DNA from: an uncultured Planctomycetaceae bacterium
GTDB taxonomy: Bacteria > Planctomycetota > Planctomycetia > Pirellulales > PNKZ01
NCBI GenBank assembly: GCA_964387325.1
Contig: CAYLYE010000002.1
Coordinates: 17,911-81,910, forward strand
Direction of reading: 5' to 3'
Length of the DNA stretch: 64,000 nucleotides
The notes beneath the pieces were generated by a model. The model searched no databases, was not told where the DNA came from, and saw nothing but the letters and a program-made list of their open reading frames with translations. Positions within the stretch are counted from its first letter, which is position 1. Every line of letters starts with the position of its first letter. Below, in pieces: positions 1 to 64,000 of this stretch. The position numbers were made by a program, and so were the translations under genes.

Positions 1-1180
1 TGAACGTCGACAGCAGCCGATAGTAATCATAGGCCGGAATCGGATCGAATTTGTGATCGTGACACCGGGCGCAGCCAATCGTGAGTCCCAGCAGCGCTGA
101 ACCGGTCGTCGACAACATATCATCCAGCGCGTCGTACCGGGTCCGCTCGACCTCGTTGGCCGTGATCTGCGTGGGAAACACGCCGGCTCCCAAGAACCCG
201 GTCGCCGACAGGGCCAGCGGATCGTCGGGCGCGAACTCGTCACCGGCCAGTTGCCAGCGAACAAACTGATCGTAGGGCATGTCACTGTTGAAGGCCTTGA
301 TAACGAAGTCGCGAAACGCCCACGCGCCGGGGCGATCGTAGTCGTGCTCGAAGCCGGCGCTCTCGGCAAACCGGGCCACGTCGAGCCAGTGCCGTGCCCA
401 ACGCTCGCCGTACTGCGGACGTTCAAGGAGTCGCTCGATCAACCGCGGCCAAGCGTCAGCCGCTGTGTCATGCTCGAAGTCGGCCACTTCGCTCGGCGTG
501 GGAGGAACTCCCAGCAGGTCAAGATACGCACGGCGAATGAGCACTCGCTTTGGTGCGCTCGGCGCAAGCGACCAACGCTTCGCGGCCGCTTTGTCGACGA
601 TGAACTTGTCGACGTCGGTGCGCCCTCCTGCGGCTGACTCGACCTTTGGCGGTAAGACCTTCGCCAGCGGACGGAAGGCCCACCAGTTCTTGTCCTCGGC
701 CGTAATGACGCGAGACCCGCTCACTGGCTTTTTGCCCGCGATCAGCGGCTGATCGTAAGGCGCGCCGTGGTTGACCCATTCGACGATCCGAGCGATGGCG
801 GCCTCGCCCAGCTTCGGCGACTCGTCGGGCATCGCCGGCTCTTCGCGGTGCGTAATCAATTTGACCAGCAGGCTCTCATCGGCATGGAACGGCACAACGG
901 CTGCGCCAGACGGTCCTCCGGCGAGCAACCCTTCGCGCGTGGCGATGTCAAACTCACCGCGTGTTTTTTCGCCGCCATGACACCGAACGCAATGTTGATT
1001 AAGCAACGGACGAACATGTTCGGCAAACATTTTCAGTCCGCGCGTCATGCGCTGGGCATGATCGGCAGGCAACGGCCGCTCGACCTGGGCTTGTGCTAGC
1101 TGCGGCGCGGCGAGACTCGCGAGGCCAAGAAGTCCGCCGATGAACCAAACCGAAGCGGTGAAGGTGACGTGCCAAGGCAT
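1..1180 (-). CDS. PSCyt1 + DUF1549 (PSCyt2) family protein, N-terminal ~393 aa; the 3' end lies beyond the left window edge
   Basis: Absent from the ORF track because it has no in-window stop. Reverse-strand translation from ATG (1180-1178) reads [31 protein letters not shown] (signal peptide), [13 protein letters not shown] (CxxCH), [53 protein letters not shown]. This is the same motif series as the full-length paralogs at 5450 and 20366. Confidence 0.85.
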
Positions 1181-1436
1181 GCGGGACAGCCATTCGTGCG
1201 TAGGATGAAATGATAGGGAGCACGCTCGAGGTCACACCCATCGTTTAAGAGAACATGCTCCGGCGGGCAAAGGTAATTCTAGCTAGCGTCGCATTGGCTT
1301 GTCTATGTTTACATCCGCGCCAGCAGAGACAGCATCGATTCGCTCGGGTCGATTGATCGACCTGCCTTGACGCTTGTAGGCTGGGCACTTACGCTTCGCC
1401 ACCCCGATTTATTGTTTTCAACTTGGGTACACCCGA

Positions 1437-2303
1437 GTGACACGCAATTGGTATGCGCGTTGGTTGCTCGCTGCGATGTGGATCGCGGTGGTGTGGGGGT
1501 GCGCGCCGCTGGTCGATCTAAACCGCGGCCGCTCGCCGCTCGCCCCTTTGGCGTTGCCGCAGCAACAGACCGTTGGTCTCGATATCCTATCGATCCGCTA
1601 TCCAGCCAGCGACGAGTCAGCGCGCGAAGCGCTCTGGCAGCAAGTCGATGAGCAAGTGTTGCCGCTCGAGTTGCGCCAGAAATTGCGCGCCAACGGTTTT
1701 CGCGCTGGGGTCGTCGGGCCACAACTGCCCGACGATCTCGAAAAGCTCATCCATCTCACGGACAAGCCCGAGCAAGAGGAAACTCAACTCGAAGCGGCTC
1801 AGCTCACGACCGACGCTCCGGTCCGGCAACGTTATGTACAGATCATGAACGGCAAGCAGACGAACATCATTTGCACCGGCGAACAAACCCGCCACGGCGA
1901 ACTCTCGGTACTCATCCGTGGCGACGACGGCAGCGTCACAGGCAAAACGTTTCGCAAGGTGGCGGGGCAACTCACCACGCGGGCGTTCACCGAACCCGAC
2001 GGTCGTGTTCGACTGGAGTTGACCCCCGAGATCGAGCATGGCGAGGCGCAGCGTCGCTTCGAGCCCGCTGACGGCATGATGCGGGTCGACTTTAGTCCGC
2101 CGCGCGAAAAATACGACGCGCTACGCATGAACGTGACGCTTGGGCCCGGCCAGATGTTGCTCGTGTCGGCCGTGCCCGATCGCCCCGGCACACTTGGCCA
2201 CCACTACTTCAACGAGCTTGGTCAGCAACGCGCCCTACACAAGCTGCTTATCATCCGCCCGGCTTACAGCTCGACGAACGACGACCTGTTCGCGGATAAG
2301 TAG
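1437..2303 (+). CDS. hypothetical secreted protein / putative lipoprotein
   Basis: 288-aa ORF with GTG start. The N-terminus MTRNWYARWLLAAMWIAVVWGC looks like a signal peptide with a lipobox-like Cys. No catalytic motif recognised. Divergent from the gene ending at 1180. Confidence 0.6.
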   Translation: MTRNWYARWLLAAMWIAVVWGCAPLVDLNRGRSPLAPLALPQQQTVGLDILSIRYPASDESAREALWQQVDEQVLPLELRQKLRANGFRAGVVGPQLPDDLEKLIHLTDKPEQEETQLEAAQLTTDAPVRQRYVQIMNGKQTNIICTGEQTRHGELSVLIRGDDGSVTGKTFRKVAGQLTTRAFTEPDGRVRLELTPEIEHGEAQRRFEPADGMMRVDFSPPREKYDALRMNVTLGPGQMLLVSAVPDRPGTLGHHYFNELGQQRALHKLLIIRPAYSSTNDDLFADK

Positions 2304-2402
2304 GGGCTGTGCGAGTCATCTGCTCCGCGTTGCGACTCAGTATCCGTCATCCTATGCAAAACGAACAGGCCTAGATCAACGCGACCGTTTTGCAGGTGCA
2401 AC

Positions 2403-2633
2403 ATGGGCGAAATCATTTTCTTGGTAGAAGATGCCGTTGAAAGTGGCTATACAGCCAGAGCTTTAGGGCACTCGATCTTCACCGAGGCCGAAACGATGGA
2501 CGTCCTACGGCAGCACGTTCGCGAAGCCATCGAGTGTCATTTTGAGCAAAGTGGCGAATCAGCCCCGATATTAGGATTGGCTGTCAAAAAAGTCGTTGAG
2601 AATCTTGAGCGCCGTGGAGAATTCGAAGGATAA
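2403..2633 (+). CDS. HicB-like antitoxin-fold small protein (orphan, atypical C-terminus)
   Basis: The first ~55 aa (MGEIIFLVEDAVESGYTARALGHSIFTEAETMDVLRQHVREAIECHF) match the short HicB-like family often mis-annotated as 2-oxoisovalerate dehydrogenase. The tail diverges and the last 50 nt overlap the convergent parE 3' end. No hicA nearby. Confidence 0.55.
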   Translation: MGEIIFLVEDAVESGYTARALGHSIFTEAETMDVLRQHVREAIECHFEQSGESAPILGLAVKKVVENLERRGEFEG

Positions 2634-2874
2634 TAACTCTATTTGAAATTGGGCGAAAAAACACGACGTAATTGCCTCTCGATATTCGCCGTACAACCCC
2701 GAGGCGCCGGGTTTTTTGTCGTTCACCGATGCTTGGTTGACTTGCAAGCACCTCGAATAATTGTGACATCGAGGCAAACCAGGACTTGGCAGCCGATTCG
2801 TTGTCGATGGCGATGAAGTCCACGATGCGGCGTAAATCGTCGAGCGCATCGTGGCTAAGTTGTATACTGGACAT
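2584..2874 (-). CDS. parE: type II toxin, ParE/RelE family
   Basis: 96 aa. It has ParE-type features: the N-terminal 'LSHDALDDLRRIVDFIA..D..SAA', 'RRISRGNYVVFFR', and the C-terminal 'VIILRILHGAQD'. Its start overlaps the upstream antitoxin stop by 1 nt (TAATG). Confidence 0.8.
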   Translation of the reverse strand: MSSIQLSHDALDDLRRIVDFIAIDNESAAKSWFASMSQLFEVLASQPSIGERQKTRRLGVVRRISRGNYVVFFRPISNRVIILRILHGAQDSQRLF

Positions 2875-3149
2875 TAGCTCGGCCGTTCAGGCTTTCGAGC
2901 CGCGTTTCGCTCTTCGAACAATCGCCATTCTTCCTGTGGGTTCCAGGGAGCTTGCAAGCCCACTTCCAGTTGCTCCAGCGCATGCTCGACGGATTCCATA
3001 TGCTCAGCATCGATTAACGGAATGTTTAATTCCGAGTCTTCGAGGGCATCAATCGCTGCCTCAAGCACTTTCTCGCGAGTGGGGAAAACTCCTTGCGCAA
3101 GCTTCTCTTGAATAAAGGCCTCGCAGCGAGGCGAAAGATTACTCGACAT
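2874..3149 (-). CDS. parD: type II antitoxin, ParD-like (RHH/COG3609-type)
   Basis: 91 aa. 'LSPRCEAFIQEKLAQGVFPTREKVLEAAIDAL' matches the ParD 'L.pelE.FI...V.sG.Y.s.SEVvR.alrlL' pattern. It sits immediately upstream of parE and is coupled to it. Confidence 0.75.
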   Translation of the reverse strand: MSSNLSPRCEAFIQEKLAQGVFPTREKVLEAAIDALEDSELNIPLIDAEHMESVEHALEQLEVGLQAPWNPQEEWRLFEERNAARKPERPS

Positions 3150-3246
3150 GGATCACCCTAATCACTCATAGACAGCGACAAAAAGCAACTCGCCCAACGA
3201 TTAAAATTATAGCTCAGTCGTGGTCCGGGCGAAAACAGTCTTTCGT

Positions 3247-5187
3247 CTATCGCTCCACCGCATCGCGTCCCACACGCAGTGGCGCACCGCCGAAGGGGAT
3301 CGCGCCGGCATCGGGCGCGCCAGCGTCACCGTGAACCGTCACGGCCCATTCAGCCCCAGGGCTATAAACCACCCCAGCGTCGATCGCTGCGCTCCCTTGT
3401 TTCGGTCGGAACTCCGCATCCAACAACGGATCGCTGAGCCGCACCTGCGACAAACTTTGCGGCGGATAGTACGTCTGGCTCGCCGCATGCTCGGGCAACT
3501 TGCGGGCCTTCGTAAGCAAGGCTTCGAACTGTGTGGCCGTCGCCGTCGGAGCCCAATACACGTTCCCGTCACTGGCCCCGACGGGTAAATTCAGCGGCGG
3601 TAAATTGCCAGGATGAATAAACAAATTATTGAACACATAGCGCGGACGATCGATGTGACTGGCGCTACACACCGCCATCTCGGCCGAGCGTGACGTGGCG
3701 GCTGCCATGATCGCCGTGTTGTGTACGATCCGCATCGAAGGCCACGGCGGGCTACCGTGGTCCCCCATCACTTGGCCGGTCGAGAAGCGGGACTGCGGGT
3801 CGCGGCTTGAAGGTCGCCCGGTAGGAATCTTTTCCCGCAAGTCGATCACATTCTGCTCGATCCGGATTTGATCGGTGGTCGATTCCTTGCCGCCGAACGC
3901 AAGCGCCGTGAGACAGCGACGAATCCTATTCTGCCGCACCACGATCTTCGACGGCTGCGGGCGATACGACGGATACATCGGGCTCAGATAGATGCCGTCG
4001 TCCTGTGTGCCATCGATCAGATTGTGATGGAACGAACCGGTGACCCCGCCGATATACACGCCGTCGTGCGCGTCGCCAAAGTCGCAGTAGGCGATCTCCC
4101 AATGCTCATTCTGCGGATAGGCATAGACGTCGCATTCTTGATCAGCGTCGGGCACAAGCAGTGCGTGGGTGTTGAGCCGCGTAATGTCGCGCAGCGGCCG
4201 ACCAGGGTAGGCTCGCTTGCTCGTGTCTTGGCGATAGGTCCACGGCGACACGTTGCCAAACACTCCGCAGCGCCATAGTTTCAACCCCACCGCGCCGATC
4301 ATCCGCAGGCCGTTGCTCCCGCAGTACACCGTGACGTTGTCGAGCGTGATGTTCTCGGTCTGCTCAAACAGCACGGTGTTGTGTCCCGCCCCTCGAATAA
4401 CCACGTCTTGAATGCGTATGTGTTGCGCGCCGTCGAGGAACAGTGGGGTCGAATTTGCCGGGACGACCAACAGCGGCACGCGACGCGGATCGGTCACCCC
4501 TTGGTAGTTGGCCACCTCGGGAAGATGCGTATGGGCAAGCCTCGCGTGAATGCGTTGCGTCGCGGGGTCGTACCACAAGCCAGGGCCACAATACAGGCTC
4601 TTCACATCGCTCGTCTTGTCATCCGGTCGCTCGGGGTCCATCATCTCGTTCGTCGCCCGCAGGTCGCGGGCATGGTAGTACGTATTGAGCCCCAGGTACG
4701 AATCGGCAAACGACCCCAGCGCGTAACGCACGTTCGGGTATGCGCGTGTCGAGCGGTATTCGTCGGTCGATCCGCTCACGAGTTCCCAGGCCTGCTCAGA
4801 CTGCTCGGCAAACTCTTGCCAGCCACCGTCGAGGATAGCCAACTCACCAGGGGCCGAGCGAATCGTGATCGGCTTCTCGGCCGTGCCCACGAGCGCGCAG
4901 CGGACCTGCTCGTAGTACACGCCGCCGCGGAGCACGAGTGTCTCGCCGGCTTGCAGCTTGGTCAGAGCATGCGTGATCGTACGCCACGGTTTCGTCGTCG
5001 AGCCATCACTCTGATCGTCCCCCAGTTTCGCGTCGACGTAGCGTGCGGGGCCCGATTCGAGTGGCCGCTGCGTGGCTTGCGGCAAGGGGCGGAGCGGCGG
5101 ATGACTCATGAACCGCTCGGCTCCTTGGGCCAATACCCAATGAAACATCAAGCTAATGATGAACGTGACGTGAATTGCTCGACGCAT
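3247..5187 (-). CDS. secreted right-handed parallel beta-helix (pectate-lyase-fold) protein
   Basis: The ORF runs to 5289, but Met35 (ATG 5187-5185, preceded by GGAGAG) starts a signal peptide MRRAIHVTFIISLMFHWVLAQGA. 'GDDQSDGSTTKPWRTITHALTKLQAGETLVLRGGVYYE' is the typical N-cap of DUF1565/PbH1 beta-helix proteins. Repeated NxxxxG/beta-helix rungs follow. Confidence 0.75.
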   Translation of the reverse strand: MRRAIHVTFIISLMFHWVLAQGAERFMSHPPLRPLPQATQRPLESGPARYVDAKLGDDQSDGSTTKPWRTITHALTKLQAGETLVLRGGVYYEQVRCALVGTAEKPITIRSAPGELAILDGGWQEFAEQSEQAWELVSGSTDEYRSTRAYPNVRYALGSFADSYLGLNTYYHARDLRATNEMMDPERPDDKTSDVKSLYCGPGLWYDPATQRIHARLAHTHLPEVANYQGVTDPRRVPLLVVPANSTPLFLDGAQHIRIQDVVIRGAGHNTVLFEQTENITLDNVTVYCGSNGLRMIGAVGLKLWRCGVFGNVSPWTYRQDTSKRAYPGRPLRDITRLNTHALLVPDADQECDVYAYPQNEHWEIAYCDFGDAHDGVYIGGVTGSFHHNLIDGTQDDGIYLSPMYPSYRPQPSKIVVRQNRIRRCLTALAFGGKESTTDQIRIEQNVIDLREKIPTGRPSSRDPQSRFSTGQVMGDHGSPPWPSMRIVHNTAIMAAATSRSAEMAVCSASHIDRPRYVFNNLFIHPGNLPPLNLPVGASDGNVYWAPTATATQFEALLTKARKLPEHAASQTYYPPQSLSQVRLSDPLLDAEFRPKQGSAAIDAGVVYSPGAEWAVTVHGDAGAPDAGAIPFGGAPLRVGRDAVER

Positions 5188-5393
5188 CTGAAGTCTCTCC
5201 ACGAGAAGCTCTAATAATAATTTTTTCCCCAAGCCGGCGACTCTGTCGCCGAAGGACCGGCGGCTTAGCCGCCGGCTTGGAGGCATCAACTAAATTCTTG
5301 GGCGTTGCACTTAACTTATTTCGGTCATCCGATGCCCATACGATACGCTCTCGCCGAGCGAGAAGCGAGCATGAGGTACTGCGTTTTGAGTTG

Positions 5394-5402
5394 TGATATA
5401 AT
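5394..5402 (+). promoter_or_regulatory. candidate extended -10 promoter (TGaTATAAT) for the 5450-10032 operon
   Basis: Perfect TATAAT at 5397-5402 preceded by TG at 5394-5395, 48 nt upstream of ATG 5450, in an AT-richer spacer. No good -35. Confidence 0.35.
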
Positions 5403-5449
5403 AGAATCCGCTTCTTTTCCTGCCGTTAAAAACCTGCCTACCACTCATC

Positions 5450-8400
5450 ATGCCGGCCGCTCGAATCAACCTCAGCATCGTTGTCTTCGCGTTGTGTGTG
5501 GCATCGAGGCAACTCGATGCCGCCGAACCGAGCGCGTTGCAGTTTAATCGCGACATTCGGCCGATCCTTAGCGAAGCGTGCCTCCACTGTCACGGGCCGG
5601 ACCAAAGTCACCGCGAGGGAGAACTCCGGCTCGATGCGTCGGACGACGCGCTACGTCAACGTGACGGGCATCGGGTGATCGTCCCGGGCAAACCCGAGCT
5701 GAGTGAGTTGATTCGCCGGATCACGTCGTCCGATCCGGACACGCGAATGCCGCCCCCGAAGGCTGAGCGCCAACTCACTCCCAAGCAGATCGAAACCCTG
5801 AGGCAGTGGGTTGCTCAAGGCGCGCCATTCGAGTCGCACTGGTCATTCGTGCCTCCCAAAGCACCACCGCTTCCTGAGGTCATCGATCGCAATTGGGGCC
5901 GCGAATCGCTCGATCGCTTTGTACTGAACCGGCTCGAGCGCGCCGGGCTCAAGCCCAATCCCGAAGCCGATCGCTACACGCTCGCTCGACGCGCGGCGCT
6001 CGACTTGACCGGTCTGCCACCATCGCTCGCCGAGGTCGAGTCGTTTGTGAACGACAAGTCCCCGGAAGCCTTCGAGCAGTACGTCGACCGGCTCCTAGCC
6101 TCGCCCCGATTCGGCGAACGAATGGCAGTCCCCTGGCTCGACGCGGCCCGATACGCCGACACCAACGGATATCAGACCGATGGCCCGCGCTACATGTGGC
6201 GCTGGCGAGATTGGGTCATCGATGCGTTCAACCGGAACCTGCCCTTCGATCAATTCACGATCGAGCAGCTGGCGGGCGATTTATTGCCGCAGCCCACCCT
6301 CGATCAGCTCATTGCGACCGGGTTCAATCGCAATCATCGGGCGAATGCCGAGGGGGGGATCATCGCCGAGGAGTTCCGCATCGAGTACGTCGTCGACCGT
6401 GTCGATACCACCGCGACAGTCTGGCTCGGGCTCACACTCGGCTGCGCTCGCTGTCACGACCACAAGTACGACCCGATCAGTCAGCGAGAGTACTATCAGT
6501 TGTTTGCCTTTTTCAACAACGTGCCTGAGTTGGGCAAAGTGATCCGCGACAACAATTCACCCCCGATGGTACAAGCCCCGACGCCGGAGATTCGCGCGCG
6601 GATGACCGAGCTGCAAAAGCGTCTGCAAGAACTGGAGCAACAATCAGCCGCACAAATGCAAGCCTTCCTGGCCGGTCAATCACGCTGGGAAGCGACTCTC
6701 GGCGGTGTTCAAGACGAGCAGTGGTCGCCATCGGCCCATCAGATCGTGTACGCGCCGCTCGACGGTCAAGAAAAACTCGTCGAAGGCAAGGGGAACTTTG
6801 TCAGCGGCCGAATCGGCAAGGCGGTCAAGCTTGAGCACGGCGCGTGTGTCGATCTTGGCGACGTCGGCGATTTCAAACATACCGATCGCTTCAGCCTCGG
6901 TGCGTGGCTCTGGCTCGACTCGCCCGACGGCACGATCGTCTCGCGAATGGAAGACGACTTCAATCACAAAGGATACGACCTGCATGTCGAGCAGGGGAAA
7001 TTGCAATTCGAGCTCAGCGGTCGGCTGCTCGACGATGCCATTCGAATCGAGACGCTTGAGGCGTTGCCGCAGCGGCGTTGGTGTCATGTGCTGGCCACCT
7101 ATGACGGCCGCGAATTTGCTCGCGGCGTGACCCTGTACGTCGACGGGATACCCCGGCCGACGCGCGTCATTCTCGACACGCTTAGCAATGCCTCGAAGAA
7201 CACGCAGCCACTACGGGTCGGCACGCGCGGCGAAGGCCCCCAACTGCGTGGCCTCGTCGATGACGTGCGGGTCTTCGATCGCGATCTGGACGCGGCCACC
7301 GTGACAGCCATTGCCTGCGGCGACTCGATCTCGGCCGTGGCGAAAATCTCGCCCGACAAACGCACCCCAACTCAGCAACGCAAGCTGCGAGCCTATTTCA
7401 TCGCCCATCACGCGCCTGCGACACTGCAAACGCTTCTGCAAGCGACGGACGACGCTCGGGAGCACCTTCGCGCCTTCGACGCCAAAGTTCCCACGGTGAT
7501 GGTGATGCAAGAGATGAGCGAGCCGCGGACAACAAACGTGCTGCTGCGTGGTGAGTACGACAAGCCGGGCGAGCAGGTCACGGCCAATACTCCCGCGTCG
7601 CTCGGGGCGCTCTCGACGGATCGTCGACCTAACCGGCTCGATTTAGCCCGCTGGCTCGTGGATCGCAACAACCCTCTCACCGCGCGGGTGACTGTCAATC
7701 GGTTCTGGCAACATCTGTTCGGGCTCGGGTTGGTGAAAACGCCCGAAGACTTCGGCTCGCAAGGCGAACCTCCCGTGCAAGCCGAACTGCTCGATCATTT
7801 GGCCACGCAGTTCATCAACAGCGGCTGGGATGTGAAGCGGCTGCTGCGGTCGATCGTGCTCAGTTCGACGTATCGGCAGTCATCGCAGGCCTCGGCGGAG
7901 CAATTGACCCGCGATCCGGAAAATCGCCTGCTGGGTCGTGGTGCTCGGTTCCGTTTGTCGGCCGAAACGATCCGCGACCAGGCGCTCGCCGCGAGCGGTC
8001 TGCTCGACGCTCGCATTGGTGGACCGAGTGTCAAACCGTATCAGCCTGAGGGGCTCTGGGAAGAAGTCGCGGCGACCATTGTCCCGTACGTGCAAGATCA
8101 CGGGCCCGACTTATATCGGCGTGGCATGTACACGTTCTGGAAGCGGACGGTCGCGCCGCCATCGATGGTTGGCTTCGACGCGGCTGGCCGTGAGGCGTGT
8201 GTCGTGCGGACGGCGCGGACCAACACGCCGCTACAGGCTCTCAACTTGCTCAACGACGTGGCGTTTGTCGAAGCGACACGCGTACTCGCTCAACGCGCAC
8301 TTCAATCGTCGATGAGCATTGATGAGCGGATCAGGTTCATGTTTCGGGCGCTGCTCGTACGATCGCCGCGCGACGCCGAGCTACGCGTCTTGCATCGCGG

Positions 8401-8569
8401 GTTTGAGCAGCATCTCGCCCGGTATCGAGCAGCACCGGCCGAGGCGCAACGCCTGCTGAGCTTTGGTGAGTCGCCCCGCGATGAACGACTTGACATGCCC
8501 GAGCACGCCGCCTACACGACCATCGCCGGTGTGATTCTCAACCTCGACGAAACAATCACGAGGGAATAA
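5450..8569 (+). CDS. PSCyt1 (cytochrome-c-like) + DUF1549 + LamG + DUF1553 (PSD1) protein
   Basis: 1039 aa. Signal peptide, then '[16 protein letters not shown]' (CxxCH), 'WSFVPP', '[13 protein letters not shown]', '[18 protein letters not shown]' and '[12 protein letters not shown]'. A central concanavalin/LamG-like segment follows (GRIGKAVKL...LYVDG...VDDVRVF), then the C-terminal DUF1553 motifs '[28 protein letters not shown]'. Confidence 0.9.
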
Positions 8570-8571
8570 CG

Positions 8572-10032
8572 ATGTACGACGAAACGACCATCCGCCTGCT
8601 CCAGCGTCGCCAGTTCCTCACACAGAGCGGCACGAGCCTGGGGAGCATGGCGCTCGCATCGTTGTTGGCCGAGGACGGTTACGCGGCCGAGTCGAGTGAT
8701 GCCGCCGTCCACGGTGGCCTGTCGGGGTTGCCCCACTTTGCTCCCAAAGCCAAGCGAGTGATTTATCTGTTTCAGTCGGGCGCTCCGTCGCAGCTGGAGT
8801 TGTTCGATCCCAAGCCGGGGCTGGAAAAATATCGCGGGACCGATTTGCCCGACTCGATTCGCCAAGGTCAACGGCTCACCGGAATGACCTCGGCTCAAAA
8901 GTCGTTCCCGATCGCCCCCAGCATGTTCAAATTTCAGCAGCATGGTCAAAGTGGCACGTGGTTCAGCGAGCTGCTGCCGAATTTGGCCGGTCTCTCCGAC
9001 GAGATGTGTGTGATCAAAAGCCTGCACACCGAGGCGATCAATCACGACCCGGCGATCACGTTCATCACGACCGGTCATCAGCTGGCGGGCCGCCCGAGCA
9101 TCGGTTCCTGGGTCGGTTACGGTCTCGGCAGCGAGAACCATGACCTGCCGGCGTTCATCGCGATGGTGTCGCGCGGGACGGGCCGGCCAGCCGATCAACC
9201 GTTGTACGATCGACTGTGGGGGAGTGGCTTTCTCCCCTCACGACATCAAGGGGTGAAATTTCGTAGCGTGGGCGATCCCGTGCTGTATTTGTCGAATCCA
9301 CCAGGGGTCGATGCGTCAGGGCGTCGACAACAGCTCGACGACCTCGCGGAGCTGAATCGGCTCAAGCTCGATGCGCAGGGAGATCCTGAGATCGCGACCC
9401 GCATTGCGCAGTACGAACTCGCGTATCGCATGCAGAGCAGCGTGCCGGAATTGATCGACATTCGCAACGAACCGCAACACGTGCTCGACATGTACGGGTC
9501 GGAGGTAAACCGTCCGGGGACGTTTGCCGCCAACTGCTTGCTCGCCCGACGGCTCGCTGAGCGCGGCGTGCGATTTATTCAACTCTTTCACATGGGTTGG
9601 GATCAGCACACGCGACTGCCCGATCAAATTCCACGGCAGTGCAGCGACATCGATCGACCGTGTGCCGCTTTGCTACGCGATCTGCGTCAGCGGGGTCTGC
9701 TTGACGACACGCTGGTGGTCTGGGGAGGCGAGTTTGGCCGGACCGTGTATTGCCAGTCGACGTTGACCCCGACCGACTACGGTCGCGATCACCATCCCCG
9801 TTGTTACACGATCTGGATGGCCGGCGGCGGCATCCGTCGCGGTCTGAGCTACGGTGCCACGGACGACTACAGTTACAACATCACGGCCGACCCCGTCCAC
9901 GTGCATGACCTGAATGCGACCATCTTGCACTGCCTGGGGGTCGACCACAAACGACTGACGTTCAAGTTCCAGGGCCGCCACTTCCGGTTGACCGACGTTC
10001 ATGGCGAACGTGTGAAACCGATCCTGGCTTAA
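8572..10032 (+). CDS. DUF1501 protein (sulfatase/alkaline-phosphatase-like), Tat signal
   Basis: 486 aa. Twin-arginine N-terminus '[25 protein letters not shown]'. DUF1501 hallmarks '[22 protein letters not shown]', '[10 protein letters not shown]', 'GRDHHP', 'TIWMAGGGI'. The start is 2 nt after the upstream stop. Confidence 0.9.
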
Positions 10033-10072
10033 TCGTCCGAGGTGAGCGACGAGTTCATTCACGGTATCGTGT

Positions 10073-11587
10073 CTAGGCGCGATCCCAATAGCTATAGTTT
10101 GCCTTGAGCTGCGTCATCGTGAGTGTCACCAAGCCAGGTGCCGAGCCGTTGTTGATGCCCCAAGGGTTGAACAGCGTCACAGTTTGGGCATTGCTGTCGA
10201 CACTCGCGACAACGTACTGGTGATTGCCGACGACCGACTTCAAGCTGGGGGTCGAGGTCGAGGCGAAGCCGATCATTTTTCCGGCCGCGAAAGCGTTCGC
10301 CACCGAAGCAAAGGTGATCGAAGAAGTCGACGCGGTGACCGAGGTCACGTTGGCAATCTGCTTAACAGCCTGCGAGAAGTACCCTCCGGCGACCGCCTGG
10401 TATGAGTTCACGCCATTACCGGGCAGGCCTTGGCGGAGCCAGCCAGCCTCGTTGATCTGGCAGTAAGCTTTCTCAGCCATCGCGACCCAAAGCACGTTGC
10501 TTGAGCTGCTGGCCGTTTGTCCCATATTGGCAAAGACCAACCGACCGCTCGAGACGGGCAGCATCGAGTCGACCGTCACGTAGTCGGCCTTACCGTTATT
10601 ATAGAACCGCACGGTGTAGGTGCCGTCGCCATTGACGGTGAACATGCTTTTGACGGCGTTGGGATTTTTGAGGGCCGCTTCGGCCAGCGTGGCGACGAAG
10701 TAGCAATCTCCCACGGCGCCTTGTTTCACATCGGTGTACACCGGACCATTGCTGGCAAACAATTTGCCCGAGGCATTCGCGTAAGCGAAGGTCGTGGAGT
10801 TGTACTTGGCCAGCGGATGATCGGTTCCCAGGAACCACTTGCTGACCAGCTTGTCGAGTTGTGTTGTGGTCGAAGTGCTAGTCAAGTTGCCGAGCGCGGT
10901 CCCTTGATAGCTCTTATTCGCGGCGTTCCCTTGCACAACGTCCTTGGTCAACACTTTGACGCTGTCGTAAGATCCAAACAGACTGTCAGTCGCGGCGATT
11001 TTAGAGAGGTCGGAATATTCATTCGCTGACATTGTTTTATCAGCGCTCACTTGGCGGAATATGCCCATCATTTCATTGCGATTGATCGCGCTATCGGCAT
11101 TGGCAGCACGCGCGAGGCTACGAATGGCCGCGTCTTTGATGTTGCGATCGTACCAATCGAGTGCCGAACCACCAATGGACGTCACACCGGTTGCCGAGAC
11201 CGCCAGTGCACCGTTACCGCTGAGATACGTATAACTTCCATCGAGTAGCTTGACGTTGTCGAGCCCCGCGCCGGCGTTGAGCGTGATCGACTTGCCGAAT
11301 TTCTGCCCGCTTGTCACCAGCCCATTGAGGCTGACCGCATCGGTGCCCGTGCCGCTATTGATGACGACCGAATTGATGCGCGAGGTGAAGAAGCCGGAGT
11401 TGACGCCATCGATCGAGACCGTGCCGCCTGATTGGCGTAACACGATGCTGTCATCACCGCTGGTGCCGGTGATCGTCAACACTCCCGTACCGCTGAGACT
11501 GGCCACTAGCCCGGCGAGCATCGATCGATCTTCGAGCTTCTCAACGCGAAAACGGAGCCGATTGGCAGGAATCTCTTTGGTTCGCAT
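10073..11587 (-). CDS. secreted calpain-like cysteine protease (peptidase C2 core) with planctomycete 'LEDR' N-terminal motif
   Basis: 504 aa. N-terminus 'RLRFRVEKLEDRSMLAG'. GDD/Gly-rich repeats. C-terminal half carries calpain triad contexts: 'QGAVGDCYFVATLAEAAL' (Cys295), 'GNHQYVV' (His456), 'LFNPWG' (Asn474). Confidence 0.8.
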   Translation of the reverse strand: MRTKEIPANRLRFRVEKLEDRSMLAGLVASLSGTGVLTITGTSGDDSIVLRQSGGTVSIDGVNSGFFTSRINSVVINSGTGTDAVSLNGLVTSGQKFGKSITLNAGAGLDNVKLLDGSYTYLSGNGALAVSATGVTSIGGSALDWYDRNIKDAAIRSLARAANADSAINRNEMMGIFRQVSADKTMSANEYSDLSKIAATDSLFGSYDSVKVLTKDVVQGNAANKSYQGTALGNLTSTSTTTQLDKLVSKWFLGTDHPLAKYNSTTFAYANASGKLFASNGPVYTDVKQGAVGDCYFVATLAEAALKNPNAVKSMFTVNGDGTYTVRFYNNGKADYVTVDSMLPVSSGRLVFANMGQTASSSSNVLWVAMAEKAYCQINEAGWLRQGLPGNGVNSYQAVAGGYFSQAVKQIANVTSVTASTSSITFASVANAFAAGKMIGFASTSTPSLKSVVGNHQYVVASVDSNAQTVTLFNPWGINNGSAPGLVTLTMTQLKANYSYWDRA

Positions 11588-11942
11588 GGTGTGTCCCTTG
11601 GATGCAATAGCTCAGCGCGCAACGGGAGCGCAGACGTTGCGCTCGGGAAGTCGAAAAGAACTGCAATTGACGAGTGTCGGTCGCGACGTCGAATCGTGCG
11701 ACCACGAAGTGATGCCAACAGAAACCGTAGGTCAAGAAGGGCATCGAGGCAAAACGCTGCGTACAAAAACGGCGATTTTCTACGGATTTGAGCAAGACTC
11801 GATTTGAAAATCGGATCAATCGTTACGCGTGGACCGGGCTCGCGAACGGCTCGTGACGAATATGCGCGTCGTTCATGTGATTCGTGCAGGAGGCGGGGGA
11901 GTCGCTGGTCGCTAGTCCAACCGGCCGCGCAGCGATACACTG

Positions 11943-12974
11943 TTGGCGAACTCCTCGACACCACTCGCACGACCCCTTATGGCTGCTAATCTCACTCCCC
12001 AATATCTCAAGGCCGAAGAGCAGTACCGCCGCGCAGCCTCCAAGGAAGAAGAGCTCCGCTGGCTCGAAGTCATGCTGCGCGAGATGCCCAAGCACAAGGC
12101 ATCCGAAAAGCTTCAAATGGACTTGAAGACCAAGATTAGCCGCACGCGCAAAGAGATGGAGAGCGAGAAGAAGTCGGGGGTTGGCAAGGCCGTCGGCGTC
12201 AAGATACCGCGCCAAGGGGCGGGCACGGTGATCGTGCTCGGAGGCCCCAACGCCGGCAAGAGCCAACTACTTGCTTCGCTCACACGCGCCACGCCCGAAG
12301 TGGCCGCATACCCGTTTACGACCCGCACGCCGTTGCCCGGCATGATGCCCTGGGAAGATGTGATGGTGCAGCTCATCGACACGCCGCCGATCACGCGCGA
12401 CGTTTTCGAGCCGTACATGCAGGGACTCATTCGCTCGGCCGACGTGGCGCTGCTGCTCGTCGACTTGGCGGACGACGACGGCGTCGAACATTTGCAAAAT
12501 CTGCTCGCAGTGCTCGGCGAGACCAAGACGCGGCTGGGCAAATCGAGCTTTCTGGACGAAGAGGACGTTGGCCTCTCGTATACGCGCACGCTGGTTGTGC
12601 CAAACAAAATCGACGCCCCCGACGCGGCCGAACGATTGGAACTGCTCCATGAACTCTGCCCACTCGATTTTCCTGAGTACGTCATCTCGGCACAGCAGGG
12701 AACCGGCCTGAACGAACTGAAAAACGCGATCTTTCAAGCCTTGGACGTGATTCGCGTGTACACGAAGAATCCCAAGGCTAAAACGGCTGACTTCGATAGG
12801 CCTTTCACGGTCCGACATGGTGGCACGGTGCTCGACGTGGCCGAGTTGGTGCATAAGGATTTGGCGGCGTCATTCAAGTTTGCCCGGGTCTGGGGGCACG
12901 GTGTCCACGACGGCACGCAGGTCAAAGGAGACCACGTGCTGCACGATCGCGATATTGTCGAGTTGCACACATGA
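11943..12974 (+). CDS. DRG/Rbg-like (Obg-superfamily) GTPase with C-terminal TGS domain
   Basis: 343 aa; an alternative start is Met13 at 11979. N-terminal coiled region 'KHKASEKLQMDLKTKISRTRKEME' (DRG-like), G1 'GGPNAGKS', G2 'YPFTT', G4 'NKID'. TGS-like tail 'IRVYTK....FDRPF.V..G.TV.DVAELVHKDL...FKFARVWG'. The G3 motif reads DTPP, not DxxG. Confidence 0.8.
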   Translation: MANSSTPLARPLMAANLTPQYLKAEEQYRRAASKEEELRWLEVMLREMPKHKASEKLQMDLKTKISRTRKEMESEKKSGVGKAVGVKIPRQGAGTVIVLGGPNAGKSQLLASLTRATPEVAAYPFTTRTPLPGMMPWEDVMVQLIDTPPITRDVFEPYMQGLIRSADVALLLVDLADDDGVEHLQNLLAVLGETKTRLGKSSFLDEEDVGLSYTRTLVVPNKIDAPDAAERLELLHELCPLDFPEYVISAQQGTGLNELKNAIFQALDVIRVYTKNPKAKTADFDRPFTVRHGGTVLDVAELVHKDLAASFKFARVWGHGVHDGTQVKGDHVLHDRDIVELHT

Positions 12975-14677
12975 CCAACGCTGAAATCGCCAATACGTTT
13001 GACGAGGTCGCCGACCTGCTCGAGTTCACCGGCGCCAACCCGTTCCGCATTCGCGCCTACCGTAACGCCGCGCGCATGCTCCGCGACTTGAGCACAAGTG
13101 TCGCGACGATGGTGCTCGAAGAGCATGGACAGCTCACTGAACTGGACGGCATCGGGGAGGATCTAGCCGACAAGATCACGACGCTCGTGAAGACCGGCAG
13201 CCTGCCTCAGTTACAGGAACTGCTGGCCAAGATCCCGGCCTCGGCGCTGACTTTACTGCGCGTGCCAGGCATTGGTCCCAAAAAGGCCGCCGTACTGCTC
13301 AAGGAACTGAAGATCTCGACACTCGACGAGCTGCGCACGGCTTGCGAACAGCATCAAGTTCGCGAGCTCAAGGGATTTGGCGAGAAGACCGAGGAACATA
13401 TCTTGGTTGGCATCGCCCTGGCGAGTGCAGCAGGCGAGCGGATGCTCTGGGCCGACGCCGACACAATCGTACAAGACGTGCTCGCGCACTTGCGTATCTG
13501 CAAATCGATCGAAGAGATCGAGCCAGCCGGGAGCTATCGTCGCGGCAAAGACACCGTCGGCGATTTGGATTTTCTGGTCGTGGCAAACGACCCCACCGAG
13601 GTCATGGACCGGCTCGCCGAGTATCCTAGCGTGGCTGAAGTACTCGGTCGAGGCGAGACGAAAATGTCGGTCCGCTTGCAAAGCGGCGCACAGGTCGACG
13701 TGCGTGTTGTACTCGCCGAGAGCTATGGCGCCGCGCTGCAATACTTCACCGGCTCGAAAGATCACAACGTGATCGTCCGCTCGCGGGCCAAGCAGCAGGG
13801 GCTCAAGATCAACGAATACGGCGTGTTTCGCGGCGAGAAAATGATCGCCGGAAAGACCGAAGCCGATGTGTACGGCGCCTTGGGATTGCCCTGCTTTCCA
13901 CCCGAACTGCGCGAGGCGCGGCAGGAATTTATCTGGGCCGAACAAGGTCAGCTCCCTAAGCTTATCGAGCTGGATGATCTGGTGGGCGACCTACACATGC
14001 ACACGACCGAGACCGACGGCAAGAACTCACTCGAAGAGATGATCGAGGCTGCTCGATCGCGCGGACTCCAGTACATCGCGATCACCGATCACTCGCAACG
14101 GGTGACAATGGCCAACGGACTTGATGCCACCCGCGTACGCAAACAGTGGCGGGCCATCGATCAACTCAACAAACACCTCCGCGGCTTTCACGTGCTCAGG
14201 GGAATCGAGGTCGACATCCTGGAGCGAGGGGGACTCGACCTGGACGACGATGTGCTCTGCGAAGCCGATTGGGTCGTGGCCAGCGTGCATTACGGACAAA
14301 ATCAGCCGCGCGAACAAATCACAGCGCGGATCGTCGAGGCACTGCGCAACCCGAACGTCTCGGCGATCGCGCATCCGACCGGTCGCTTGCTCAATCGGCG
14401 ACAACCCTACGCGGTCGACCTCGAAGAGGTCATGAAGGTGGCTCGCGAGGAAGGAAAGATTCTCGAACTGAACAGCAATCCGCAGCGACTCGATCTGAAT
14501 GACGTCGCCTGTGCCGCGGCCAAGGCACAACGCGTACCGATCGTCATCTCGTCCGATTCTCATAGCGTACACGGTTTTGACGTGTTGCGCTACGGTATCT
14601 TGCAGGCTCGTCGAGCGGGACTGACCAAGCAGGACGTCATCAACACGCTATCGTTTGCCAAGTTTATCAAGCGTTAA
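12971..14677 (+). CDS. polX: family X DNA polymerase with C-terminal PHP domain (PolX)
   Basis: 568 aa. HhH motifs ('LPGIGPKKA'), the nucleotidyltransferase core 'GSYRRGKDTVGDLDFLV' and the PHP domain 'DLHMHTTETDG...ITDHS'. The ATG overlaps the upstream stop (ATGA at 12971-12974). Confidence 0.9.
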   Translation: MTNAEIANTFDEVADLLEFTGANPFRIRAYRNAARMLRDLSTSVATMVLEEHGQLTELDGIGEDLADKITTLVKTGSLPQLQELLAKIPASALTLLRVPGIGPKKAAVLLKELKISTLDELRTACEQHQVRELKGFGEKTEEHILVGIALASAAGERMLWADADTIVQDVLAHLRICKSIEEIEPAGSYRRGKDTVGDLDFLVVANDPTEVMDRLAEYPSVAEVLGRGETKMSVRLQSGAQVDVRVVLAESYGAALQYFTGSKDHNVIVRSRAKQQGLKINEYGVFRGEKMIAGKTEADVYGALGLPCFPPELREARQEFIWAEQGQLPKLIELDDLVGDLHMHTTETDGKNSLEEMIEAARSRGLQYIAITDHSQRVTMANGLDATRVRKQWRAIDQLNKHLRGFHVLRGIEVDILERGGLDLDDDVLCEADWVVASVHYGQNQPREQITARIVEALRNPNVSAIAHPTGRLLNRRQPYAVDLEEVMKVAREEGKILELNSNPQRLDLNDVACAAAKAQRVPIVISSDSHSVHGFDVLRYGILQARRAGLTKQDVINTLSFAKFIKR

Positions 14678-14718
14678 TGCCTTGTGTTGCTCGCCGCGAC
14701 TCGTACACGGCACAGGCG

Positions 14719-16404
14719 TCAATCACTTGCGGCTGAGCTTTTGCGAAGCGCTCGACCTGCCCTCGCTCCGGTGTGCTCGCCTCGGTCGAGCACAAGTTGG
14801 CCATTGACGAGCACATACTCGATTCCTTCGCTGTACTGAAACGGTTCGGTGTATGTGGCCCGATCGATCACCTTGTCCGGAGCGAAGACGGTGACGTCGG
14901 CAACCATTCCCGCACGCAGGAGACCTCGATCGGTGAGACCAATTTTCTGGGCGTTGAGCGACGTCATCTTGCGAATCGCATCTTCGAGCGAGAGCAACCC
15001 GCGCTCACGCACGTACTCACCAAGCACCTTGGGAAAGGTACCGAAGTTGCGTGGATGAGGGTTGCCGCGCCGCAGTGCTCCCGTGATGGAGTACGCTGAG
15101 CCGTCGCTGCCGACCGAGCACCAGGGCTGCGCGAGCGCGCGGTTCATGTCCTCTTCGGTATGATGCGCGAAGACCGTACTCACCGAGCCATGCTCCTCGA
15201 TGAGCAATGCGAAGAGTTCATCGAGCGGGTCGCTCGACGGCTTTCCGGCTGTACGAAGCGCCATGACCCGGTCCATCGTGAGCCCTCGGTAGCGGTTCTC
15301 GGCCGCCACGAGCATCCGACTCCAATCACGCCCCACGGCCGTGTAGTGGTTGTACCAACCGTCGATGCCGCCGGTAATGTCCTGCTTCAGACGCGCTCGC
15401 AGGGCGGGATTTTTGAGCCTCTCGAGCATTGCGGCCGTCCCCCCTTCATGCGCCCAGGGGGGAATAATGCTCGACAGATTGTTGTTGCCGCGTGTGTAAG
15501 GATAGACGTTGGCCTGAACGTTCACGCCCCGCTGGCGAGCCGACTCAATCAGAGCAACGATCTCATTCATCCGCCCCCAACATTGCTCGTCGGCAATCTT
15601 CAGATGGATGATGTCGACCGGCAGTCGGGCTCGTTCGCCAATCGCGATCGCCTCGCGGACCGCATCGAAGACCCCCGTTCCTTCGGTCCGAATGTGCGTA
15701 GAGTAGATACCACCTCGCTTGGCGACCACGCGACAAAATCGGACCAGGTCGTCGGTCGTGGCCAGCGAGCCGGGTGGCATCATCAAATAGGTCGAGAGCC
15801 CCAAGGCTCCGTCTCGCATCGCCTCGTCGACGAATTGCTCCATCTGCACGAACTGGGGCTCGGTCGGACGCTCGAACGAATTGCCCATCACGGACTGCCA
15901 GATATTATTGATGCCAACATACGAGGCAACATTGATCGCAATGCCGGCCCGTTCAAGCGATTCAAAGTACGCGCCGAGCGTGGGCCAGCGTGCTTTGGCG
16001 CTCGAGTCGCTCACGCCTTGCGGTCGCGATCCTTGATTAGGTGCTGCCGAATCACCCTCGCCCAGCACGTCGGTCGTCACCCCTTGGCGTATCTTACTCT
16101 GCGCCGCTCCGTCTTCGAGCAGCAGATAGTCGCTGTGCGAATGGATATCGATGAAGCCGGGGGCTACAATCAGACCGCGAGCGTCGATCGTGCGGCGGGC
16201 TTCGCCTTTAGGCAACTGTCCCACGGCAACGATGCGTCCCGCGCGAATCGCCACGTCGCCGTCATACCACGGGTTGCCCGTACCGTCGACGATCCGGCCA
16301 CCCACAATACGCACATCGTCGACCGTCTGCGCGGCAACAAACGACGAAAGCAGTAACAGCACTGAAAGGACACCCAACATACGTGTAACGCGTGAGCCAT
16401 GCAT
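14719..16404 (-). CDS. N-acyl-D-amino-acid deacylase (D-aminoacylase) family amidohydrolase, secreted
   Basis: 561 aa. Signal peptide 'MLGVLSVLLLLSSFVAAQ'. 'GGRIVDGTGNPWYDGDVAIRAGRIVAVG', the metal-binding 'GFIDIHSHSD' and 'SDGSA' are typical of the D-aminoacylase subgroup. Confidence 0.85.
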   Translation of the reverse strand: MHGSRVTRMLGVLSVLLLLSSFVAAQTVDDVRIVGGRIVDGTGNPWYDGDVAIRAGRIVAVGQLPKGEARRTIDARGLIVAPGFIDIHSHSDYLLLEDGAAQSKIRQGVTTDVLGEGDSAAPNQGSRPQGVSDSSAKARWPTLGAYFESLERAGIAINVASYVGINNIWQSVMGNSFERPTEPQFVQMEQFVDEAMRDGALGLSTYLMMPPGSLATTDDLVRFCRVVAKRGGIYSTHIRTEGTGVFDAVREAIAIGERARLPVDIIHLKIADEQCWGRMNEIVALIESARQRGVNVQANVYPYTRGNNNLSSIIPPWAHEGGTAAMLERLKNPALRARLKQDITGGIDGWYNHYTAVGRDWSRMLVAAENRYRGLTMDRVMALRTAGKPSSDPLDELFALLIEEHGSVSTVFAHHTEEDMNRALAQPWCSVGSDGSAYSITGALRRGNPHPRNFGTFPKVLGEYVRERGLLSLEDAIRKMTSLNAQKIGLTDRGLLRAGMVADVTVFAPDKVIDRATYTEPFQYSEGIEYVLVNGQLVLDRGEHTGARAGRALRKSSAASD

Positions 16405-16483
16405 GATTGTTTCCTTGTTTGAGAAAGCCCAATATAGTTGCCTCGCGGTCTGACCACGAGCATTTTGCGCTGTTCGATCTTCA

Positions 16484-16512
16484 TTGCCTTGCGTAAGGTC
16501 AAGTTCTACAAT
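16484..16512 (+). promoter_or_regulatory. candidate sigma70-type promoter (TTGCCT-17-TACAAT)
   Basis: TTGCCT at 16484-16489, a 17-nt spacer, then TACAAT at 16507-16512, 16 nt upstream of ATG 16528. The implied leader is very short. Confidence 0.3.
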
Positions 16513-16527
16513 GAATGACCTGTACTC

Positions 16528-16971
16528 ATGTACGTTGTTAAATTTGCGAGTGCGATCATGTTGCTGGGCCTACGCGTGTTGCTGCTGCTATTGACGGCCA
16601 TCACGCTTATTTTTCCGGCCAAATGGTGCTGCACGCTGGGGAGCGCTGCCCAGGCATGCTCGCAATCCTGTTGCACTCCGGTTGCGGACACTGCGAAAAA
16701 GTCGTGCTGTGCGTTTTCCACGCAGCACAATACGCAAGCCAACTCGACACTCGTCGCGTCCGATCCCTCAGGAACCGGTTCGTGTACCTGCCAGGGACCC
16801 GTCGTCACAACCATCGAACGATTGAACCGCCCGGACACTTGGGCCGTGTTCTCCTTTACAGCGAGTGTGTTGATGGAGCCCGTCGCTGTCGAAGCGCGCG
16901 CTATTCATTCTGGGCAAATATTCTCGCCTGCCAAACCTTCCCAACCACAGTTGTGTTGTTGGCGCTGCTAA
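16528..16971 (+). CDS. hypothetical Cys-rich membrane-anchored protein
   Basis: 147 aa. N-terminal TM segment (AIMLLGLRVLLLLLTAITLIF) followed by clustered cysteines (WCC, CSQSCC, SCC, CTC, C-terminal LCCWRC). No family recognised. Competing shadow ORFs exist in other frames, so confidence is moderate. Confidence 0.45.
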   Translation: MYVVKFASAIMLLGLRVLLLLLTAITLIFPAKWCCTLGSAAQACSQSCCTPVADTAKKSCCAFSTQHNTQANSTLVASDPSGTGSCTCQGPVVTTIERLNRPDTWAVFSFTASVLMEPVAVEARAIHSGQIFSPAKPSQPQLCCWRC

Positions 16972-17121
16972 TGCGCGCTCCTCCGGCGTTTCTTTAGCCG
17001 GCATGGAACGAAGTTGTTGGTTACAAGCGAAACTCGCTGCGCACATTGAGCTGCGCTGACGATGTTTGTGCTGTCGATCGATCATTTTTGTCACGAATTA
17101 ACCTATCGAGGAGTGTGCTTT

Positions 17122-17529
17122 ATGAACCTGAACTTTTTTGCTCGTCGGACATGGTTGCGAAGCGTATTAGGCGTGGCGGGAGCGACCATGTTGCTCGGCC
17201 GAACCATGCAAGCAGCCGAAGGCAAGGTCTCCAACGGCTGTGTCAAAACGTGTCGTGAGTGTGCAGCTACTTGCAAGAACTGCGACATGTGCTGTCGTGC
17301 GGACAACCCCGTCTGCGCCAAGCAGTGCGAGGCCTGTCATCACATGTGCCTGGCCTGTGCCGCTGCGTGCGAGCAGGGCTTGCCCATCGCGTATGACACG
17401 TGCGTGATGTGCGAGAAGATGTGCATAGCTTGCGCGGAACGCTGCGAGAAGTCGGGCAAGGATTGTTGCAAGATGTGCGCCGAGACGTGCCGCAAATGTG
17501 CGGCGGCGTGCAAGGCGGCCCGCAGCTAA
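17122..17529 (+). CDS. four-helix-bundle Cys-rich copper-binding protein (DUF326 / Csp-like), Tat signal
   Basis: The ORF starts at 17062, but ATG 17122 is preceded by GAGGAG (17108-17113). It opens a twin-arginine signal 'MNLNFFARRTWLRSVLGVAGATMLLGRTMQA'. The mature ~105 aa contain 24 Cys in the repeated CxxxC/CxxC spacing typical of DUF326 (e.g. CRECAATCKNC, CEACHHMCLACAAAC, CEKMCIACAERC, CAETCRKCAAAC). Confidence 0.8.
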   Translation: MNLNFFARRTWLRSVLGVAGATMLLGRTMQAAEGKVSNGCVKTCRECAATCKNCDMCCRADNPVCAKQCEACHHMCLACAAACEQGLPIAYDTCVMCEKMCIACAERCEKSGKDCCKMCAETCRKCAAACKAARS

Positions 17530-17549
17530 TCGAGTGCGGTAAACATAGT

Positions 17550-17590
17550 GACCGGCGCTGTTCGTGGAGAGTAGCGCCGGTCGTGTTTGT
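17550..17590 (+). terminator. intrinsic-terminator-like hairpin after the Csp-like gene
   Basis: Perfect 10-bp inverted repeat GACCGGCGCT (17550-17559) / AGCGCCGGTC (17573-17582) with a 13-nt loop, followed by GTGTTTGT. It begins 21 nt after the stop codon. Confidence 0.5.
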
Positions 17591-17792
17591 CGGGAAGAGC
17601 GTAATAACGCAAGAGGAGTTTTTTCCGCCTGAAAAAAACTTCGCAAAACTGACGTTGTCTGTTTTGCGCGTCGTTTGCTAAGTTCCCTCCGGTGGTCGGA
17701 TGGATTCGATCGCTTGGCGAGGGGACCCAGTGCTGAATGGATTCGGCGCTCCCCCTTTTCTCTTTTCCCTGGCGGGGTAGTCAAGTTGCCGG

Positions 17793-17890
17793 GGGTTATC
17801 GAGGTTCGGGTAATTAAGTTTACAGGACGACCAGCGGGAGTCTGTACATACCGGCCTCGCGATGCTCGGCCTAATAAGCCGATTACCTGA
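17793..17890 (+). repeat. copy 1 of a 98-nt conserved intergenic element (candidate structured RNA, sense = + strand)
   Basis: 81/98 identical to the reverse complement of 33874-33971 in an ungapped hand alignment. Predicted helices: P1 17806-17814 with 17882-17890; P2 17825-17828 with 17840-17843, enclosing a GA/GA internal loop and CC-AGC-GG. Confidence 0.7.
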
Positions 17891-17893
17891 CGA

Positions 17894-19030
17894 TCAAAGG
17901 CCCATCACCTCGGCCAGTTTTACGAGGCGGCTTTTTTCGCCCATCGATTTGACCCCCGCGTGAATAATGGCGGTCACTTCGAGAATCTCCTGATGGGGCA
18001 CCGGCTCGACACCCGTCATCACCATCCGCCGAAAGGTGTCCGCCTGATTGAGCATCTGGTAGTGATGCCCATACCAGTAATGATCTTCAATCGCCGGTGA
18101 GTAGGTGTACACCTTCTTGGCAAAGAAGGCGGTCGTCGAAGAGTACCGCGGGCCAGCATCGGGGCGACCGCACCACACTTCGGCCGGCGGCTTGTCGGGA
18201 TACGTAATGAGCAGATGACAGGTATTACCATACTCGTACATGTTGACGGCCTCGACCCCCGCACCGCACAGGGTCATCACCATCCACACCGGATGCTGGC
18301 CATAAATGACCCAGCGGTCGTAGTCATGCGCGCCGGCCTGCGAGGCGAGCACATATTGCAGTGGCCCATACTCGCCCGAGGCTTTCATACGCAACGTTTC
18401 TTCGGTTCCCCATTGATAGCGATAGATGCTCGACGACATCAGAGGCGCTTTGTGCTGACGAGCAAATTCGAGAATCTTGCGTGTGCCGGCCACCGACGCG
18501 CCGATCGGCTTGTCGCAGAACGTGGGGAGCCCGCGCTCCAGGCCCGGAGCACAAAGATCGAAATGATCTTCGCCATAACCGCTGGCGTCGCCCACCCACA
18601 CGGCATCGACCTCTTTAACCATTTGCTCCAGAGATGTGCAGACCTGCACGCCCGGAAACGCCTCGCAGAAAATCTTGGCAATTTCCGGATCTTGTTCGTA
18701 GTAATGTGAAATCACCGTATTGCCAAACGGCCAGCGGTTGAACGTCATCTGCGGGTTGCGTAGGTAGTTGTGAAACAACTGCACCGTGCCGGGATCTTTG
18801 TACTTCTTGATCGCATCGAGATTGCACTCGGGATGAAAATACTGAGCAAAGTGCCACGTGTGACCATTGAGCCGCTGCGCCTTACCTTGAATGCGAGCCG
18901 AGACCACGCCAATCTTCAAAACCTTGTCTGGCTTGGTCGCCGTTTCGGCAGCAGGAGCATTCGGGGCAAGAAATTGCGAACCGGCCGCAAGGGCCGCCGC
19001 AGAGAGTAACTGTCGACGCTGTGGATTCAT
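17894..19030 (-). CDS. Gfo/Idh/MocA-family oxidoreductase, Tat signal
   Basis: The ORF runs to 19069 (TTG). Met14 (ATG 19030-19028) opens 'MNPQRRQLLSAAALAAGSQFLAPNAPAAE' (twin-arginine). 'LKIGVVS' lies at the Rossmann start. Length and overall pattern match periplasmic Gfo/Idh/MocA-like proteins. Confidence 0.75.
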   Translation of the reverse strand: MNPQRRQLLSAAALAAGSQFLAPNAPAAETATKPDKVLKIGVVSARIQGKAQRLNGHTWHFAQYFHPECNLDAIKKYKDPGTVQLFHNYLRNPQMTFNRWPFGNTVISHYYEQDPEIAKIFCEAFPGVQVCTSLEQMVKEVDAVWVGDASGYGEDHFDLCAPGLERGLPTFCDKPIGASVAGTRKILEFARQHKAPLMSSSIYRYQWGTEETLRMKASGEYGPLQYVLASQAGAHDYDRWVIYGQHPVWMVMTLCGAGVEAVNMYEYGNTCHLLITYPDKPPAEVWCGRPDAGPRYSSTTAFFAKKVYTYSPAIEDHYWYGHHYQMLNQADTFRRMVMTGVEPVPHQEILEVTAIIHAGVKSMGEKSRLVKLAEVMGL

Positions 19031-19204
19031 GGGATAAAATCTGCGCGAAAGGGTGAAGTTCAAATGCAAGCATCTAGCAGTCTAACTGCGACCCGCGAGA
19101 GTGACAACAAAATCGATCCATGTGACGCACCGGACTCCGCATGTAGAATTCAACGTCTTGATTCGTAGTCACTCCCTCACCCGCTCGACTCTGGTTGGTT
19201 CACT

Positions 19205-20251
19205 GTGCTTGGTCTCCATCGCACTGAAGTCGTTAATCTGATTTCCCACTGGGAGTTTCCTCTCGCACATGCGGCGCGGCTCTGGCGATATGTTTATGTC
19301 GATAACATGCAAGACTTCTCCGCGATGATCGACTTGCCCGTGTTATTACGCCAGCGGCTCGCTCAAGACGTCTCCTGGAAGCTACCCCGGCTCGTGCAGG
19401 AAGTTCGCAGCGACGATCAACGCACGCGCAAGTTTCTGCTGGCACTCGTCGACGGAGTTGTCATCGAGACAGTACTCATGCAGCAGCGCAACCGCTGGAC
19501 GGTCTGCCTCAGCTCCCAGGCTGGCTGTCCACTCGGCTGTGTGTTTTGCGCCACCGGTCAAGCTGGCTTCACTCGAAACCTGACCTCCGCCGAGATCGTG
19601 TCGCAAGTCCTATTCAGCGAGCAGGTTCTCCGTTGCGAATCGTTAGGCCATGTGCGCAACGTGGTCGTCATGGGCATGGGCGAACCATTACTCAATTACG
19701 ACGCGATGCTCAAGGCTCTCGATATCCTGCACGATCCCGGCGGACTAGCGCTCGGCGGCAAGCAGATCACTCTGAGTACGGTCGGCGTCGTGCCAGGCAT
19801 CATCCAACTCGCCGACGAGCGACGTCCTTACTCGCTGGCGGTCTCGCTACATGCGGCCACCCAAGCAGATCGGGCAGAGCTACTGCCCGTTGCGCGGACT
19901 TGGCCGCTCGACGAGTTGCTCGACGCCTGCCGTTACTATACGCGGCAACTCGATCGCCGAGTCTTCATCGAGTGGACGTTGATCGCTGGCCAGAACGACT
20001 CGGTCGATACCGCACGACAGTTGGCCGAGTTGCTCCATAAACTGCCCGCGCAGGTCAATTTAATTCCGCTCAATCGGACGCGCGGTTACGACGGCGCCCC
20101 GGGCGAGCCCGACATGGTCGAGCGGTTTCATCGCACCCTGCGCGATCGTGGCCTGAAGGTGAGCGTCCGTCAGCGGCGGGGCATCGACATTGCCGCCGGT
20201 TGCGGTCAACTTGCCGGTATGGTGTCGTTGAGCGACTCCGTTTCGCAGTAA
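19205..20251 (+). CDS. rlmN: 23S rRNA/tRNA (adenine-C2)-methyltransferase RlmN (radical SAM)
   Basis: 348 aa. Radical-SAM cluster motif 'GCPLGCVFCATG' (CxxxCxxC), 'VVMGMGEPLLNYD', 'TLSTVG', 'LAVSLHA', and 'NLIPLN' with the C-terminal 'IDIAAGCGQL'. Confidence 0.9.
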   Translation: MLGLHRTEVVNLISHWEFPLAHAARLWRYVYVDNMQDFSAMIDLPVLLRQRLAQDVSWKLPRLVQEVRSDDQRTRKFLLALVDGVVIETVLMQQRNRWTVCLSSQAGCPLGCVFCATGQAGFTRNLTSAEIVSQVLFSEQVLRCESLGHVRNVVVMGMGEPLLNYDAMLKALDILHDPGGLALGGKQITLSTVGVVPGIIQLADERRPYSLAVSLHAATQADRAELLPVARTWPLDELLDACRYYTRQLDRRVFIEWTLIAGQNDSVDTARQLAELLHKLPAQVNLIPLNRTRGYDGAPGEPDMVERFHRTLRDRGLKVSVRQRRGIDIAAGCGQLAGMVSLSDSVSQ

Positions 20252-20365
20252 AGATCGCCATTCCGGATCGATCCATCTGGCCAGTTTGGCAGCTCTCTCA
20301 CCGTTATGCTACGATAACCACTTCGATCGCTTTTCAGTTTTTCTGGCAGAACTCTCTGCCTTCCG

Positions 20366-22390
20366 ATGGTGTGTTTGTCGATCAGGTGCCACATGCGATG
20401 CATGGTGTCGTTCCGTGTCCTGGGGATAGCCGTAGCTACACTGGGACTGCTTGTTGACCTCGCCTCAGCAGCCTCGCCGCAGAGCAAAAGCCTGCCTTGG
20501 TCGTTCAAGCCGATTGCGAATCCCAAACCGCCACAGGTCAGCCAGGCGAATTGGGCCCGAGATGATCTCGATCGTTTCGTGCTCGCGACACTCGAACAGC
20601 AGAAGCTTGTCCCCAACCGCGATGCTGATCGCTACGTGCTAATGCGTCGCGTGACACTCGATCTTACCGGCTTGCCTCCGAGCGAGGATCAGATCGCCGC
20701 GTTCCTCGCCGATCGATCGAATGACGATCAGGCGCTGGCTAAAGTTGTCGATCGACTCCTGACTTCACCGCGCTTTGGCGAACGATGGGCGCGTCACTGG
20801 CTCGATGTGGTGCATTACGCCGACAGTGCCGGCAGGACTTTTAATCCACCGCTGACGTATGCTTGGCGCTACCGCGACTACGTGATCGACGCCTTCAATC
20901 AAGACAAGCCTTACGATCGCTTCGTGCTCGAACAACTCAGCGGCGATTTGCTGCCCGCCAAGACTCTTGCCGAACGCCGCGAGAATCTCGTCGCCACGGG
21001 CATGCTCGCACTCACGGCTTTTGATCTGCAAGCGCTCGACTCGCGGCAGTATGAGATGGACTGCATCGACGATCAGATCGACGTGCTCTCGCGGACATTT
21101 TTGGGGCTGACGATCGCCTGTGCCCGTTGTCACGACCACAAGTACGACCCGGTAAGCACACGCGATTATTACGCCCTGGCGGGCATATTCTACAGCTCAC
21201 GGTCCCGGCCCGGGGTCTCGTATCGCGGCTCGGGCAATGGCTACGTCGATCATGAAGAGTTGATCACGCTCCCCATTGCGCTGGGGACCAAAGCGGTCGC
21301 TGCGAAGCTCGTGCCGGGGGTCCATTCGATGAACGACTACAACGATGAGTGGCGGACAGGCAAACGCAACATCCGTTATACGACCGATCCGAATTTGTGC
21401 ATCGGGCTCGCCGACGACGAGATCAACGACTGTGCGATACGAGTGAAGGGGGACCCGCACGATCATGGCGAGACACCGTCACGCGGCGACCTACGTATTC
21501 CCGCGCTGCCGCGCATGACCCGACCTGGCAGTCAATCCAGCGGACGACTGGAACTGGCCAAATGGATCACGTCGCGCGATCATCCGCTCACGGCGCGGGT
21601 CATAACCAATCGCGTCTGGCAACACCTGTTTGGGCGTGGTCTCGTATCGACGAGTGACGACTTTGGCGTGATGAGCGAGCCCCCATCGCATCCTGAACTG
21701 CTCGACTTTTTATCGCGGCGGTTGATGGACCAGGGGTGGTCGCTCAAAAAGCTGATTCGCTCGATCGTGCTAAGCCGGACCTATCGACTCAGCAGCGATA
21801 CCGTCGGCACGACGGCCAAGGACACGGATGCCGACAATCGTTACTACTGGCGCGCCAATCTACGTCGTCTCGAGTTCGAACCGCTCCGTGACAGCCTATT
21901 GTTCGTTGCCGGGCGGTTGTCGTTCGATCGGCCCGAGGGGGTGCAAGTGACGGGCATTGGTGGCAAGAGCAACAAGACCTCGGTAGCCAGCGTGCTCGAT
22001 CTCGACGACTCGTGCCGTACCGTCTATTTGCCCGTGATCCGCTCGCGACTGCCCGACTCGTATGGCACGTTCGACTTTCCTGACCCGTGCCAGATCGTGG
22101 GTCAACGTGAGGTGACGACCGTCGCGCCGCAGGCCTTGTTCTTCATGAACAATCGGCTCGTGTCGAACTGTGCGGCCGAGGTGGTCGACGAACTGGCCAA
22201 GTCGGCCAAGCCGAACGACGCCGCGCGGGTCAACTCGTTGTATCTACGATTGCTGGGGCGACCTGCTACGGCAGACGAGCTGCGCGACGTGGCTGGACTA
22301 TTGCCGAGCCTAGCTTCGTCGCCAGCCGAAAATTGGACGACGCTCGTACAAGCGTTGTTGTGCAGCGCCCCGTTTCGTTATGTGCGATAA
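20366..22390 (+). CDS. DUF1549 (PSCyt2) + DUF1553 (PSD1) protein, no N-terminal CxxCH domain
   Basis: 674 aa; the likely true start is Met13 at 20402, giving the signal MVSFRVLGIAVATLGLLVDLASA. Motifs 'WSFKP', '[13 protein letters not shown]', '[18 protein letters not shown]', '[12 protein letters not shown]', 'HPLTARVITNRVWQHLFGRGLV.TSDDFG'. Confidence 0.9.
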   Translation: MVCLSIRCHMRCMVSFRVLGIAVATLGLLVDLASAASPQSKSLPWSFKPIANPKPPQVSQANWARDDLDRFVLATLEQQKLVPNRDADRYVLMRRVTLDLTGLPPSEDQIAAFLADRSNDDQALAKVVDRLLTSPRFGERWARHWLDVVHYADSAGRTFNPPLTYAWRYRDYVIDAFNQDKPYDRFVLEQLSGDLLPAKTLAERRENLVATGMLALTAFDLQALDSRQYEMDCIDDQIDVLSRTFLGLTIACARCHDHKYDPVSTRDYYALAGIFYSSRSRPGVSYRGSGNGYVDHEELITLPIALGTKAVAAKLVPGVHSMNDYNDEWRTGKRNIRYTTDPNLCIGLADDEINDCAIRVKGDPHDHGETPSRGDLRIPALPRMTRPGSQSSGRLELAKWITSRDHPLTARVITNRVWQHLFGRGLVSTSDDFGVMSEPPSHPELLDFLSRRLMDQGWSLKKLIRSIVLSRTYRLSSDTVGTTAKDTDADNRYYWRANLRRLEFEPLRDSLLFVAGRLSFDRPEGVQVTGIGGKSNKTSVASVLDLDDSCRTVYLPVIRSRLPDSYGTFDFPDPCQIVGQREVTTVAPQALFFMNNRLVSNCAAEVVDELAKSAKPNDAARVNSLYLRLLGRPATADELRDVAGLLPSLASSPAENWTTLVQALLCSAPFRYVR

Positions 22391-22403
22391 CTTCGTGTGA
22401 AAG

Positions 22404-23798
22404 ATGAACTGGACAACCTTCATGCCTCACCATCGATCGTTGCCTCGCAGCGACTCGCGTCGCCGCTTGCTACAGCAAACGGCCACCGGATTTGGTTGGT
22501 TGGCGCTGCAGGCGCTCGCCACCGAGTCGGCTCGCGCAGCCGAACCGCGCTACCGCTCGCCACTGGCTCCCAAGGAGCCCCACTATCAGCCCCGGGCCAA
22601 GCGCGTGATCTTCCTGTTCATGGCCGGAGGACCATCACACCTGGACACGTTTGATTGGAAGCCCGAACTGGCCCGCGTGGGGCGTGGAGGGGGCAAAAGT
22701 CAATTGCTCGCACCGGTCGTCGACTTCGCCCCGGCCGGCAAGAGCGGCATTCACATGGCCACGATCTTTCCACACTTGTCCCGGCATGCCGATGATCTAT
22801 GCTTGCTCAACGGCGTTACGACCGGCAACCCGGGCCATCAACAAGCGACCGTCGCACTCCACACCGGTAGCGAGAATTTTGTCCGCCCCTCGCTCGGTGC
22901 CTGGGTCACCTACGGCCTGGGGACCGAGGCCCAGGATCTGCCCGGCTTCGTTACGATCGATCCGATCAACGATCTCGGCGGGGCAATGAACTACGGCTCG
23001 GCGTTTTTGCCCGCCAGCTACCAAGGCACGCGGCTCGGAGCAGGGCAGGGGAGTGTCCCCAACATTGCCAACCGTCGCCTCGACAGCGCCGAGCAGCGCC
23101 GGCAACTCGACTTCGTGCAGCGCACCAATCGCCGACTGCTCGACCAGTTGCCCGACAACCCCGAGCTCGAAGGACTCATCGAGTCGTACGAGCTGGCCTT
23201 CAAGATGCAAACCTCGGTCCCTGACACGCTCAGTTTCGACAACGAGCCCGACTCGATTCGCGAACTCTACGGTCTCGACGACGGCGAAACTCGCAACTTC
23301 GCCTCACAATGCCTGATGGCGCGACGGTTAGCCGAGAAAGGGGTGCGATTCATTCAGCTCACCAGCCCCGGTTGGGACCACCATAACAACCTCCGCGAGC
23401 ACATCACGCGCGGCGCCACCTCGATCGACAAACCAATCGCCGGGCTGATTGCCGACCTCAAACAGCGTGACATGCTTAAAGACACGCTGATCGTCTGGGG
23501 AGGCGAGTTCGGCCGCACGGCGCGTGACGACAAAGGAGACGGCAACGGTCGCGGACATGCCAACAAGGGGTTCTCAATGTGGATGGCCGGCGGCGGTGTG
23601 AAAGGGGGCCTGCGCTACGGCAAGACCGACGAGCTGGGCGAGGTCGCCGTCGAGGGAACGATGGATACGCATGATGTCCACGCCACGATTTTATATCTGC
23701 TTGGCCTCGACCACGAAGGGCTCACCTATCGCTACGCCGGCCGCGACTTCCGGTTGACCGACACGAAAGGGAAAGTCCATCGCGGGATTTTGAGTTAA
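22404..23798 (+). CDS. DUF1501 protein, Tat signal
   Basis: 464 aa. 'SDSRRRLLQQTATGFGWLALQALA' (twin-arginine), 'KRVIFLFMAGGPSHLDTFDWKP', '[10 protein letters not shown]', 'GRGHA', 'MWMAGGGV'. It starts 13 nt after the upstream gene. Confidence 0.9.
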   Translation: MNWTTFMPHHRSLPRSDSRRRLLQQTATGFGWLALQALATESARAAEPRYRSPLAPKEPHYQPRAKRVIFLFMAGGPSHLDTFDWKPELARVGRGGGKSQLLAPVVDFAPAGKSGIHMATIFPHLSRHADDLCLLNGVTTGNPGHQQATVALHTGSENFVRPSLGAWVTYGLGTEAQDLPGFVTIDPINDLGGAMNYGSAFLPASYQGTRLGAGQGSVPNIANRRLDSAEQRRQLDFVQRTNRRLLDQLPDNPELEGLIESYELAFKMQTSVPDTLSFDNEPDSIRELYGLDDGETRNFASQCLMARRLAEKGVRFIQLTSPGWDHHNNLREHITRGATSIDKPIAGLIADLKQRDMLKDTLIVWGGEFGRTARDDKGDGNGRGHANKGFSMWMAGGGVKGGLRYGKTDELGEVAVEGTMDTHDVHATILYLLGLDHEGLTYRYAGRDFRLTDTKGKVHRGILS

Positions 23799-23817
23799 TA
23801 TCTCGACTGCGTATAAT
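23790..23817 (+). promoter_or_regulatory. candidate sigma70-type promoter (TTGAGT-16-TATAAT)
   Basis: TTGAGT at 23790-23795 (overlapping the DUF1501 stop), a 16-nt spacer, and a perfect TATAAT at 23812-23817, 41 nt upstream of ATG 23858. Confidence 0.3.
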
Positions 23818-23857
23818 GGCTTGATCGAGTCGTAACTTGTGCTGAAGTAGGTGACTC

Positions 23858-24070
23858 ATGGATCGCGAAACGATCGCTCGACTGATGCAACGCCAGCCAT
23901 TCGAGCCCTTTGAATTACACGTATCGAGCGGCGAAACTTATCGAGTGCGGCACCCTGAATTGGCCGTGCTAGGAAAAGCCAAGATCATCATTGTTGATCC
24001 CGAGACGGACACCGTCGATATCGTCGGCTTGTTGCATGTCACACGTGTGCGAACCATGCAACCCGTTTAG
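23858..24070 (+). CDS. small hypothetical protein (70 aa)
   Basis: ATG preceded by AGGTG. The sequence 'QRQPFEPFELHVSSGETYRVRHPELAVLGKAKIIIVDPETD' resembles small conserved hypothetical proteins I cannot name. No domain assigned. Confidence 0.5.
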   Translation: MDRETIARLMQRQPFEPFELHVSSGETYRVRHPELAVLGKAKIIIVDPETDTVDIVGLLHVTRVRTMQPV

Positions 24071-24167
24071 GTCTGTTCCATCGGTCATGCACGGAGTGCA
24101 TGACCTACTAGTCTACGCAAGCCGTATCGGACCTCGTGGGTACGTTAGCGGGAGAGTGGAACATCAT

Positions 24168-24563
24168 ATGTCACGAAATAAAGACGGAATATGGTATTGG
24201 CTGATCATATTGGGCGCAGTCGTAACTCCCATAGGGATTGTGCTCGAATATGCCTGGCCATTTTCTGAAACGAACGTATCGGTCCATAACACGGGTCATA
24301 CCGTGATTCAGTCAGTCGTGATCCATATAGGCAGGCGTTCCTACTACATTGGCGACATTGCTCCGGACAGTTCGGCTAGTATCGATGCTAAATCGTACAT
24401 CAAAGAGGATGTGGACGTTGAGTTTGTGACCGAAGATGGAAAACAACAGAGACTTCATGTTGGCCATTTCGGTGGACTAGATGGAGCGGATAGTGAATCC
24501 ATTCGGTTTCAACTGAAGGATGGGGAAATCGTAGGCTCTGAACATCTGTTAGGATATTATTGA
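24168..24563 (+). CDS. hypothetical membrane-anchored protein (131 aa) in an AT-richer islet
   Basis: The ORF track starts at 23991, but ATG 24168 is preceded by GGAGAG (24151-24156). It opens 'MSRNKDGIWYWLIILGAVVTPIGIVLEYAW' (one TM helix). Local GC was 47% in the two 60-nt lines I counted. Confidence 0.5.
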   Translation: MSRNKDGIWYWLIILGAVVTPIGIVLEYAWPFSETNVSVHNTGHTVIQSVVIHIGRRSYYIGDIAPDSSASIDAKSYIKEDVDVEFVTEDGKQQRLHVGHFGGLDGADSESIRFQLKDGEIVGSEHLLGYY

Positions 24564-24598
24564 CATTTGCGAGCATAATTTGAATTGAAAAACGTCGT

Positions 24599-25786
24599 TC
24601 AATAATCGGCAATCGACCCGTCGGGGTACCGGCCGCGGGTGGGCCACTCGGGCGTGCGGGGCAGCTTGTTTAACTCGGCTAATCGCGCTTCGTCAATCTC
24701 GCAGCCGATGCCGGGTTCGGTCGGCAGCGAAGCATAGCCCGCCTCGTCGACCGTCCAACTCTTCTTGACCAAGCCCTTGGGGGTGATGCTCGGGTAGTAC
24801 TCGTGGATCAGGAAGTACGGCACCGACGCGCTGGCGTGCAAACTGGCGGTCATCCCCAGGTCGGTCGTCACGCAGTGCGGGGCAATCGGCACCTGATACG
24901 CCTCGCCGAGCGTGGCGATCTTTTTGAGCTGCGATATGCCACCCGTGTGCGCGCAGTCGACTTGCAGAATATCGGCGCAGCCTTCCTGCAAGTACGTGAT
25001 CACGTCCCAAATGGTGCGGGCCTGCTCACCGACAGCCAGCGGAATGTTGATCGCTTGCTTGAGTCGCTTGAACACCTCGATATTGCCCGGCACGGCGGGC
25101 TCTTCGATGTAGAGCAGATCGTACGGTTTGACGGCCGAGGCGAACTGGATCAGGAACGGCGGCGGCATCGCACAGTGGGCGTCGAACATGACGAGTCCAT
25201 CGGACCCCACCTGTTGCCGAGCCCGCTCGATCATTTTGACAAAGCCCTCGATCTGGGCCGGCGTGCCCGAGAAGGGTTGCGGCCCCGCGCCGACTTTAGT
25301 GGCCTTGGCCGAGGGATACACGCGAACCTTGTCGCGCGTCGGGCCACCGAGTAGCCGATAGACGGGTACCCCCCAGAGCTTGCCCGTGATGTCCCACAGC
25401 GCCATGTCGATGCCGGCGAGCGTGTGGGTCATGAAGGGGCCACCGCGAATGTCTCGATGCGAGCGATAAATTTTCTGCCAGAGGTACTCGATGCGTGTGG
25501 GATTCTCACCGTCGATCAACTCGAACAGCGAATGGACGAGTGCCGAGGCGACGTTGACTTCAAGCTGATCGATCTCGCCCCAACCGGTGACACCATGGTT
25601 GGTCTCCAGTTTGATATACACCTTGCGATTGAAAGGGATCGGCGTGATTTTTGTGATCTTGATGGTCGATGTGCGGTCGGTCACGTTGGCGGCCGGGTTG
25701 TCGGCGGCGCTGATCGAGTCGGCAAGGATCGTCTGGGCGGCGGCGACCGTCCCGAGCGAGGTGAGTAACTGGCGGCGATTCCACAT
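24599..25786 (-). CDS. enolase-superfamily enzyme (mandelate racemase / D-galactonate dehydratase-like) with Tat signal
   Basis: The ORF runs to 25957. Met58 (ATG 25786-25784) opens 'MWNRRQLLTSLGTVAAAQTILADSISAA'. Core motifs: 'KLETNHGVTGWGE', 'MFDAHCA', 'YIEEP', 'LAVGEQ', 'DCAHTGGIS'. Confidence 0.85.
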   Translation of the reverse strand: MWNRRQLLTSLGTVAAAQTILADSISAADNPAANVTDRTSTIKITKITPIPFNRKVYIKLETNHGVTGWGEIDQLEVNVASALVHSLFELIDGENPTRIEYLWQKIYRSHRDIRGGPFMTHTLAGIDMALWDITGKLWGVPVYRLLGGPTRDKVRVYPSAKATKVGAGPQPFSGTPAQIEGFVKMIERARQQVGSDGLVMFDAHCAMPPPFLIQFASAVKPYDLLYIEEPAVPGNIEVFKRLKQAINIPLAVGEQARTIWDVITYLQEGCADILQVDCAHTGGISQLKKIATLGEAYQVPIAPHCVTTDLGMTASLHASASVPYFLIHEYYPSITPKGLVKKSWTVDEAGYASLPTEPGIGCEIDEARLAELNKLPRTPEWPTRGRYPDGSIADY

Positions 25787-26096
25787 GATGCCATTCCTGA
25801 ATAGGGCAGGGGAGGAGCGTGTCGGATGGTGCCGGCGATTGTAAGCGGAACGGGGGGAGCGAGGGAAGAATTTTTGCTTCGAGCGGCTCGATCCAGCCGA
25901 GCCGCTTGACGTTAGTCCCCGGATTACGTAGCGAATGAATAATGGTCGACGGGGCAATCTTATCCGGGGGCTCGCGCCCCTGGCTCGGTGGAGATAGCCC
26001 CTCGATTTGTTGTTGTCATGCGAGACGTTTTAGACCAAAATATAGGTCCTGCCTGAGTGGTCCGTTTCCCGCCTTCGGTTCTTCGATCTGCACTGT

Positions 26097-28526
26097 ATGC
26101 TCACCCCACGTTGCTTCGTTTTTACCGCGCTGCTGTTGCTCCTGATTGCTTCGGGCAGTCCGAGTTGGAGCGCCGAGGCGGCACCATCGTTTGCACAAGC
26201 CGGCAAGACGTTTCTGGTCAAGCACTGCGTGCGGTGTCATGGGGCGAACATGCCCAAGGCCGATCTGTCATTGCACTCGCTGACCGACGAGGCGGCGGTG
26301 CTCAAGTTTCGCAAACGCATGGAAGGGGTGCTCGACATGGTCGAGGCGGGCGAGATGCCCCCGGCCAAAGAGCCTCGCCCGTCGGCCGACGAGATCGCGG
26401 GCTTCCTCGCCTCGGTGCGCGGCATTTATGAAAAGGCTGACTCGAGCGGTGCGGTCGACCCGGGCCGGATCACGATGCGGCGACTCAATCGCGCCGAGTA
26501 CAACAACACGGTTCGCGATTTATTGCTGGTCGATTTTCAGCCGGCCGAGGATTTTCCGCCCGACGACGTGGGGCACGGCTTCGACAATATCGGCGACGTG
26601 CTCAGCGTCTCGCCGCTCTTGATGGAACGTTACCTGGCTGCGGCCGAGACTATCGCCAACCGGGTCATTCTGGCCGACATCCCCAAGCCGTCGAAGCGAT
26701 ATCTGTCGGGCCGATACTTGCAGCCGAACAATGCTCAGACCTCGCAAGGTCGTTTCCGGCAAATGGATGTGACGTCGAAGGAGCCCGTGCATGCGGGCCC
26801 TTTCACCGCGGCAGGAGATTACCTGAAGTTCACAGCCGATGCCGACCTCTTCTTTCGTGCCACGCTCTATGCCGAATCCAAGAGCAAAGCCCCCGTGAAG
26901 GTCGTGTTGTTCATCTCAGGCAAGGAACTGAGCGAGGTCTCCAGCGACGCCGAAATCGATCAACTGCTGGGCGCTGCCGTGCCGCAGATGAAGCCACTGA
27001 AGATCATGGGGACCTTCGAGATCACGGCCCGAGACGCGAAACAGCTGCAAACGATCGAAGTGCCGATCAATCACATGGGCAAGATCACGAAAGCGGGGAT
27101 CGCCTTGCTCAAAGGTCCCGAGGGGGACGAGCCCGCCAAGCTACACATCGAGAACCTTTGGAGCGAAGGGCCACTCGACACGCGTCCCGCCTCGCATCGG
27201 ATGATCTTGGCCAGCGATGAGAATGCATCTCCGCAGCAGCGAACGCGCGAGGTGCTCAATCGATTGCTCCCGCGAGCCTATCGGCGCCCTGTCACCAAGG
27301 ACGAAATCGAGTCGCTGGCGCGATTTGCCGATCAGGTCGTGGCCGACGGCCAGAAGTGGGAGCTGGGCATGCGACGGGTCGTGCAGGCGCTGCTCTGCTC
27401 GCCGAAGTATTTGTTCCGCGTCGAACTCGATGACCGGCCACAGACAAAGGAATCCCACGCAATTGACGAGTATCAACTCGCCTCGCGATTGAGTTATTTT
27501 CTTTGGAGCAGCATGCCCGACGACGAACTGTTCGGCTTGGCCGCAAAAAAACAGTTGACCGCACGGCTCGAAGAGCAAGTGCGTCGCATGCTGAAAGATC
27601 CCAAGTCAGCAGCGTTGATCGACAACTTCGCATTGCAATGGCTGCAGTTGGGCAAGTTGCAATCGCTCACCCCCGATGCGCAACTGTTTCCCTCGTTCAA
27701 CGAGAAACTGCGTCAGGCGATGATGGCTGAGACCAAGATGTTCATGCAGGAGATTGCCCGCGAAGATCGCAGCGTGCTCGACTTTATCCAGGCAGACTTC
27801 ACGTACATGAACGAGCCGCTCGCCAAACACTACGGCATGCTCGACAAGTTTCGCAAGAGTCTCAACGACGACGCCAAGTCGCGTGGCGTGCCGGTGAGAT
27901 ACGACAGTTACGCTCGCGTCCCCCTGACGGGTACCGATCGTGGCGGCTTGCTCACCCAGGCCAGCATTCTCACCGTGACCTCGAACCCGACGCGTACTTC
28001 GCCGGTCAAGCGGGGTCGTTGGATCCTCGAACAAATCCTCGGCACGCCCCCCCCTCCGCCGCCACCCAATGTGCCCGAGCTTGAGCAGCAGAAGGGACAG
28101 CTCACCGGATCACTGCGTCAGCGGATGGAACAGCACCGCAAGAACCCGGCCTGTGCCAGTTGTCATGCCCGTATGGACCCAATCGGCTTCGCGTTCGAGC
28201 ACTTCGACGCGGTCGGGGCGTACCGGCAGAAAGACGGCGAGTTTGAGATCGACGCTAGTGGGACTTTAACGGACGGGCGGAATATCCAGGGCCCGGCCGG
28301 TCTGCGCGAGGTATTATTAGAGAAGAAGGAACTGTTTACCCGATCATTAACGGAGCAGATGTTGACCTATGCCCTGGGACGGGGCCTCGAGTACTACGAC
28401 AAGCGTGCCGTCGACCGAATGGTTGCCGCGGCGGCCAAAGACGATTACAAATTCTCTCGGTTAGTCATTGAAATTGCACGGAGCGATCCGTTCCGTCTGC
28501 GTCGAGGAAAGGAAACAAACCCATGA
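26097..28526 (+). CDS. DUF1592/DUF1595/DUF1587/DUF1588/DUF1585-type (PSCyt3/PSD2-5) protein
   Basis: 809 aa. Signal peptide, then 'FLVKHCVRCHG' (CxxCH), 'RRLNRAEYNNTVRDLL', 'YQLASRLSYFLWSSMPDDEL', 'FALQWLQL', a poly-Pro 'GTPPPPPPPNVPE', and 'CASCHARMDPIGFAFEHFDAVGAYR'. Confidence 0.9.
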   Translation: MLTPRCFVFTALLLLLIASGSPSWSAEAAPSFAQAGKTFLVKHCVRCHGANMPKADLSLHSLTDEAAVLKFRKRMEGVLDMVEAGEMPPAKEPRPSADEIAGFLASVRGIYEKADSSGAVDPGRITMRRLNRAEYNNTVRDLLLVDFQPAEDFPPDDVGHGFDNIGDVLSVSPLLMERYLAAAETIANRVILADIPKPSKRYLSGRYLQPNNAQTSQGRFRQMDVTSKEPVHAGPFTAAGDYLKFTADADLFFRATLYAESKSKAPVKVVLFISGKELSEVSSDAEIDQLLGAAVPQMKPLKIMGTFEITARDAKQLQTIEVPINHMGKITKAGIALLKGPEGDEPAKLHIENLWSEGPLDTRPASHRMILASDENASPQQRTREVLNRLLPRAYRRPVTKDEIESLARFADQVVADGQKWELGMRRVVQALLCSPKYLFRVELDDRPQTKESHAIDEYQLASRLSYFLWSSMPDDELFGLAAKKQLTARLEEQVRRMLKDPKSAALIDNFALQWLQLGKLQSLTPDAQLFPSFNEKLRQAMMAETKMFMQEIAREDRSVLDFIQADFTYMNEPLAKHYGMLDKFRKSLNDDAKSRGVPVRYDSYARVPLTGTDRGGLLTQASILTVTSNPTRTSPVKRGRWILEQILGTPPPPPPPNVPELEQQKGQLTGSLRQRMEQHRKNPACASCHARMDPIGFAFEHFDAVGAYRQKDGEFEIDASGTLTDGRNIQGPAGLREVLLEKKELFTRSLTEQMLTYALGRGLEYYDKRAVDRMVAAAAKDDYKFSRLVIEIARSDPFRLRRGKETNP

Positions 28527-29869
28527 GCCATTATCAACACCTATCGCGTCGCCGTGTGCTACAAGGCTTGGGAGCAGCCGTGGCTTTGCCGTGGCTCGAA
28601 GCGATGGGCCCCGTCGCGGCTTGGGCTGCCACAGGCGAGCGCCGCGCGGCCGCAGCTCCGAACCGGATTGCCTTCCTGTATGTGCCCAACGGCATCAACA
28701 TGGAAGACTGGACCCCCGGCTACGAAGGGCCTCTTGGCGAGTTGACCTCGATTCTCAAGGAACTCGAGCCGCACAAGCAACACATCAACGTGCTCACCGG
28801 CCTGACGGCCGACAAGGCCCGCTCGCACGGCGATGGCGGCGGTGACCATGCCCGCGCCTTGTCAGCGTTCCTTACCGGAGCGCAACCGCGCAAAACCGAT
28901 GGCACCGACATCCGCGCGGGCGTGAGCGTCGACCAAGTTGCCGCGGCTCGTATCGGCGAAATGACGCGCCTCGCTTCGCTCGAAATCGGCTGCGATGCCA
29001 GCAACATGGCCGGCAATTGCGACTCGGGCTATAGCTGCGTGTACAACTCGACCATGTCATGGCGCTCGGCCACGCAACCGATTCCGAAAGAGTCGAACCC
29101 CAAGCTCGTGTTCGAGCGGCTCTTTGGTGGTGCTGGCGACAGCAACCGCGCCCAGCGAGACGCCCTGCGAAAAAGCATTTTGGACTTCGTGCGAGATGAC
29201 TCGGCCGCGCTCGCCAAACAGCTCGGCGCCAACGATCGCCGCAAGCTCGACGAATACTTCCACGCCATTCGCGATATCGAACAACGGATCGTCCGCGCGG
29301 CCAAGCTCCCCGAGATCAAGAAGCCCGACATGGCGGCTCCCGAGGGAATTCCCAAGGACTACGAAGAACACTGCCGGTTGCTTTGCGATCTGCTCGTGCT
29401 CGCGTTTCAGGCCGACGTGACCCGCGTGAGCACGTATGTGCTGGCCAACGAGGGGAGCAATCGCCCTTACTCGTTTATTGGCGTGAGCGAAGGGCACCAC
29501 GATCTCTCACATCACGGCAACGACAAGACCAAGAAACAAAAGATCGCCGAGATCAATCGTTTTCACGTGCGACAGTTGAACTACCTGCTCGGCAAGCTCA
29601 AGCAGGTGAAGGAAGGCCCCGGCACGCTGCTCGATCACTGCCTGATTGCCTACGGCAGCGGCAATAGCGACGGCAACGCACATAACCACGACAATCTGCC
29701 TGTGCTGCTCTGCGGTAACGGCGGCGGCACGGTGAAAACCGGACGACACATTCGCTACACGAACGAGACGCCGCTGAACAACCTCTGGCTCTCGATGCTC
29801 GAGCGAATCGACGTCCGCGTCCCGTTCCTGGGCGACAGCTCCGGAGCACTCGCCGGCCTGAACGGGTAA
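28523..29869 (+). CDS. DUF1552 (HxxSHH) protein, Tat signal
   Basis: 448 aa. 'LSRRRVLQGLGAAVALPWLEAM', 'RIAFLYVPNG', 'EGHHDLSHHG' (HxxSHH) and 'LIAYGSGNSDGNAHNHDNLP'. The ATG overlaps the upstream stop (ATGA). Confidence 0.9.
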   Translation: MSHYQHLSRRRVLQGLGAAVALPWLEAMGPVAAWAATGERRAAAAPNRIAFLYVPNGINMEDWTPGYEGPLGELTSILKELEPHKQHINVLTGLTADKARSHGDGGGDHARALSAFLTGAQPRKTDGTDIRAGVSVDQVAAARIGEMTRLASLEIGCDASNMAGNCDSGYSCVYNSTMSWRSATQPIPKESNPKLVFERLFGGAGDSNRAQRDALRKSILDFVRDDSAALAKQLGANDRRKLDEYFHAIRDIEQRIVRAAKLPEIKKPDMAAPEGIPKDYEEHCRLLCDLLVLAFQADVTRVSTYVLANEGSNRPYSFIGVSEGHHDLSHHGNDKTKKQKIAEINRFHVRQLNYLLGKLKQVKEGPGTLLDHCLIAYGSGNSDGNAHNHDNLPVLLCGNGGGTVKTGRHIRYTNETPLNNLWLSMLERIDVRVPFLGDSSGALAGLNG

Positions 29870-29951
29870 CAGATGCACGTGCCCTACGTGTGGAATTCTC
29901 GTGTCATCACTCATCTTCGCATCCCCAGCCAAGCTGCTCTCGGCTAGAATA

Positions 29952-29987
29952 CCCTCCGTTGTGAGCTTGCCACTCGGAGGGTTTTTT
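29952..29987 (+). terminator. GC-rich hairpin + U6; terminator of the 26097-29869 operon and/or SD-sequestering structure for the next gene
   Basis: CCCTCCG (29952-29958) pairs with CGGAGGG (29975-29981), with an inner GTG/CAC, followed by TTTTTT (29982-29987). The 3' arm is the GGAGG Shine-Dalgarno of ATG 29989. Confidence 0.45.
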
Positions 29988-29988
29988 C

Positions 29989-32400
29989 ATGCGCCGCGTT
30001 TGGATTCTGCTGTTGATCATGATGACCACCACGATGTCGATGTCAGCCGAGAACGGTTATCGGCTTCCTCCTCAGAATGTCGTCGACCTACTCACGGCCG
30101 CGCCTGAGCCGTCGGTGAGTTGGAGTCCCGACGGTCAATGGCTGCTGCTGATCGATCGCGATGCGATGCCCAGCATCGAGGACCTCGCCCGCCGCAAGCT
30201 GCAATTGGGAGGCATTCGTATTGATCCGGCCGCGAACGGTGCCTCGCGCACCGATTATGGTCGCGGGCTGTCGCTCCGCCGCCGTGACAGTGACACTCTG
30301 ACACGGTTGCCGCTGCCGGCCGATGCCCGAGTGGGACTGGTGAGTTGGTCGCACAACGCGCGCACGTTCATTTACTCGCTCGTGACCGATCGTGGCACGC
30401 AACTCTGGGGTATGACGGTTGAATCGGACGAGCCGCGATTGCTCAGCGATCGACTGTCAACCGTGCTGGGCAACCCCAGTTGGCTCCCCAGCGGCGATGC
30501 GATCCTCTGCTCGCTCACGCCCGAGAATCGCGGCGATGAACCGCCCATGCCCAAGAAGCCGCTCGGGCCGAGCATGCAAGAGTCGAGTGGCAACACATCG
30601 CCGGCCCGCACGTATCCGGACATGATTTCGTCACCGTACGATGAGGCGCTGTTCGCGTATCACACGACCACGCAGCTCGCCACGATCGACCTGCAAGGCA
30701 AATTGCAACCGATCGGCGCACCGCAGATATTTGATCGCGCCGAGCCCTCGCCCGACGGAAGCTACGTGCTGGTCACGATCATCAAGCGGCCGTTCTCGTA
30801 CACGCTACCCTACACGTCGTTCCCCCAGGAGATCGCGGTTTGGGACCTGAACGGCAAGCGAGTTTATCTCGTCGCCGACGTGCCGCTGGAGGAGAATATC
30901 CCCATCGAAGGGGTGCGCACGGGGCCACGTCATGTGAGTTGGACGAGCAGCGATCCGGCCCGGCTCATGTGGTTCGAGGCCCATGATGGTGGCGACCCGC
31001 GACGCAAAGTGCCTCATCGCGATGGTTTGATTTCACTCTCGGCACCGTTCAATAGCGTGCCTGAGCAATTGCTTAATGTCGAGCACCGCGCCGTCGACGT
31101 GTCGTATTTTCGCGATCCATCGCTCTGGGCCATGACGGAATATGATCGTGATCGCCGCTGGGTGCGAACGCTGCTGCACAATGAGAAGCAACGCGGTGAG
31201 CCTAAGGTGCTCGTCGATCGCAGTATTCGTGACCAGTACGGCGACCCAGGCGATATTGTCCCGAAACGCAACGAGCACGGGCATGCCATCGCGCGGCAAG
31301 ACGGTTCATGGATCTACCTGTCTGGCGCGGGCGCGACGAACGAGGGCTATCTGCCGTTCCTCGACCGAATGAATCTCGACACGCTGGCAACCGAGCGACT
31401 CTGGCGTTGCCAACCGGGTCACCTCGAAAGCACGGCGCTGCTCGCCTCGTCGTCGGCCGACGCGAAGCCGTCGATCATCACCCGGCAGGAATCGCCGACC
31501 TCGCCGCAGAATTATCTGCTGCGCGATCTGCAGGCCGGTACGACTCGCCCTCTCACGACATTTCGCGACCCGACGCCGCAGATTCGCAACATCAAAAAGG
31601 AGTTGGTGAAATACAAGCGGGCCGATGGCGTGCCTCTGTCGGCGACTTTGTATCTGCCGGCCGATTATCAGCCGGGTCAGCGTCTGCCGCTGTTTATTTG
31701 GGCCTATCCGCTCGAATTTTCCGACCCGAGCACGGCCGGCCAAGTGACCACCAGCCCCGCACAGTTCACGCGCATTCGAGGCATCTCGCACTTGGCCTTG
31801 CTCACGCAGGGCTACGCGATCTTGGACAACGCGACGATGCCCGTGGTGGGTGATCCCGAGACGATGAACGACACGTTTGTCGAGCAAATCGTTTCGTCCG
31901 CGCAAGCCGCGATCGATAAGGCGGTCGAGATGGGCGTGGCTGATCGCAATCGAGTGGCCGTCGGAGGTCATAGTTACGGCGCGTTTATGACCGCCAACTT
32001 GCTGGCCCACTGCGATCTGTTTCGTGCCGGCGTGGCGCGGAGCGGCGCGTACAACCGGACCCTCACGCCGTTTGGTTTCCAGGCCGAGCGACGGCCGTAC
32101 TGGCAAGCCAAAGACATTTATCTCAAGCTCTCGCCGTTCACATACGCAGATAAGATCAAGGAGCCGTTGCTACTCATTCACGGCGAGAACGACAACAACA
32201 CCGGCACGTTTCCGATTCAGTCCCAACGCATGTTCCAGGCCATCAAGGGGAACGGCGGCACGGTCCGGCTCGTGATGTTGCCGCATGAGAGTCACGGTTA
32301 CGTGGCGACCGAGTCGGTGCTGCACACGCAAGCCGAGACCATCGACTGGCTCAACCGCTACGTCCGCGACGCGAAAGAGTCCGACTCGCCTAGGAAGTAA
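29989..32400 (+). CDS. prolyl oligopeptidase family (S9) serine peptidase with N-terminal beta-propeller
   Basis: 803 aa. Signal peptide 'MRRVWILLLIMMTTTMSMSA'. C-terminal alpha/beta hydrolase with 'GGHSYGAFMT' (GxSxG), 'LLIHGENDNN' and 'LPHESHGY'. Confidence 0.9.
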   Translation: MRRVWILLLIMMTTTMSMSAENGYRLPPQNVVDLLTAAPEPSVSWSPDGQWLLLIDRDAMPSIEDLARRKLQLGGIRIDPAANGASRTDYGRGLSLRRRDSDTLTRLPLPADARVGLVSWSHNARTFIYSLVTDRGTQLWGMTVESDEPRLLSDRLSTVLGNPSWLPSGDAILCSLTPENRGDEPPMPKKPLGPSMQESSGNTSPARTYPDMISSPYDEALFAYHTTTQLATIDLQGKLQPIGAPQIFDRAEPSPDGSYVLVTIIKRPFSYTLPYTSFPQEIAVWDLNGKRVYLVADVPLEENIPIEGVRTGPRHVSWTSSDPARLMWFEAHDGGDPRRKVPHRDGLISLSAPFNSVPEQLLNVEHRAVDVSYFRDPSLWAMTEYDRDRRWVRTLLHNEKQRGEPKVLVDRSIRDQYGDPGDIVPKRNEHGHAIARQDGSWIYLSGAGATNEGYLPFLDRMNLDTLATERLWRCQPGHLESTALLASSSADAKPSIITRQESPTSPQNYLLRDLQAGTTRPLTTFRDPTPQIRNIKKELVKYKRADGVPLSATLYLPADYQPGQRLPLFIWAYPLEFSDPSTAGQVTTSPAQFTRIRGISHLALLTQGYAILDNATMPVVGDPETMNDTFVEQIVSSAQAAIDKAVEMGVADRNRVAVGGHSYGAFMTANLLAHCDLFRAGVARSGAYNRTLTPFGFQAERRPYWQAKDIYLKLSPFTYADKIKEPLLLIHGENDNNTGTFPIQSQRMFQAIKGNGGTVRLVMLPHESHGYVATESVLHTQAETIDWLNRYVRDAKESDSPRK

Positions 32401-32484
32401 GAAGCGATTCACTTAGCGACGCTGAGAAGGAACGCGCAGCAAGTGGATGAGCAGAGGGGCAGGGAAGTGGAGGGGGAAGTAATC

Positions 32485-32556
32485 GCCACAAAATACACAA
32501 GCGAACGCAATATGAAATACGGAGCTTTCATTGCGTCTTTTTGTGCCCTTTGTGGC
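32485..32556. terminator. long imperfect hairpin between convergent genes (candidate bidirectional terminator)
   Basis: GCCACAAA (32485-32492) pairs with TTTGTGGC (32549-32556). Inner pairs are CACAA/TTGTG, CGCAAT/ATTGCG and TGAAA/TTTCA. It is followed by TATTTTC on the + strand. The patch between stops 32400 and 32596 is AT-richer. Confidence 0.4.
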
Positions 32557-32595
32557 TATTTTCTACCGTTCGCAATTGAACGATTTTCCTCACGA

Positions 32596-33837
32596 TCACG
32601 AACCAAACACCGGCTGGATTTGGTTCAGCCGCTCGATGGTCTGGCGCATGAGCGCGTCTTCAGCGGCTTCGTCGGCCGCTTCATAGGTGACCGAGAATCG
32701 CAAGAACGAGCCGGCATCGTCCCAGGGAACGGTGACGATCGAATGCTCGTTGATCAGGTACTGACTACACTCCTCGGCGTTGGCAAACTTGCGGCCGTCG
32801 CTCGCTAAGCCCTTGGGGCTCGGCGTGTACAAAAAGTAGGTGCCGCCAGGGACTTGGCAATCGAAGCCGCAACGCTTCAGCGCATCGACCAACTTTCGCA
32901 AACGGCGTTCGTACTTGACGCGCACACGCTGTGGAATCGTGTCATCGTCGAGCGCAACGGCAGCCGCCTTCTGAATCGCCATGAACTGCCCCGAGTCGCT
33001 GTTGTCTTTCACGTCGGCCAGGGCCTGCACAATGCGCTCGTGACCGCACACAAATCCGATGCGCCAGCCGATCATGTGCCAGCCTTTGCTCATCGAATGA
33101 ATTTCGATGCCCACATCTTTAGCACCTGGCACTTGCAAGAACGACAGTGGTGGCTGAGCAAAGCTGAGCATCGAGTGCGCCGCGTCTTGCACAACCACGA
33201 TCTTGTTTTTCAGCGCGAAGTCGATTACTCGCTTGTAGAAATCGACCGTGGCGAGTTTGCCCGTCGGGCTGTTCGGATAGTTGATCACGAGCAGCTTGGC
33301 CTTATCGCACACGTCGGCCGGGATCGACTCCAGATCGGGAAAGAAATCGTTCTGCTTAAGCAGCGGCAGACGATGCACCGTACCACCGTAATACTTCGTA
33401 TGGGTGCCGGCTACGGGGTACCCTGGCACGGTCATCAACGTGATGTCGCCCGGGTTAATGAACGCCGCGGGGATCATGGCCAGAGCGGTCTTGGAACCGA
33501 TGCAGTGGTTGACTTCCTTGACCGGGTCGAGCGCCACGCCAAATGTTCGCTGCATGAACCGCGCGGCGGCCTCTTTATACGCGGCGATACCATTGTCGGC
33601 ATAGCCACGATTGGTGGGCAAATTGATCTCGCATTGCATGGCGGCCCGAACGTTCTCGGGAGCCATCTCGTCGTTCTCGCCGATTCCGAAGTCGATGAGC
33701 GACCGCTCGGGATGCTCGGCCAAGGCCTTGCGTTTGGCGCGCTTGATCTTCTCGAACTTATAGATCTCGGTGCCTTTACCGTAGTTGATGCCGCCGATCC
33801 GCTCGGCGAATAGCTGCTGAAAGTAAGGGTCGCTCAT
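32596..33837 (-). CDS. class I/II PLP-dependent aminotransferase, probable LL-diaminopimelate aminotransferase (DapL-like)
   Basis: 413 aa. 'IDFGIGENDE', 'RGYADNGI', 'NYPNSPTG', 'VVQDAAHS' and 'HSMSKGWHMIGWRIG' (PLP-lysine context SxSK). The DapL assignment is from overall resemblance only. Confidence 0.8.
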   Translation of the reverse strand: MSDPYFQQLFAERIGGINYGKGTEIYKFEKIKRAKRKALAEHPERSLIDFGIGENDEMAPENVRAAMQCEINLPTNRGYADNGIAAYKEAAARFMQRTFGVALDPVKEVNHCIGSKTALAMIPAAFINPGDITLMTVPGYPVAGTHTKYYGGTVHRLPLLKQNDFFPDLESIPADVCDKAKLLVINYPNSPTGKLATVDFYKRVIDFALKNKIVVVQDAAHSMLSFAQPPLSFLQVPGAKDVGIEIHSMSKGWHMIGWRIGFVCGHERIVQALADVKDNSDSGQFMAIQKAAAVALDDDTIPQRVRVKYERRLRKLVDALKRCGFDCQVPGGTYFLYTPSPKGLASDGRKFANAEECSQYLINEHSIVTVPWDDAGSFLRFSVTYEAADEAAEDALMRQTIERLNQIQPVFGS

Positions 33838-33873
33838 GGCTCTCGATTCCGCGATATGGCGAGTTATAGATAC

Positions 33874-33971
33874 TCAGGTAATGCACTCAGGAGGCCGAGC
33901 AACGCAAGGCCGGTATTTTCGGACTCCCGATGGTCGTCCTATTAACTTAATTACCTGAACCTCAATAAACC
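33874..33971 (-). repeat. copy 2 of the 98-nt conserved intergenic element (sense = - strand)
   Basis: The reverse complement is 81/98 identical to 17793-17890. P1 (UCAGGUAAU/AUUACCUGA) and P2 (GGAC/GUCC) are fully Watson-Crick here. The element ends 36 nt upstream of the aminotransferase ATG (33837). Confidence 0.7.
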
Positions 33972-34019
33972 GCTAAGTTACCCTGCGACCGACAGGCAAA
34001 CAAGGGACTATTCGGTGGC

Positions 34020-35078
34020 TCAATCCAAGACCATTTCGCTGCCTTCAGTGATTAACTGCCACTGCCCGCCAGGCACATCGCGGAATATCTTGCGGTAGCG
34101 GGGTGAGTCTCGCTGCTCGTGGGTCACGTCACGAATGACGATGCGCCGTACCTGATCCGGATACCGACGCACGATCGTGGCGTAAATTTCCGGATCGCGC
34201 TCCCCTGAGTCGCCAATCAAGATAAATTGCCGACCGGGCGCGGCCGTAAACAACGACTCGATCAAGGGCAACTTATGCTGCTCTGGTTCGGCAAACAACG
34301 CCTTGATACCGTCCGTGTCCCAGGCAAAACGCTTCAGATGCCATGAACCTTCGGGAAAATTGGCTTGCTGGCAAAACGGTGCCAATCCCGGATAGAGTTG
34401 CCAGGGGCCAGCCGACAGGTAGTGAAACATCGCTCCTTTCGCTAAGAGTTTCTGATACGCCTCAGCCATGTGTGGTGCCGCCTCGAACGGATCTAGAAAC
34501 GTCCGTTCGAGTAAGCGGCGTTTGTCGCGGACCTCAGAGATCTTGATCGTGTCGTCGACATCCGACACCACGCTGAGCCCCGTGGGTTCAACAAACCCCA
34601 GCCGGCCGGCGAATTGCGGATAGCCACGCTTCTCGTCCGCAGCGACAAACGACAGCCATTGGACAGCCGTCGGCGCGTCGGGTTGTCGTAACGCGTCGAC
34701 CTCCTTCGCGCTCAAGATCACGGTGCCGCGAAAATGGCCATCGCTCGACGATGGTGACATTGCAAAGCGATGCTGACCAAGCCGAACATGGAGTCGTTTA
34801 CCCCGTTCGTTGTCAACGACAAACGGCTCTATGCGCTGACGAAAAAGCAACGACTCGTCGACCGAGCGGTCGAGTTCGAGCAACTCGCGAAACGCCACGC
34901 TGCGCACACGGGTCTTCAGATCAACTTCGTAGATCCAACCATGCACCTCGCCACGCCATTCATTTTGAACTTGGTCGTAATGGGCCAGCGTCGGAAAAAA
35001 CACAACGCGCTCGTCACTGGCGAGGCTGTCGGCTCCACAGCTAACCCACACGAGCAAGCAATTTAACGCGACGTTCAT
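34020..35078 (-). CDS. App1-family phosphatase (DUF2183, phosphatidate phosphatase-like)
   Basis: 352 aa. Signal-like N-terminus. 'VVSDVDDTIKIS' (DxDxT), 'FHYLSAGPWQLY', 'FILIGDSGERDPEIY'. Confidence 0.8.
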   Translation of the reverse strand: MNVALNCLLVWVSCGADSLASDERVVFFPTLAHYDQVQNEWRGEVHGWIYEVDLKTRVRSVAFRELLELDRSVDESLLFRQRIEPFVVDNERGKRLHVRLGQHRFAMSPSSSDGHFRGTVILSAKEVDALRQPDAPTAVQWLSFVAADEKRGYPQFAGRLGFVEPTGLSVVSDVDDTIKISEVRDKRRLLERTFLDPFEAAPHMAEAYQKLLAKGAMFHYLSAGPWQLYPGLAPFCQQANFPEGSWHLKRFAWDTDGIKALFAEPEQHKLPLIESLFTAAPGRQFILIGDSGERDPEIYATIVRRYPDQVRRIVIRDVTHEQRDSPRYRKIFRDVPGGQWQLITEGSEMVLD

Positions 35079-35303
35079 CGGACGGCACTTCGTTTAAGCG
35101 GTAGAGGTGAGGCAACGTGTGCGGGCGACTCGATCCGAGCAAGTCTGTCGACCAAACGCCACGCGACCTTGAATCGAATCAGAAACATTTTGTGTCACAC
35201 TTGAACGATTATACCAGTTGTGCGGGCTGGTGTTGCGAGACTTGTCAGGTTGTAGCGGTCGTGCGAGCGCGCAGCACTGGTAGCACAGAGAACCCTGGAA
35301 AGA

Positions 35304-35966
35304 ATGAGCTTGAACGCTTATCGAGCGTTGGTAGAGTCGAAATGTAGGACCCACAACGATACGACCTCATGGCCGCGAATCGCCTCACTCATACTTATGT
35401 CACAGTTACCACGAGTCCGCTGCGAAGAGATCGATCACTTGTTGCGAAACGCTCAGTTACGCGACGAGTTGGAGCCGTATTGTGACGAGGCTGTGTACAG
35501 CCTCAACACCCGGCGGGTGCCAACCCCGATCGAGAACGAATTCTTAGCCAGCATGCTCGAATGGGAGCGTGCGCCGATTGTCCCCATCGCGCAGTGGTTC
35601 GCCCCTGAATTGCAACTCCCCGCGCCCGAGTCACTCGACGACGCGCACATCCATTCGCTGTTGTGGGAAACCATTCAAAAACTCTTCGATGCCGGGATCG
35701 TCCTCGATTTCACCGATCATCTCTCGGACCGCCAACTGTATACGATTATCTATCGCGACATCCTGCCTGCCCCTGAGAAGCGAATCAATCGTCGCGATAA
35801 TTTCTTGCATTGGGACTGCGCCAATTCGGCCGACGATCCGGAAACTTGGTTGCGTTACTACGCCGACGAAGAAGAGCGTCGTGAATGGCTCGAGACCGAC
35901 GACGCGCCGTTGCCGGCGGTCGAGCCGCTGCCGTATCCACGCCAGCTGCCACGACGACCGTTGTAA
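35304..35966 (+). CDS. hypothetical protein
   Basis: 220-aa ORF (alternative start Met32 at 35397). Acidic, Trp-rich ('HWDCANSADDPETWLRYYADEEERREWLE'). No domain recognised. Confidence 0.55.
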   Translation: MSLNAYRALVESKCRTHNDTTSWPRIASLILMSQLPRVRCEEIDHLLRNAQLRDELEPYCDEAVYSLNTRRVPTPIENEFLASMLEWERAPIVPIAQWFAPELQLPAPESLDDAHIHSLLWETIQKLFDAGIVLDFTDHLSDRQLYTIIYRDILPAPEKRINRRDNFLHWDCANSADDPETWLRYYADEEERREWLETDDAPLPAVEPLPYPRQLPRRPL

Positions 35967-36101
35967 AATCATGTTGAGTTCATGGAAGGTGGGTGACGGA
36001 CGGGACTTCCAGCGCAGAGGAGTGAGTGTCGCAACAACGCTCCTCCTCTGCGTTGGCCCTTGCTCCGCTTCTACAAGTCACCCCGCGGAGGTTTCTCGAT
36101 C

Positions 36102-36338
36102 GTGCGGCACGAAATCCGCCTTCCTGACTTAGGGCTCGCTGCCGTTCAGTTGAGCCTGTGGCTCGTCGACGTCGGACGGCGTGTCCGTGCAGGTGACCGC
36201 ATCGTCGAAGTGCTCGCCGACGGCATCACGGTCGATCTCAGCGCGCCAGCCACCGGAACGCTTGTCGAGCAATCTGTCTCGGAAGACGAACCGCTCGTCG
36301 TTGGACAAACCCTGGGCATCATCGAGGGTGACGAGTAA
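36102..36338 (+). CDS. stand-alone lipoyl/biotinyl-domain-like protein lacking the modifiable lysine
   Basis: The ORF track starts at TTG 36060. GTG 36102 lies 10 nt after GGAGG. The 78 aa 'HEIRLPDLGLAAVQLSLWLVDVGRRVRAGDRIVEVLADGITVDLSAPATGTLVE...VVGQTLGIIE' align to the E2 lipoyl-domain pattern. The ETDK-A lysine position reads Gly (codon 36222-36224). Confidence 0.65.
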   Translation: MRHEIRLPDLGLAAVQLSLWLVDVGRRVRAGDRIVEVLADGITVDLSAPATGTLVEQSVSEDEPLVVGQTLGIIEGDE

Positions 36339-36368
36339 TTATGCGGCGCCTACACACGCAAGCGGCGT

Positions 36369-37376
36369 TTATCGCTGAGCTTCGCTTCTCAGGCGGAGTA
36401 AGAGCTTGGCCAGATCTTTGGGCAGCGGCATCGAGTAATGGTGCATCTCGCCAGTCATCGGATGCTTAAAGCCTAGCTCGGCCGCATGCAGTGCCAGACG
36501 CGGTGCTCCGCTGCGGTCGACCATCGGCGGAGCATGCAGCGGCTGCAAGTAAACCTTCTCACCACAGACCGGGTGCCCCAACTCCGAAAGATGGATGCGG
36601 ATCTGATGCGTGCGGCCGGTTTCCAGTTGGCACTCGATGAGTGTGTAGTTTCCCAGCTTCTCGACCGGACGGATGTGCGTGACGGCATCCTTGCCCAACG
36701 AAGGGTTGGTGGTGCTGCCGCGTCGACCGTCCCCTCGATCGCGCACCAAGCGCGAGGAAATTGTTTGCGGGCCCACCTCGCCCAGCACGATCGCCAAGTA
36801 CGTCCGCTCGGTCGTGTGCTTACGAAATTGCTGGCCCAGCTCACGCTCGGCCGGGATACTCCGGGCAAAGACCATCAGGCCGCTCGTCTCGCGATCCAAC
36901 CGATGTACGGGCCGCACCGGAGGCATACGCATCGAGTTCGGCTTTTGACCTTGGCCTCGTTTGATGGGCGGTTTGGACTGCCGCTTCGACAAGATGCGAG
37001 GTAGCACATCCTCAAGCGTCGGGTTGTTGCGTCGACGCTGTGGAGACCAATCTTGCTCTTCATGGTGCCGCACGCTCGTCATGCCCGAGGGCTTCTCGAC
37101 AACCACGACGTGAGCATCGAGATAGCGCAGCTTGACGTCATCCTCGCGGGCCGGTGGCGCAATAGGGTTGGCGATCACCTTGATCACCTCACCGGGCTTG
37201 AGTCGTCGGGCTTCGTCCTGACAGAGGTTGCCGTTGACCAGCACGCGGCGTGTGCGAATGAGCTGCTGCACGTGTGACCAGGCGGGCTTGCCCGGCAGCC
37301 ACAGGCGCAAGGCCGCCGCGAGCGTCAGCCGCGCTGAGTCTTCGCCAACGCGGAACACATGTTCGTCCTGGGGCAT
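36369..37376 (-). CDS. rluD: RluA-family (RluD-type) pseudouridine synthase with N-terminal S4 domain
   Basis: The ORF runs to 37547, but Met58 (ATG 37376-37374) is the likely start. S4-like 'RLTLAAALRLWLPGK.WSHVQQLIRTRRVLVNG'. Catalytic 'HRLDRETSGLMVFAR', plus 'TGRTHQIRIHL'. Confidence 0.8.
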   Translation of the reverse strand: MPQDEHVFRVGEDSARLTLAAALRLWLPGKPAWSHVQQLIRTRRVLVNGNLCQDEARRLKPGEVIKVIANPIAPPAREDDVKLRYLDAHVVVVEKPSGMTSVRHHEEQDWSPQRRRNNPTLEDVLPRILSKRQSKPPIKRGQGQKPNSMRMPPVRPVHRLDRETSGLMVFARSIPAERELGQQFRKHTTERTYLAIVLGEVGPQTISSRLVRDRGDGRRGSTTNPSLGKDAVTHIRPVEKLGNYTLIECQLETGRTHQIRIHLSELGHPVCGEKVYLQPLHAPPMVDRSGAPRLALHAAELGFKHPMTGEMHHYSMPLPKDLAKLLLRLRSEAQR

Positions 37377-37556
37377 GCCAGCGGTTCGAGAGGAAAGGGG
37401 GGGCGAGGGTTTTGCGACCGTCACGAAAAGATCGCCAATCTGAGCGTAGTTGACCCGAGGCGTGCCGTCTAGCGGGCAAACTCGACTCAATTCGAGTTTG
37501 CAGATCGCCGCTGATCTACAATACTGTCTCCAGGCACTTCTGTTCACCTTGTAGGG

Positions 37557-38603
37557 TTGTTCTCAATGACTGATTCGATCTGGCAGCATGGCTTACGCAC
37601 CGCCCTGCGGTCGCGGACCGAGTTTCGTGGCGATGTCGAATTGCTGGCCATTCCCGCAGCGCTCGATTTTTACCTCACCGAGCTGCGCGAGCTGTTCGAT
37701 CGCCTGGGACGCAAACTCAATGACAGCGAGCTTGACCAGTTGCGGCAACTGCTGGGAACAGCCTTGGATGGGGCATTCGAGCAAGGAAGTGCCAACAAGG
37801 TCGTCGTGCATTACGCGCTCACCGCCTCGCCCGGCATGGATAAAAACCTGGCGCTGCATGTGACCACTCTGACAATCGATTTGAATGAACAATATCGTCG
37901 TTGGCTCGAGCAGCGTCAGGGGCAGCCATTCGGAGCACATCCCGACGCGCGGGTCGTGTCAATCCTGGAACAGTTGGGGACACCAGCCTCGGCGCCGGTG
38001 CTCGATGTCGGAGCAGGGACCGGTCGCAACGCGATCTACATGGCGCAGCGAGGCTTCCCGGTCGACGCTGTCGAAGCGACACCGGTCATGCTCGACAACT
38101 TGCAGGCCGCCATCACGTCGATTCATGTGCCGCTGCAAATCATCGCCGGCAACGTGCTCGACCCCGAGTTGAAATTATGCGGCGGCCATTATGCGTTGAT
38201 TTTGGCCAGCGAGGTAGCGCCCCATTTTCGCCGCGACGGCTCGTTGGAGCGTTTGATCGAGCGTTGTACGGCGGCTTTGCGATCCGACGGACGATTGGTG
38301 CTGAACCTGTTTTTGGCGCGCGACGATTACCTGCCCGACGCGCTGGCCGAGCAGCTTTCAGAAACGCTCTGGTCGACGATCTACACGCGCAGCGAGTTGC
38401 ATCGCGCCCTGCAAGGGTTGCCGCTCGTGGTCGAAAGTGACGACTCGGCCTATGAGTACGAATGGCGAAATCTGCCGCCATTCGCTTGGCCCCCGACGAG
38501 TTGGTTCGAAGCCTGGGCGCGTTGCGAAGGGCTGTTCCTCACGGTCGACTCCGCTCAATTACCGGTCGAGCTGCGGTGGGTCGTGCTCCGTAAGTCGACA
38601 TAG
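37557..38603 (+). CDS. class I SAM-dependent methyltransferase (TehB-like core) with an unassigned ~150-aa N-terminal domain
   Basis: 348 aa. Motif I 'VLDVGAGTGRNAIYMAQRG', then 'DAVE' and 'LILASEV'. The N-terminal third has no recognisable motif. Confidence 0.75.
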   Translation: MFSMTDSIWQHGLRTALRSRTEFRGDVELLAIPAALDFYLTELRELFDRLGRKLNDSELDQLRQLLGTALDGAFEQGSANKVVVHYALTASPGMDKNLALHVTTLTIDLNEQYRRWLEQRQGQPFGAHPDARVVSILEQLGTPASAPVLDVGAGTGRNAIYMAQRGFPVDAVEATPVMLDNLQAAITSIHVPLQIIAGNVLDPELKLCGGHYALILASEVAPHFRRDGSLERLIERCTAALRSDGRLVLNLFLARDDYLPDALAEQLSETLWSTIYTRSELHRALQGLPLVVESDDSAYEYEWRNLPPFAWPPTSWFEAWARCEGLFLTVDSAQLPVELRWVVLRKST

Positions 38604-38836
38604 CCGGGGCGAAACGGCCTTGAATTCAGTGCCAGCTGCTAGTCTCCGAGCGTAAGCCGAGCCGTGATGCCGATCACGACAAAAAGGAGCAGGGTGACGA
38701 CACTCACGGCTACCAACGACTCGAACATCTTTGTTAATCCTTGCGATGAAATTCCGAACAGCAGAACGACCAGCGCCTATTTTTATCGCAGCCAGGGCGA
38801 GTTGTCACCCCCGGACAGGAGCGAGCGAAGGGCCGT

Positions 38837-40918
38837 TTAGCGAGCCGCTCCTCGCCCCTCCGCGCAAACCCGCTCAAAATAGCTTTCATGCTCGCGAACC
38901 GTTCGTGGATCCAGGAACAGCGACTCGCCGGCCGTCTTGATTCGCTGCGCGAGGGCGCGTCGCGCTTCGCGATCGTGTGCCAACTGCCGGGCGATGCAAA
39001 CATAGTCAGCCGGTGAGCTGGCCAGGGTGTCTTGAATACCCAGCTCCCGATACACACCGAGCGTCCAACGTCCGCGCTGATAGGCACCCGGCAGCGAGAC
39101 GACGGGCGTGCCGACGGCGACGGTGTCGTAGACGGTATTCGCGCCGCCGCCATAGTGCAGCGTATCGAGGGCGACATCGGCGAGAGCCACGACGTTCAGA
39201 TACTCGGGGCGATCCATCCGCTCAAGCACCTGCACGCGCCGCTCGACCGCGGGGATCGACCCGCGCAGCCGCTCGATGAGTCGCGCGGTGATGCGTGGCT
39301 GGGCGTCGGCAATAATCAGCAGTCGGCCGAGCGGATCGCCGTTCATCAGCTCGCCGAGGATCGCGTCGAAGTCGGGATGGTACTTGCGCAGATTCTGTGT
39401 GCAAATGTAGAGATGCTCTTGCGCCGACCAACCATAATGGGCCCGGTCGCGGAGCCGATCAGGCAAGGCAGGGCGCTCGTAACAGGTGGGCAAAGCCTGC
39501 ATACGCACCAGCGACTCGCTGAACTGCGACGACGCCGACTCGGGCTCGATCAAGTCGCACGATACAAAGTCTTGGATGCGCGGATTGCCACTGGTGATTG
39601 GCCAGCCCCATGTGCTCGACTGTCGCGGCGCGGGCTGAAAGAACGGCAGGAAGTAGTTCGTCGAATCGGTTCCCACTTCCCAGTAGTGAAGCACGTCGAA
39701 TCGCGCGTCACGAATGGCCTGGGCGGCCTCGACTAGTTTTTCGCTCAGGACCAGATACTCGCCATCGGCAATGCGGATCATCTGCTTGAGGACGTTCGCT
39801 CCGCTGCGCGAGCAGATCACGCGCACATCGAATTTGGCGCGTGAGAGCCGCTCGGCGATACCTCCCCAGCAGCGTGCAAAGACCCCTTCATGCCCATGAG
39901 TGACGACAATCCCGACGCGCGGCTTGCCCGAATTGGGCAACAGCTCAAGAGGCTGGATCGCACTGGTGAACAGTGCTGCGTACCGCTGCATGAGTTCGCA
40001 CACCTCGTGCCCTTGATAGGCCAAGGCCATCGGGGGCTCGGCCCCGCTAGAGTGCAACGTCGCCAGATCGAGTTGCGGCGCGTCGTGTTGCAAACGCTCG
40101 ATGGTTTGCCGCAATTCGACTGGAAACCGCTCGACATACGCCCGGTGCGGAGGAATCACCTCGGCGAGCGCTGAGAGCCGCAGTTGTGCCGTCAGCGTGT
40201 CGAGTTTGTCCGTCAGGCCGCGACGGTAGCACTGCTCGGCCGTGGCTAGGTCTCCCTGCGCTTGCCAAGCCTGGGCAAGCGAGACGGCAATGTCGAGGTT
40301 CTCGGGTTTGAGTCGCTCGGCTTCGCTCAGGTGTTTGATTGCCTGGCCGAGTTCGCCCAACTCGCTGTAACTGCAACCGAGATTAAGGTGCGTGTCGGCC
40401 GAGTGGGGTTGCAATTCGAGTGCGTGGCGATAATGGTCCACCGCAGTCTTGATCCGCCCCTCCTCGCGGAGAAAGTTAGCCAAATTGAAGTGCGCGTGAG
40501 CATAGTTAGGCCGCAACTGCAGTGCGCGCCGCAACGCACCCTCGGTTTGCTCCCGGTCTCCGCGGGCTTTGAAGATCAGACTGAGGTTATAAACCGGTTC
40601 CGGAAATCGCGGCTGGAGGTGAATGGCGCGGCGGAAGCAAAGCTCGGCCTCGTCGAGTTTCCCTTGCTGACGCAATAACTCTCCTAGATTGTTGCAGATC
40701 ACGGCGTCGCGCGGTTGCAGTTCATGGGCGCGCCGCAACATAACCTCCGCCTCGGCGTGTCGTTCGGCGCGGCTGAGGATCATGCCGAGCATATGTCGTG
40801 CGTCGAAATGGTTCGGCTGTCGTTGGATCAATTCGCGACAGACACGTTCGGCGCCGACCCAATCACTGGCCTGAAAACAGCGGATCGCAGATTCAAAGGT
40901 GAGCTGAGTGGCAGTCAT
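38837..40918 (-). CDS. TPR-repeat protein with C-terminal GT41 (O-GlcNAc transferase / SPINDLY-like) domain
   Basis: 693 aa. About 7 TPR units (e.g. 'AHFNLANFLREEGRIKTAVDHYRHALELQP'). C-terminal 'PRVGIVVTHGHEG', 'YLPFFQPAPRQSSTWGWPITSG', 'DTLHYGGGANTVYDTVAVGTPVVSLPG' are typical of bacterial OGT/SPY homologs. Confidence 0.85.
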   Translation of the reverse strand: MTATQLTFESAIRCFQASDWVGAERVCRELIQRQPNHFDARHMLGMILSRAERHAEAEVMLRRAHELQPRDAVICNNLGELLRQQGKLDEAELCFRRAIHLQPRFPEPVYNLSLIFKARGDREQTEGALRRALQLRPNYAHAHFNLANFLREEGRIKTAVDHYRHALELQPHSADTHLNLGCSYSELGELGQAIKHLSEAERLKPENLDIAVSLAQAWQAQGDLATAEQCYRRGLTDKLDTLTAQLRLSALAEVIPPHRAYVERFPVELRQTIERLQHDAPQLDLATLHSSGAEPPMALAYQGHEVCELMQRYAALFTSAIQPLELLPNSGKPRVGIVVTHGHEGVFARCWGGIAERLSRAKFDVRVICSRSGANVLKQMIRIADGEYLVLSEKLVEAAQAIRDARFDVLHYWEVGTDSTNYFLPFFQPAPRQSSTWGWPITSGNPRIQDFVSCDLIEPESASSQFSESLVRMQALPTCYERPALPDRLRDRAHYGWSAQEHLYICTQNLRKYHPDFDAILGELMNGDPLGRLLIIADAQPRITARLIERLRGSIPAVERRVQVLERMDRPEYLNVVALADVALDTLHYGGGANTVYDTVAVGTPVVSLPGAYQRGRWTLGVYRELGIQDTLASSPADYVCIARQLAHDREARRALAQRIKTAGESLFLDPRTVREHESYFERVCAEGRGAAR

Positions 40919-40999
40919 CGAGATAGACAGACTCGGTACGGAAAAGAATATCGCAAAATTCTATCGTAATCACCAGGATCGGTTTTCGTCGCCGCTCAA

Positions 41000-42196
41000 C
41001 TACAGAAGTTGATCCAAAATCTGCCGCAACTCGTTGAGGTCGACCGTGAAATCGCGATCCTGATTGACGACCGGCCCGCTCAGGAGAGCATAGCGCTGGC
41101 GCAAAGCGCTCGCGAGGACCCAAAAGACATGGTTCATCGTGTCGCGCGGATGCAATTCGAGCAACGTCAACGTCTCCGGGCCGAATACAATGTTGGTCAG
41201 TCCTGAGCCGTGAGGACCGACCACGATCTGTGCCTCCGAGAGAAGCCGGACCTGATCGATGAACGGTATCGTGGCCAGTTGCACCGTTTCAAACCCGAGC
41301 GATTGCAGGCACGCGATCAGGGCGCTCTCATTGAGCACGCGGCGATTAGGAGCGTCGCCACGCGAAATATACAGACGACGATGAGGTACCGCGATAGGGA
41401 TACCGTAATACGAGTAAACTCGCTGGCGAATCCATTGCAGCTGGGCAGGCCAAAAGTCGCCGCTGGCCGGAAAGTACAACCGCTCAATCTGCCAGTGGGT
41501 TGCGTCGAACGGCAAGCGTTGCTCGTTGGGCAACCCCAGCGCCGCGAGCGACTCGTGTTGAAACGAGTTGAGTGTACGAGGAAGCAAGACCGGGACGTCG
41601 CGCAAGGCCACGTGCTGTTCGAGCCACCACAGCCGCGCAAGACTGTTGATCATCCAGTGATGGTAGTTGAACGCCCAGGGTTGTGCGAGCAGCAGCGCCG
41701 CCCCGGCCAGGGTGCGTGTCGGCGTGGGATCGCGCAGCACGACGCGCGGCGGTCGCTGTGCCAAGCCCGGCCCTCCGGCGAGGCACTGCAAGTAGGCGCC
41801 GTCGTTCAGATTTTCGAGCGACCAGTACGATTCGGAGAATACCTGCCGATCATGCGACACGACCACGAACTTCTCGCCAATGAGCCGCGCGTCGGCAAGG
41901 CAATCCAGTCGCAATTCCGACAGCGGAAACGCATGCTGGTCGCGCAACGGAGACTGCGGCATAAAAAAGAACCGCTCTCGATCGAGGTCGATCAACTCGG
42001 GGCGCGGGCAGTCGAGGTGCGGCGGCGACTCGGCACGCCAGTGTCGCGTGAGCCCGTTGGTGACCAGAAGGTCGTCGAGGCGATCGACCCGAGCGCTCGC
42101 TTGACGCAGCGCACTGATTCGCAATTCGAGCGGATTCGATGACGACATCGGACGATGGACGATCAAAGGGGAATACGACTCAGCGACACTTCTCAT
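41000..42196 (-). CDS. GT61-family glycosyltransferase (DUF563)
   Basis: 398 aa. 'FNYHHWMINSLARLWW', 'RLYISRGDAPNRRVLNE', 'QVRLLSEAQIVVGPHGSGLTNIVF' match the DUF563/GT61 signature. It lies 81 nt upstream of the GT41 gene on the same strand. Confidence 0.8.
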   Translation of the reverse strand: MRSVAESYSPLIVHRPMSSSNPLELRISALRQASARVDRLDDLLVTNGLTRHWRAESPPHLDCPRPELIDLDRERFFFMPQSPLRDQHAFPLSELRLDCLADARLIGEKFVVVSHDRQVFSESYWSLENLNDGAYLQCLAGGPGLAQRPPRVVLRDPTPTRTLAGAALLLAQPWAFNYHHWMINSLARLWWLEQHVALRDVPVLLPRTLNSFQHESLAALGLPNEQRLPFDATHWQIERLYFPASGDFWPAQLQWIRQRVYSYYGIPIAVPHRRLYISRGDAPNRRVLNESALIACLQSLGFETVQLATIPFIDQVRLLSEAQIVVGPHGSGLTNIVFGPETLTLLELHPRDTMNHVFWVLASALRQRYALLSGPVVNQDRDFTVDLNELRQILDQLL

Positions 42197-42343
42197 GTGT
42201 GCGGAGCATTAACAGTAGCTCATGTGTTCTTTCAATGCGAGAGCGGTCGAAGCGCCGAGAGGAGCAGGGGAGGGGCACAATTTTTGCGAAACCGGACAAG
42301 ATCGACCGGGGTACAATAGGCAGACCCTTTCACCGGAGGCGTT

Positions 42344-43888
42344 ATGCAAGCTGGCTTGATCTCGTTGGCAATCGTGGTGTCGCTCGCCGCTCCCAGTGTG
42401 GAGACCCCGACATTCTCGAAACATGTCGCGCCGCTTGTCTGGAAACATTGCTCCGGCTGTCATCGGCAGGGCGAAGTGGGACCTTTTTCGCTGTTGACCT
42501 ACGAGGACATGGCGAAACGGGCCGATTTTATAGTCGATATCACGTCGAGTCGACGCATGCCTCCGTGGAAGGCGGAGCCGAATTTCGGCAAGTTCCACGA
42601 CGAGCGACGGCTGAGCGATGAGGAGCTAGCGACATTGCGAGCCTGGGCGAAAGCCGGCGCGCCGCGTGGCGACGATCGAGATCTGCCCGAGCCGCCGAAG
42701 TTCACCGAGGGTTGGACGCTCGGCAAGCCGGACCTGATCTTGGAGATGCCCGAGGCATTTACTATCCCGGCCAGTGGTGCCGATATCTATCAATGCTTCG
42801 TGCTGCCGATTCCCACGAGCGAGCATCGAACGGTGGCGGCCGTCGAGTTTCGGCCAGGCAATCGGCGCGTGGTGCATCACGCCTTGCTGTTCCTCGACTC
42901 GAATGGCGCTGCGCGGAAGCGAGACGAGCGCGAGGCGGGACCGGGCTATCGCAGTTTTGGTGGCCCGGGGGTGATCCCCACCGGCGGCTTGGGTGGCTGG
43001 GCACCGGGCGCGATCCCCCGCTTCTTGCCCGAAGGGACCGGTATGTTCCTCCGCAAGGGGAGCGACCTCGTGTTGCAATTGCACTACCATCCGAGTGGCA
43101 AAGTCGAGAGCGACCGGTCGAGCGTTGGCATCTATTTTACCAAGCAGCTCGCTCCGACAATCGTGGGAGGCTTGGCCGTTCGCAGTCGACAACTCAACAT
43201 TCCGCCTGATGAGAAGCACTACCGTGTGACGGCCGAGAGCGAACCACTGCCGGTCGATGTGAACGTACTGGGCGTTGGCCCGCATATGCATTTACTTGGC
43301 CGACAAATGAAGGCCACGGCCCAAAAACCCGACGGCTCGACCGTGCCGCTCGTTTGGATCAAAGACTGGGATTTCAACTGGCAAGGGGGCTATGCCTTTG
43401 CGGAGCGCGTGCGACTCCCCAAGGGAAGTGTCATCCACGTCGAGGCTGAGTACGACAACTCGGCCGACAACCCGCACAACCCGAACTCGCCGCCGAAGCG
43501 GGTCCATTGGGGAGAGCAAACCACCGATGAGATGTGCTTGTTTAGTGTGCAATTGACGACCGACTCGGTAGCCGACCTGCGCAAGGTTGTGACGATGCGA
43601 GGCGCGAGACTGGGGGCCGCTTTGGTCGGCGGCGTCGAAGAGCAGGACCTGCCCGGTGGCGTCGCACTAGACCGCGCCGCACGCATCGAAGTGTTCGTCG
43701 ACGCCCTGCTCGATCGCGGCTTCGTCATCCCCGAACCGGCCCGCGAGTTGCTCAAGTTTTTCGACAAGGATAACGACGGTCGCCTGAGCCGCGAGGAGTA
43801 CGATCAAATCCCCATCGACGTGCGCAATCGCATCCGTGACGAGATCCGTCGTCGGATTCGAGAAGTGGCCGAGCCATCGGGCGGCTGA
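42344..43888 (+). CDS. secreted fusion: cytochrome-c-like CxxCH domain + PHM/DBH-like type II copper monooxygenase + C-terminal EF-hand
   Basis: 514 aa. Signal peptide, then 'FSKHVAPLVWKHCSGCHRQGEVGPFSL..Y' (CxxCH at 42449-42463). Copper ligand contexts: 'RVVHHALLF' (HH), 'LVLQLHYHP' (H), 'GPHMHLLG' (HxH), 'TDEMCLF' (M). EF-hand loop 'DKDNDGRLSREE' (43763-43798). GGAGG lies 5 nt upstream of the ATG. Confidence 0.8.
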   Translation: MQAGLISLAIVVSLAAPSVETPTFSKHVAPLVWKHCSGCHRQGEVGPFSLLTYEDMAKRADFIVDITSSRRMPPWKAEPNFGKFHDERRLSDEELATLRAWAKAGAPRGDDRDLPEPPKFTEGWTLGKPDLILEMPEAFTIPASGADIYQCFVLPIPTSEHRTVAAVEFRPGNRRVVHHALLFLDSNGAARKRDEREAGPGYRSFGGPGVIPTGGLGGWAPGAIPRFLPEGTGMFLRKGSDLVLQLHYHPSGKVESDRSSVGIYFTKQLAPTIVGGLAVRSRQLNIPPDEKHYRVTAESEPLPVDVNVLGVGPHMHLLGRQMKATAQKPDGSTVPLVWIKDWDFNWQGGYAFAERVRLPKGSVIHVEAEYDNSADNPHNPNSPPKRVHWGEQTTDEMCLFSVQLTTDSVADLRKVVTMRGARLGAALVGGVEEQDLPGGVALDRAARIEVFVDALLDRGFVIPEPARELLKFFDKDNDGRLSREEYDQIPIDVRNRIRDEIRRRIREVAEPSGG

Positions 43889-43903
43889 TCTTAATCTCTC
43901 CCG

Positions 43904-46381
43904 TTATCGAGCCGCGACAACATCCACGTCGAGCCGCAGCACGTGCGGGGTCAACTCTTGGTTTCCGGTACGATCAACAGCCAGAGCCGAGAGTCGTCCG
44001 TCGGCGGGGATCGAGAGTTCGATCGTCCAGTCGGCCACGCCGGCCGACTGCGCCGTGATCTGGGCGTTGAGACCATTCACGTTAACGGTGGTAATCTCGC
44101 CGTTGTCGTGCGAGACTCCGCGAACGCGGAGCTTGCCACTACTGCGAGTGACCTGCGTGATGACCGTAGCCGGGGGAAGATCGTCGACCGGGTCGAGCAA
44201 TTGTGGCCACGCCACGTTCGACACCTTGGCCACGACCGACTCGTCGCCGGTGAGCGGTGGCTCTTGCACGTACTTGTTCCCGTCGGCCAGCAGATCGGCG
44301 GCCTTGGTGCTGACAATTTTGGCGTGTTGCCCTGATCCGAAGTAATCGTGAATGAAATAGGGAACCCCCTGTGGCACGAAGGGATCGACTCGCGTGCTGC
44401 CACCTCGATTAAAGACCGGTCGGCGACCATTGGTTTTGCCCCAGACCACGTTGCGGAAGTGACTTGCCGCCTTGCCCGACAAGTTGTTGTCGCTCATATG
44501 CACGACTGGGTGCATTTGGTTGCCGCCATCAAAATCGTCGATCGTGAGACCATCGACCGAGATGATCCCGCCTTGCGCGCTGGCGTCGTCCATTCCACGA
44601 TTAAAGGGCTCGCCGCCGGCGTTCGAGAGGTGAATATTGCGGAACACTTGATTGTCGAACGTCGGCCGATAAATGCCGTACGCCACGCGATGGATGCGGA
44701 TGTTCTCCATGAGCATTGCGGGGCTATGCGGCCGGAAGGCGTAATGCGCCTCCCAGATTTTTAGACCGCGAATGATATGCGGATGCCGCGTGTCAGGGCC
44801 GGTCCAATCGAGGTTCTTGATCGTGTCGAGCATTTTCTGGTCGCGGATCGGCGTGTCGGGTTGCGAACCGCCGTTGGCGGCCACGACCATGCCTGCCAAG
44901 CCCTCGGTATGCGACTCGTTATCCTCGAATCGCCAGATCGGAATCGTACGCACATCGACATCTTTCGGCTGGCCATCAGGCATCCGGACGCTCAAGGTGC
45001 TGCTAAACGACTTCGAGTTCTGAATGTCGTAGCGGAAGCCGTACTCGTCGTTCTCGCAGGCGACATTATGCACGAGCGTGTTGCGGCCATTCGACCACCA
45101 AAACGCCGCGCCATCGTTGGGGTCGAACGGCAATACTTGCTTGGGCAATCGCTTACCGTAGAACGCCTGCACACCCAGATTGCGATCGAGCAGGTTGTAA
45201 ACCTCGGTACCGTCTTCCATGAAATAGCCGTGACCGACACTCTGATAACCAACGCAGTCGCGCACGACGAGATACTCGGTACCGTGGATCGTGATCCAAC
45301 GATTGTGTGAGTCGACGATCGCCGCGCCGAGCACCTGACTACCTCGCATCGTGTCGCCGATCAGGTGATAGTGAATGGCATAGCGGCCGAGCACCCCTTC
45401 CTTGCCCAGGTGAGCAAAGCGAGTGTAGCTCGTGCCTCCGCGGCTGTAGGCGTGGTACATCGTGTGGCCGCGCACCCCCTTGGGGTCGGCGCTCTCGACG
45501 ATCACGTTGCGCGACAAGTTAGCCACCTCACTACGGAACTCACCGTTTCCGTAATGTTCCAATTCGAGCGGCTGCTCAAAGTGCAGAGTCAGGCCGTCGA
45601 TGCGTGTGATGCGACGTTGTTCGGTTCCGATATGCTCGGCGCTGTTGCGAAACGAGCCGCGGCGCGGTTGTTTGCGTGCACCGGTCACGATGATCTCGTC
45701 CCCCACTCGCCAACCGGTCACCCCCTCGGCGAGCGTCACGCTCTTGGCGTCGGGCTTGGCATCGGCACCGAGCTTGACCCAGGTGCGGCTGAGCGGCGCG
45801 CCGTGCAACTCCATCTGTGCCGAGCAGCAAACCAGCGCCGGAGCGTCGTTCTTGTCCATCCCTTCGATGAAGTGCAAGCGAATCCGGGCGGTGTGCTCAG
45901 CCGGGATCGGTTGTTCGAGCGTGCCGACCTCGAGTAGCGGCATCGATCCTTCTCGCGGCGATTGTGGCTCGCCCGCCACATTCACTCCCGCAAAGTCGCA
46001 GGCAAAACCACTCTCGCTACAGGTCGTGCTGTTCTGAACCTTCATCACCGCGACGTTCAACTCCGTGTCGCGATCACGGGCAAAGCTGAGCGTTCCCACG
46101 ATCTGCACCAGCCGCAGCACCGCGGGAGCCTGGACGTCATACGTCACGCGCGTCTTTTGCGACACGAGCACACGATCGCCCGTGGCGGGTACTCGAGCCG
46201 GAGACCAAGTCTGTGGATCGGACCAGTTGCCATCCTTCACGCTGCGCTGGGTGAAGTTGATGGGGTGATGATGTGCATGATCTTGTTTAGCGGGAGCCGC
46301 TTGTTGAGCAACTCCGGTCGACATGAACCAAGCGAACGACACGAGCGCGCAGCAGCACGATGCAACAGACAAGAGACGCAC
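43904..46381 (-). CDS. secreted G8-domain + right-handed beta-helix protein
   Basis: The ORF runs to 46474, but GTG 46381 (preceded by GAGAGGAG) opens the signal peptide 'VRLLSVASCCCALVSFAWFMSTGVAQQ'. 'DGNWSDPQTWSPARVPATGDRVLVSQKTRVTYD....LRLVQIVGTLSF' is a G8-domain signature. Beta-helix repeats and an Ig-like tail follow. Confidence 0.8.
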   Translation of the reverse strand: MRLLSVASCCCALVSFAWFMSTGVAQQAAPAKQDHAHHHPINFTQRSVKDGNWSDPQTWSPARVPATGDRVLVSQKTRVTYDVQAPAVLRLVQIVGTLSFARDRDTELNVAVMKVQNSTTCSESGFACDFAGVNVAGEPQSPREGSMPLLEVGTLEQPIPAEHTARIRLHFIEGMDKNDAPALVCCSAQMELHGAPLSRTWVKLGADAKPDAKSVTLAEGVTGWRVGDEIIVTGARKQPRRGSFRNSAEHIGTEQRRITRIDGLTLHFEQPLELEHYGNGEFRSEVANLSRNVIVESADPKGVRGHTMYHAYSRGGTSYTRFAHLGKEGVLGRYAIHYHLIGDTMRGSQVLGAAIVDSHNRWITIHGTEYLVVRDCVGYQSVGHGYFMEDGTEVYNLLDRNLGVQAFYGKRLPKQVLPFDPNDGAAFWWSNGRNTLVHNVACENDEYGFRYDIQNSKSFSSTLSVRMPDGQPKDVDVRTIPIWRFEDNESHTEGLAGMVVAANGGSQPDTPIRDQKMLDTIKNLDWTGPDTRHPHIIRGLKIWEAHYAFRPHSPAMLMENIRIHRVAYGIYRPTFDNQVFRNIHLSNAGGEPFNRGMDDASAQGGIISVDGLTIDDFDGGNQMHPVVHMSDNNLSGKAASHFRNVVWGKTNGRRPVFNRGGSTRVDPFVPQGVPYFIHDYFGSGQHAKIVSTKAADLLADGNKYVQEPPLTGDESVVAKVSNVAWPQLLDPVDDLPPATVITQVTRSSGKLRVRGVSHDNGEITTVNVNGLNAQITAQSAGVADWTIELSIPADGRLSALAVDRTGNQELTPHVLRLDVDVVAAR

Positions 46382-46540
46382 GGCAGACTCCTCTCGATTC
46401 CATAAGGCAGGCGATCCGGACCGCCTCTGATTATCAAGATTACAGAGCGACCGTCCAGTAAATTTATCGCTCACAACAGGGCACGAAAGCCCGACATCCC
46501 CCGGTCTGAGAATCGCACAACGGCTGCTTAGATGCTCGCG

Positions 46541-47659
46541 CTAGCTCGGCCCCTGTGGCTTCGGTAACCACTTGCAAAGCAAAATGCCGCCGAAGTACAA
46601 GAACGTCAGCGGCACAGCCATCAGGAAAATGCTGTACGGGTCGGCCGGGGTCAAAATAGCCGAGATGATAAAGATCACCAGGATCGACACTCGCCAATTC
46701 GACATGTAATGCTGCACCGTAAAGATGCCGATCCGCTCGATAAACAACATCACCAACGGTAGCTGAAAGCTGACACCGAACCCGAGCGGCATGAGCAGCA
46801 CGAAGCTCAACCACTCGCTAATACGTGGGTCGGGGTTAAAACCCATGTCGCGATTGAACTTGAACAAGAATTCCAATACCGGAGCGAACACGAACAAATA
46901 GGCCGTCCCGGCGCCGAGCAAGAACAACCCCAAGCTCACAGGCAGAAACACGTAAATGTACTTACGTTCGTGCGGATACAACCCCGCCGCGACAAAGGTC
47001 CAAATCTGAAAAAAGACCCAGGGACTCGACAGGACGATACCAAACACGAGCGACGCCTTGAGCCAAATCATGAACGCTTCGGTGACGTTCAGCGTGTTCA
47101 AACTGGTTCGCGGATCTTTGTCCGACGGTTGCCACAGCAGCATCGGCACTAAGTGATCGCGCAGATGTGCGATCTTCGATAGAGTGTCGATCGATCCCGT
47201 CTCGGCTTTAGTTTCGGACTCGGCTTTTGACTCCGCATCTGCTTGTTTTTCAGGCTCGCTGGCCTTGGCCGGGGCGTTGCTCGGTTCCGGAGCCGTGAGA
47301 GTCGCGGGGTGAATATACCGGACATCGAAAATCAACTCGGGTATGCCCAGTTCCTTGTCCCCCTGGGCAATCTTTTTGACCTCTTCGAGCGTGTAAGGAG
47401 GCTCACGGCCAACACGCTTCTCGTCTTCGATCCAGACTGCGTAGTCGGTCTCGGCTTGCAGTTTATAGTAGTCCTTGAGCGCATGGATGATGGGAGCCGA
47501 GATGAATTCAACGACCCGATCGCCGTAATAGAGCCCAAAACCGGTGGCCAACACCAAGCCGATCACCGCACGAAATAAACACACCCGCAACTCTTCGAGA
47601 TGCTCGCCGAAGGTCATCGTCGTGTCTTGGAACAGATCGTCGTTGGGTTGCTTGGCCAT
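46541..47659 (-). CDS. tatC: twin-arginine translocase subunit TatC with an enlarged first periplasmic loop
   Basis: 372 aa. 'MTFGEHLEELRVCLFRAVIGLVLA' (TatC N-terminus), 'SAPII', 'PWVFFQIWTFVAAGLYPHERK', 'FGVSFQLPLVMLFIERIGI' and 'ILTPADPYS'. About 120 extra residues sit between TM1 and TM2. Confidence 0.9.
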   Translation of the reverse strand: MAKQPNDDLFQDTTMTFGEHLEELRVCLFRAVIGLVLATGFGLYYGDRVVEFISAPIIHALKDYYKLQAETDYAVWIEDEKRVGREPPYTLEEVKKIAQGDKELGIPELIFDVRYIHPATLTAPEPSNAPAKASEPEKQADAESKAESETKAETGSIDTLSKIAHLRDHLVPMLLWQPSDKDPRTSLNTLNVTEAFMIWLKASLVFGIVLSSPWVFFQIWTFVAAGLYPHERKYIYVFLPVSLGLFLLGAGTAYLFVFAPVLEFLFKFNRDMGFNPDPRISEWLSFVLLMPLGFGVSFQLPLVMLFIERIGIFTVQHYMSNWRVSILVIFIISAILTPADPYSIFLMAVPLTFLYFGGILLCKWLPKPQGPS

Positions 47660-47750
47660 GTCAGAAACTCAGCGTTCAAACAAGGAGGGCAGGGGGGAGG
47701 ACCCATCTCACGGAGAGATGCGCAGTGGTCGGCAACGACACGCTGCATTC

Positions 47751-47779
47751 CCCCAACCATCGACGGTCGATCGTTGGGG
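47751..47779. promoter_or_regulatory. 29-bp near-perfect palindrome in the tatC/manA divergent spacer
   Basis: CCCCAACCATCGAC-G-GTCGATCGTTGGGG. 13 of 14 positions are symmetric around 47765, with the only mismatch at 47758/47772. It lies 92 nt from the tatC ATG and 156 nt from the manA ATG. No flanking U-tract. Confidence 0.4.
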
Positions 47780-47934
47780 ACGGGACGAGGGCCGACGGGT
47801 CCGGAGAAATTCCTCGTCCAAATCCTCTGCCACGTCTCGGGCAAAAGGATCAAGGCCGATGCCTTGGCTCGTAAAGCGATTCACCCGATAATAACAAGCC
47901 AAGCTCGCGTGAGCAACCAACCCCCGGGTAATTC

Positions 47935-48918
47935 ATGAATCGCGATTCGATACCGTTGCCGCCACTGGCTTTTACGCCTGTGTACCGACGCTACCTGTGG
48001 GGCGGTCGACGCCTCGAAACGCTCCTCGGCCGCCCACTGCCCGAGGGGAACGACTTTGCCGAGAGCTGGGAGCTTGTCGATCGTGCCACGGATCAAAGCC
48101 GCGTCGTCCGTGGCACGCTCCAGGGGGTTACGCTTGGCGAACTTGTCATGGCGCGTGGGGCCGAGCTGCTCGGACGACATCACCCGCAGCGATGTTTTCC
48201 TCTGCTGATCAAATTGCTCGACGTGCAGCGGAGTGTCTCGGTGCAGGTGCATCCGAGCGATGCACAGGCCGTGCAGATGCAGTTGAACGATCGGGGTAAA
48301 GCCGAGGCCTGCGTGGTACTCGCCGCGGAGCAGGGGAGCGTCATCCACAGCGGCCTGAAGCGAGGCTTTGATCGCCGCGCGTTCGAGCGTGAACTGAGTC
48401 GCGGCACCTGCGAACTGTGTTTGCATCGCATGGAGCCAAGAGTGGGGGACTGCTTGTATCTCCCGCCGGGGACGGTCCATGCCGCAGGGGCGGGGGTCGT
48501 GCTGTTCGAAGTACAGCAGCCGAGCGATGTGACATTCCGCATCTTCGACTGGAACCGGCTCGGCGCCGACGGCCAGCCACGCCCCTTGCACATCGAGCAA
48601 GCCTTGCAGGTGATCGACTTCGAGCGTGGGCCCGTGAACCCGACACAACCCGAGACGCTCGATCGACCACGATTTGAACGGCTCTTGGCGACGCCGCATT
48701 TCGTGATCGAGCGCTGGACATTGACGGCACCTCAAACAATCACGGCCGACGACCGTTGCCGCACGCTCACGGTCATTGCCGGAGCCATTGAGGTGCAATC
48801 ACGCGCGGGGTCATTGCAGCTCGACCTGGGGCAGACCGGATTGCTGCCCGCCTCGATCGTCGATGCGGTCGTTGTACCGCGGGGCGCGGCGACCGTCTTG
48901 AGCGTCTATCTTCCCTAA
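47935..48918 (+). CDS. manA: type I phosphomannose isomerase (cupin)
   Basis: 327 aa. 'YRRYLWGGRRLETLLG', 'ESWELVD', 'LLIKLLDVQRSVSVQVHPSD', 'YLPPGTVHA', 'EVQQPSDVTFRIFDWNR'. Confidence 0.85.
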   Translation: MNRDSIPLPPLAFTPVYRRYLWGGRRLETLLGRPLPEGNDFAESWELVDRATDQSRVVRGTLQGVTLGELVMARGAELLGRHHPQRCFPLLIKLLDVQRSVSVQVHPSDAQAVQMQLNDRGKAEACVVLAAEQGSVIHSGLKRGFDRRAFERELSRGTCELCLHRMEPRVGDCLYLPPGTVHAAGAGVVLFEVQQPSDVTFRIFDWNRLGADGQPRPLHIEQALQVIDFERGPVNPTQPETLDRPRFERLLATPHFVIERWTLTAPQTITADDRCRTLTVIAGAIEVQSRAGSLQLDLGQTGLLPASIVDAVVVPRGAATVLSVYLP

Positions 48919-49094
48919 TCGCTACGGTGACTCTGCCAAGCATCGCGGAGGTAGCGGTGCTAGCGGATTCGTTCAAGCTGCCGCCCTCGCGGCGTCGATG
49001 CTGACAGCGATTGCAATTGCCCTTGGGCTTTGAGAGGCGGACTCCTATACTCCGCACCCCTCAAAAAGTATCGGAAGCCGGAGGCTTCAGTCGG

Positions 49095-49355
49095 ATGAAA
49101 CGCGTCTTCGCCACGCTCGTCGTTCTGGTCCTAGTCAGCCCACTCGTGGGTTGCCAAGGGATGCGACGACCGCAGTGGTTCAACCCCGGGCCGATCGATT
49201 ATCAACGGCAGCAGGCCCAGCGATTCGATCCGTATCCGGATCAGGACGTCGGCCCGCGCATGGAAGGGACTCGTCCGCCCGGCTATCAACAGCAGGGCGC
49301 CGAACCCACCCGGGCACGCTGGAACGAATGGGGCCGCACGCGCAGCGGCTATTGA
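49095..49355 (+). CDS. small lipoprotein (86 aa), Pro/Gln-rich
   Basis: The ORF track starts at 49011. ATG 49095 follows GGAAGCCGGAGG and opens 'MKRVFATLVVLVLVSPLVGC' (lipobox LVGC). Confidence 0.6.
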   Translation: MKRVFATLVVLVLVSPLVGCQGMRRPQWFNPGPIDYQRQQAQRFDPYPDQDVGPRMEGTRPPGYQQQGAEPTRARWNEWGRTRSGY

Positions 49356-49358
49356 CGT

Positions 49359-50081
49359 CTAGTCCGTTGTTGCCAGATGGAAATCGATGACCAGCGGCAG
49401 GTGGTCGCTCGCCGCATGGGTCAGCGAAGAACGCACGATGCGAGCCGCCCGAACGTCGATCGTTCCGCGCACAAAAGCCTTGTCAAGGGAACCGATCGGC
49501 AGCCAAGCCGGAAACGAGCGATATCGCGATGGCGGCGTCGTCGCGCCACGAAAGCCATGCTCATGGAGCGGCCCCGCCCCCAGTGTGTTGCGCCAGTCGT
49601 TGAAGTCGCCCGCAATGATCGCCGGATGCTCAGCCAGGGCGTGCAACGTATGATGCCCAAGCAAATGTCGAACCTGCCAATGCCGTTCACGCTCGGCTAG
49701 TCCCAAGTGCCAGTTCACGACCACCAAGGGCCCCTCGGGCGAGTCGACGAGGGCCAACTGCGCGCCGCGCGGCTTGCGGTCGTTCATCCGCAACGAGAGC
49801 TGATGCTGTTCCCGTAGCGGCCAGCGCGAGAGCAGCAGATTGCCGTAGCCCCCGTCCTTGATTTTGACATTGAGCTGATACAGATGCGCGACGGCTTTAA
49901 AATGCTCGGCCAGCAGATGAGCTTGGTCGTCGAAATTCGAGCGTTTGACATGGCGATCGACTTCTTGCAACAGGATCAGGTCGGGGTTTTCATGCTCGAT
50001 GCAGTCGATGATCCGCCGCAGTGAATAACGCCGATCGCGCCCGCCGATGCCCCGATGCATATTGTACGAGAATAGTCGCAT
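49359..50081 (-). CDS. endonuclease/exonuclease/phosphatase (EEP) family protein
   Basis: 240 aa. 'DLILLQEVD', 'NWHLGL', 'IIAGDFNDW' and the C-terminal 'SDHLPLVIDF'. Confidence 0.85.
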   Translation of the reverse strand: MRLFSYNMHRGIGGRDRRYSLRRIIDCIEHENPDLILLQEVDRHVKRSNFDDQAHLLAEHFKAVAHLYQLNVKIKDGGYGNLLLSRWPLREQHQLSLRMNDRKPRGAQLALVDSPEGPLVVVNWHLGLAERERHWQVRHLLGHHTLHALAEHPAIIAGDFNDWRNTLGAGPLHEHGFRGATTPPSRYRSFPAWLPIGSLDKAFVRGTIDVRAARIVRSSLTHAASDHLPLVIDFHLATTD

Positions 50082-50124
50082 GGCGATGGGGCAACGTGGT
50101 GGCGGCAGCGGAGTAACGCAAGTC

Positions 50125-50616
50125 TTATTTACTTGGCGGCGAGTAGACCATGATGCAGCGGTGTTCGTGTGGGCGGTAGTAACCCTGCACCAACTCGCGG
50201 ATCCGGTAGCCGAAATTCTCGTACAGCTTGACGGCTGCGAGATTCTCAGGATTCACGGTCAACAAGACATTCGTGCGCGCCTCGGCGAGCGCGGCGCGCA
50301 TGAGCTGGCTGCCGATGCCCTGAGCACGACACTCGGGGTGGACCATGATTTTGTGCAGAAACGTCTCGCCCTGCCGGGTCGGAAACATGACCAACGCGCC
50401 CGCGATCGCGCCGGTCTCGCTGAGACGGCGGCCGTCGGTGAGCCGAGCTACGATGACCCGCCCGTACTCGGCCCAGACGCGCCAAATATGTTCGCCGTCG
50501 GGGATGAACTCGTCGCAGCGCACGGGCCAGGCGATACGGTCGAGCGCCGCCACGGACAGAAAGTCACCCGTCGTTGCGGATTCAATGCTCACATTGCTCA
50601 TCGGGGTCGCCATCAT
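50125..50616 (-). CDS. GNAT-family N-acetyltransferase
   Basis: 163 aa. The acetyl-CoA pocket 'IMVHPECRAQGIGSQLMRAAL' (Q/RxxGxG) and 'NLAAVKLYENFGY'. Its ATG overlaps the upstream stop (ATGA, 50616-50613). Confidence 0.85.
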   Translation of the reverse strand: MMATPMSNVSIESATTGDFLSVAALDRIAWPVRCDEFIPDGEHIWRVWAEYGRVIVARLTDGRRLSETGAIAGALVMFPTRQGETFLHKIMVHPECRAQGIGSQLMRAALAEARTNVLLTVNPENLAAVKLYENFGYRIRELVQGYYRPHEHRCIMVYSPPSK

Positions 50617-51608
50617 CCAAAAAGGTTGACTTCACGTAGCTCGGCCGCGGCTTGCTCTGGAGGCAACGGGTTGATCGACCACTGCGAGGCCCATTCGAAG
50701 CCAGCGCTGCGCGTGAGCCGGGGAATGATCTCCAGATGCCAATGCGAGCCGACCGACCAGGGTGCCTCCCATGGGGCCGATTGCCAGACCATATTATACG
50801 CCGCTTCCCCCTCAAGTGCTTCCAATCGACGCAAAAGCGGGCCCAGCAGCTCAGCTAAATCCGTCTGCTCGGCATCGGTCATTTGTTCAACGTGTGGGCG
50901 ATGGGCCTTGGGCACGACCCACATCTCGTAGGGTTGTCGGCTAGCGTAAGGACACCAGACCGAAAAATGAGCCGTCTCACAGACACGACGCTCGCCGTGC
51001 GACTCTTCGTGCCGTTGTCGACATAGCCCGCAAGCATTATGGCGATCGCGATACGCGCACAGGGCCTGCTCGCGACGAAGCGACTCGGCCGGGATCATCG
51101 GCAAAGCCAACAGCTGGCTATGTACATGTTCGAGCGACGCGCCCCCCTGTGGACCAACATTCTTGAAAATCAGCGCGTAACGCCAAATCTGCTGAGCATA
51201 CAGCTCGTCGAGTCGCTGGCGGTACACACGCAACACGTTCTCGATCTGCGCCGCGCTCATCTGCGACCAACTCGCCACGTGCTCAGGCGCTTCGATGATC
51301 ACATCATGCACGCCCCTCAATTGCAACTCGTCCAAGGAAGTAGCTGAGCCATGGGCGATCGGGTACTTGTTCGCGACAACCCGCACGCTCCAGCCAGGCG
51401 AGTCGGGAGCGGTTCCCATGCGTCGAATGGCCAACAACTCGGGATGAGCTTCGGCTTCGTGCCCCTCGCAGAACGGACATGCTTCACGATGCGCGGCCGG
51501 AGCGCTCGGGGCAGGCTGAAAGTCCAATGGCCGAGAGGCTCGCTGCGGCGCGACGATCACGGTGCGCTCAAAGAGCGGATCGCGGCGCAGTTCGCTCATC
51601 GCAACCAC
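50613..51608 (-). CDS. GalT-like HIT-superfamily nucleotidyltransferase (galactose-1-phosphate uridylyltransferase / ADP-glucose phosphorylase-like)
   Basis: 331 aa. Zn site 'CPFCEGHE', active-site-like 'SLEHVHSQLLALP' (HxHxQ) and a second half-domain 'HWHLEIIPR'. Substrate not assignable. Confidence 0.75.
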   Translation of the reverse strand: MVAMSELRRDPLFERTVIVAPQRASRPLDFQPAPSAPAAHREACPFCEGHEAEAHPELLAIRRMGTAPDSPGWSVRVVANKYPIAHGSATSLDELQLRGVHDVIIEAPEHVASWSQMSAAQIENVLRVYRQRLDELYAQQIWRYALIFKNVGPQGGASLEHVHSQLLALPMIPAESLRREQALCAYRDRHNACGLCRQRHEESHGERRVCETAHFSVWCPYASRQPYEMWVVPKAHRPHVEQMTDAEQTDLAELLGPLLRRLEALEGEAAYNMVWQSAPWEAPWSVGSHWHLEIIPRLTRSAGFEWASQWSINPLPPEQAAAELREVNLFG

Positions 51609-51632
51609 CTTGTTGCAAAAATCCCACGCACG

Positions 51633-52967
51633 CTATTTGCCCGTCAATTTATCGAGCAAACGGCCGAACCAGCCCTTGCTGGGGCCGGTATCTTCCGCAG
51701 GGTTGGTGGCGGTCGCGGCACTTGCCACATTGGCCACCGGAGCCGCTTTGACCGGCATGAGAATCGGAGCAGTCCCCTCCAAGTCGGTCAGCAACTCTTC
51801 GAGCGATTGATACCGTTCCTCGGGCTTTTTCGCCATCATCCGCAAATAGATTTGTTCGAGACGGATAGGCATGTCGTTGCGTAGCTCGCTTAGCAACGGG
51901 ATCGGCGCCGACTGGTGCGCCATGAGCTTGTCGAGGGGCTTTTTCGAGACATACGGCGGCCGACCCGTGAGCAGATAGAACAGCGTGCAGCCCATGCTGT
52001 AAATATCGCTGCGGCCGTCGGCTTTGCGGGCGTCGAGCGCCTGCTCGGGAGGCAGAAAGTCGAAGCTTCCCATTTGTTCGCCGGCCGTCGTGAGTTGCAC
52101 GTCGTCGTTCTGTTGCAAAGGCGAACTGTCGCCGATCTTGGCCATCAGCAGATTCGTGACCCGCACGCGCCCTTGCACGTCAAGCAACAACACGTGCGGC
52201 TTAAGGTTGCGATGGTACACGCCATGCTTATGCAACTGGCTCATGCCGTAGGCCACTTGCGTGATGTACTCTTGGGCCTGCTCGGGCGAGAGTGGTCCCT
52301 GCTGCGCGACGAGGGTCGCGAGATCGCTCCCCAACACGTACTCCATGATCAAATACGGTCCGCCGGCAAACTCGCCTCGATCGTAACCCACGATCACGTT
52401 CGGATGAGACAGAGACAGTGTCGTGAGCAATTCAATCTCACGCTCGAACCGTTTGCGCACCTCATCGATCTTGACCGACTCGGGGGGCAAATTCTTGAGA
52501 TAGAAAAAACGTCCAATCTTGACGTTTTGAACTTTGTAGACATTGCCGAGCTTGCTAGCGCTCACTCGATCGAGCACCTTGTAGGGGCCAATCATGGTCC
52601 CGTGGCCAATCGATTGCGGCGAGGGCTTGATGCTCTCGGGCAGTTTAATGTCCAGGTTTGCCGAACTGTCGACGTCGACGCCCGGCGCGGCCGACTTGAG
52701 TACGACGTCATACGAAGCTTTGCGACGCGCGTCGAGCAGCAACTTGCGACAAGCGGCCAATTCCTGAATGACTTGTTTCGCATCGGCCGCCAAGGGACCT
52801 GTCAGATGCGGTTGAACTTTTGCGGCTTGAGCACGTGCGGCGGCGTCGATTTTAGCGCCATCTACCTCGTACAGCGGGAGGTTCAAAAAGCGATAAAGAT
52901 TTGCTGGCTGCTCACTGGCTGGGATACCCAACCAGGTTTCATAAGGATCGAAACTCGACATCGGCAC
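51633..52967 (-). CDS. Ser/Thr-kinase-fold protein with degenerate catalytic motifs (predicted pseudokinase) and degenerate J-like N-terminus
   Basis: 444 aa. N-terminus 'DPYETWLGIPASEQPANLYRFLNL' (no HPD). Kinase fold retained ('LKNL', 'FEREIELLTTLSLSHPNVIV', 'PPEQ', 'DIYSMGCTLFYLLTG'). However HRD reads HRN (Asn codon 52208-52206), the catalytic-loop Asn reads Val, DFG reads NLL (52154-52146), and the Gly loop reads SASKLG. Confidence 0.85.
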   Translation of the reverse strand: MPMSSFDPYETWLGIPASEQPANLYRFLNLPLYEVDGAKIDAAARAQAAKVQPHLTGPLAADAKQVIQELAACRKLLLDARRKASYDVVLKSAAPGVDVDSSANLDIKLPESIKPSPQSIGHGTMIGPYKVLDRVSASKLGNVYKVQNVKIGRFFYLKNLPPESVKIDEVRKRFEREIELLTTLSLSHPNVIVGYDRGEFAGGPYLIMEYVLGSDLATLVAQQGPLSPEQAQEYITQVAYGMSQLHKHGVYHRNLKPHVLLLDVQGRVRVTNLLMAKIGDSSPLQQNDDVQLTTAGEQMGSFDFLPPEQALDARKADGRSDIYSMGCTLFYLLTGRPPYVSKKPLDKLMAHQSAPIPLLSELRNDMPIRLEQIYLRMMAKKPEERYQSLEELLTDLEGTAPILMPVKAAPVANVASAATATNPAEDTGPSKGWFGRLLDKLTGK

Positions 52968-53108
52968 ACCGCTCCCAATCGGTTACTCAAATGGTCAACC
53001 TCTATAGCCTAGCCACCCAAACGCCCCCTGCACAGTAGGGGGGCTCATTCCGCTCACATCTGGAGAAATCGAGCAAGGTACAGAGGGAGAGCCCATTCGA
53101 GGGCGTGC

Positions 53109-53684
53109 TCAAGCCAGCGGATCGCTAAACGGGTCGATTCCGATCGTTTCGACGCTTTGCGACAAGGGATCCGACGATTGATTTGCCCTCGGAGTGGTTC
53201 CGCTGGGGCGAACGATAACCGTCATGCCACGGACTTCGACGATCCGGACAGGCGTCCCGGGCTCGATCGGCAAACCTTCGCTCAGGGCGTCGATCGTGCG
53301 GTCCTCGACCAGCACCGCGCCACTGGGCATCATCAGGCTCTTGGCGACGCCCGATTTACCAACGAGTTGGCGCAGTTCGCGTCGCAACGGGGAGTCGGGG
53401 AGCAGTTCTGACGATTCCGGATTGCGCAACAGCACACGACGCCCAAGAGGCGTATGAGGCCACCAACGCACGCCGACCATCAGACACAGCGGGACGACGA
53501 TCACCACGCCGGCCATGAACCCCAGCCCGGTCCAACGATCGACCATAAACGCCAACACGATCGAGGCACCAAGGCAGCCGAGAGCCGAAACACCCAGCAC
53601 GCCACCCGACGGCACAAAGAACTCGAGCACCGCGAAGGTCAAGCCGGCCAGAAACAGGATGATCGCCCAGTAAAGCAAATCCAT
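53109..53684 (-). CDS. NfeD-family membrane protein (short form: TM helices + C-terminal OB domain)
   Basis: 191 aa. Three hydrophobic helices, then 'LVGKSGVAKSLMMPSGAVLVEDRTIDALSEGLPIEPGTPVRIVEVRGMTVIV', the NfeD OB-fold pattern. Confidence 0.8.
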   Translation of the reverse strand: MDLLYWAIILFLAGLTFAVLEFFVPSGGVLGVSALGCLGASIVLAFMVDRWTGLGFMAGVVIVVPLCLMVGVRWWPHTPLGRRVLLRNPESSELLPDSPLRRELRQLVGKSGVAKSLMMPSGAVLVEDRTIDALSEGLPIEPGTPVRIVEVRGMTVIVRPSGTTPRANQSSDPLSQSVETIGIDPFSDPLA

Positions 53685-53754
53685 GATGACAATCGAATAA
53701 CGGATCGGGAATCAGACTCAAATTGACTCGATCGGCAGCTTGATGAGCGTCTCG

Positions 53755-55947
53755 TTAGACCAGTTTCTTGACCAGTACGCGAGCACCGGTTGTCTTAATC
53801 ACTTCGATCCGCTCTCCACGATCAACATACTCACCACTCGCCAAGCTGACATCGACCAATTCCTCATCAAAGCGGGCTTTGCCACTGGGCACCAGAGGCG
53901 TGATCGCGATCCCCGTGCGTCCCAGCAGGTGCTCGAATGAGGCGAGCGATTCGCGGCGTGACTGCTGATCGAGTTCAGCGCCCGACGGTGGCGCGAGCAC
54001 CATACGACCCAATCCTGGGGTGCGAGGCAATAGACGATTCATGAGCACCGCGGCCATGACCGTCGCAGCGATGATGCCAGTGAGAATCACGAGCGTGTCG
54101 CGCAAATGAGCCATCTGATATTCGTTATGCGGCCAGACAAATGTCTGGCTGGCCAAAATAAGCGAGGCTAAGACGAGCAAGCCGCCACTGAGGCCGAAGA
54201 TCGTGAGCCCCGGTACGACGAATACTTCGAGCAGAATGAGCACCACGCCGGTGATAAACAACAGCACCTCAAGCCAACCGGCGGTGCCGTTGAGAAACTG
54301 CGACCAAAAGTAAAGCACGAAGCAAATCGTTCCGGCGATGCCACCAATGCTGATGCCCGGTGACTGAAGTTCAATGTAGAACGCAGCCAACCCGATGAAC
54401 AACAGTGCCCAGCTAACTCCCGGCATGTTCAAGGCATCGATCAGATTACTGGCCCAGCCGGGCTGCACCAGCCGCGGGCTATTTTGCAGGGCATACACGG
54501 TCTTGAAGTCGGCAAAGCCGTCCACGATGTGGCTGGCGAGCCCGAGCGTCTCAGCGCGTCGACCGTCGAGTTGCAACAGTTCGCCGGGGCGTTTGACCTC
54601 GATATCTTGGCGCCAAGCAGCAGCGTCGGCGCGCTGGGCGAACTGGGCCGCGGTAAAGAAGTCGAATAAGCCATCTTCAAGCCGCACGTACCGCGACACG
54701 CCGGGCTCGCGATCGATCAGCGCCGTAAGGAGCCCCGCGGGACGCAGCTTATCACGTGATAAACGTTGCAGACCTTGGCGCAACAACTGCAGATCATCAT
54801 CGCTCAACTCGGCTGCTCCGGCGCCCCCCAATACCGATGAGGGGAGCACGACCAACTCATCACAAGCCAAGGCTGGGAGCATCGCGTCGCCTCGCGCCTC
54901 GCCGGCGATATAGGCAACCGTACGACACTGACGCGGATCGCGACGCGCGAGGTCGTCGGCCAACGACTTACTCGCGGCCCAATCGCCGCCGGGGCTATCG
55001 ATCCACAGACAGATGAAATTCACGCCGGCATCACGAATCTGAGTATCCACCAGCTTCTGGATTTTCTCGACCTTGCCGGGCGTCACCACACCGGTCAACT
55101 CGACCATTGCGGCGACCCAACCTTGCTCTTGAGTGGGTGCGTCGACGACCGCTTCTCGCGGCAGACGCCAAGTTTTTGCGATCTCGCTACGGTCGTCGGC
55201 TAACAACCCGACCACGTCCCACTCGCGTAGTTGCCGCGCGGTGAAGAGCCCCGGTGCGCCCGCTGCTTTAATAACCTTTGTCGAGCGGACTGCCTTTTGG
55301 AGTTGCAGTTGTTCGAGATCGCCACGGAGCACAAACTCGCGGCTCCGCTCGGTCTCGACCAACAACACCTCGGCGTCGCGATTGATCATCCCTAGAGCCA
55401 GCGCTTCGGGGACGGTGAGCCGACGCTTGGCGATCTCGGCATAGCTGCTGCGGAGCCCCTGATCGATGACGGGTTCCAACTTGCCAGCGTCTCCCAACTC
55501 AGCGTCGCGCCCCATCACAATCTCGTCACAGGCGAGTGCGAGCAGCACACCGTGCCCTGTGATGCTCTTGGGGACGTAGGCAATGGTCGTCGCGCCGGTA
55601 AGCGTCGGACTCGACAGAAACCTTGCTAGATCGATAGCATCGCCGAACGGGACCGGACCGGGCTCGATCTCCAGAATAAACACGGGCCACGCCCCGCGCT
55701 GCTTGGCGAGCACAGTGGTCTCGCTGATCGCGCGGCGGACGCCTTGCTCGGTGCGATTACCCAACGGCGGTGTGAGTCGAATGAGCCGTCCGAGCCGTTT
55801 CTGCTCGACGTCAGGAGCCCGTTTCGGTGCCACATCTTGAGCGACAATCGGCCAGCCCATGCTCAGCCAAGCGAACATCAGCAGTGTGAACAACACAGGC
55901 CAACTTTTGTCCGTAGGCAATCGACTCATGTTTTGCGACCGGTCCAT
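53755..55947 (-). CDS. NfeD-family long form: two ClpP/SppA-like domains + TM region + C-terminal OB domain
   Basis: 730 aa (alternative start Met7 at 55929). 'FICLWIDSPGGDW' (ClpP-class oxyanion region), 4-5 TM helices and the C-terminal 'LLGRTGIAITPLVPSGKARFDEELVDVSLASGEYVDRGERIEVIKTTGARVLV'. Confidence 0.8.
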   Translation of the reverse strand: MDRSQNMSRLPTDKSWPVLFTLLMFAWLSMGWPIVAQDVAPKRAPDVEQKRLGRLIRLTPPLGNRTEQGVRRAISETTVLAKQRGAWPVFILEIEPGPVPFGDAIDLARFLSSPTLTGATTIAYVPKSITGHGVLLALACDEIVMGRDAELGDAGKLEPVIDQGLRSSYAEIAKRRLTVPEALALGMINRDAEVLLVETERSREFVLRGDLEQLQLQKAVRSTKVIKAAGAPGLFTARQLREWDVVGLLADDRSEIAKTWRLPREAVVDAPTQEQGWVAAMVELTGVVTPGKVEKIQKLVDTQIRDAGVNFICLWIDSPGGDWAASKSLADDLARRDPRQCRTVAYIAGEARGDAMLPALACDELVVLPSSVLGGAGAAELSDDDLQLLRQGLQRLSRDKLRPAGLLTALIDREPGVSRYVRLEDGLFDFFTAAQFAQRADAAAWRQDIEVKRPGELLQLDGRRAETLGLASHIVDGFADFKTVYALQNSPRLVQPGWASNLIDALNMPGVSWALLFIGLAAFYIELQSPGISIGGIAGTICFVLYFWSQFLNGTAGWLEVLLFITGVVLILLEVFVVPGLTIFGLSGGLLVLASLILASQTFVWPHNEYQMAHLRDTLVILTGIIAATVMAAVLMNRLLPRTPGLGRMVLAPPSGAELDQQSRRESLASFEHLLGRTGIAITPLVPSGKARFDEELVDVSLASGEYVDRGERIEVIKTTGARVLVKKLV

Positions 55948-56160
55948 AGCGAGGTCGCTCCCTTGCCCGCCCTGATGAATGATTTCGTGCAGAATTATAG
56001 GCCGCAGCGATCAAGCGTCAAATTCGACTCGTCACGGTTGTAGCGATAAGTCGAGGCGAGAAGCCATGATACGCGATAAGTAATCCACTCGCGCTCATAA
56101 AAGTCGAATGAACGTAGATCGCGCAGAGGTAAAGGCAGAGCCCTGCAAAGCCTGGGGGCA

Positions 56161-56703
56161 CTAGGCAGGTATCTCGAAGAGCGATTGGCTCTTCACGATC
56201 GCATAATCGTCGGGGAACGTGTGAAAGACCTGCACGAGCAGGCTACGATTACGACTCTCGACATTGATATAGCTGAGCGCGCCGAGCGCCATGCGGCCGC
56301 TCGACGAGAACTGGTGCAACATGCCTTGCCGTTGCCCATCGTGGGCCAACTCTTGCTGGAACGTCCAAAAGACCTCGGGCGCGGTGGGCTCAAGTTGGAA
56401 GTTGGTGCGGTACGACACGCCGCCGCGCAGCGTCATGTGATCGCTCCGCTCCCCCTTGAGCTTGTAGTTGAGCAACCGCCGTTTTTGTGGCAAGGCATGC
56501 TGGGCCGATACGCACACCTCGCTGAGCGTCATCGACTGATAACGCCACGTCACCACATGCCCCGCGCTGGTGATATCGATCTTCGCCTGATAATCGCCCC
56601 GCTGCACGACACGGCTGGAAAGCACCTCGAATAGTTCCGGGTGCAGCGTGCGGCCGTATAGTTGAAACACCAACTCGGCAACTTTCGGGCGAACGGTAAT
56701 CAC
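56161..56703 (-). CDS. DUF2617-like hypothetical protein
   Basis: 180 aa. The N-terminal 'RPKVAELVFQLYGRTLHPELFE' matches my recollection of the DUF2617 signature. The family assignment is from memory only. Confidence 0.5.
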   Translation of the reverse strand: MITVRPKVAELVFQLYGRTLHPELFEVLSSRVVQRGDYQAKIDITSAGHVVTWRYQSMTLSEVCVSAQHALPQKRRLLNYKLKGERSDHMTLRGGVSYRTNFQLEPTAPEVFWTFQQELAHDGQRQGMLHQFSSSGRMALGALSYINVESRNRSLLVQVFHTFPDDYAIVKSQSLFEIPA

Positions 56704-56915
56704 AGGCGGAGACTCTCAACAGGCAGATGGATTCCACTCGGCGATGCTGCGTGCCAAAGGGCTCAACGAGCCAGGGTCATCACGCGACCTCTACCTCGCA
56801 TTATAGGCAACATCTTTTTTCGGCGCAAAGGGAGCTTGGAGAACTTCCTGAACTACGCTCAAATTCCTCTTGACATTCGTGCAAAAACTGCACCTCAAAC
56901 TTTTTTTGACCGAGA

Positions 56916-57716
56916 GTGAGCGATCTACCGATGTTCTCCCGTTGTCGAATCGTTGATCTCAGCGTACCGCTGGCCCATGAGTCCCCGAGTGAGCCGATGC
57001 CGGCGTCGATCCGGTACATCGATCATGCCGGCGAAGGCTTGCAGCAAATGAAGCTATTCTTCGGCGTCGAGGAAAAAGATTTGGTCTACTCACAAGGGCA
57101 GGGGTGGGCCATCGAGGAGATTCAGGCCATCACCCACACCGGCACCCATGTCGACGCCCCGTATCACTACGCGGCAACGAGCGCAGGGCGACCCGCTCGA
57201 CGCATTGACGAAGTGCCACTCGAATGGTGCTTTGCTCCCGGCGTGGTGCTCGATGTGCGCCACATTGCGGCCGGCGAATTCATCACGATCGACGACCTGC
57301 GCGCGGCGCTCGACCGTAGCGAGCACGTGCTTCAGCCGCTCGATATCGTGCTGCTGCAGACCGGGTCCGACGCGAGGCTCGACACCGCCGAGTATTTTGC
57401 CCAACCAGGCCTGGGTCGCGAGGGGACGCTGTGGTTGGTCGAACAAGGCGTGCGGGTCATTGGCATCGATGCCTACACGCTCGACCGACCGTTTGCGAAC
57501 ATGGTCGCCGACTTCCGTCGCACCGGGGATGGCCGTTACATCTGGCCAGCCCACTTCGCCGGCATCGAACGGGAGTATTGCCAGATCGAAAAGCTTGCGA
57601 ACCTCGACAAGTTGCCGCGCAGCGGCTTTCAGGTCTCATGTTTGCCTGTGAAGATCGAGAAGGCGAGCGCGGCTTGGTGTCGGGCCGTGGCGCTCGTGCC
57701 AGCCGACGACCCTTAA
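56916..57716 (+). CDS. cyclase-family protein (kynurenine formamidase-like)
   Basis: 266 aa, GTG start (alternative ATG 56931). 'ITHTGTHVDAPYHY' metal-binding motif, 'VIGIDAYTLD' and 'HFAGIEREYCQIEKLANLD'. Confidence 0.85.
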   Translation: MSDLPMFSRCRIVDLSVPLAHESPSEPMPASIRYIDHAGEGLQQMKLFFGVEEKDLVYSQGQGWAIEEIQAITHTGTHVDAPYHYAATSAGRPARRIDEVPLEWCFAPGVVLDVRHIAAGEFITIDDLRAALDRSEHVLQPLDIVLLQTGSDARLDTAEYFAQPGLGREGTLWLVEQGVRVIGIDAYTLDRPFANMVADFRRTGDGRYIWPAHFAGIEREYCQIEKLANLDKLPRSGFQVSCLPVKIEKASAAWCRAVALVPADDP

Positions 57717-58609
57717 ATACCCGGAGCGCGGTCCGGATAAATGACCAACTCGACGCGGTTGTTCCGCTGCTTGCCGGCCGGCGTACCGTTCGAGACCACC
57801 GGATGATTCGTGCCATGCCCGACTACGAACAAATGATGCGGCGGAATGCGTCCGCGCGTCTGTAATTGATCGTACACCGCCATAGCCCGGCCGATCGAGA
57901 GATGCTGATTGCTCGACCAGTGTCCCGGTGGCACCGGGTCGCTGTCGGTATGTCCTTCGACGCCGATCATTTGCGTGGGGTAGCTGCGCATGACCTCGGC
58001 CGCGACAGCGTCGATCGTGGCGATCGCTTGCGGCGAGAGCCGTGCCGTGCCGGGGTCAAACAGTCGCGAACCGGGCAACTCGATCCGCAGCACATCTCCG
58101 TCGACGCGCGTCTCGACCCCAGGAATATTGATTTTCGAGAGATTCGTTTGCAGGCTGTTGTTGGCCGTGATCGATGCACCGGCGCGTCGGTTGAGCGAGG
58201 CCGTCAGCGCCTCGGCGCGACGTGTGGTGTCTTGGGTCTCGGCTCGCATTTGAGCTGCCGACTGCGTGGCAACGCGCAATTGCTCGCGCATCGCCCCCAC
58301 CTGATCTTGCAGCACGCGAGTTTCTTGCCGCGACTGGGCCAGCATCCGTTCGAGTTCTTGATTATCGGTGTCCAACGATGACGCCCGAGTCTGCAACTCC
58401 TGGCTGCGTTGGTAGAGCCCCGCGACGGGGTTGGCCGGAGGAGCACCTGGCATCGCGCCAGCTTGAGCCACGGCCGGCGGCTGTTGATAGCCGCTCATCC
58501 GTTGCTGCCACGAGGTCAACAAGCCGGGCTGACCATTTTGCGCAGCGCAGCCCACGAGCGACGCCGCGAGCAGCAGCCAGAGCCAGCGTATTGAGCCGGT
58601 CCACGGCAT
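57713..58609 (-). CDS. OmpA/MotB-domain lipoprotein with coiled-coil region
   Basis: 298 aa. Lipobox 'LLLAASLVGC'. Gln-rich coiled coil. C-terminal 'GHTDSDPV', 'SNQHLSIGRAMAVYDQL' and 'NNRVELVIY' (OmpA_C-like). Confidence 0.85.
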   Translation of the reverse strand: MPWTGSIRWLWLLLAASLVGCAAQNGQPGLLTSWQQRMSGYQQPPAVAQAGAMPGAPPANPVAGLYQRSQELQTRASSLDTDNQELERMLAQSRQETRVLQDQVGAMREQLRVATQSAAQMRAETQDTTRRAEALTASLNRRAGASITANNSLQTNLSKINIPGVETRVDGDVLRIELPGSRLFDPGTARLSPQAIATIDAVAAEVMRSYPTQMIGVEGHTDSDPVPPGHWSSNQHLSIGRAMAVYDQLQTRGRIPPHHLFVVGHGTNHPVVSNGTPAGKQRNNRVELVIYPDRAPGI

Positions 58610-58801
58610 GGACCCACGCTCCCAAAGGGCCGAGAAAAATGAATCGCAATCGCCACCTTTCGAGGTGGGGCCGGGATGGTAGCAATCGGCTCACATTGCA
58701 GCAAGGGCAGTTGAACTCGCGGCCCCCCTTTTGAACGCCGCACTCCTATTTGTGCTATCATCACTGGCAGCGGTAACGTCGTTCATATCTCTAATCGTTG
58801 C

Positions 58802-59986
58802 ATGTCCATTTCATCTCGCATGGCTCGCTTTCGTCGAGTGCCGCTGGCGTGGCTCAATCTGACGCATCAACCTCGTCAGCTCGCGGCCGCAGCCGGCGGT
58901 GTGGGTTTCGCGGTGCTGCTCATGTTCATGCAACTCGGGTTTCGTGGCGCGCTTATCGAAGCCACGCTGCAATTGCCCCGACTGCTCAATGCCGATTTGG
59001 TGATGAGCAGCCCGGCCAAGAACACCCTCTCAAACAAGGAAACCTTCTCGCGCCGCCGATTGATTGCCGCCCGCGATTGCCCGGGGGTCGCCGCGACATG
59101 GCCGTTTTACATGCTGATGCTGCGCGGCGAGTGGCGCAATCCGCAAACACACGAACTGCATCCGATCACCGTCTATGCGTTCGATCCACATGATCCGGTG
59201 CTCAAGATTCCCGAACTGCCGACATTGACTGAGACGCTGCTGCTCCCTGGCCGGATTCTCTTCGACCGCAAAGCCAAGCCCGAGTTTGGCAACCCGCGCC
59301 CCGGAACCGTCAGCCAACTCTCGGGCGAGCGTGTCGAGGTCGTCGGCAACTTTGACCTGGGAGCCGACTTTGTCAGCGACGGCAATATCCTGATGAGCGA
59401 CCAGAGCTATCGCGATATTTTTTTCCCTCCCGCCGCGCGTGCCACGGCGCTCGCGGGGGTCGACCTCGGGCTCATCAAGCTCGTAAGCGGCGCTGACCCC
59501 GGCGAGGTTCGTGACCGCTTGCGGCGCACGCTCGGCAATGACATTCAGATCCTCACCCGCAACGAATTCATCGCGCAGGAACAGGCCTTCTGGCAAACCG
59601 CGACTCCCGTCGGCTATATCTTCGGTTTTGGCACCGTGCTAGGATTCGTCGTGGGAGTGCTCATCTGTTATCAAGTCTTGTACTCCGACATTGCCAATCA
59701 TTTGAGCGAGTACGCCACGCTTAAAGCGCTGGGGTATCCGGCCGGGTTTTTTATGCGGATCGTGTTCGAGCAATCGTTGTGGCTCGCGGTGATCGGGTTT
59801 ATCCCCGGCACGCTCGCCGCCTTGGGATTGTACGGAACTCTGGCAATGCTCACGCACTTGCCGTTGCAAATGACCCTGGAGCGCAGCCTGTTTGTGCTGA
59901 CGCTGACCCTGGCCATGTGTGTCGTCTCGGGCGCGCTCTCCATTCGCCGTCTACTTCAGGCCGACCCGGCGGAGCTGTTCCGATGA
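58802..59986 (+). CDS. devC: DevC-type ABC exporter permease (FtsX/MacB-like)
   Basis: 394 aa. 'RRVPLAWLNLTHQPRQLAAAAGGVGFAVLLMFMQLGF' is the DevC N-terminal signature. A periplasmic MacB-like core and C-terminal FtsX helices follow ('YATLKALGY'). Confidence 0.85.
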   Translation: MSISSRMARFRRVPLAWLNLTHQPRQLAAAAGGVGFAVLLMFMQLGFRGALIEATLQLPRLLNADLVMSSPAKNTLSNKETFSRRRLIAARDCPGVAATWPFYMLMLRGEWRNPQTHELHPITVYAFDPHDPVLKIPELPTLTETLLLPGRILFDRKAKPEFGNPRPGTVSQLSGERVEVVGNFDLGADFVSDGNILMSDQSYRDIFFPPAARATALAGVDLGLIKLVSGADPGEVRDRLRRTLGNDIQILTRNEFIAQEQAFWQTATPVGYIFGFGTVLGFVVGVLICYQVLYSDIANHLSEYATLKALGYPAGFFMRIVFEQSLWLAVIGFIPGTLAALGLYGTLAMLTHLPLQMTLERSLFVLTLTLAMCVVSGALSIRRLLQADPAELFR

Positions 59987-61146
59987 ACCAGGACACACCC
60001 AGCCAAATGCTCCGCGCCAGCTCGCGGCTCGCCACCCGCGAGCTGCCTCGCGGCGCCGACGCGCTCAGTGTGCAGATCCAAGGTCTGCAACACTGGTATG
60101 GCAAAGGAGAACTCCGCAAACAGGCGCTGTTCGACAATCACTTGGAGCTGTCGCGCGGCGAGATCGTCATTATGACGGGCCCCTCGGGCTCGGGCAAAAC
60201 AACCTTGCTCACGCTCATCGGCGCACTCCGCGGCGTACAACAAGGACGATTGTCCGTGCTGGGGCGAGAGCTGTCGCAACTCAGCCCCAGGGAGCTTGTC
60301 GGGGTGCGACGTGATATCGGGTTTATCTTCCAAGCCCACAATCTGTTCGCCTCGCTGACGGCGCTGCAAAATGTCCGCATGGCGCTGGAGCTGCACGACG
60401 TTGCCCCGCAGCGCCGCGATGAACAGGCCGCCGAAATGCTCCGAGCCCTGGGACTTGAACAGCGATTGCATTACAAGCCGCAGTCACTCAGCGGCGGACA
60501 ACGACAGCGCGTCGCGATCGCTCGCGCCCTGGTTAACAAGCCGCAGATCGTCCTGGCCGACGAACCCACCGCGGCACTCGACAAGCAATCGGGCCGCGAC
60601 GTGGTCGAACTGCTCAAGACAATTGCCCGCATACAACGAGCCACGATCTTGATCGTGACGCACGACAATCGCATTCTCGACGTGGCCGACCGCATCGTGA
60701 ATATGGTCGACGGCCGCATTATTTCTGACGTTGTTGTGAGCTCTGCGGCTGTCGTATGCGACTTTCTCAGGCAATGTCGACTGTTTAAGAATCTCACGCC
60801 AGCGACGTTGAGCAGCGTGGCCGACAGTGTCGAGATCGAATCAGTCGACGCGGGGCAAGAGGTGGTCCGGCAAGGGGAGTCAGGCGATAAATTCTATATT
60901 ATCCGCCAAGGCCGCGCCGAAGTGCTGGTCCGCGACGACACGGGGCCCCGGCGCGTGGCAACGCTCGTCGAACGTGACTTCTTCGGCGAGGCGGCTTTGC
61001 TCACCGGTGAACCACGCAACGCCACGGTGCGGGCACTCGACAACCTCGATCTCTATGTGCTGGGCAAAGTTGAATTCCAACGCGCCATCGATAGCTGTGC
61101 GTCTTTTCACGACGAACTTCGACACGCGGTCTTTGAACGACAATAA
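59983..61146 (+). CDS. devA: DevA-type ABC ATPase fused to a C-terminal cyclic-nucleotide-binding (CAP_ED) domain
   Basis: The ORF track starts at 59779. ATG 59983 overlaps the devC stop (ATGA). 'LRKQALFDNHLELSRGEIVIMTGPSGSGKTTLLTLIGALR', 'LSGGQRQRVAIARAL' and 'LADEPTAALD' are DevA-like. The C-terminal ~125 aa, 'LFKNL....VRQGESGDKFYIIRQGRAEVL....FFGEAALLTGEPRNATVRA', form a cNMP-binding domain. Confidence 0.85.
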   Translation: MNQDTPSQMLRASSRLATRELPRGADALSVQIQGLQHWYGKGELRKQALFDNHLELSRGEIVIMTGPSGSGKTTLLTLIGALRGVQQGRLSVLGRELSQLSPRELVGVRRDIGFIFQAHNLFASLTALQNVRMALELHDVAPQRRDEQAAEMLRALGLEQRLHYKPQSLSGGQRQRVAIARALVNKPQIVLADEPTAALDKQSGRDVVELLKTIARIQRATILIVTHDNRILDVADRIVNMVDGRIISDVVVSSAAVVCDFLRQCRLFKNLTPATLSSVADSVEIESVDAGQEVVRQGESGDKFYIIRQGRAEVLVRDDTGPRRVATLVERDFFGEAALLTGEPRNATVRALDNLDLYVLGKVEFQRAIDSCASFHDELRHAVFERQ

Positions 61147-61161
61147 AGGAAACCGGGCCGT

Positions 61162-63444
61162 ATGTCGCTCGAACAGACCTGGAAAGAGGCCATGGCCTGC
61201 TGCCAAGCTCAGCGTTGGCACGAAGCCCGCCCTTTGCTCGAACAGCTCGCCGCCGCGGCGCCACAACACCCCGACGTGGCCCACGCGCTCGGAATGGTCC
61301 ATTATCACATCGGAGACAAGCCGCAGGCGGTCGTTCATTGGCAACGTTGTGTGCAACTCAATCCGCGCGATGGCCAAGCGCAGTCGAATCTCGGCCGCGC
61401 GCTCGCCGAGCTTGGCCGATCTACCGAGGCGCTGCCCCATTTGGATCAAGCCGTGCTCATGGCCACGAACGATCCGTTGCCGTGGCTCAACCGAGCGTTC
61501 GTGCGTTGGCAGTTGCAGCAATTCGACTTGGCACAAGACGATCTTGTGGCCGCATTGCGACGCGATCCGCGCTCGGTCGTCATTCGTCAGCACTGGGCTG
61601 AGTTGATCCCGCAACTGTTGTCGACGCGTATCGAGGCCGTTTCGCTCGCCGCCTTGCGCTCGTGGAGTGAATTGGCTGCGGATGACCCGCTCGCGCATTT
61701 TTATTTCGCCGCACTCACTCATCATCGCGGCGACACGAGCGCCGCGATCCCCAGCTACGATCGTGCCTTAAAACTGAATCCGCAACTGATCGAAGCCTGG
61801 AACAATCTGGCCGCGATCCACATGCAACGCTGCGAATACGAGTCCGCCGAGCGATGCCTGCGACAAGCACTGGAGCAGCGCGGCGATTTCGCCGATGCGC
61901 TGCTCAACCTGGGGACGCTCAAGTTTCGCACGCGACAATTCGACGATGCGCAACGCTACGCTGAACAGACCCTGTCACTGCGTGCCAACGATTCGACGGC
62001 CATGATGCTGCTTGGCGAGATTGCCCTGGAACGGCTCGACTACGAAGCGGCTCAAACGTGGTTCGATCGCACAATGGCTCAGCATCCTCGTGAGTCCGCC
62101 GCGTATAACAAACAGGCCGTGGTGGCGATGGCCATTGGCGATTTGGACGCGGCCGTGCGATGGCTCGACACGGCCTGTCAGCTTGACCCCCGCTCGCCGG
62201 TCTTTGGCAGTAATCGTTTATACCTCGAACATTATCGCGACGGGGCAAACCTCGAACGGCTCGCAGTCATACACGCCCAATGGGACGCCCAATACGCGAA
62301 AAATTGCCGCAAGGTCACCCTGCCTCGTCTTGCTCCGCTCGACGCCGAGCGCACACTCCGCATTGGCTTTGTATCGGCCGACCTTGGACATCATCCGATC
62401 GGTTATTTGCTCGCACCGTTCTTCGCCGCCATCGATCGTCGCGCCTGCAAACTCTTTTGCTACTCGAATCGGGCCTTCAACGACGATGTCGAACAGAAGC
62501 TGCGCGCACATTGCGACGGCTGGCTCAACATTCAAGGCCTCGGCGACGATCAAGTCGCCCAAGCGATTGTCGACGACCGCATCGACGTGCTCATCGATCT
62601 ATCGGGACACACGGCCCGGCATCGGTTGCTGGTCTTCGCTCGACAGCCTGCTCCGCTACAGGCTTCGTGGATGGGTTACGTGGGCCCGACCGGCCTATCG
62701 ACGATCACGCACTTCATTGTCGACGATTCGCTGGTAAGTCAGGAGCTGGTCGCGCGCTACACGCAGACACCGATTCGGCTGCCGATCGTGTCGTGCTGCT
62801 ACCAGATGCCCGATGCCGCGCCGAGTATCCAACCGCTCCCAGCGCTGAAGAACGGCTACGTGACGTTTGGCAGCTTTAACAATCCTCGCAAAATCACCCC
62901 CACGGTGATTGCTGCCTGGTCGCGCGTGTTGCAAGGGGTACCCGACGCGCGATTGGTCATGAAGTTTCGTGCCCTCGATAACCCGTTGGGGATACGCCGC
63001 TATCAGGAGATGTTTACCCAGCACGGAGTCGACCTGAACCGGATTACCTTCGAGGGACACGCGCCGTTCGCAGACATGCTCACCCGCTATCAGGCTATCG
63101 ACTTGGCTCTGGACTCGTTTCCCTACACCGGGGGCACCACGAGCATCCTGGCACTGTGGATGGGAGTGCCGATCGTCACCCTGCGCGGCGAGACCGTCGC
63201 CGGTCGCCAAACCTGGGCCGTGCTACGCTCCATCAACGAAACGGACACCGTGACGGACTCGGTCGACGAGTACGTGCAGCGCGCCATCGCGCTGGCCAAC
63301 AATCTGCCGCAACTCAGCGCCATGCGGGGTCGATTGCGCGAGCGACTCGCCCAATCGCCACTCAATCAAAGCGCGACACTCGCCCGTGCCTGGGTCGAGG
63401 CCGTTCGTGGCGCGTGGCGCACGTTCGTTTTGACCGGACAGTAA
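61162..63444 (+). CDS. TPR-repeat protein with C-terminal GT41 (OGT/SPINDLY-like) domain, second copy
   Basis: 760 aa. TPR units (e.g. 'AWNNLAAIHMQRCEYESAERCLRQALEQ'). Then 'LRIGFVSADLGHHPIGYLL', 'DVLIDLSGHTA', 'VTFGSFNNPRKIT' and 'LDSFPYTGGTTSILALWMGVPIVTL'. It starts 15 nt after devA. Confidence 0.85.
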   Translation: MSLEQTWKEAMACCQAQRWHEARPLLEQLAAAAPQHPDVAHALGMVHYHIGDKPQAVVHWQRCVQLNPRDGQAQSNLGRALAELGRSTEALPHLDQAVLMATNDPLPWLNRAFVRWQLQQFDLAQDDLVAALRRDPRSVVIRQHWAELIPQLLSTRIEAVSLAALRSWSELAADDPLAHFYFAALTHHRGDTSAAIPSYDRALKLNPQLIEAWNNLAAIHMQRCEYESAERCLRQALEQRGDFADALLNLGTLKFRTRQFDDAQRYAEQTLSLRANDSTAMMLLGEIALERLDYEAAQTWFDRTMAQHPRESAAYNKQAVVAMAIGDLDAAVRWLDTACQLDPRSPVFGSNRLYLEHYRDGANLERLAVIHAQWDAQYAKNCRKVTLPRLAPLDAERTLRIGFVSADLGHHPIGYLLAPFFAAIDRRACKLFCYSNRAFNDDVEQKLRAHCDGWLNIQGLGDDQVAQAIVDDRIDVLIDLSGHTARHRLLVFARQPAPLQASWMGYVGPTGLSTITHFIVDDSLVSQELVARYTQTPIRLPIVSCCYQMPDAAPSIQPLPALKNGYVTFGSFNNPRKITPTVIAAWSRVLQGVPDARLVMKFRALDNPLGIRRYQEMFTQHGVDLNRITFEGHAPFADMLTRYQAIDLALDSFPYTGGTTSILALWMGVPIVTLRGETVAGRQTWAVLRSINETDTVTDSVDEYVQRAIALANNLPQLSAMRGRLRERLAQSPLNQSATLARAWVEAVRGAWRTFVLTGQ

Positions 63445-63478
63445 CCGATCGAGCACGTCTCGATGCTGCCCCCGACGG

Positions 63479-64000
63479 CTACTTGGCCAATTTCAGCTTG
63501 GCGTCGCCGGGCTCGAACGTTTGCGGCTCGGGAGTGTCGACCGTAAGCCGCTGCCAACTCGCGCCGCTCTCGCGAAACGCCCGCCAATCGCGGACCTGAT
63601 AGGCGATGTTCAGTTCCGGCGTCTCAATGGGCTTCTGATGAAAATGCGAGTGGACTGCGGCGCTCGTCATGCCCGTAGTGAGCAGCGTCCGCTCGGCCGG
63701 GTAAGGCTCTTGTCGATGAATGAACAAATGTTGAATAGCATGCGACAAGGCCTTGAACAGGCAGCGATTCCCCCAGGGACCATTGAAGTGCGCGAAGGCA
63801 TGTGGCTTGGCCTCGCCTTTAAGTCGACAGGCAAAATTCCAACGGCTCGACGAACTGCCCGCGATCAGAGCCGTCGCCTTCAAGCCATCGCGATACTCGA
63901 TCAGAATCGCTTCATGAATTTGCGTCGGGTCGTCAGGACGGGCGTCGGCGCTCTGCGGCGGCAAACTGGCTCGCGGGCGCTGCTGGCGTTTGGCCTGCAT
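63479..64000 (-). CDS. hypothetical protein, C-terminal ~173 aa; probably continues beyond the right window edge
   Basis: The reading frame is open to the last base of the window. The ATG at 64000-63998 may be coincidental, since the N-terminal residues look like mid-protein sequence. No motif recognised. Confidence 0.45.
   Translation of the reverse strand: MQAKRQQRPRASLPPQSADARPDDPTQIHEAILIEYRDGLKATALIAGSSSSRWNFACRLKGEAKPHAFAHFNGPWGNRCLFKALSHAIQHLFIHRQEPYPAERTLLTTGMTSAAVHSHFHQKPIETPELNIAYQVRDWRAFRESGASWQRLTVDTPEPQTFEPGDAKLKLAK

Follow-up and report, generated by a model that had tools for sequence, protein, structure and literature searches.

Three complete two-gene cassettes, each encoding a large and a small exported protein, together with the large gene of a fourth, are present in the window (the whole 64,000-nt stretch of DNA analysed), and such a cassette very probably represents a two-gene functional unit of the periplasm. 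The cassettes fall into two types, PSCyt2/PSD1 followed by DUF1501 (type I; two copies, with an incomplete minus-strand large gene in addition) and PSD3-PSD5-PSD4/PSCyt3/PSD2 followed by DUF1552 (type II; one copy). The first-pass annotation had described the three cassettes as one system; all are indeed two-gene pairs, but they belong to two different families. Its coordinates for the six complete open reading frames proved exact on ORF check and Pfam search, as did the domains and motifs, and the Pfam matches of the cassette genes are far above the gathering scores. The PSCyt and PSD domains were reportedly named by Studholme et al. in 2004, and the gene pairing itself, known since 2004-2012 and very widespread, is not new. 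A module of DUF1501 with PSCyt1, PSCyt2 and PSD1 has been described in PVC bacteria (Kamneva et al. 2012, PMC3542564), and PSCyt3-containing genes have been noted beside a second family of unknown role (He et al. 2017, PMC5615132). The window copies are new copies of this known puzzle and nothing new in kind; a literature search found no functional study of the pairing and no published function, in agreement with the earlier statement that no biochemical function is established.

The first cassette (5450-10032, plus strand) consists of L1 (5450-8569, 1,039 aa) and S1 (8572-10032, 486 aa), which are separated by the 2-nt gap claimed for them. L1 starts with a Sec signal (5450-5524), followed by PSCyt1 (5579-5758) with CLHCH at 5579-5593 and a distal Met-Pro at 5747-5752, PSCyt2 (DUF1549, PF07583; 5909-6526; 297 bits) with an 11-residue CxxCH-type motif at 6443-6475, Laminin_G_3 (6848-7303), and PSD1 (DUF1553, PF07587; 7631-8395; 331 bits), the cut-offs for PSCyt2 and PSD1 being about 29 bits. 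Two clusters of residues, C44, C47, H48, G49, M100 and P101 for the CxxCH and distal Met-Pro of PSCyt1, and C332, C335, H336, H338, K339, D341 and P342, are conserved at 95% or more in 49 L1 orthologues, whose conservation is lowest over the LamG region. S1 is a DUF1501 protein (PF07394, E 3e-157) with the Tat motif LQRRQFLT (8599-8622), a 16-residue motif (9028-9075) that includes H158, family-invariant in 65 diverse homologues, GWDQH (9595-9609), a 12-residue motif (9709-9744) and GRDHH (9781-9795).

The second cassette (20366-23798, plus strand) is of minimal architecture: L2 (20366-22390, 674 aa) carries PSCyt2 (20567-21199; 267 bits), with the 11-residue CxxCH-type motif at 21119-21151, and PSD1 (21542-22294; 264 bits), again against cut-offs of about 29 bits, and has neither PSCyt1 nor LamG, as had been noted in contrast to the 5450 copy with both. 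The NCBI gene call for L2 begins at 20393, nine codons downstream of 20366, and this is the probable start. S2 (22404-23798, 464 aa; DUF1501, E 3e-134) follows after the expected 13 nt, carries the Tat motif DSRRRLLQ (22452-22475) and shares 39% identity with S1. The partial gene at the left edge (2-1180, minus strand, with its ATG at 1180) had been taken for a fourth large-subunit paralogue; translation identified it as a type I large gene, open at the left edge, on the minus strand and with the position of its partner outside the window. It encodes PSCyt1 (E 1e-12) with CVRCH at 977-991 and PSCyt2 (E 3e-75) with the 11-residue motif at 41-73, both on the minus strand, and also passes the cut-offs for Cytochrom_C (E 5e-5; 24.9 against 21.3 bits) and Cytochrome_CBB3 (29.3 against 27 bits).

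The type II cassette (26097-29869, plus strand) is formed by L3 (26097-28526, 809 aa; Pfam PSD3, PSD5, PSD4, PSCyt3 and PSD2) and S3 (28523-29869, 448 aa; DUF1552/HXXSHH, E 1e-106), which share the 4-nt ATGA overlap (28523-28526) claimed for them. The N-terminal region of L3 resembles a class-I cytochrome c, with CVRCH at 26226-26240, MPP at 26355-26363 and a weak sub-threshold Pfam cytochrome c match, and L3 aligns weakly to Kuenenia cytochrome c-552; PSCyt3 contributes CASCHARMDP (28152-28181). Among 30 L3 homologues, C44, C47, H48, M87, P88, P89, C686, C689, H690 and D694 are invariant. S3 carries the Tat motif LSRRRVLQ (28541-28564), DGGGDHARALSAFLTG (28832-28879), the invariant Cys loop GNCDSGYSCVY (29012-29044), GHHDLSHHGN (29492-29521) and YGSGNSDGNAHNHD (29651-29692).

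The linkage of the two genes extends far beyond this window. A PSCyt2/PSD1 gene lies directly upstream, on the same strand, in 56 of 63 genome loci with an S1 orthologue, at a median gap of about 16 nt, and 31 of 46 DUF1552 loci are paired with a large gene, while a DUF1501 gene was found 3′ of the L2 orthologue in all four loci examined. The term 'strict pairing' used earlier overstates the linkage, which stands at 89% in type I and drops to 67% in type II; since 11% of DUF1501 and about one-third of close DUF1552 orthologues are without an adjoining large gene, the small subunit may also act alone. The two large-subunit types do not exchange partners, each having a small-subunit family of its own, and one DUF1501 orthologue was found beside another large protein (DUF7133/HEAT/F5_F8/Cytochrom_C). 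Bryobacteraceae and Opitutus have the same L1/S1-type pair in a setting of unrelated genes, no third gene family is conserved beside the pair, and the identity matrices of large and small subunits correlate (r=0.865; Mantel 0/999). Of the 'two-component machine' suggested in the first-pass annotation, a two-gene functional unit is upheld by adjacency across phyla, differing flanks, correlated divergence and tiny gaps. That the adjacency is a functionless by-product of two very abundant families might be argued from their huge size (DUF1501 alone makes 28,097 clusters at 50% identity) and from the small-subunit genes that stand alone, but immediate same-strand adjacency at 89% with few-nucleotide gaps, across phyla and between different flanks, the exclusive choice of partner family and the parallel divergence of both genes speak against it; this reading is scarcely credible, refuted as it is by the 56/63 adjacency and the correlated divergence.

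The label 'planctomycete-specific' turned out to be wrong. S1 orthologues of 56-75% identity were found in at least six phyla, including Verrucomicrobiota, Acidobacteriota, Bacteroidota, Rhodothermales and Poribacteria, indicating strong purifying selection on S1, and the S1-type cassette with the same partner gene, at 56-71% identity, occurs in Bacteroidota, Acidobacteriota, Rhodothermales and Armatimonadota. This distribution bears on the proposal that the module is machinery for the intracellular membranes or compartments of PVC bacteria, made by Kamneva et al. 2012 (PMC3542564), who reported that one type of DUF1501 cluster correlates with compartmentalised PVC species at 0.85. The last four groups carry the same cassette with ordinary cell plans, and the proposal, already contradicted by distribution and largely refuted, is very improbable.

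Judging from their N-termini, the small subunits are predicted to be exported by Tat and the large subunits by Sec. Sec-type signal peptides are present on the large subunits, and the twin-arginine motifs QRRQFL (S1), SRRRLL (S2) and SRRRVL (S3), the first two followed by a hydrophobic stretch, together with tatC within the window, support the Tat export claimed for all three small proteins. The Pfam TAT_signal model matched 7 of 62 DUF1501 and 19 of 65 DUF1552 homologues.

The motif CxxCH[DTESN]HK[YFI]D is kept in 71 of 71 large subunits examined, and the CxxCH-type motif claimed for all three DUF1549 copies is present in each. PSCyt1 has the full His/Met c-type haem signature, a CxxCH with a distal Met about 50 residues on; L1 passes the Pfam PSCyt1 model only, and PSCyt1 has weak matches to FoxE and to the dihaem cytochromes of the SO2930 family. 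By these signatures PSCyt1 is a probable class-I c-type cytochrome domain that would bind haem. The AF2 model of L2 PSCyt2+PSD1 (pLDDT 91.3, pTM 0.91) is a single compact unit, for which a Foldseek search of the PDB gave no solved structural relative at E<0.001 and no cytochrome among its matches (best E 0.52), and the profile search gave no PDB sequence match to the L2 body; as modelled, the PSCyt2+PSD1 body appears to be a fold without solved relative. PSD1 matches DUF1800 weakly (E 0.029), and the same segment weakly matches the phycobilisome linker domain, so that a PSD1-DUF1800 relation is only a lead. DUF1800 proteins, to our knowledge, are without the PSCyt1 and PSCyt2 haem motifs.

For the small subunits, structure and profile comparison converge on one fold. 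The AF2 model of S3 DUF1552 (pLDDT 72, pTM 0.79) gave, in the Foldseek PDB search, top matches that all belong to the sulfatase/alkaline-phosphatase (AP) superfamily (8eg3, E 1.2e-5), among them steroid, carrageenan, aryl and choline sulfatases, YejM, LtaP and phosphonate monoester hydrolase, the sulfatase matches having E-values of 1e-5 to 1e-3 at probability 1.00. DUF1501 aligned by hhalign with a profile of verified sulfatases (90% probability, E 1.6e-6), 15 of its 19 weak PDB profile matches are AP-superfamily members, and it aligned over full length with DUF1552 (E 1.1e-4, 330 columns). The alkaline-phosphatase/sulfatase fold is assigned to DUF1552 on the predicted model and to DUF1501 on profile similarity, and both cassette types seem to be remote variants of a single plan. 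The Pfam Sulfatase model was nowhere above its gathering score; it matched sub-threshold in 8 of 62 DUF1501 homologues (best E 0.014) and in no DUF1552 homologue. The nucleophile (formylglycine) motif C/S-x-P-x-R is absent from S1, S2 and S3, and is found in the true sulfatases of the same loci where the sequence reaches that region; a canonical formylglycine-dependent sulfatase was rejected for all three. As mapped by sequence alignment, the strand-1 Asp-Asp metal ligands are likewise absent, with G-G-P-S in DUF1501 and P-N-G in DUF1552, and so is the late-strand Asp-His/Asn, with Glu-Phe and Ser-Asp-Gly, respectively. The 'hydrolase-like' label given earlier holds for the sulfatase/phosphatase fold and fails for the nucleophile motif and for the Asp pair of strand 1. 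The small subunits retain numerous invariant His, Asp, Glu and Arg residues (for DUF1501, in 65 diverse homologues).

A loss of the canonical catalytic residues would suit a non-catalytic sensor or envelope module, in which a pseudoenzyme with the AP fold, comparable to the YejM/PbgA periplasmic domain, acts with the large subunit to sense a periplasmic ligand or redox state and signals to regulators. YejM indeed ranks with the best matches by structure and by sequence, some L2 orthologues have ECF-type sigma and BlaI/BlaR-type genes as neighbours, and an ECF link drawn by Studholme is quoted in a passage of PMC2754498. This reading is nevertheless improbable: neither subunit has a transmembrane segment or output domain, the many invariant His, Asp, Glu and Arg are retained as in an active site, the regulator neighbours are not conserved, and dozens of paralogues per genome suit catabolic diversity more than signalling.

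A stronger competitor, possible if doubtful, is a non-redox enzyme with a binding subunit, the small subunit being an esterase or transferase that depends on a metal (of sulfo-, phospho- or phosphoethanolamine type, as in LtaS, EptA and BcsG). Its substrate would be oligosaccharides or envelope polymers, presented by the large subunit via LamG/CBM-type inserts, with the CxxCH of PSCyt2/PSCyt3 forming a structural disulfide or binding metal and the haem of PSCyt1 acting as an accessory sensor. The fold and the closest relatives of the small subunits, all hydrolases or transferases, point this way, as do the absence of a cytochrome-like fold from the PSCyt2+PSD1 model, the LamG in L1 and its orthologues, sulfatase genes in 11 of 80 S1 loci, the CBM fusions and sulfatase neighbours reported by He et al. 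2017 (PMC5615132), and the proteobacterial DUF1800-DUF1501 pairs within chitin-synthase operons (PMC5122149). However, neither C/S-x-P-x-R nor the Asp pair of strand 1 is present, the sulfatase neighbours make up about 2.5% of flanking genes, barely over background in these phyla, and the conserved His/Met cytochrome domain and second invariant CxxCH are hard to explain in a pure binding subunit. Export of the small subunits by Tat, which is unusual among ordinary sulfatases, also argues against it.

Our best guess, held tentatively, is a redox-coupled two-subunit periplasmic enzyme, for which each cassette would be a self-contained operon. The large subunit would exit unfolded through Sec, because covalent haem attachment requires unfolded export, and would comprise the PSCyt1 cytochrome domain (not in the 20366 copy), a novel, compact and mostly helical body (PSCyt2+PSD1 or PSD3-5-4/PSCyt3/PSD2) with the second invariant CAxCH...DP motif, and in some copies an inserted lectin-like LamG domain. 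The small subunit would be a divergent alkaline-phosphatase/sulfatase member that has lost the formylglycine nucleophile and kept a His/Asp/Glu/Arg-rich site, leaving the cell interior folded via Tat, probably with the metal already bound. In the periplasmic oxidoreductases NapAB and SorAB, the catalytic subunit is exported by Tat and its c-type cytochrome partner by Sec; as the cassette layout resembles theirs, the catalytic metal site may reside in the small subunit, and the large one may bind substrate and transfer electrons between this site and the respiratory chain, the two forming a physical complex with haem at either motif. Against redox coupling counts L2, which is without PSCyt1, so that a general coupling must use the PSCyt2 CxxCH there; we know of no AP-superfamily member with redox chemistry. 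A bolder and rather unlikely reading is that DUF1501 and DUF1552 are two branches of one ancient family, in which an AP/sulfatase scaffold came to serve as catalytic subunit in a non-hydrolytic, haem-coupled periplasmic enzyme whose large partner has a fold unseen among solved structures; if true, this would be a new enzyme class, its sequence clusters numbering in the tens of thousands and spread over Planctomycetota, Verrucomicrobiota, Acidobacteriota and Bacteroidota.

These cassettes are among the most abundant uncharacterised modules of soil, freshwater and marine heterotrophs, with 41 copies of each large-subunit domain in R. baltica, and the puzzle is sharpened here to sulfatase-fold small subunits without the sulfatase nucleophile and a large-subunit body without solved relative. 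Near-identical cassettes occur in the cultured Bacteroidota Spirosoma, Algoriphagus and Pseudarcicella, with MAG matches also in genera with cultured, some genetically tractable, members (Pedobacter, Dyadobacter), and knock-outs and biochemistry should be easier in these Bacteroidota than in planctomycetes.

Compared with the module of Kamneva et al., cassettes 5450-10032 and 20366-23798 have the published architecture, with the optional Laminin_G_3, the DUF1501 Tat motif and the signal peptide of the large protein, and show no structural difference; new are the orthologues far outside PVC, at odds with the compartmentalisation idea. Relative to the PSCyt3 genes of He et al., cassette 26097-29869 has the order PSD3-PSD5-PSD4-PSCyt3-PSD2 and then DUF1552, with stop and start overlapping, to which we add the sulfatase/AP fold predicted for DUF1552, its full-length alignment to DUF1501 and the pairing of about 67% among close orthologues. 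The proteobacterial DUF1800-DUF1501 pairs (PMC5122149) have the Tat-exported DUF1501 partner in common. With the formylglycine-dependent sulfatases (Pfam Sulfatase, SulfAtlas S1) and the AP superfamily (LtaS, YejM/PbgA, phosphonate monoester hydrolase, NPP) the small subunits share the core fold: the C-terminal half is homologous, a 12-residue segment aligns to the metal-ligand strand 'T-x-V-I-F-T-S-D-N/H-G', and HDLHATILHLLG aligns to the sulfatase 'DL-PT---L-G' helix, but H-D-P-A or D-H-A-R stands at the position of C/S-x-P-x-R, and the small subunits have Tat motifs and a partner gene. The likeness to NapAB/SorAB is a resemblance in mode of operation and not a claim of homology: both divide export between two routes, have neighbouring genes in one orientation and include a small class-I cytochrome domain, whereas the putative catalytic subunit of the cassettes has the AP/sulfatase fold instead of a molybdopterin or flavin fold, and their cytochrome is joined to a large body, about 600 aa long, without known fold.

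The six open reading frames of the three cassettes were found exactly at the positions given by the first-pass annotation, and the junctions it described, a 2-nt gap between L1 and S1, a 13-nt gap between L2 and S2 and an ATGA overlap between L3 and S3 (L, large subunit; S, small subunit), were all confirmed. By Pfam, L1 (5450-8569) carries PSCyt1, PSCyt2 (DUF1549), Laminin_G_3 and PSD1 (DUF1553), L2 (20366-22390) carries PSCyt2 and PSD1 and nothing else, and both S1 (8572-10032; E 3e-157) and S2 (22404-23798) are DUF1501 proteins. The third pair consists of L3 (26097-28526), with PSD3, PSD5, PSD4, PSCyt3 and PSD2 after a weak N-terminal cytochrome c match, and S3 (28523-29869), which belongs to DUF1552 (HXXSHH). 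The proposed fourth large-subunit gene exists and is truncated, its orientation being now fixed as the minus strand, from an ATG at 1180 off the left edge, with PSCyt1 and PSCyt2 present. The window therefore holds two type I cassettes (PSCyt2/PSD1 plus DUF1501), one type II cassette (PSD3-5-4/PSCyt3/PSD2 plus DUF1552), together with a truncated large gene of type I. For L2, the longest reading frame starts at 20366; with the start of the NCBI product (665 aa), at 20393, the signal peptide (MRCMVSFRVLGIAV...) is cleaner. L2, S1 and S3 are all on the same NCBI contig of 83,945 bp; of the named relatives, planctomycete MAGs and Anatilimnocola are the closest. Identity is 39% between S1 and S2, and 49% and 36% between L1 and L2 in their two common domains; S1 has orthologues in other phyla that are closer to it than S2. 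By these comparisons the type I paralogues in the window are old.

The domain names reportedly go back to Studholme et al. (2004). Kamneva et al. 2012 (PMC3542564) described a DUF1501-PSCyt1/2-PSD1 module, including its Tat motif and the variants with LamG. According to He et al. 2017, genes with PSCyt2 and genes with PSCyt3 each adjoin their own unknown family, and nothing was known of the function of these genes (PMC5615132). The cassettes are genuine, as first observed, and are further copies of this published module. The statement that no function had been established also holds, since a full-text literature search to mid-2026 found no functional study; none of the six proteins is covered by a curated NCBIfam model. 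The question behind the cassettes, the function of the published module, is substantial, and the present analysis gives it some sharper, testable edges.

As a measure of the conservation of the gene pair, we scanned genomes with the DUF1501 alignment and collected 80 loci with a small subunit 56-71% identical to S1, from Planctomycetota, Verrucomicrobiota, Acidobacteriota, many Bacteroidota, Rhodothermales, Armatimonadota and Poribacteria. A role in PVC compartmentalisation is unlikely and was rejected on this phylogenetic distribution of the orthologues. S1 orthologues were also met on contigs binned as Acidimicrobiia (L007) and Nitrosopumilus (L073); these actinobacterial and archaeal placements are probably binning errors and not real distribution. 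Upstream DNA was sufficient for this comparison at 63 loci, and in 56 of them (89%) a PSCyt2/PSD1 gene lies immediately upstream on the same strand, at a median gap of about 16 nt. In Bryobacteraceae and Opitutus the PSCyt1-PSCyt2-LamG-PSD1 plus DUF1501 pair is kept within entirely different flanks, and all four L2 orthologue loci examined have a DUF1501 gene downstream and variable upstream neighbours. When 62 cassettes are compared pairwise, identity in the large subunit is correlated with identity in the small one (r=0.865; Mantel 0/999), partly through shared phylogeny, yet paralogous cassettes diverge in parallel too. Mere chance adjacency of the two genes is an unlikely account of this linkage, and each pair very probably forms a two-gene periplasmic functional unit. 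Other genomes also tend to have their cassettes in clusters: in Opitutus (L002, 4559-14811) a type I cassette adjoins a type II cassette, and one L2-orthologue locus (L083, 6641-9413) holds a tail-to-tail pair of DUF1501 genes.

The pairing of type II is looser. Among 46 metagenome loci, an L3-type gene is directly upstream in 31 and upstream on the opposite strand in one, and it is absent from the available locus DNA in 14 (L095-L098, L106, L107, L120, L124, L131, L132, L135, L139, L142 and L149), where the DUF1552 orthologues are about 67-71% identical to S3. The neighbours checked in seven of these 14 loci are unrelated genes or unassigned reading frames, including sigma-70, cytidylyltransferase, GFO_IDH_MocA, an SDF transporter and several without Pfam match; their partner gene may lie elsewhere or may be dispensable. 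At a locus of a Pirellulales MAG (L003:834-5810), an S1 orthologue (71% identical) is preceded by a 1659-aa protein with GDSL-lipase/DUF7133/HEAT/F5_F8_type_C/Cytochrom_C domains and no PSCyt2/PSD1 protein, and this 1659-aa protein is an alternative cytochrome-bearing partner.

Clustering of all flanking reading frames gave no third conserved gene family beside the pair. The next commonest neighbour is a true sulfatase (11 of the 80 loci), too near background to be taken as a link. In the window, the genes that separate and flank the cassettes, which include a beta-helix protein, a calpain-like protease, a GTPase, PolX, an amidohydrolase, a GFO/IDH/MocA oxidoreductase, a radical SAM protein, an enolase-superfamily protein and an S9 peptidase, show no relation to one another or to the cassettes. 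The radical SAM gene (19205-20251, plus strand, 115 nt upstream of L2) and the GFO_IDH_MocA gene beyond it (17894-19069, minus strand) were considered as maturase or partner of L2 and rejected because the neighbours differ at orthologous L2 loci (GFO_IDH_MocA; GMC and Gluconate_2-dh3; ECF-type sigma; BlaI/BlaR). Promoter and terminator scans gave results at or below chance. S1 is immediately followed, on the other strand, by a Peptidase_C2 (calpain-family cysteine protease) domain (10073-11587, minus strand, E 3e-21). Elsewhere are a protein with copper type II ascorbate-dependent monooxygenase (PHM/DBH-like) and EF-hand domains (42344-43888, plus strand), a family unusual in bacteria, and members of eukaryote-like domain families, a G8 plus CEMIP beta-helix protein (43904-46474, minus strand) and two TPR plus GT41 (O-GlcNAc-transferase-like) proteins (38837-40918, minus strand; 61162-63444, plus strand).

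In the large subunits, PSCyt1 carries a complete His/Met class-I c-type cytochrome signature. Across 49 L1 orthologues its residues C44, C47, H48 and M100-P101 reach at least 95% conservation, and 30 L3 homologues show the pattern without exception. PSCyt1 gave weak matches to FoxE, Kuenenia c-552 and the SO2930 dihaem family. The motif CARCHDHK[YF]DP is retained in all three DUF1549 copies, as first noted, and its general form, CxxCH[DTESN]HK[YFI]D, occurs in 71 of 71 type I large subunits examined, with a similar counterpart, CAxCHxxMDP, in PSCyt3. The least conserved part of L1 is the LamG insert. The model of the minimal subunit L2 (pLDDT 91.3, pTM 0.91) is one compact, mainly helical unit without a PDB match below E 0.5 in Foldseek and without a profile match; as modelled, PSCyt2 plus PSD1 is a fold without a solved relative, no part of which resembles a known cytochrome. 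The main rival to a redox-coupled enzyme, in which a binding subunit serves an esterase or transferase that does no redox chemistry, would suit this minimal form; given the cytochrome signature of PSCyt1, we regard it as slightly less likely than the redox-coupled reading. PSD1 matches the phycobilisome linker domain weakly, as does the L2 model in Foldseek, and also DUF1800 (E 0.029), which echoes the DUF1800-DUF1501 gene pairs of Proteobacteria (PMC5122149) and is only a lead. Between type I and type II large subunits, hhalign found only a short weak match of the PSD1 C-terminus to PSD5 (23% probability), and overall homology was not accepted on this one segment.

Single-sequence and profile searches of PDB sequences gave no significant match for any subunit. 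The AlphaFold2 model of S3 is moderate (pLDDT 72, pTM 0.79), and its Foldseek matches are uniformly of the alkaline-phosphatase (AP) superfamily: steroid sulfatase (E 1.2e-5), carrageenan sulfatases, arylsulfatase A, choline sulfatase, sulfamidase, YejM, LtaP, phosphonate monoester hydrolase and iPGM. The fold of DUF1552 was settled by this structure search; hhalign against sulfatases, with too shallow an alignment, gave no match. For DUF1501, a family of 28,097 clusters at 50% identity (E up to 1e-3), the profile of a diverse 65-sequence alignment matched eight Pfam-verified sulfatases from the fetched loci in the C-terminal half (90% probability, E 1.6e-6), and 15 of its 19 weak PDB matches are AP-superfamily enzymes. 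DUF1552 gave no significant hhalign match to a first, shallow DUF1501 alignment and matched the more diverse one over 330 columns, from signal peptide to C-terminus (E 1.1e-4, probability 56%). Both families lack the C/S-x-P-x-R formylglycine motif and the Asp-Asp after strand 1, and are thus sulfatase-fold proteins but not sulfatases. DUF1501 has invariant H158, D344, H346, E387, R390, R405 and H407, with E387-F388 aligned to the Asp-His/Asn metal ligands of sulfatases, and DUF1552 has nine invariant histidines, including H109, H325, H326, H330, H331, H387 and H389. A non-catalytic sensor built on this fold is improbable beside so many invariant residues. The GNCDSGYSCVY loop of DUF1552 (29012-29044; S3 residues 164-174) is invariant and has two cysteines, yet its pLDDT in the model is under 50; it may form a disulfide, bind a metal or cofactor, or be modified.

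Twin-arginine motifs are present in all three small subunits of the window. The Tat pathway itself is present, as shown by tatC (PF00902; 46541-47659, minus strand, E 2e-59), which shares the window with these Tat-signal proteins and is linked to none of the cassettes. It is known that c-type cytochromes must cross the membrane unfolded, via Sec, that Tat carries folded proteins, often already loaded with cofactor, and that the periplasmic oxidoreductases NapAB and SorAB show the same division of labour. What is shown comprises two genes that lie close together in one orientation and are co-inherited, export signals for Sec and for Tat, the signature of a c-type cytochrome, and a partner of AP/sulfatase fold whose His/Asp/Glu/Arg site is non-canonical. 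A periplasmic two-subunit enzyme is the reading best supported by the linkage, the export signals, the cytochrome signature and the NapAB/SorAB-like export split. In such an enzyme, catalysis would fall to the small subunit, with substrate binding and electron relay as the tasks of the large one; the redox-coupled version is put forward tentatively.

Follow-up and report, generated by a model that had tools for sequence, protein, structure and literature searches.

A cysteine-rich partner gene linked to a Tat-type copper storage protein homologue in Planctomycetes: a candidate periplasmic metal store and thiolate relay

Introduction

Is the small cysteine-rich open reading frame (ORF) that lies directly upstream of a gene for a protein resembling the copper storage proteins (Csps) a gene in its own right and, if so, does its product serve the entry or exit of metal in the bundle encoded next to it? 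The question is raised by the window, here the whole 64,000-nucleotide stretch of planctomycete DNA that was analysed. Csps were discovered in 2015. The cell envelope of the phylum Planctomycetes is unusual, and a literature search returned no paper on copper storage proteins from this group. Csps bind Cu(I) via Cys thiolates (PMC5171941), and those characterised so far all bind Cu(I), which their CxxxC motifs coordinate through two thiolates (PMC5171941, PMC12510493). Exported proteins of the Csp1/Csp2 type are likely to store or buffer Cu(I) in the periplasm (PMC12510493, PMC7558416), and both the source of Cu(I) for the exported Csp of Neisseria gonorrhoeae and the way in which metal enters and leaves exported Csps have been stated to be unknown (PMC12510493). 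The analysis below considers the Csp homologue, the upstream protein (referred to as the partner), their linkage across genomes, and the function that the two may share.

Results

The downstream gene encodes a member of the Csp superfamily

The ORF at 17122-17529 (+ strand) encodes 135 amino acids with 24 Cys, all of which fall in residues 40-130. AF2, Foldseek and the family profile agree on a four-helix bundle for the mature protein (17218..17529, +; ~103-104 aa carrying the 24 Cys). The predicted helices span residues 41-58, 63-84, 90-111 and 114-133, with a pLDDT of ~98 over the bundle. Along the chain the Cys spacings form four segments (4,3,4,3,3,1 / 4,3,4,3,4 / 3,4,3,4 / 1,3,4,3,4), and 22 of the 24 Cys obey the 3/4 spacing on the four helices that corresponds to heptad a/d positions (CxxxC/CxxC). 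Fourteen Cys columns are invariant across 17 relatives.

When the model was used as a Foldseek query, the best 40 PDB matches were all members of the Csp family, with BsCsp3 superposing at a TM score of 0.85-0.91 and an rmsd of 1.3 Å. The Csp family profile matched the solved members Csp3 (E = 2.5e-13) and Csp1 (E = 3.7e-7), and phmmer with the window protein alone reached Csp3 at E = 0.0016. The same single sequence gave no match at E <= 1 to PF03860/DUF326 in Pfam or to TIGR04401 (TAT_Cys_rich, Csp1) in NCBIfam. Weak matches to PF03860 were obtained for eight of the 17 relatives and to TIGR04401 for six (best E = 2.4e-4), and close homologues carry a precomputed PF03860 annotation. Membership of the window protein in the Csp superfamily (PF03860, DUF326/Csp) is thus well supported by the family-profile matches to solved Csps, the fold prediction and the fold search. 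The DUF326/Csp-like identity that an earlier sequence-only reading of this DNA had proposed stands at the superfamily level by profile, fold and Foldseek; the part that does not stand is a Pfam DUF326 match of the window protein on its own. An exact database look-up of the sequence found no record. Two other leads were discarded: a MerC match to the window Csp (E = 0.69) is noise inside the signal peptide, and a paper on a TMcin RiPP (PMC13252029), taken up as a DUF326 lead, has DUF3267 as its subject.

The predicted opening of the bundle has two vicinal Cys pairs, C57C58 and C115C116, and the loops there, RADNP and KSGKD, contain neither His nor Met. A conserved HHM patch occupies residues 73-75 on helix 2.

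The Csp homologue carries a predicted Tat signal

The protein begins with MNLNFFA-RR-TWLR-SVLGVAGATMLLG-RTMQA, followed by AEGK after the predicted cleavage site. The putative Tat signal peptide (17122..17217, +) comprises residues 1-31 or 1-32, with cleavage predicted after MQA or QAA. Its twin-arginine motif (ARRTWL) is combined with an h-region of 13 uncharged residues and a basic c-region, and the cleavage site is AxA-like. Close relatives have R8 and R9 without exception, and an RR signal was found in every Csp that is linked to a partner. Profile models of the Tat signal gave no significant match, and the Tat signal is thus predicted at the level of the motif, from motif and conservation only. 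Both the twin-arginine signal and the 24 Cys of the mature protein had been reported by the sequence-only reading and were recovered here, the Cys in ~104 mature residues and the RR conserved in relatives. A TatC gene is present in the same 64-kb window (46541-47659).

The partner is a small Cys-rich protein with a conserved architecture

The partner ORF (16528..16971, +) encodes 147 aa from ATG 16528, and its small, Cys-rich product is predicted to be secreted or membrane-tethered. ATG 16558 (137 aa, MLLGLR...), which fits the N-termini of the orthologues, is the likelier start. Four CC pairs, one CxC and the single residues C44 and C147 make up the 12 Cys. The length of 147 aa and the C-terminus LCCWRC, directly followed by the stop codon, were described correctly before; the clusters number five or six rather than the seven counted then. 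Homologues share a signal-like N-terminus, PPxWCC, more CC pairs, CxC(C) and a C-terminal LCxWxC, and in every one of them the stop codon follows directly after the last Cys. Among 14 partner sequences P30, C34, C35, C60, C61, C88, C143 and C147 are invariant. Its sequence diverges 4-5 times faster than that of the Csp, and at an overall identity of 17-46% the fixed positions are confined to Cys, Pro and Trp.

The hydrophobic segment formerly described as a transmembrane helix, which lies behind a short basic n-region, comprises 12-16 residues, and a signal peptide or signal anchor fits the sequence better than a standard membrane-spanning helix. AF2 predicts a confident N-terminal helix (residues 3-28), and the pLDDT is < 50 after residue 37. 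Two assignments were rejected: a lipoprotein, because W, F or A precedes the first Cys and there is no lipobox, and a RiPP precursor, because modifying enzymes are not linked.

The partner ORF is a real gene

It is very unlikely that the upstream ORF is spurious and the Csp gene alone real. A single-sequence database search with the partner found no homologue, neither Pfam nor NCBIfam nor the PDB (the last by profile search at E <= 10) yielded a match, and gene callers skipped the ORF in several assemblies, as might be expected of a chance reading frame. Against this, the frame, the length and the positions of Cys and stop are conserved in 15 loci, and dN/dS values of 0.20-0.47 (seven pairs, all < 0.5) indicate purifying selection. 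Database members were reached only with a profile derived from ORFs that had gone uncalled in related loci; it retrieved 10 called members from 5.8 billion proteins with E = 1e-16 to 1e-33, and a Shine-Dalgarno-like motif precedes the partner start in most loci. The concern voiced earlier that the ORF might have no homologues is thereby removed. On this sequence evidence the partner is a real gene, and it represents a small protein family without previous description that gene finders mostly miss. Alignment of the partner with the Csp profile by hhalign gave a probability of 0.5%; this result and the negative PDB search argue that the partner is not a degenerate copy of the Csp.

Partner and Csp form a two-gene unit

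In 15 of 15 distinct loci with enough flank, a partner homologue lies directly upstream of the Tat-type Csp on the same strand. From the Csp side, the partner accompanies every Tat-type relative that has 23-26 Cys and a sufficiently long upstream flank (the window, L001-L003, L005-L007, L013 and L022); the metagenome scan for Csp relatives used a 6-sequence alignment as the query. From the partner side, the six members examined (P0101, P0105-P0109) all have a Tat-Csp 113-258 nt downstream. Two loci, L020 and L021, have too short an upstream flank and lie outside the linkage count. L020 contains a possible partner C-terminus, ...LNCVWRN, then a stop. The view of the two ORFs as one unit, and the co-occurrence that the sequence-only reading had suggested looking for, are thus borne out in every checkable locus of this Csp clade. 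The partner is absent beside the Sec-type Csp relatives L008, L011 and L012, which have the same CC pairs, so that such pairs at the mouth do not in themselves call for a partner.

The genes that flank the pair vary by clade. An amidohydrolase and a Gfo/Idh/MocA protein are encoded next to it in the window and L002, HAD and 2-Hacid_dh proteins in L001, L014 and L019, and a reverse transcriptase in L025, which suggests that the pair moves or behaves as one unit. Together, the genomic comparisons strongly support a self-contained two-gene unit of partner and Csp, so far seen in Planctomycetes only. Genes for CopA, CusF, a multicopper oxidase, Sco or PCuAC adjoin the pair in none of the loci, and no mer, czc or cad genes were found near it.

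Promoter-like, spacer and terminator-like elements

A sigma-70-like element, TTGCCT-17-TACAAT, lies upstream of the partner at 16484..16512 (+; consensus scan, 9/12 matches) and may act as its promoter. The element had been pointed out before, and comparison strengthens it: TTGnnn-17-TAnnnT, with a constant 17-nt spacer, occurs 14-34 nt 5' of the partner start in eight of 10 loci with upstream flank. Except for one weak match in L002, the spacers between partner and Csp contain no promoter-like element, and the two genes are presumably co-transcribed.

The spacer in the window (16972..17121, +) measures 150 nt, and its length over all loci is 113-293 nt. It folds with z = -2.7 and has a small hairpin right after the partner stop (CCGGC 16983-16987 with GCCGG 16997-17001), which is common to L002. 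The spacer also contains the ribosome-binding site of the Csp, GAGGAG (17108-17113, +), and every locus inspected has a Shine-Dalgarno-like motif 5' of the start of its Csp gene. A spacer of this length with hairpins could allow separate expression of partner and Csp. Conserved hairpins occur in the spacers of two clades, with covariation too slight for an RNA-element call, and an Rfam search of the region including the spacer found no known RNA family.

The unit ends in a terminator-like hairpin (17537..17592, +) in which 17550-17563 pairs with 17569-17582. This 14-bp stem (17550-17582) has a dG of -33.5 kcal/mol and z = -5.2, and none of 200 shuffled sequences was as stable. The clean hairpin terminator described earlier is thus upheld as a hairpin, but its U-tract (GUGUUUGUCGG) is weak and a simple terminator scan does not list it. 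The next gene after the Csp (17894-19069, - strand) is convergent.

Discussion

A proposed metal store and thiolate relay

The preferred reading, to which we assign a probability of about one half, is that the unit consists of a Csp that stores a thiol-loving metal in the periplasm, the metal probably being Cu(I), and a partner that acts as a thiolate relay. The mechanism that we infer, as regards the identity of the metal, the topology of the partner and its relay role, would run as follows. The Csp would be exported already folded via the Tat pathway, its core presumably lined with Cys from end to end (22 at a/d positions) and two extra Cys making up the CC pairs at the solvent-exposed opening. 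The partner (~130-145 aa) would enter the Sec pathway by its short N-terminal signal or anchor and extend outside the cytoplasm as a mostly disordered chain with four to five invariant Cys clusters, ordered as PPxWCC at the membrane surface, CC, CC, CxC(C) and the CxxxC that ends the protein. In the periplasm each monomer of the bundle would store or buffer more than 20 ions of a thiol-loving metal, which is most probably Cu(I). At the membrane the partner would take up metal, such as Cu(I) that leaves an efflux pump. Through ligand exchange from Cys to Cys it would hand this metal over at the all-thiolate mouth of the bundle, or retrieve it from there. Free Cys in an oxidising periplasm could form disulfides instead of binding metal. 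The more specific proposal, that this is the first dedicated Csp partner and serves as a membrane-proximal, disordered poly-thiolate relay loading or unloading the mouth of a Tat-exported Csp, is tentative, and the odds are somewhat against it.

Other explanations

The same architecture may serve another ligand, either by sequestration of a soft metal (Cd, Hg, Zn, Ag) or as a periplasmic thiol/redox buffer; this is possible though rather unlikely. Vicinal CC pairs, as found here, are a typical feature of proteins that relay Hg(II), MerT and MerF among them. One distant Tat-Csp, L023, lies directly behind an ArsR/HTH_5-type metal regulator, and copper genes are missing from the surroundings of the pair, as are, on the other side of the argument, the mer, czc and cad genes that such a ligand might lead one to expect. 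A DUF326 protein linked to cadmium tolerance, 220-fold up in a cadmium-tolerant Enterobacter strain (PMC6727835), implies that the metal of the pair need not be copper. The uniform binding of Cu(I) by the characterised Csps (PMC5171941, PMC12510493) nevertheless favours copper, as the window Csp has kept the CxxxC geometry.

Alternatively, Cu(I) could be loaded in the reducing cytoplasm and the full Csp exported by Tat as a means of detoxification, with the partner receiving or unloading the metal outside or anchoring the Csp. We consider this unlikely. The pair is not linked to CopZ or any other cytosolic donor, and a partner that appears to be extracytoplasmic would not help with cytosolic loading. 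Nonetheless, Tat substrates are folded, cofactor-loaded proteins, and the RR is strictly conserved in the partner-linked Csps, the Sec-type relatives being those that lack the partner. Cytosolic loading before Tat transport has also been raised as an open possibility (PMC12510493).

The roles could also be reversed, the partner being a disulfide-rich secreted peptide (signalling, antimicrobial or structural) that the Csp serves, for instance by conferring immunity or assisting folding. The rapid divergence of the partner around fixed Cys, Pro and Trp, a pattern that with fixed Cys is typical of secreted Cys-knot-like peptides, would suit such a role, and so would its signal-like N-terminus. 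It is quite improbable, however, given that the pair has no linked gene for a modification enzyme, a protease or an exporter, that vicinal CC pairs are poor disulfide partners, and that the Csp, from a metal-binding family, is the more conserved member.

The supply of copper to a putative copper monooxygenase (42344-43888), as conjectured in the sequence-only reading, was rejected and can hardly be credited: the Cu2_monoox_C match of that ORF is above its cut-off yet marginal (E = 4.5e-6, 26.7 bits, cut-off 23), 25 kb with many unrelated genes lie between, and proximity to the pair is not conserved, since the neighbours of the pair differ in other genomes.

Significance

If the relay reading is true, it would answer, for this clade, where exported Csps get their Cu(I). 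The partner is a genetically defined candidate for the metal entry or exit step of exported Csps, belonging to a candidate family that is strictly linked to one exported-Csp clade and mostly invisible to gene callers. The Csp family itself would be extended by an exported form that resembles Csp3 in sequence, has 23-26 Cys and shows only thiolates at its opening. The question of metal transfer can be reduced to two small recombinant proteins.

Comparison with known systems

By sequence and fold the window Csp is nearer to cytosolic Csp3 than to Csp1. Csp3 is its best match in both respects, and the two share the four-helix bundle and the a/d Cys core with CxxxC. In contrast to Csp3, which is cytosolic and has 18-19 Cys, the window Csp has a conserved RR signal peptide and 24 Cys. 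The openings also differ. His84, His86 and His88 surround the bundle opening of Csp3 (PMC5171941); these three conserved residues, at the alpha3-loop-alpha4 opening of BsCsp3, align to S111, K113 and C115 of the window Csp. The alpha1-alpha2 loop that carries His33/His34 in BsCsp3 is five residues shorter in the window Csp, with C57C58 and C115C116 at that end. Its HHM patch on helix 2 and its obligatory partner gene further set the window Csp apart from Csp3.

The proteins of the Csp1/Csp2 type (M. trichosporium Csp1, 5fjd/5fje; N. gonorrhoeae NGO1701; TIGR04401) resemble the window Csp in the Tat signal, the Cys-lined four-helix bundle and the periplasmic location, which for the window Csp is a predicted one. 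They contain 13-15 Cys, compared with 24. Whereas the mouth of Csp1 has His36 and Met40/43/48 (PMC5171941), the window Csp has CC pairs at that end. Export of Csps outside methanotrophs, earlier described as ill explained, is indeed rare, yet it has been characterised: NGO1701 is a Tat-exported Csp that binds ~15 Cu(I), confers copper protection and buffers periplasmic copper (PMC12510493). In the cited literature neither Csp1 nor NGO1701 is described with a linked partner gene.

The partner, finally, resembles the metallothionein-like and CC-pair relay proteins (MymT, SmtA; MerT/MerF; CopG with CxCC) in being small and Cys-rich and, as predicted from the model, disordered without metal. One of its vicinal CC pairs, at the presumed boundary of membrane and periplasm, resembles the CC pair of MerT. 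Membership in these families is not claimed. The partner shows no sequence or profile similarity to any known family and is distinguished by a single N-terminal hydrophobic segment, by its unique PPxWCC motif and by the LCxWxC-stop at its C-terminus.

Organization of the locus

ORF B, the copper storage protein (Csp) gene, occupies positions 17122-17529 on the forward strand and encodes 135 amino acids, 24 of them cysteines. It is separated by 150 nt from the upstream ORF A (16528-16971, forward strand), which encodes a small Cys-rich partner protein of 147 amino acids with 12 cysteines. On one side of the pair is a divergent amidohydrolase gene (14719-16404, reverse strand); on the other, a Gfo/Idh/MocA oxidoreductase gene (17894-19069, reverse strand) converges on it. 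The oxidoreductase has its own twin-arginine-type N-terminal signal (MNPQRRQLLSAAALAAG...), an arrangement that is frequent in Planctomycetes. The window comes from a planctomycete and is rich in DUF1501, DUF1549/DUF1553, PSCyt and PSD families, and the nearest related locus, with 86% Csp identity, is from an "uncultured Planctomycetaceae" MAG. An antisense ORF rich in Ala, Arg and Leu (17167-17784, reverse strand, 205 amino acids) overlies the Csp gene; this reading frame is probably created by the periodic TGC/GCN codon pattern and is unlikely to be a gene.

Fold and export signal of ORF B

All 24 cysteines of ORF B fall within residues 40-130, with a 3/4 spacing over four segments. The AlphaFold2 model, calculated from a 17-sequence alignment, comprises helices 41-58, 63-84, 90-111 and 114-133 with pLDDT of ~98. 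The 40 top-ranked Foldseek matches of this model in the PDB belong without exception to Csp3, Ccsp, Csp1 or structural-genomics relatives, headed by Cu(I)-BsCsp3 with a target TM-score of 0.85 and an rmsd of 1.3 Å. As a single sequence, ORF B gave no Pfam or NCBIfam match, and phmmer related it to Csp3 at E = 0.0016 only. The profile of its family detects Csp3 at E = 2.5e-13 and Csp1 at E = 3.7e-7, and close homologues bear precomputed PF03860. Judged by its model and family profile, ORF B is a member of the copper storage protein superfamily, with export predicted from the RR signal.

By motif, the N-terminal sequence FA-RR-TWLR, followed by 13 uncharged residues and RTMQA|A, is a textbook Tat signal. 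R8 and R9 are invariant across the close clade; Tat-signal profiles yielded no significant match. A tatC gene lies inside the window (46541-47659, reverse strand; PF00902, E = 2.4e-59), so the organism has the export pathway needed by the Csp signal.

When 1.84 billion representatives were searched exhaustively by phmmer with ORF B, 98 matched at E ≤ 1e-3, 19 of them at E ≤ 1e-10. The closest relatives have RR signals and 23-26 cysteines, and the remaining ones have a Sec-like signal or none and 8-24 cysteines (median 19). A Sec-type signal lacking RR was seen in 32 of the 99 retrieved Csp relatives (P0010-P0017, P0001 and P0002; loci L008-L012), and the genes at these loci are without a partner gene. 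Exported Csps in the cited literature are described as Tat substrates only.

A conserved gene upstream of the Csp

ORF A is a genuine gene, conserved and for the most part missing from annotations. A single-sequence search with it retrieved no homologue; homologues surfaced only upon inspection of related loci. At the locus of the related protein P0003 (Csp 58% identical), an uncalled 144-aa ORF with the ORF A architecture lies just upstream, and such ORFs also precede the Csp in both Planctomycetaceae MAG loci, in metagenome loci L005, L006 and L007, and in L022 (Csp 44% identical). A profile built from seven of them and run against 5.8 billion proteins identified 10 called proteins (E = 1e-16 to 1e-33), all labeled "hypothetical" and without Pfam domains, one of them from a Pirellula MAG. 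A Tat-type Csp is encoded on the same strand, 113-258 nt downstream, in all six examined loci of these proteins. The pair occurs in 15 distinct loci. This conserved architecture, together with dN/dS values (Nei-Gojobori, same seven genome pairs) of 0.20-0.47 in the partner against 0.03-0.13 in the Csp, refutes a spurious ORF A; the partner is coding but evolves 4-5 times faster than the Csp.

No partner was found beside the Sec-type Csps of L008 and L011/L012, the cytosolic Csp3-like gene of L004, or the more distant Tat-type Csp of L023; in two further loci the flank is too short for a call. At L023 2114-2899, the Csp gene (P0037, 21 cysteines) is located 12 nt behind an ArsR/HTH_5-family regulator and adjoins a phage-type integrase, a different context that is probably metal-regulated and mobile.

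Genes flanking the pair vary between clades, and the pair therefore behaves as a mobile two-gene unit. In one clade, a conserved membrane protein of ~450 amino acids without a Pfam match is encoded upstream (L001 2184-3542, L024 737-2095, L019 287-1636). It adjoins the pair in L001 and L024, and an opposite-strand YNCE/Lactonase gene intervenes in L019; neither the window nor the other clades contain it. Public gene calls near the pair are often wrong (L001 4001-4672, L003 3659-4390, L015 1809-2198 on the reverse strand, proteins P0003-P0009): the Csp ORF is extended 40-90 codons too far upstream, at times engulfing the spacer, the partner is uncalled and L015 has a spurious gene annotated on the strand opposite the Csp.

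Architecture of the partner

Residues P30, C34, C35, C60, C61, C88, C143 and C147 are invariant in 14 partner sequences, and C49, C86 and W145 are nearly so, despite overall identities of 17-46% (including the 13-locus alignment). The protein always terminates at the last cysteine of LCxWxC, except in the diverged L013 partner, which ends with Asn (LLCCWRN) and has WCQ in place of WCC. The N-terminus consists of a short basic region (M-x-x-L-R), 12-16 hydrophobic residues, a Pro-Pro break and [WF]CC. A hydrophobic stretch this short is more in keeping with a Sec signal peptide or signal anchor than with a membrane-spanning helix of 20 residues, and because the positive charge is N-terminal, the Cys-rich portion is expected on the periplasmic side. 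The orthologues have no conserved lipobox and no clear conserved AxA site. Judging from the orthologue N-termini and from a GAGG-like motif in L002, translation in the window probably starts at ATG 16558, giving 137 amino acids. Only the N-terminal helix of the AlphaFold2 model is confident. The pLDDT elsewhere, below 50, could reflect a metallothionein-like chain that becomes ordered upon binding metal or, equally well, a thin alignment. The partner resembles neither PDB sequences nor the Csp profile.

Expression signals

A consensus scan confirmed the TTGCCT-17-TACAAT element that the sequence-only reading had proposed as promoter-like. In eight of the ten loci with flanking sequence, the pattern TTGnnn-17-TAnnnT precedes the partner start by 14-34 nt, and the partner-Csp spacers contain no such element apart from one weak match. 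Shine-Dalgarno-like motifs precede the Csp in all inspected loci and the partner in most. Together, these patterns suggest that both genes share a transcript whose long spacer is structured. Spacer hairpins are conserved inside two clades (L006 560-641, L015 1631-1712 and L017 899-980; L001 4146-4258, L014 5430-5542 and L019 3436-3549), with covariation too thin for an RNA-element call, and Rfam matched no family in the pair region. One spacer hairpin is terminator-like and sits just ahead of the Csp ribosome-binding site. Conservation of the spacers seemingly exceeds that of the variable part of the partner. The strong hairpin ending the unit has a dG of -33.5 kcal/mol (z = -5.2) and a weak U-tract.

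Proposed function

Sequence comparison and modeling establish an RR-signal, Csp-fold protein with a predicted thiolate-lined core and thiolate mouth, obligatorily linked to a putatively secreted or anchored poly-Cys protein. Csps hold Cu(I) between thiolate pairs of CxxxC motifs, and the ions enter via the solvent-exposed end (PMC5171941). The Tat-exported Csp of N. gonorrhoeae buffers periplasmic copper and is protective; the candidate sources of its Cu(I) are cytosolic loading before Tat export, or later CopA efflux or a reductase (PMC12510493). Periplasmic storage or buffering of Cu(I) is the proposed role of the planctomycete bundle. The partner, whose first CC pair would sit at the membrane surface and whose C-terminal CxxxC is spaced like the Csp ligands, would be a relay, trading metal with the CC pairs that lie at the mouth of the bundle.

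Foremost among the alternatives is a role with another soft metal or in redox chemistry. Next in weight is a Csp that is loaded in the cytosol and then exported, the partner serving as acceptor. Least weight goes to the partner being a disulfide-rich peptide that acts independently.

The sequence-only reading also raised the pair as a conceivable supplier of a monooxygenase at 42344, a link that found no support: the domain match is marginal, the genes are 25 kb apart and the neighborhood is not conserved. The 42344-43888 product (forward strand) matches the C-terminal domain alone of copper type II monooxygenases, scoring 26.7 bits where the cut-off is 23, and its assignment as a copper enzyme is uncertain.

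Comparison with known Csps

The Csp family and its Tat-exported members are already known (PMC7558416, PMC12510493), and the fold and probable chemistry of ORF B are as expected. The exported Csp3-like form with 23-26 cysteines and a thiolate mouth is new. The partner family, without family assignment and labeled only "hypothetical", and its strict linkage to the Csp appear undescribed; a literature search for Planctomycetes and copper storage protein found no paper. This hidden conserved partner makes the loading of exported Csps, a standing question, directly testable. In the related protein P0036 (211 amino acids), hydrophobic N-terminal residues and a low-complexity stretch rich in Cys (SCC among them) directly precede the Csp domain in a single chain, which may represent the two-gene arrangement in fused form.

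Characterized Csps contain 13 (MtCsp1), 15 (NGO1701) or 18-19 (Csp3s) cysteines (PMC5171941, PMC12510493). The conserved opening histidines of BsCsp3, His84, His86 and His88 (PMC5171941), align with S111, K113 and C115 of ORF B, and the α1-α2 loop, which bears His33/His34 in BsCsp3, is 5 residues shorter. The vicinal pairs C57C58 and C115C116 are both located at the opening end. Given these replacements, the shortened loop and the CC pairs, the ORF B entrance is predicted to be thiolate-only. An HHM patch (residues 73-75) occupies non-core positions of helix 2 and is kept across exported relatives; BsCsp3 has A-D-I there. The NCBIfam Csp1 model TIGR04401 does not match ORF B and matches 6 of 17 relatives weakly. 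Based on this non-match and the differences at the opening, ORF B, an exported Csp, falls outside both the typical Csp1 group and the Csp3 group.

Follow-up and report, generated by a model that had tools for sequence, protein, structure and literature searches.

Bacterial MITEs are A+T-rich elements of <200 bp with TIRs, 5'-TA-3' termini and a TSD, which form long mismatched stem-loops and ORF fusions (PMC2229807, PMC3733652). RUP, an element of 107 bp with a TA target, is thought to be mobilised in trans by IS630-Spn1 (PMC2229807). Transcripts of Correia/NEMIS elements are long mismatched hairpins that serve as RNase III substrates in Neisseria, and ERIC/IRU and YPAL elements sit in transcribed intergenic regions (PMC2229807). 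REP elements form two superfamilies, which are defined by a GTAG or CGTC tag at one end of a 20-40 bp palindrome (PMC3733652). The small mobile repeats of Planctomycetes have hardly been catalogued, and a survey of MITEs (PMC11602168) does not mention this phylum.

Here we examined a repeated element, E1, in the window, by which we mean the whole 64,000-nt stretch of DNA analysed. An earlier sequence-only reading had taken its two copies for an undescribed structured RNA. The observation is real and the class assigned to it is wrong: E1 is a mobile repeat, not a dedicated structured-RNA gene or riboswitch. We consider it likely that E1 represents a MITE-like family of the Correia/RUP/ERIC type and that the two window copies are independent insertions; as far as we searched, the family is undescribed.

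RUP resembles E1 in its similar size, short imperfect TIRs, TA ends with TA targets (probable ones in E1), lack of coding sequence, long stem-loop and many dispersed intergenic copies, and both elements insert into other mobile elements (for RUP, PMC2229807). The two share no sequence similarity, RUP belongs to a firmicute host and E1 to a planctomycete, and no IS630-type element with matching TIRs was found for E1. Correia/NEMIS elements (Neisseria, ~107 and 155 bp) have TIRs and TA termini as E1 does, with a TSD in Correia and, by reconstruction, probably in E1. The open frames of the 107-bp Correia form become fused to adjacent ORFs (PMC2229807); E1 has one open frame per strand, donates stop codons and is read through by an ORF in one copy. 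Unlike Correia, in which TIRs of 24-26 bp are the conserved part, E1 is best conserved in its interior core. ERIC/IRU (127 bp, enterobacteria) and YPAL are, like E1, whole-length imperfect palindromes with TA termini that occur in either orientation (PMC2229807). They have no sequence similarity to E1, which is present or absent between sister species. ERIC copies in E. coli are few, old and largely immobile. REPINs are likewise multi-copy, intergenic hairpins of ~100 nt built from two inverted short palindromes, but E1 lacks a GTAG or CGTC tag as well as a RAYT in its vicinity, and it has AT-rich TIR arms and an apparent TA duplication.

Two copies of E1 in the window

A repeat search of the 64-kb window returned a 103-nt inverted repeat with arms at 17793-17895 and 33869-33971 that were 82% complementary. 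This pair was the strongest by far, the runner-up being 32 nt long. The 20-mer GAGGTTCRGGTAATTAAGTT, common to both copies, was found nowhere else in the window at three or fewer mismatches, and 100 shuffles gave an expectation of 0 chance matches. These figures bear out the earlier claim that the similarity exceeds chance, and the gapless alignment of 17793-17890 (+) with the reverse complement of 33874-33971 was reproduced. The repeat had been given as 98 nt; the pair stands at that length, and the element itself is slightly longer, running from TA to TA at 17797-17899 and 33865-33967. The weaker similarity that had been noted for a further ~35 nt on one side belongs to the flank outside the insertion, not to the element: at copy 2, the sister genome described below has this stretch too, at its empty site.

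The window also holds paralogous pairs of PSCyt2/PSD1 (DUF1549/DUF1553) and DUF1501 genes at 5450-10032 and 20366-23798. Such gene pairs are typical of planctomycetes, and their paralogy accounts for the direct repeats D1 and D3 of the window.

E1 consists of a 99-nt core with a TA at each end, 103 nt in all. Its parts are listed here, with P1 (the "closing helix") and P2 denoting the two helices that the sequence-only reading had proposed; the TIRs were placed with a pairing diagram and the conserved cores with the alignment and the same kind of diagram.

17797-17899, + strand: E1 copy 1, with TA at 17797-17798, core at 17799-17897 and AG at 17898-17899 (model score 103 bits)
17799-17814, + strand: 5' TIR of copy 1, TCGAGGTTCGGGTAAT, which includes the 5' strand of P1
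17824-17872, + strand: conserved core of copy 1, AGGACGACC…GCTCGGCCT
17882-17897, + strand: 3' TIR of copy 1, ATTACCTGACGATCAA, which includes the 3' strand of P1
33865-33967, - strand: E1 copy 2, with TA at 33967-33966, core at 33965-33867 and TA at 33866-33865 (106 bits)
33950-33965, - strand: 5' TIR of copy 2, TTGAGGTTCAGGTAAT
33892-33940, - strand: conserved core of copy 2
33867-33882, - strand: 3' TIR of copy 2, ATTACCTGAGTATCTA

We read the AG at the end of copy 1 as a mutated TA; four of six full-length copies have TA at both ends. The TIRs (TTGAGGTTCAGGTAAT / ATTATCTGAGGATCAA) are 16 nt long and imperfect, with ~12-13 of 16 positions matching. Their pairing is made up of contiguous blocks of 4 and 9 positions around a 3x3 mismatch, and if contiguous pairs alone are counted they fall below the 15-30 bp of the strict MITE definition. 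The sequence-only reading had seen neither a TIR pair nor a target duplication. In this it was mistaken, for its closing helix is the TIR and both ends are flanked by TA. Inside the TIRs, the two halves of the conserved core pair together apart from four single mismatches, from which no copy in either genome departs. Each half also makes up a small local hairpin of its own, P2 being the one in the first half. The consensus is self-complementary at 74 of its 103 positions and every copy scores significantly on its own opposite strand, which indicates that E1 is quasi-palindromic. The flank consensus is itself loosely palindromic (GGn-TA…TA-nCC). With a GC content of 51% in copy 1 and 46% in copy 2, compared to 59.6% for the window, E1 is richer in A+T than its host.

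We agree with the earlier view that E1 is non-coding. Variable columns were spread 10/7/10 over the codon positions, each strand has one open frame, the copies lack start codons, and 5.8 billion proteins, searched with a profile of the two open frames, yielded no homologue. The comparison with Rfam that had been proposed matched no family: the whole window gave no match at gathering score, and relaxing the threshold to E up to 10 around either copy gave chance-level matches only.

E1 is dispersed in a sister genome

Species-representative genomes were searched with a 22-base pattern taken from the conserved core. All 8 exact matches fell in one MAG, GCA_964652155.1 (CAZZBK01, "uncultured Planctomycetaceae"). 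This MAG (Pirellulales) is the nearest relative on record, with ~82% nucleotide identity over collinear genes. Five of the eight copies lay at contig ends, which is where copies of a repeat longer than the assembler's k-mer are expected, and E1 fits that behaviour. The two window copies and the eight MAG copies aligned without gaps, with sharp boundaries common to all ten (GGnTATTGAGG … GATCAATAnCC). A sequence-only model built from this ten-copy alignment found two further interrupted or degenerate copies (L008 5901-5988 and L009 14940-15026; L numbers denote loci) as well as a fragment, termed fragment C (L009 13973-14021). At least 10 copies plus the fragment were counted in the ~150 kb read from the sister MAG. 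A "B-type subfamily" was dropped, as its members turned out to be E1 copies interrupted by a second element.

Outside these two genomes, a scan of metagenomes with a strict core pattern gave 0 matches. A looser pattern matched 11 metagenome loci, of which a single one was homologous: a diverged copy on an unrelated contig (L027 3478-3556, 39 bits) in which the core is kept and the arms have diverged. The other 10 were chance matches inside GC-rich coding sequence. Viral contigs gave 0 matches, and BLAST against plasmids in distant mode found none.

No copy is as near to another copy as it is to the consensus. Copy 1 has 14 differences from the consensus and copy 2 has 11, compared to 21 between them; the MAG copies have 4-8 differences from the consensus and 9-13 among themselves. 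Such star-like divergence around a consensus is the pattern of a transposable-element family. Judged by their divergence, copies 1 and 2 belong to the older part of the family. Any asymmetry in arm conservation among the MAG copies is unusable owing to ascertainment bias: 22 columns of the 5' half were set by the search pattern itself.

The orthologous sites are empty in the sister genome

The genes that border the two window copies are the following; for the MAG copies, the surrounding genes were predicted with a codon-usage model.

17062-17529, + strand: gene for a Cys-rich protein of 155 aa, with repeated CxxxC-type spacing and a likely signal peptide
17894-19069, - strand: GFO/Idh/MocA oxidoreductase gene (PF01408 in homologues; context), protein 92% identical to that of the MAG
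32596-33837, - strand: LL-diaminopimelate aminotransferase (DapL) gene, protein 94% identical to MAG protein P0001, start 27 nt downstream of copy 2
34020-35078, - strand: App1-like phosphatase gene (PF09949 in the orthologue), stop 52 nt upstream of copy 2

Around copy 2, L009 7612-9971 corresponds to window 36325-33967 and L009 9981-13926 to window 33857-29919. The App1-DapL spacer (loci L009/L010) measures ~110 nt in the window vs ~10 nt in the MAG. Around copy 1, L012 9997-11140 corresponds to window 19034-17888 and L012 11168-11808 to window 17761-17110, and the spacer between the GFO/Idh/MocA and Cys-rich genes measures 126 nt in the window vs 27 nt in the MAG. Both window sites are therefore filled where the orthologous sites, with collinear flanks, are empty, as an insertion leaves them. 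The E1 model found no copy on L012-L016, nor on L011, a more distant DapL locus. We rejected the idea that MAG site 1 retains a remnant of E1, as the sole link was a 7-mer in common, which is compatible with chance. An inversion of the 16-kb segment between the inverted copies was likewise rejected, since the sister genome has the same gene adjacencies beside each copy. Had the MAG instead lost both copies by precise deletion, with no insertion in the window lineage, two independent events would be needed, which is the less parsimonious account. The absence of E1 at the orthologous GFO and dapL sites indicates that neither copy is a conserved regulator of its neighbour.

Removal of the 99-nt core and one TA from site 1 restores …GTG ATG GGC TAA (…EVMG, then stop). 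The MAG reads …GTG ATG AGC TGA (…EVMS, then stop), its stop lying at exactly the position of the reconstructed one; when the element is removed with both TAs, the ORF runs on. The same operation at site 2 yields GCGGTTTAACTCGC, compared to GCGGTTTCCCTCGC in the MAG, of equal length and with 2 substitutions. The empty sites of the MAG read TG and TC, not TA, and copy 1 now reads TA…AG, so that we infer, rather than observe, insertion into a TA with its duplication. Duplication of a TA target is the mode of IS630/Tc1-mariner-type transposases.

E1 supplies stop codons to neighbouring genes

The GFO/Idh/MocA gene ends …GTG ATG GGC CTT TGA (…EVMGL, then stop), and both the CTT codon and the TGA are supplied by the end of copy 1, whose 3' TIR carries the stop (17894-17896) on the minus strand. 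As this stop lies inside copy 1, the minus strand must be transcribed there. In 5 of 13 copies a neighbouring gene stops at the TGA of the terminal TATTGA (copy 1, twice in L008, and once each in L009 and L004), and the copy is antisense to the gene in four of these five. In L027, an ORF reads through E1. Several copies are located in spacers that are convergent or 3', and the genes beside the copies are unrelated to one another. The orientation of E1 relative to its neighbours was ~5 forward to 6 reverse. This balance, together with the minus-strand transcription required at copy 1, speaks against the earlier proposal that one strand of the element is transcribed, which at copy 1 was to be the plus strand.

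No promoter-like or terminator-like signal was detected at either window copy, and no T-run follows the E1 hairpin. A different hairpin lies upstream of copy 1 on the plus strand: 10 bp, GC-rich, at 17551-17581, ~20 nt past the stop of the Cys-rich gene. Its orthologue (L012 ~11335-11375) keeps the hairpin with two compensatory pair changes (GACCGGCGCT/AGCGCCGGTC vs GACCGGCACC/GGTGCCGGTC), and Rfam returned only a chance-level mir-3122 match for it. This hairpin is probably the terminator of the Cys-rich gene, although no T-run follows it, and plus-strand transcription is probably halted by it ~200 nt before copy 1. The Cys-rich gene itself stands beside the GFO/Idh/MocA gene in the sister MAG too (as a 136-aa call), and its 155-aa product had no Pfam match at E up to 1e-5.

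The hairpin varies by loss of pairing

P1 and P2 can be drawn in both window copies, as had been claimed: across the ten-copy alignment 96% of cells were paired, compared to 32-45% when the partners were slid. Covariation, which the sequence-only reading had named as one check on its fold, was not seen. No pair of P1 or P2 had changed on both sides, and 500 of 500 shuffles scored at least as high as the observed alignment. In one copy or another, pairing is lost at four positions of P1 and at one of P2, with unpaired cells at 13-97, 17-93, 19-91 and 38-44. The full hairpin behaved in the same way, with 12 of 39 pairs varying solely by loss of pairing and 0 compensatory pairs. The low diversity among copies limits the power of both tests. 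RNAalifold gave yet another fold, likewise without covariation.

It had further been argued that substitutions giving G-U pairs on one strand and A-C mismatches on the other mark the transcribed strand. Over its whole hairpin, copy 1 has 4 G-U and 4 A-C/C-A, and both strands fold significantly, which leaves this argument weak. Young copies carry 3 G-U vs 0-1 A-C/C-A, all of them inherited. The forward strand of a young copy folds at -41.7 kcal/mol and the reverse at -32.1 kcal/mol; the ~10 kcal/mol advantage of the forward strand in young copies reflects the 3 G-U pairs. Both strands of the young copy folded better than shuffled sequences (z = -4.9 and -3.3). The folds of the two window copies were unremarkable by the same comparison (z = -0.9 and -1.8).

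What kind of element E1 is

E1 is multi-copy and dispersed, has sharp boundaries, and sits in both orientations in spacers and at gene ends, where it donates stop codons. It is small and non-coding, within the range of about 70-300 bp used for membership in such families, and it has the descriptive properties of MITEs: size, lack of coding sequence, TIRs, TA termini, A+T-richness, a stem-loop, intergenic location, ORF fusion and proximity to mobile elements. We picture E1 as a small non-autonomous element with a 99-bp core, imperfect 16-bp TIRs, a quasi-palindromic interior and no coding capacity. It would insert at a TA dinucleotide, which would be duplicated as with IS630/Tc1-mariner-type transposases, perhaps in the loosely palindromic context GGn-TA-nCC. 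The transposase would presumably come from a gene at another place in the genome and work on the TIRs in trans; the 44 predicted genes of the window contain no transposase or integrase domain, and the window has no cognate IS with matching ends. When co-transcribed with a neighbour, either strand of E1 could fold as a mismatched hairpin of ~45 bp and might then serve as a putative 3'-end stabiliser or RNase III-type processing site. Any such effect would be a by-product of insertion and not the reason for the sequence's existence, and an RNA role of E1, such as that of an mRNA 3'-end hairpin, would be secondary if there is any.

One feature is atypical of MITEs. The interior core, not the termini, is best conserved, and this extends to the distant L027 copy, which leaves room for a function of the core. 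The core, invariant and mismatched asymmetrically, with its two GGNC…GNCC mini-hairpins and conserved AAGUUAA stretch, might be an RNA- or protein-recognition module on a MITE chassis, or might be recognised by a mobilisation mechanism of a new kind; we hold this to be decidedly unlikely. If true, the spread of the module would have brought Pirellulales genes with no relation to each other under shared post-transcriptional control, in many cases at the stop codon. A related and, in our estimate, unlikely explanation is that E1 spread as a MITE does and is now a domesticated module under selection, acting as a bidirectional mRNA 3'-end hairpin or protein-binding site. The stop codons abutted or overlapped by 5 of 13 copies, and the several copies in convergent or 3' spacers, would suit such a module, as would the report that MITE hairpins modulate the stability of adjacent mRNAs (PMC2229807). 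The absence of a T-run after the hairpin and of any detected terminator-like site does not suit it, and the orthologous genes of the sister genome manage without E1. The older window copies, with 21 differences between them and arm pairs lost, are decaying as expected without selection. The four core mismatches that are identical everywhere and the core kept in L027 would suit the module too, but a single master copy as recent ancestor would also account for the uniform mismatches.

The original proposal, in which E1 would be the gene or cis-element of an undescribed structured RNA (an sRNA or a regulator in the dapL 5'-UTR) read from the forward strand with P1 and P2, retains its non-coding character, its lack of an Rfam family, so that the RNA, if one exists, would be undescribed, and its possible stable hairpin; the strand-specific RNA gene is what fails. 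Copy 2 and the copies in L001 and L003 do lie forward, 30-100 nt upstream of a start codon, the forward strand of young copies folds better, and across genomes conservation is highest in the core. By eye, the P2 stem of fragment C has also changed from GGAC/GUCC to GGGC/GCUC, with one compensatory change; since each arm is itself palindromic, this change fits the long hairpin equally well. Against these points, ten copies show no covariation, copies stand in near-equal orientations to host genes with four antisense over a gene's stop codon, and both window copies, including that in the dapL leader, are missing at the nearest relative's orthologous sites. Neither copy has promoter-like or terminator-like signals, and in copy 1 the G-U pairs equal the A-C mismatches in number. 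Among the findings that would refute its RNA, the sequence-only reading had itself named IS or MITE ends and further copies whose substitutions break P1/P2, and both were made here: MITE-like TIRs with TA flanks, and such substitutions in further copies. We regard a structured RNA as very improbable. A REP/REPIN, that is, two inverted REP hairpins mobilised by a RAYT (IS200/IS605-like Y1) without target duplication, we regard as highly improbable. The core does comprise two short imperfect inverted palindromes, GGACGACCAGCGGGAGTCC and GGCCTCGCGTTGCTCGGCC, the whole forms one long hairpin, and REP families have been reported in Planctomycetes (PMC3733652). Neither palindrome is flanked by a GTAG or CGTC tag in the consensus, however, AT-rich TIR arms with TA at both ends lie outside them, and the window has no RAYT-like gene. 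The length-exact reconstruction of a TA duplication at both empty sites is not expected of Y1 transposition.

Consequences for annotation and genome comparison

Taking E1 as a MITE-like family strikes out a riboswitch or sRNA lead upstream of dapL as false, and it adds to the record of Planctomycetes a MITE family that appears to be undescribed, with a second family, E2, nested in it. E1 fragments the short-read assemblies of these organisms and rewrites the 3' ends of genes through the stop codons it donates. It also serves as a presence/absence marker between closely related Pirellulales. The finding is of use for annotation, assembly and strain comparison in Pirellulales.

A second element and the surroundings of the MAG copies

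E2 is an unrelated palindromic element of ~98 nt with 18-nt TIRs (AGCGTCTAGCAAAATGGC … GCCATTTTGTTAGACGCT), located at L008 5989-6086 (-) and absent from the window. It sits inside an E1 copy and has TAAG on both sides, a candidate 4-bp target duplication. A partial E2 at L009 15028-15059 (-) adjoins another E1 remnant. The nesting of E2 in E1 suggests that small insertion elements are, or recently were, active in this lineage.

In several E1 copies, a motif resembling TGTCGCAA precedes the 5' TA by 14-16 nt (L001 ~4670-4690, L008 ~6105-6125, L002 ~3075-3095, window 17775-17796 and 33968-33995). This flank of copy 2 is found in the sister's empty site too and is thus not part of the insertion; the motif may represent a target-site preference.

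Collinearity between the window and the MAG stops at L009 13926 (window ~29919), right beside fragment C and ~1 kb from an interrupted E1 copy, which places repeats at a rearrangement breakpoint. Nearby, a short tandem repeat (GGCAAGCCGACTGGATCTCCCTCG) lies in a 201-aa ORF without Pfam matches (L009 ~14800-14900, L010 ~14866-14976). A 111-nt difference between L009 and L010 was considered as a polymorphic insertion and rejected, as it consists of 111 N inside the tandem repeat in the NCBI copy of the contig; the run of N that replaces the repeat accounts for the length difference between the two assemblies.

Follow-up and report, generated by a model that had tools for sequence, protein, structure and literature searches.

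The devC and devA genes found in the window, as we call the whole stretch of 64,000 nucleotides that was analysed, are probably a lineage-specific rearranged fragment of an efflux module widespread in Planctomycetota and Verrucomicrobiota. When complete, this module forms a tripartite ABC exporter of the MacB/DevBCA type, which has a pair of paralogous permeases (C1 and C2) and an ATPase bearing a C-terminal cyclic-nucleotide-binding (CNB) domain. All the sequence-level statements of the original prediction about devC, devA and their ATGA overlap were borne out, as was the presence of a co-oriented TPR-GT41 gene starting 15 nt past the devA stop (Pfam for the domains, the spacer being read in the sequence). 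The features of the locus are as follows.

58610-58801: divergent intergenic region of 192 bp between an OmpA-family lipoprotein gene (- strand) and devC (+ strand)
58802-59986, + strand: devC, 394 aa, MacB/FtsX-type permease of the DevC family, C2 paralog type
59983-59986, + strand: ATGA in which the devC stop and the devA start overlap, read in the sequence
59983-61146, + strand: devA, 387 aa, DevA-family ATPase with C-terminal CNB domain
60070-60732, + strand: nucleotide-binding domain (NBD) of DevA, residues ~30-250, MacB/LolD class
60778-61146, + strand: CNB/CAP_ED domain of DevA, residues ~266-387, directly after the NBD
60982-61029, + strand: phosphate-binding cassette FGEAALLTGEPRNATV, DevA residues 334-349
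61147-61161, + strand: devA-GT41 spacer AGGAAACCGGGCCGT, 15 nt
61162-63444, + strand: TPR + GT41 (OGT/SPINDLY-like) glycosyltransferase gene, 760 aa, with PF13844 and many TPR families

The ATGA overlap couples devC and devA translationally. A sister species, ~85% identical at the nucleotide level, is syntenic over the whole ~20-kb neighbourhood, and comparison with it rendered dN/dS values of 0.10 for devC, 0.055 for devA and 0.11 for the GT41 gene, with a dS of 0.57-0.81 for devC and devA. With dN/dS in the range 0.05-0.11, all three genes are functional.

Both pump proteins score above the cutoffs of the NCBIfam models for the families to which they had been ascribed, DevC with 332.1 bits against TIGR01185 (DevC equivalog, cutoff 290.35, 380 of 380 profile positions) and DevA with 339.8 bits against TIGR02982 (DevA family, cutoff 295.8). 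Pfam FtsX was located in DevC at residues 278-388, and a hydropathy scan placed TM1 at 27-52, an extracytoplasmic loop of ~215 aa at 53-269 and TM2-4 within 270-381, that is, the four TM segments of the MacB-type (type VII) permeases, in which a large extracytoplasmic domain separates TM1 from TM2. Judged by its sequence, DevC is an intact permease of this type, and it scores higher with the C2 HMM (509 bits) than with the C1 HMM (424 bits). The ABC_tran domain of DevA spans residues 52-197 (Pfam, E 4e-33), and its Walker A (GPSGSGKT), LSGGQ, Walker B/catalytic Glu (LADEP) and H-loop (VTHD) motifs, which start at residues 66, 169, 191 and 225, respectively, are invariant in an alignment of 56 homologues. 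The best PDB sequence matches of this domain are MacB (5lil, E 1e-49) and LolD, and the AF2 model of DevA superposes on the NBDs of MacB, LolD and YbbA at 1.3-2.2 Å (~2.1-2.2 Å for those of MacB). DevA is an intact ATPase of the MacB/LolD class, with an NBD of the MacB/LolD/FtsE type.

Pfam also confirmed the predicted architecture of the 59983-61146 gene, ABC_tran plus cNMP_binding, the latter domain (PF00027) being found at residues 286-371 (E 2e-20; 72.9 bits, cutoff 27.5). CNB domains of PKG and PKA are its best PDB matches (E 2e-38 to 1e-29), and the AF2 model renders it as a beta-barrel with a C-terminal helix at a pLDDT of ~90. The phosphate-binding cassette, which had been described as intact, is so at residues 334-349: it contains the Gly-Glu pair for the ribose 2'-OH, the Arg for the phosphate and then A-[TS], and aligns to FGE(R/A)ALL..PR(S/T)A(T/S) of PKG, Asn346 being specific to the family. 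Its conservation extends across 84 family members, with G335, E336 and L339 present in 84, F334, R345 and A347 in 83, T or S at position 348 in 83, and N346 in 74. The domain is PKA/PKG-like, with ligand-contact residues invariant across the family, and, as the intact cassette is under selection, regulation of the DevA ATPase by a cyclic nucleotide can reasonably be inferred. A ligand-sensing domain directly after the NBD is also found in MetN, MalK, CysA and PotA, which provide a mechanistic precedent for the control of NBD closure; in MetN and MalK it is on this closure that the C-terminal regulatory domains act. Over ~370-390 columns, Foldseek aligned the whole DevA model to chains of MetN, CysA and PotA, but the regulatory domain of these proteins has another fold (rmsd of 12-14 Å over the full length), and MetN, MalK, CysA and PotA are importers, none of which senses a cyclic nucleotide. 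In Nostoc HetC, a PCAT-type ABC exporter, a PF00027 domain is required for function and bound ppGpp, not cAMP, in vitro, so that a domain of this family can bind other nucleotides (PMC10986499). HetC differs from DevA in that its CNB-like domain is N-terminal and in its ABC class (C39 peptidase, fused TMD-NBD), and the CNB domain of the window, with its canonical cassette, is much closer to the PKA/PKG domains than that of HetC.

Rather than an oddity of this locus, as had been proposed, the CNB-fused ATPase is the standard form in a very large family of efflux pumps from planctomycetes and Verrucomicrobiota. PF00027 is present in each of the 120 best matches listed (8000 scored), and DevA::CNB relatives, mostly of Planctomycetota and Verrucomicrobiota, are encoded in at least 567 stretches of species-representative genomes (567 of 600 matched stretches). 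The Mycobacterium tuberculosis pairs Rv2563/Rv2564 and Rv0072/Rv0073, each consisting of a MacB-type (type VII) permease and an NBD to which a regulatory domain is added (PMC7761784), are a further reason not to regard the fusion as singular, since Rv2563/Rv2564 had already been listed as an analogous pair, Rv2564 with PF00027 (PMC4886424, PMC7761784). Compared by their published description only, these pairs share the two-gene layout of the window, and differ in their actinobacterial host and in having no MFP or outer-membrane factor (OMF) context. The literature searched contained no paper on the CNB-fused pump family and no report of ligand binding or transport for its members.

The usual module, as deduced from 82 independent relatives, is MFP(devB)-devC1-devC2-devA::CNB, frequently accompanied by a convergent TolC-like gene. 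With A* denoting devA::CNB, the layouts include 40 loci of the form B-C1-C2-A*, 13 of the form (C2-C1-B)<>A*, 21 of the form B<>A* and one of the form B-A*; the MFP gene adjoins devA::CNB in 75 of the 82, both devC paralogs are at the locus in 54, and a TolC-like gene is adjacent in at least 23 (PF02321 matches 9 of 12 aligned members of these TolC-like proteins). The window conforms to this module in its CNB-bearing DevA, in the DevC2-type permease encoded before it and in the 4-nt overlap of the two genes. The nearest relatives of both DevC and DevA are in loci L082 and L083, both B-C1-C2-A* and both with the 4-nt C2/A overlap also called, and the window pair is orthologous to the C2-A* part of such full operons.

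That devB is absent throughout the window was confirmed by three approaches. No MFP gene was found in the 64 kb by tblastn with a relative's MFP as the query, an HMM built from the MFPs of 64 relatives and run on all 598 ORFs of the window reached an E of 0.1 at best, and Pfam scans of 30 further ORFs, each 200 aa or longer, and of three more genes upstream of devC detected no HlyD or OEP domain. Nor is there a second DevC or a second ABC ATPase in the window, and a jackhmmer profile of the relatives' OMF matched nothing at E <= 1 in the window or in the sister loci. The locus retains only devC2-devA::CNB, with C1, MFP and OMF missing from the window and the sister loci alike. The absence of devB is not, however, a property of the system, given the frequency with which an MFP gene adjoins devA::CNB in the relatives. 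Because the closest relatives, L082 and L083, have the full operon, the split is probably a lineage-specific rearrangement, and the genes for the MFP, C1 and the outer-membrane partner most likely lie at other sites in the genome. Components are frequently dispersed in the family: in 21 loci the C genes are away from B and A*, L008 is a lone A*, and L041 is a C2-A* pair lacking C1 and B in the 1.9 kb upstream.

Three characterized systems help to place the pair. Window DevC and DevA pass the NCBIfam models built on the DevBCA family and, like the heterocyst-glycolipid exporter DevBCA-HgdD of Anabaena, belong to the MacB-type ABC exporters, the relatives of the window pair having an MFP and a TolC-like partner as well. 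In Anabaena the operon starts with devB, there is one DevC, and DevA, of ~220 aa, lacks a CNB domain (PMC8277102), whereas the window has a CNB-bearing DevA and no devB, and the relatives have two DevC paralogs. The host is a planctomycete, and none of the window genes scanned is a heterocyst-glycolipid gene. MacAB-TolC (Escherichia coli, Aggregatibacter actinomycetemcomitans) provides the best solved-structure match of the DevA NBD, MacB, as well as the FtsX topology seen in window DevC, of four TM segments and a large periplasmic loop, and the tripartite organization with MFP and OMF seen in the relatives, but in MacB the NBD and TMD are fused in one chain, which acts as a homodimer and has no CNB domain. 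LolCDE combines a separate NBD, LolD, a top structural match of that of DevA, with the paralogous FtsX-type permeases LolC and LolE, just as the relatives combine A with C1 and C2; it differs in having no MFP, OMF or regulatory domain, and the window has a single permease gene.

In a module of this kind, two DevA::CNB subunits would power a permease dimer, made either of C2 and a C1 encoded elsewhere or of C2 alone, and the mechanotransmission cycle of MacB would expel a periplasmic or outer-leaflet substrate, not necessarily a glycolipid. The C-terminal domains, on binding cAMP or cGMP, would change the ease of NBD-NBD closure. The same rearrangement would have put the TPR-GT41 gene downstream of devA, where it would probably be co-transcribed with the pump genes without its product being part of the pump.

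It is possible, though rather unlikely, that B, C1 and the OMF have been lost and that the pair is a stand-alone, MFP-independent transporter, in which a DevC2 homodimer with two DevA::CNB subunits would work as an extractor or flippase-like device regulated by a cyclic nucleotide. None of the three partners is encoded in the 58.8 kb upstream (window) or the 10 kb downstream (sister loci), the strong purifying selection on devC and devA implies a pair that is functional as it stands, and MFP-less systems do exist in the MacB family (LolCDE, FtsEX and HrtBA), as do the mycobacterial pairs of an FtsX-type permease and an NBD with regulatory domain mentioned above. L041 might be taken as a second lineage of this kind, but it keeps a TolC-like gene directly after A*, so that it is not a case free of both MFP and OMF. 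Moreover, dispersed components are common in the family, and the pairing of C1 and C2 in 54 of the 82 relatives suggests an obligate heterodimer. Loss of a partner might also have accelerated the evolution of DevC2 with respect to DevA, but window DevC does not evolve fast relative to it (mean residual -0.003, rank 26 of 62), and this rate, together with the dN/dS values, would fit an unchanged functional context. As for a decaying remnant left non-functional by the operon split, an explanation to which the loss of B, C1 and OMF from the locus could have lent support, it is effectively refuted by the dN/dS of devC and devA at such a dS, both ORFs being in addition of full length with all their motifs intact.

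A different alternative, that of the original prediction, is a dedicated devC-devA::CNB-GT41 module, with a glycoconjugate made by the GT41 enzyme and exported by a cyclic-nucleotide-gated DevCA; we consider it very unlikely. The third gene does encode a GT41 protein, with TPR families covering its N-terminal region (best stretches between residues 17 and 346) followed by a catalytic region (Glyco_transf_41, PF13844, E 1e-43, two stretches, the best at residues 563-737), and it is under purifying selection. It is on the same strand as devA and preceded by AGGAA, no terminator was found in the 15-nt spacer, and co-transcription with devA is likely since such a spacer leaves no room for one. The arrangement and its spacing are kept in the sister-species contigs (L084, L086-L088), where the spacer is of 14 nt, but synteny there covers the whole ~20 kb, so that the kept adjacency carries no specific signal. 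Beyond them the coherence of the module finds no comparative support: a GT41 gene is near devA::CNB in none of the 82 independent relatives, the best GT41 homologues outside the sister lineage are at most 38% identical, and the closest one looked up (P0127, 36% identity) adjoins DUF4915, with no ABC genes nearby. GT41 enzymes glycosylate proteins in the cytoplasm and are not known as glycolipid synthases, and the hydropathy scan revealed no hydrophobic or TM segment in this one. MacB-type pumps, by contrast, take up their substrates from the periplasmic side (PMC5985334), and the varied substrates of the DevBCA paralogs of Anabaena make membership of the DevA family no sign of a glycolipid (PMC8277102). 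The GT41 gene is thus probably a co-oriented neighbour that is not functionally tied to devCA. It should be mentioned that a devA-GT41 spacing of 14-15 nt kept over a dS of ~0.6-0.7 would fit a real operon, against a reading as neighbours only. It can hardly be expected that in this lineage the ancestral five-part pump has been rewired to an MFP-less three-gene operon in which a DevC2 homodimer, a cAMP/cGMP-gated ATPase and a co-transcribed TPR-GT41 act together, for example by extracting or presenting a glycosylated envelope protein or peptide. Were this so, the locus would represent a second-messenger-gated glycoconjugate export module without a described counterpart.

As a rearranged fragment, the locus alone matters little, and it is the family of CNB-fused pumps that is of more interest. 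A tripartite pump of the MacB/DevBCA type, with LolC/LolE-like twin permeases and a CNB-ATPase, is encoded in many genomes of Planctomycetota and Verrucomicrobiota. If cAMP or cGMP directly gates this ATPase, it would be a widespread instance of an ABC exporter controlled by a second messenger at the level of the protein, and would provide a handle on cyclic-nucleotide signalling in the PVC superphylum as well as on the uncharacterised M. tuberculosis Rv2563/64 and Rv0072/73.

With regard to expression of the pair, the devC promoter presumably lies in the intergenic region upstream of devC, in which a consensus promoter scan gave no match. The region contains a perfect palindrome, CCACCT-TTCG-AGGTGG, at 58653-58668, and approximately its first 90 nt as well as the motif TTTGTGCTATCATC are conserved in the sister-species locus L086.

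Three co-oriented genes occupy positions 58802-63444 of the window:

58802-59986, + strand: devC, 394 aa; matched end to end by the NCBIfam DevC equivalog model TIGR01185; Pfam FtsX
59983-61146, + strand: devA, 387 aa; DevA-family model TIGR02982; Pfam ABC_tran and cNMP_binding
61162-63444, + strand: TPR + GT41 gene, 760 aa; its start lies 15 nt past the devA stop, with AGGAA ahead of it

Both family models scored above their cutoffs (332 bits against 290 for TIGR01185 on devC, and 340 against 296 for TIGR02982 on devA), and the hydropathy of DevC renders the topology of MacB/FtsX, in which TM1 (27-52) is separated from TM2-4 (270-381) by a loop of about 215 aa. The predicted arrangement, in which devC and devA overlap by ATGA and the GT41 gene follows 15 nt on, was confirmed in full by the sequence, the two models and Pfam. 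The proposed fusion in DevA was also recovered, since the domain search found both ABC_tran (residues 52-197) and cNMP_binding (residues 286-371, E 2e-20). Judging by the spacing, co-transcription of the GT41 gene with devA is likely.

The C-terminal 134 aa of DevA, taken alone, have as best solved relatives the cyclic-nucleotide-binding (CNB) domains of PKG and PKA (E 2e-38 to 1e-29), and the cassette lines up with theirs position by position, FGEAALLTGEPRNATV in DevA versus FGERALLYDEPRSATI in these relatives. G335, E336 and L339 are found in all 84 family members compared, and F334, R345 and A347 in 83 of them, position 348 being T or S in 83 as well. An AlphaFold2 model of DevA, with 56 homologues in the alignment (mean pLDDT 87.7), places in order the NBD, a helix at 252-263, a beta-barrel with the cassette helix, and the C-terminal helices. 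These results bear out the prediction of a C-terminal CNB domain with an intact cassette, and the domain looks real and ligand-competent as far as can be judged from its residues. The catalytic motifs of DevA are intact and invariant, and the modelled NBD superposes at 1.3-2.4 A on the NBDs of MacB, LolD, YbbA and FtsE; among the best 50 PDB matches, no annotation combines an NBD of this type and a CNB domain in one chain. An Asn after the cassette Arg is family-specific (74 of 84 members), so that the cassette (window 60982-61029) reads P-R-N-A-[TS] in the family, while the Asn position is occupied by Ala in PKA and by Thr or Ser in PKG. Adjoining the phosphate-binding Arg, this Asn may bear on selectivity for cAMP/cGMP or for another ligand.

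The fusion had been regarded as an unusual trait, which a search for its frequency contradicts. In a collection of 5.8 billion proteins, PF00027 was present in all of the best 120 of at least 8000 scored hits (59-70% identity). With one genome per species, at least 567 of at least 600 matched stretches encode a relative, with identities of up to 67% among the matches listed. The 80 relatives kept of those matched belong mostly to Pirellulales and other Planctomycetota, and also to Verrucomicrobiota (Opitutaceae, Chthoniobacterales and others). The DevA-CNB fusion is thus the rule and not an oddity.

The surroundings of devA::CNB were classified at 82 independent loci with HMMs built from the neighbouring genes. 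The counts are HMM-based because tblastn alone overlooked the membrane-fusion protein (MFP, DevB-like) at three loci (L029, L031 and L039), all of which were found by the family HMM.

Gene arrangements at the 82 loci (C1 and C2, paralogous DevC permeases; OMF, TolC-like outer-membrane factor)
MFP-DevC1-DevC2-DevA::CNB, collinear: 40/82 loci
C2-C1-MFP, divergent from devA::CNB: 13/82 loci
MFP divergent from devA::CNB, permease genes elsewhere: 21/82 loci
MFP-devA::CNB: 1/82 loci
Other loci, several ending at a contig end: 7/82 loci

The MFP gene adjoins devA::CNB at 75 loci and both permease paralogs do so at 54, while a TolC-like gene, either convergent right after devA::CNB or beside C2, is found in at least 23 of the 82 (Pfam OEP matches 9 of 12 aligned TolC-like members). 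These counts indicate that the ancestral unit is a tripartite pump of the MacB/DevBCA type, built of five parts because its permease is present as two paralogs. The side-by-side position of C1 and C2 suggests a LolC/LolE-like heterodimer within such a pump. Examples of the conserved module can be seen at L001:6211-12372 and L083:6270-10972. At locus L008 (856-3351 and 10001-11125), devA::CNB stands alone, DevC and MFP both being absent within 10 kb. A separate ORF some 7 kb upstream of it is recognised by both the ATPase and the DevC profile (a MacB-like fused NBD-permease) and follows an MFP-like ORF. Planctomycete genomes often have the parts of such pumps dispersed.

The absence of devB from the window, as originally predicted, was upheld by every search. 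No MFP was found in the window by tblastn with the MFP of a relative, nor any MFP, second DevC or second ABC ATPase among all 598 window ORFs with the family HMMs; Pfam scans of 30 further window ORFs of at least 200 aa rendered no HlyD or OEP, and a profile of the relatives' OMF had no match in the window. As a trait of the system, however, the missing devB does not hold, given the 75 relatives in which an MFP adjoins devA::CNB. The DevC of the window is of the C2 type (509 bits with the C2 HMM versus 424 with the C1 HMM), and the nearest relatives of both DevC and DevA (L082 and L083) have the complete operon, so that the window represents a derived state in which C2 and DevA::CNB were parted from MFP-C1 and the OMF. 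C2 and DevA::CNB with no C1 or MFP (1.9 kb upstream covered) recur in a single further lineage, L041, which keeps a TolC-like gene after devA::CNB. The divergence of the window DevC is as predicted by that of DevA (mean residual -0.003, rank 26 of 62), with no sign in this comparison of a changed constraint after the split. The MFP, C1 and OMF partners of the pair would then be encoded elsewhere.

Other genes were considered for the missing functions and rejected. The OmpA-family protein at 57713-58609 (-), a possible stand-in adaptor, has only an OmpA domain and a coiled coil (MFP HMM E 0.22). The convergent 452-aa gene past the GT41 gene matches neither the OMF profile, as a TolC-like partner should, nor any Pfam family. 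The 'Cyclase' gene at 56916-57716, considered as a source of cNMP, belongs to the 'putative cyclase' family PF04199, which is not known to be a nucleotide cyclase family.

A sister species was reached via the cluster member P0241 and the GT41 match P0122, on contigs L084 and L086-L088 from four samples, at about 85% nucleotide identity to the window. Its contigs share the order OmpA(-), devC-devA::CNB-GT41, the 452-aa gene(-) and two DUF1501 genes(-), and have no MFP within 10 kb downstream. The dN/dS values against this species are 0.10 for devC, 0.055 for devA and 0.11 for GT41 (dS 0.57-0.81), so all three genes are functional. The last window ORF, 63479-64000 (-), is cut by the window end; its sister gene (L086:13477-14835, 452 aa) is 97% identical over the shared part.

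The coupling of the GT41 enzyme to the DevCA pump in a glycoconjugate export module is not supported by these comparisons. Synteny with the sister species extends over the whole neighbourhood, including the genes upstream of devC in the same order, and therefore the kept adjacency of devA and GT41 says nothing specific; a GT41 gene near devA::CNB is missing from all 82 more distant relatives. Outside the sister species, no GT41 homologue among the matches listed exceeds 38% identity, those from named organisms being mostly proteobacterial 'SPINDLY-family' proteins, and the closest full-length one looked up (P0127) adjoins DUF4915 and no ABC genes. Hydropathy reveals no hydrophobic segment in the GT41 protein. 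The enzymes of GT41 (OGT, HMW1C/NGT and similar) are cytoplasmic and have proteins as their targets. In pumps of the MacB type, substrates enter from the periplasmic side (PMC5985334). GT41-type genes are not unique to the devCA neighbourhood in this genome, since a second TPR + GT41-like gene lies at 38837-40918 (-) of the window (PF13844, E 1e-10). It is directly downstream of a GT61 gene (41000-42196, -), and these two genes (38837-42196) may constitute a protein-glycosylation pair.

The locus encodes an intact MacB-type permease and an intact MacB/LolD-class ATPase, whose NBD leads at its C-terminus directly into a canonical CNB domain with strongly constrained binding residues. In this arrangement, a permease dimer and two DevA::CNB subunits would run the MacB mechanotransmission cycle. 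The CNB domains, which by whole-chain Foldseek alignments lie where MetN, MalK and CysA have their regulatory domains, would sense cAMP or cGMP and adjust how the NBDs close. Of the nucleotide-gated export originally predicted, the domain and its constrained binding residues thus stand, whereas ligand binding and regulation by cAMP or cGMP are proposals drawn from sequence alone. The M. tuberculosis pairs Rv2563/Rv2564 and Rv0072/Rv0073, an FtsX-type permease with an NBD carrying PF00027, have been classed as MacB-like (type VII) systems whose NBD has an additional regulatory domain (PMC7761784, PMC4886424). The ABC exporter HetC of Nostoc has an essential N-terminal PF00027 domain that binds ppGpp (PMC10986499), which advises caution on the ligand of the DevA domain. 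Beyond these papers, a search for literature on a PVC family of DevA/MacB with CNB found nothing relevant. Compared with DevBCA, both proteins qualify as DevC and DevA by the family models, but the locus lacks the operon-level features, having no devB and no OMF. Since the DevBCA paralogs of Anabaena transport drugs and other compounds besides glycolipids (PMC8277102), membership in the family does not predict a glycolipid substrate. The locus fits best as a rearranged form of a pump type already known, and the part worth following is the family, a putatively cNMP-sensing tripartite pump of the MacB type that has two permeases.

The OmpA-family protein divergent from devC has an N-terminus resembling a lipobox (LLAASLVGC), followed by a long central region of coiled-coil-like character. 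The 192-bp region between both genes contains a perfect palindrome (58653-58668, CCACCTTTCGAGGTGG) that is kept in the sister species and may serve as an operator or form an RNA hairpin; promoter and terminator scans of the locus were both at chance level. The window is planctomycete DNA, with typical gene pairs at 5450-10032, 20366-23798 and 26097-29869 (PSCyt/PSD + DUF1501 twice, and PSD/PSCyt3 + DUF1552 (HXXSHH)), which confirm the phylum and are unrelated to the devCA finding.
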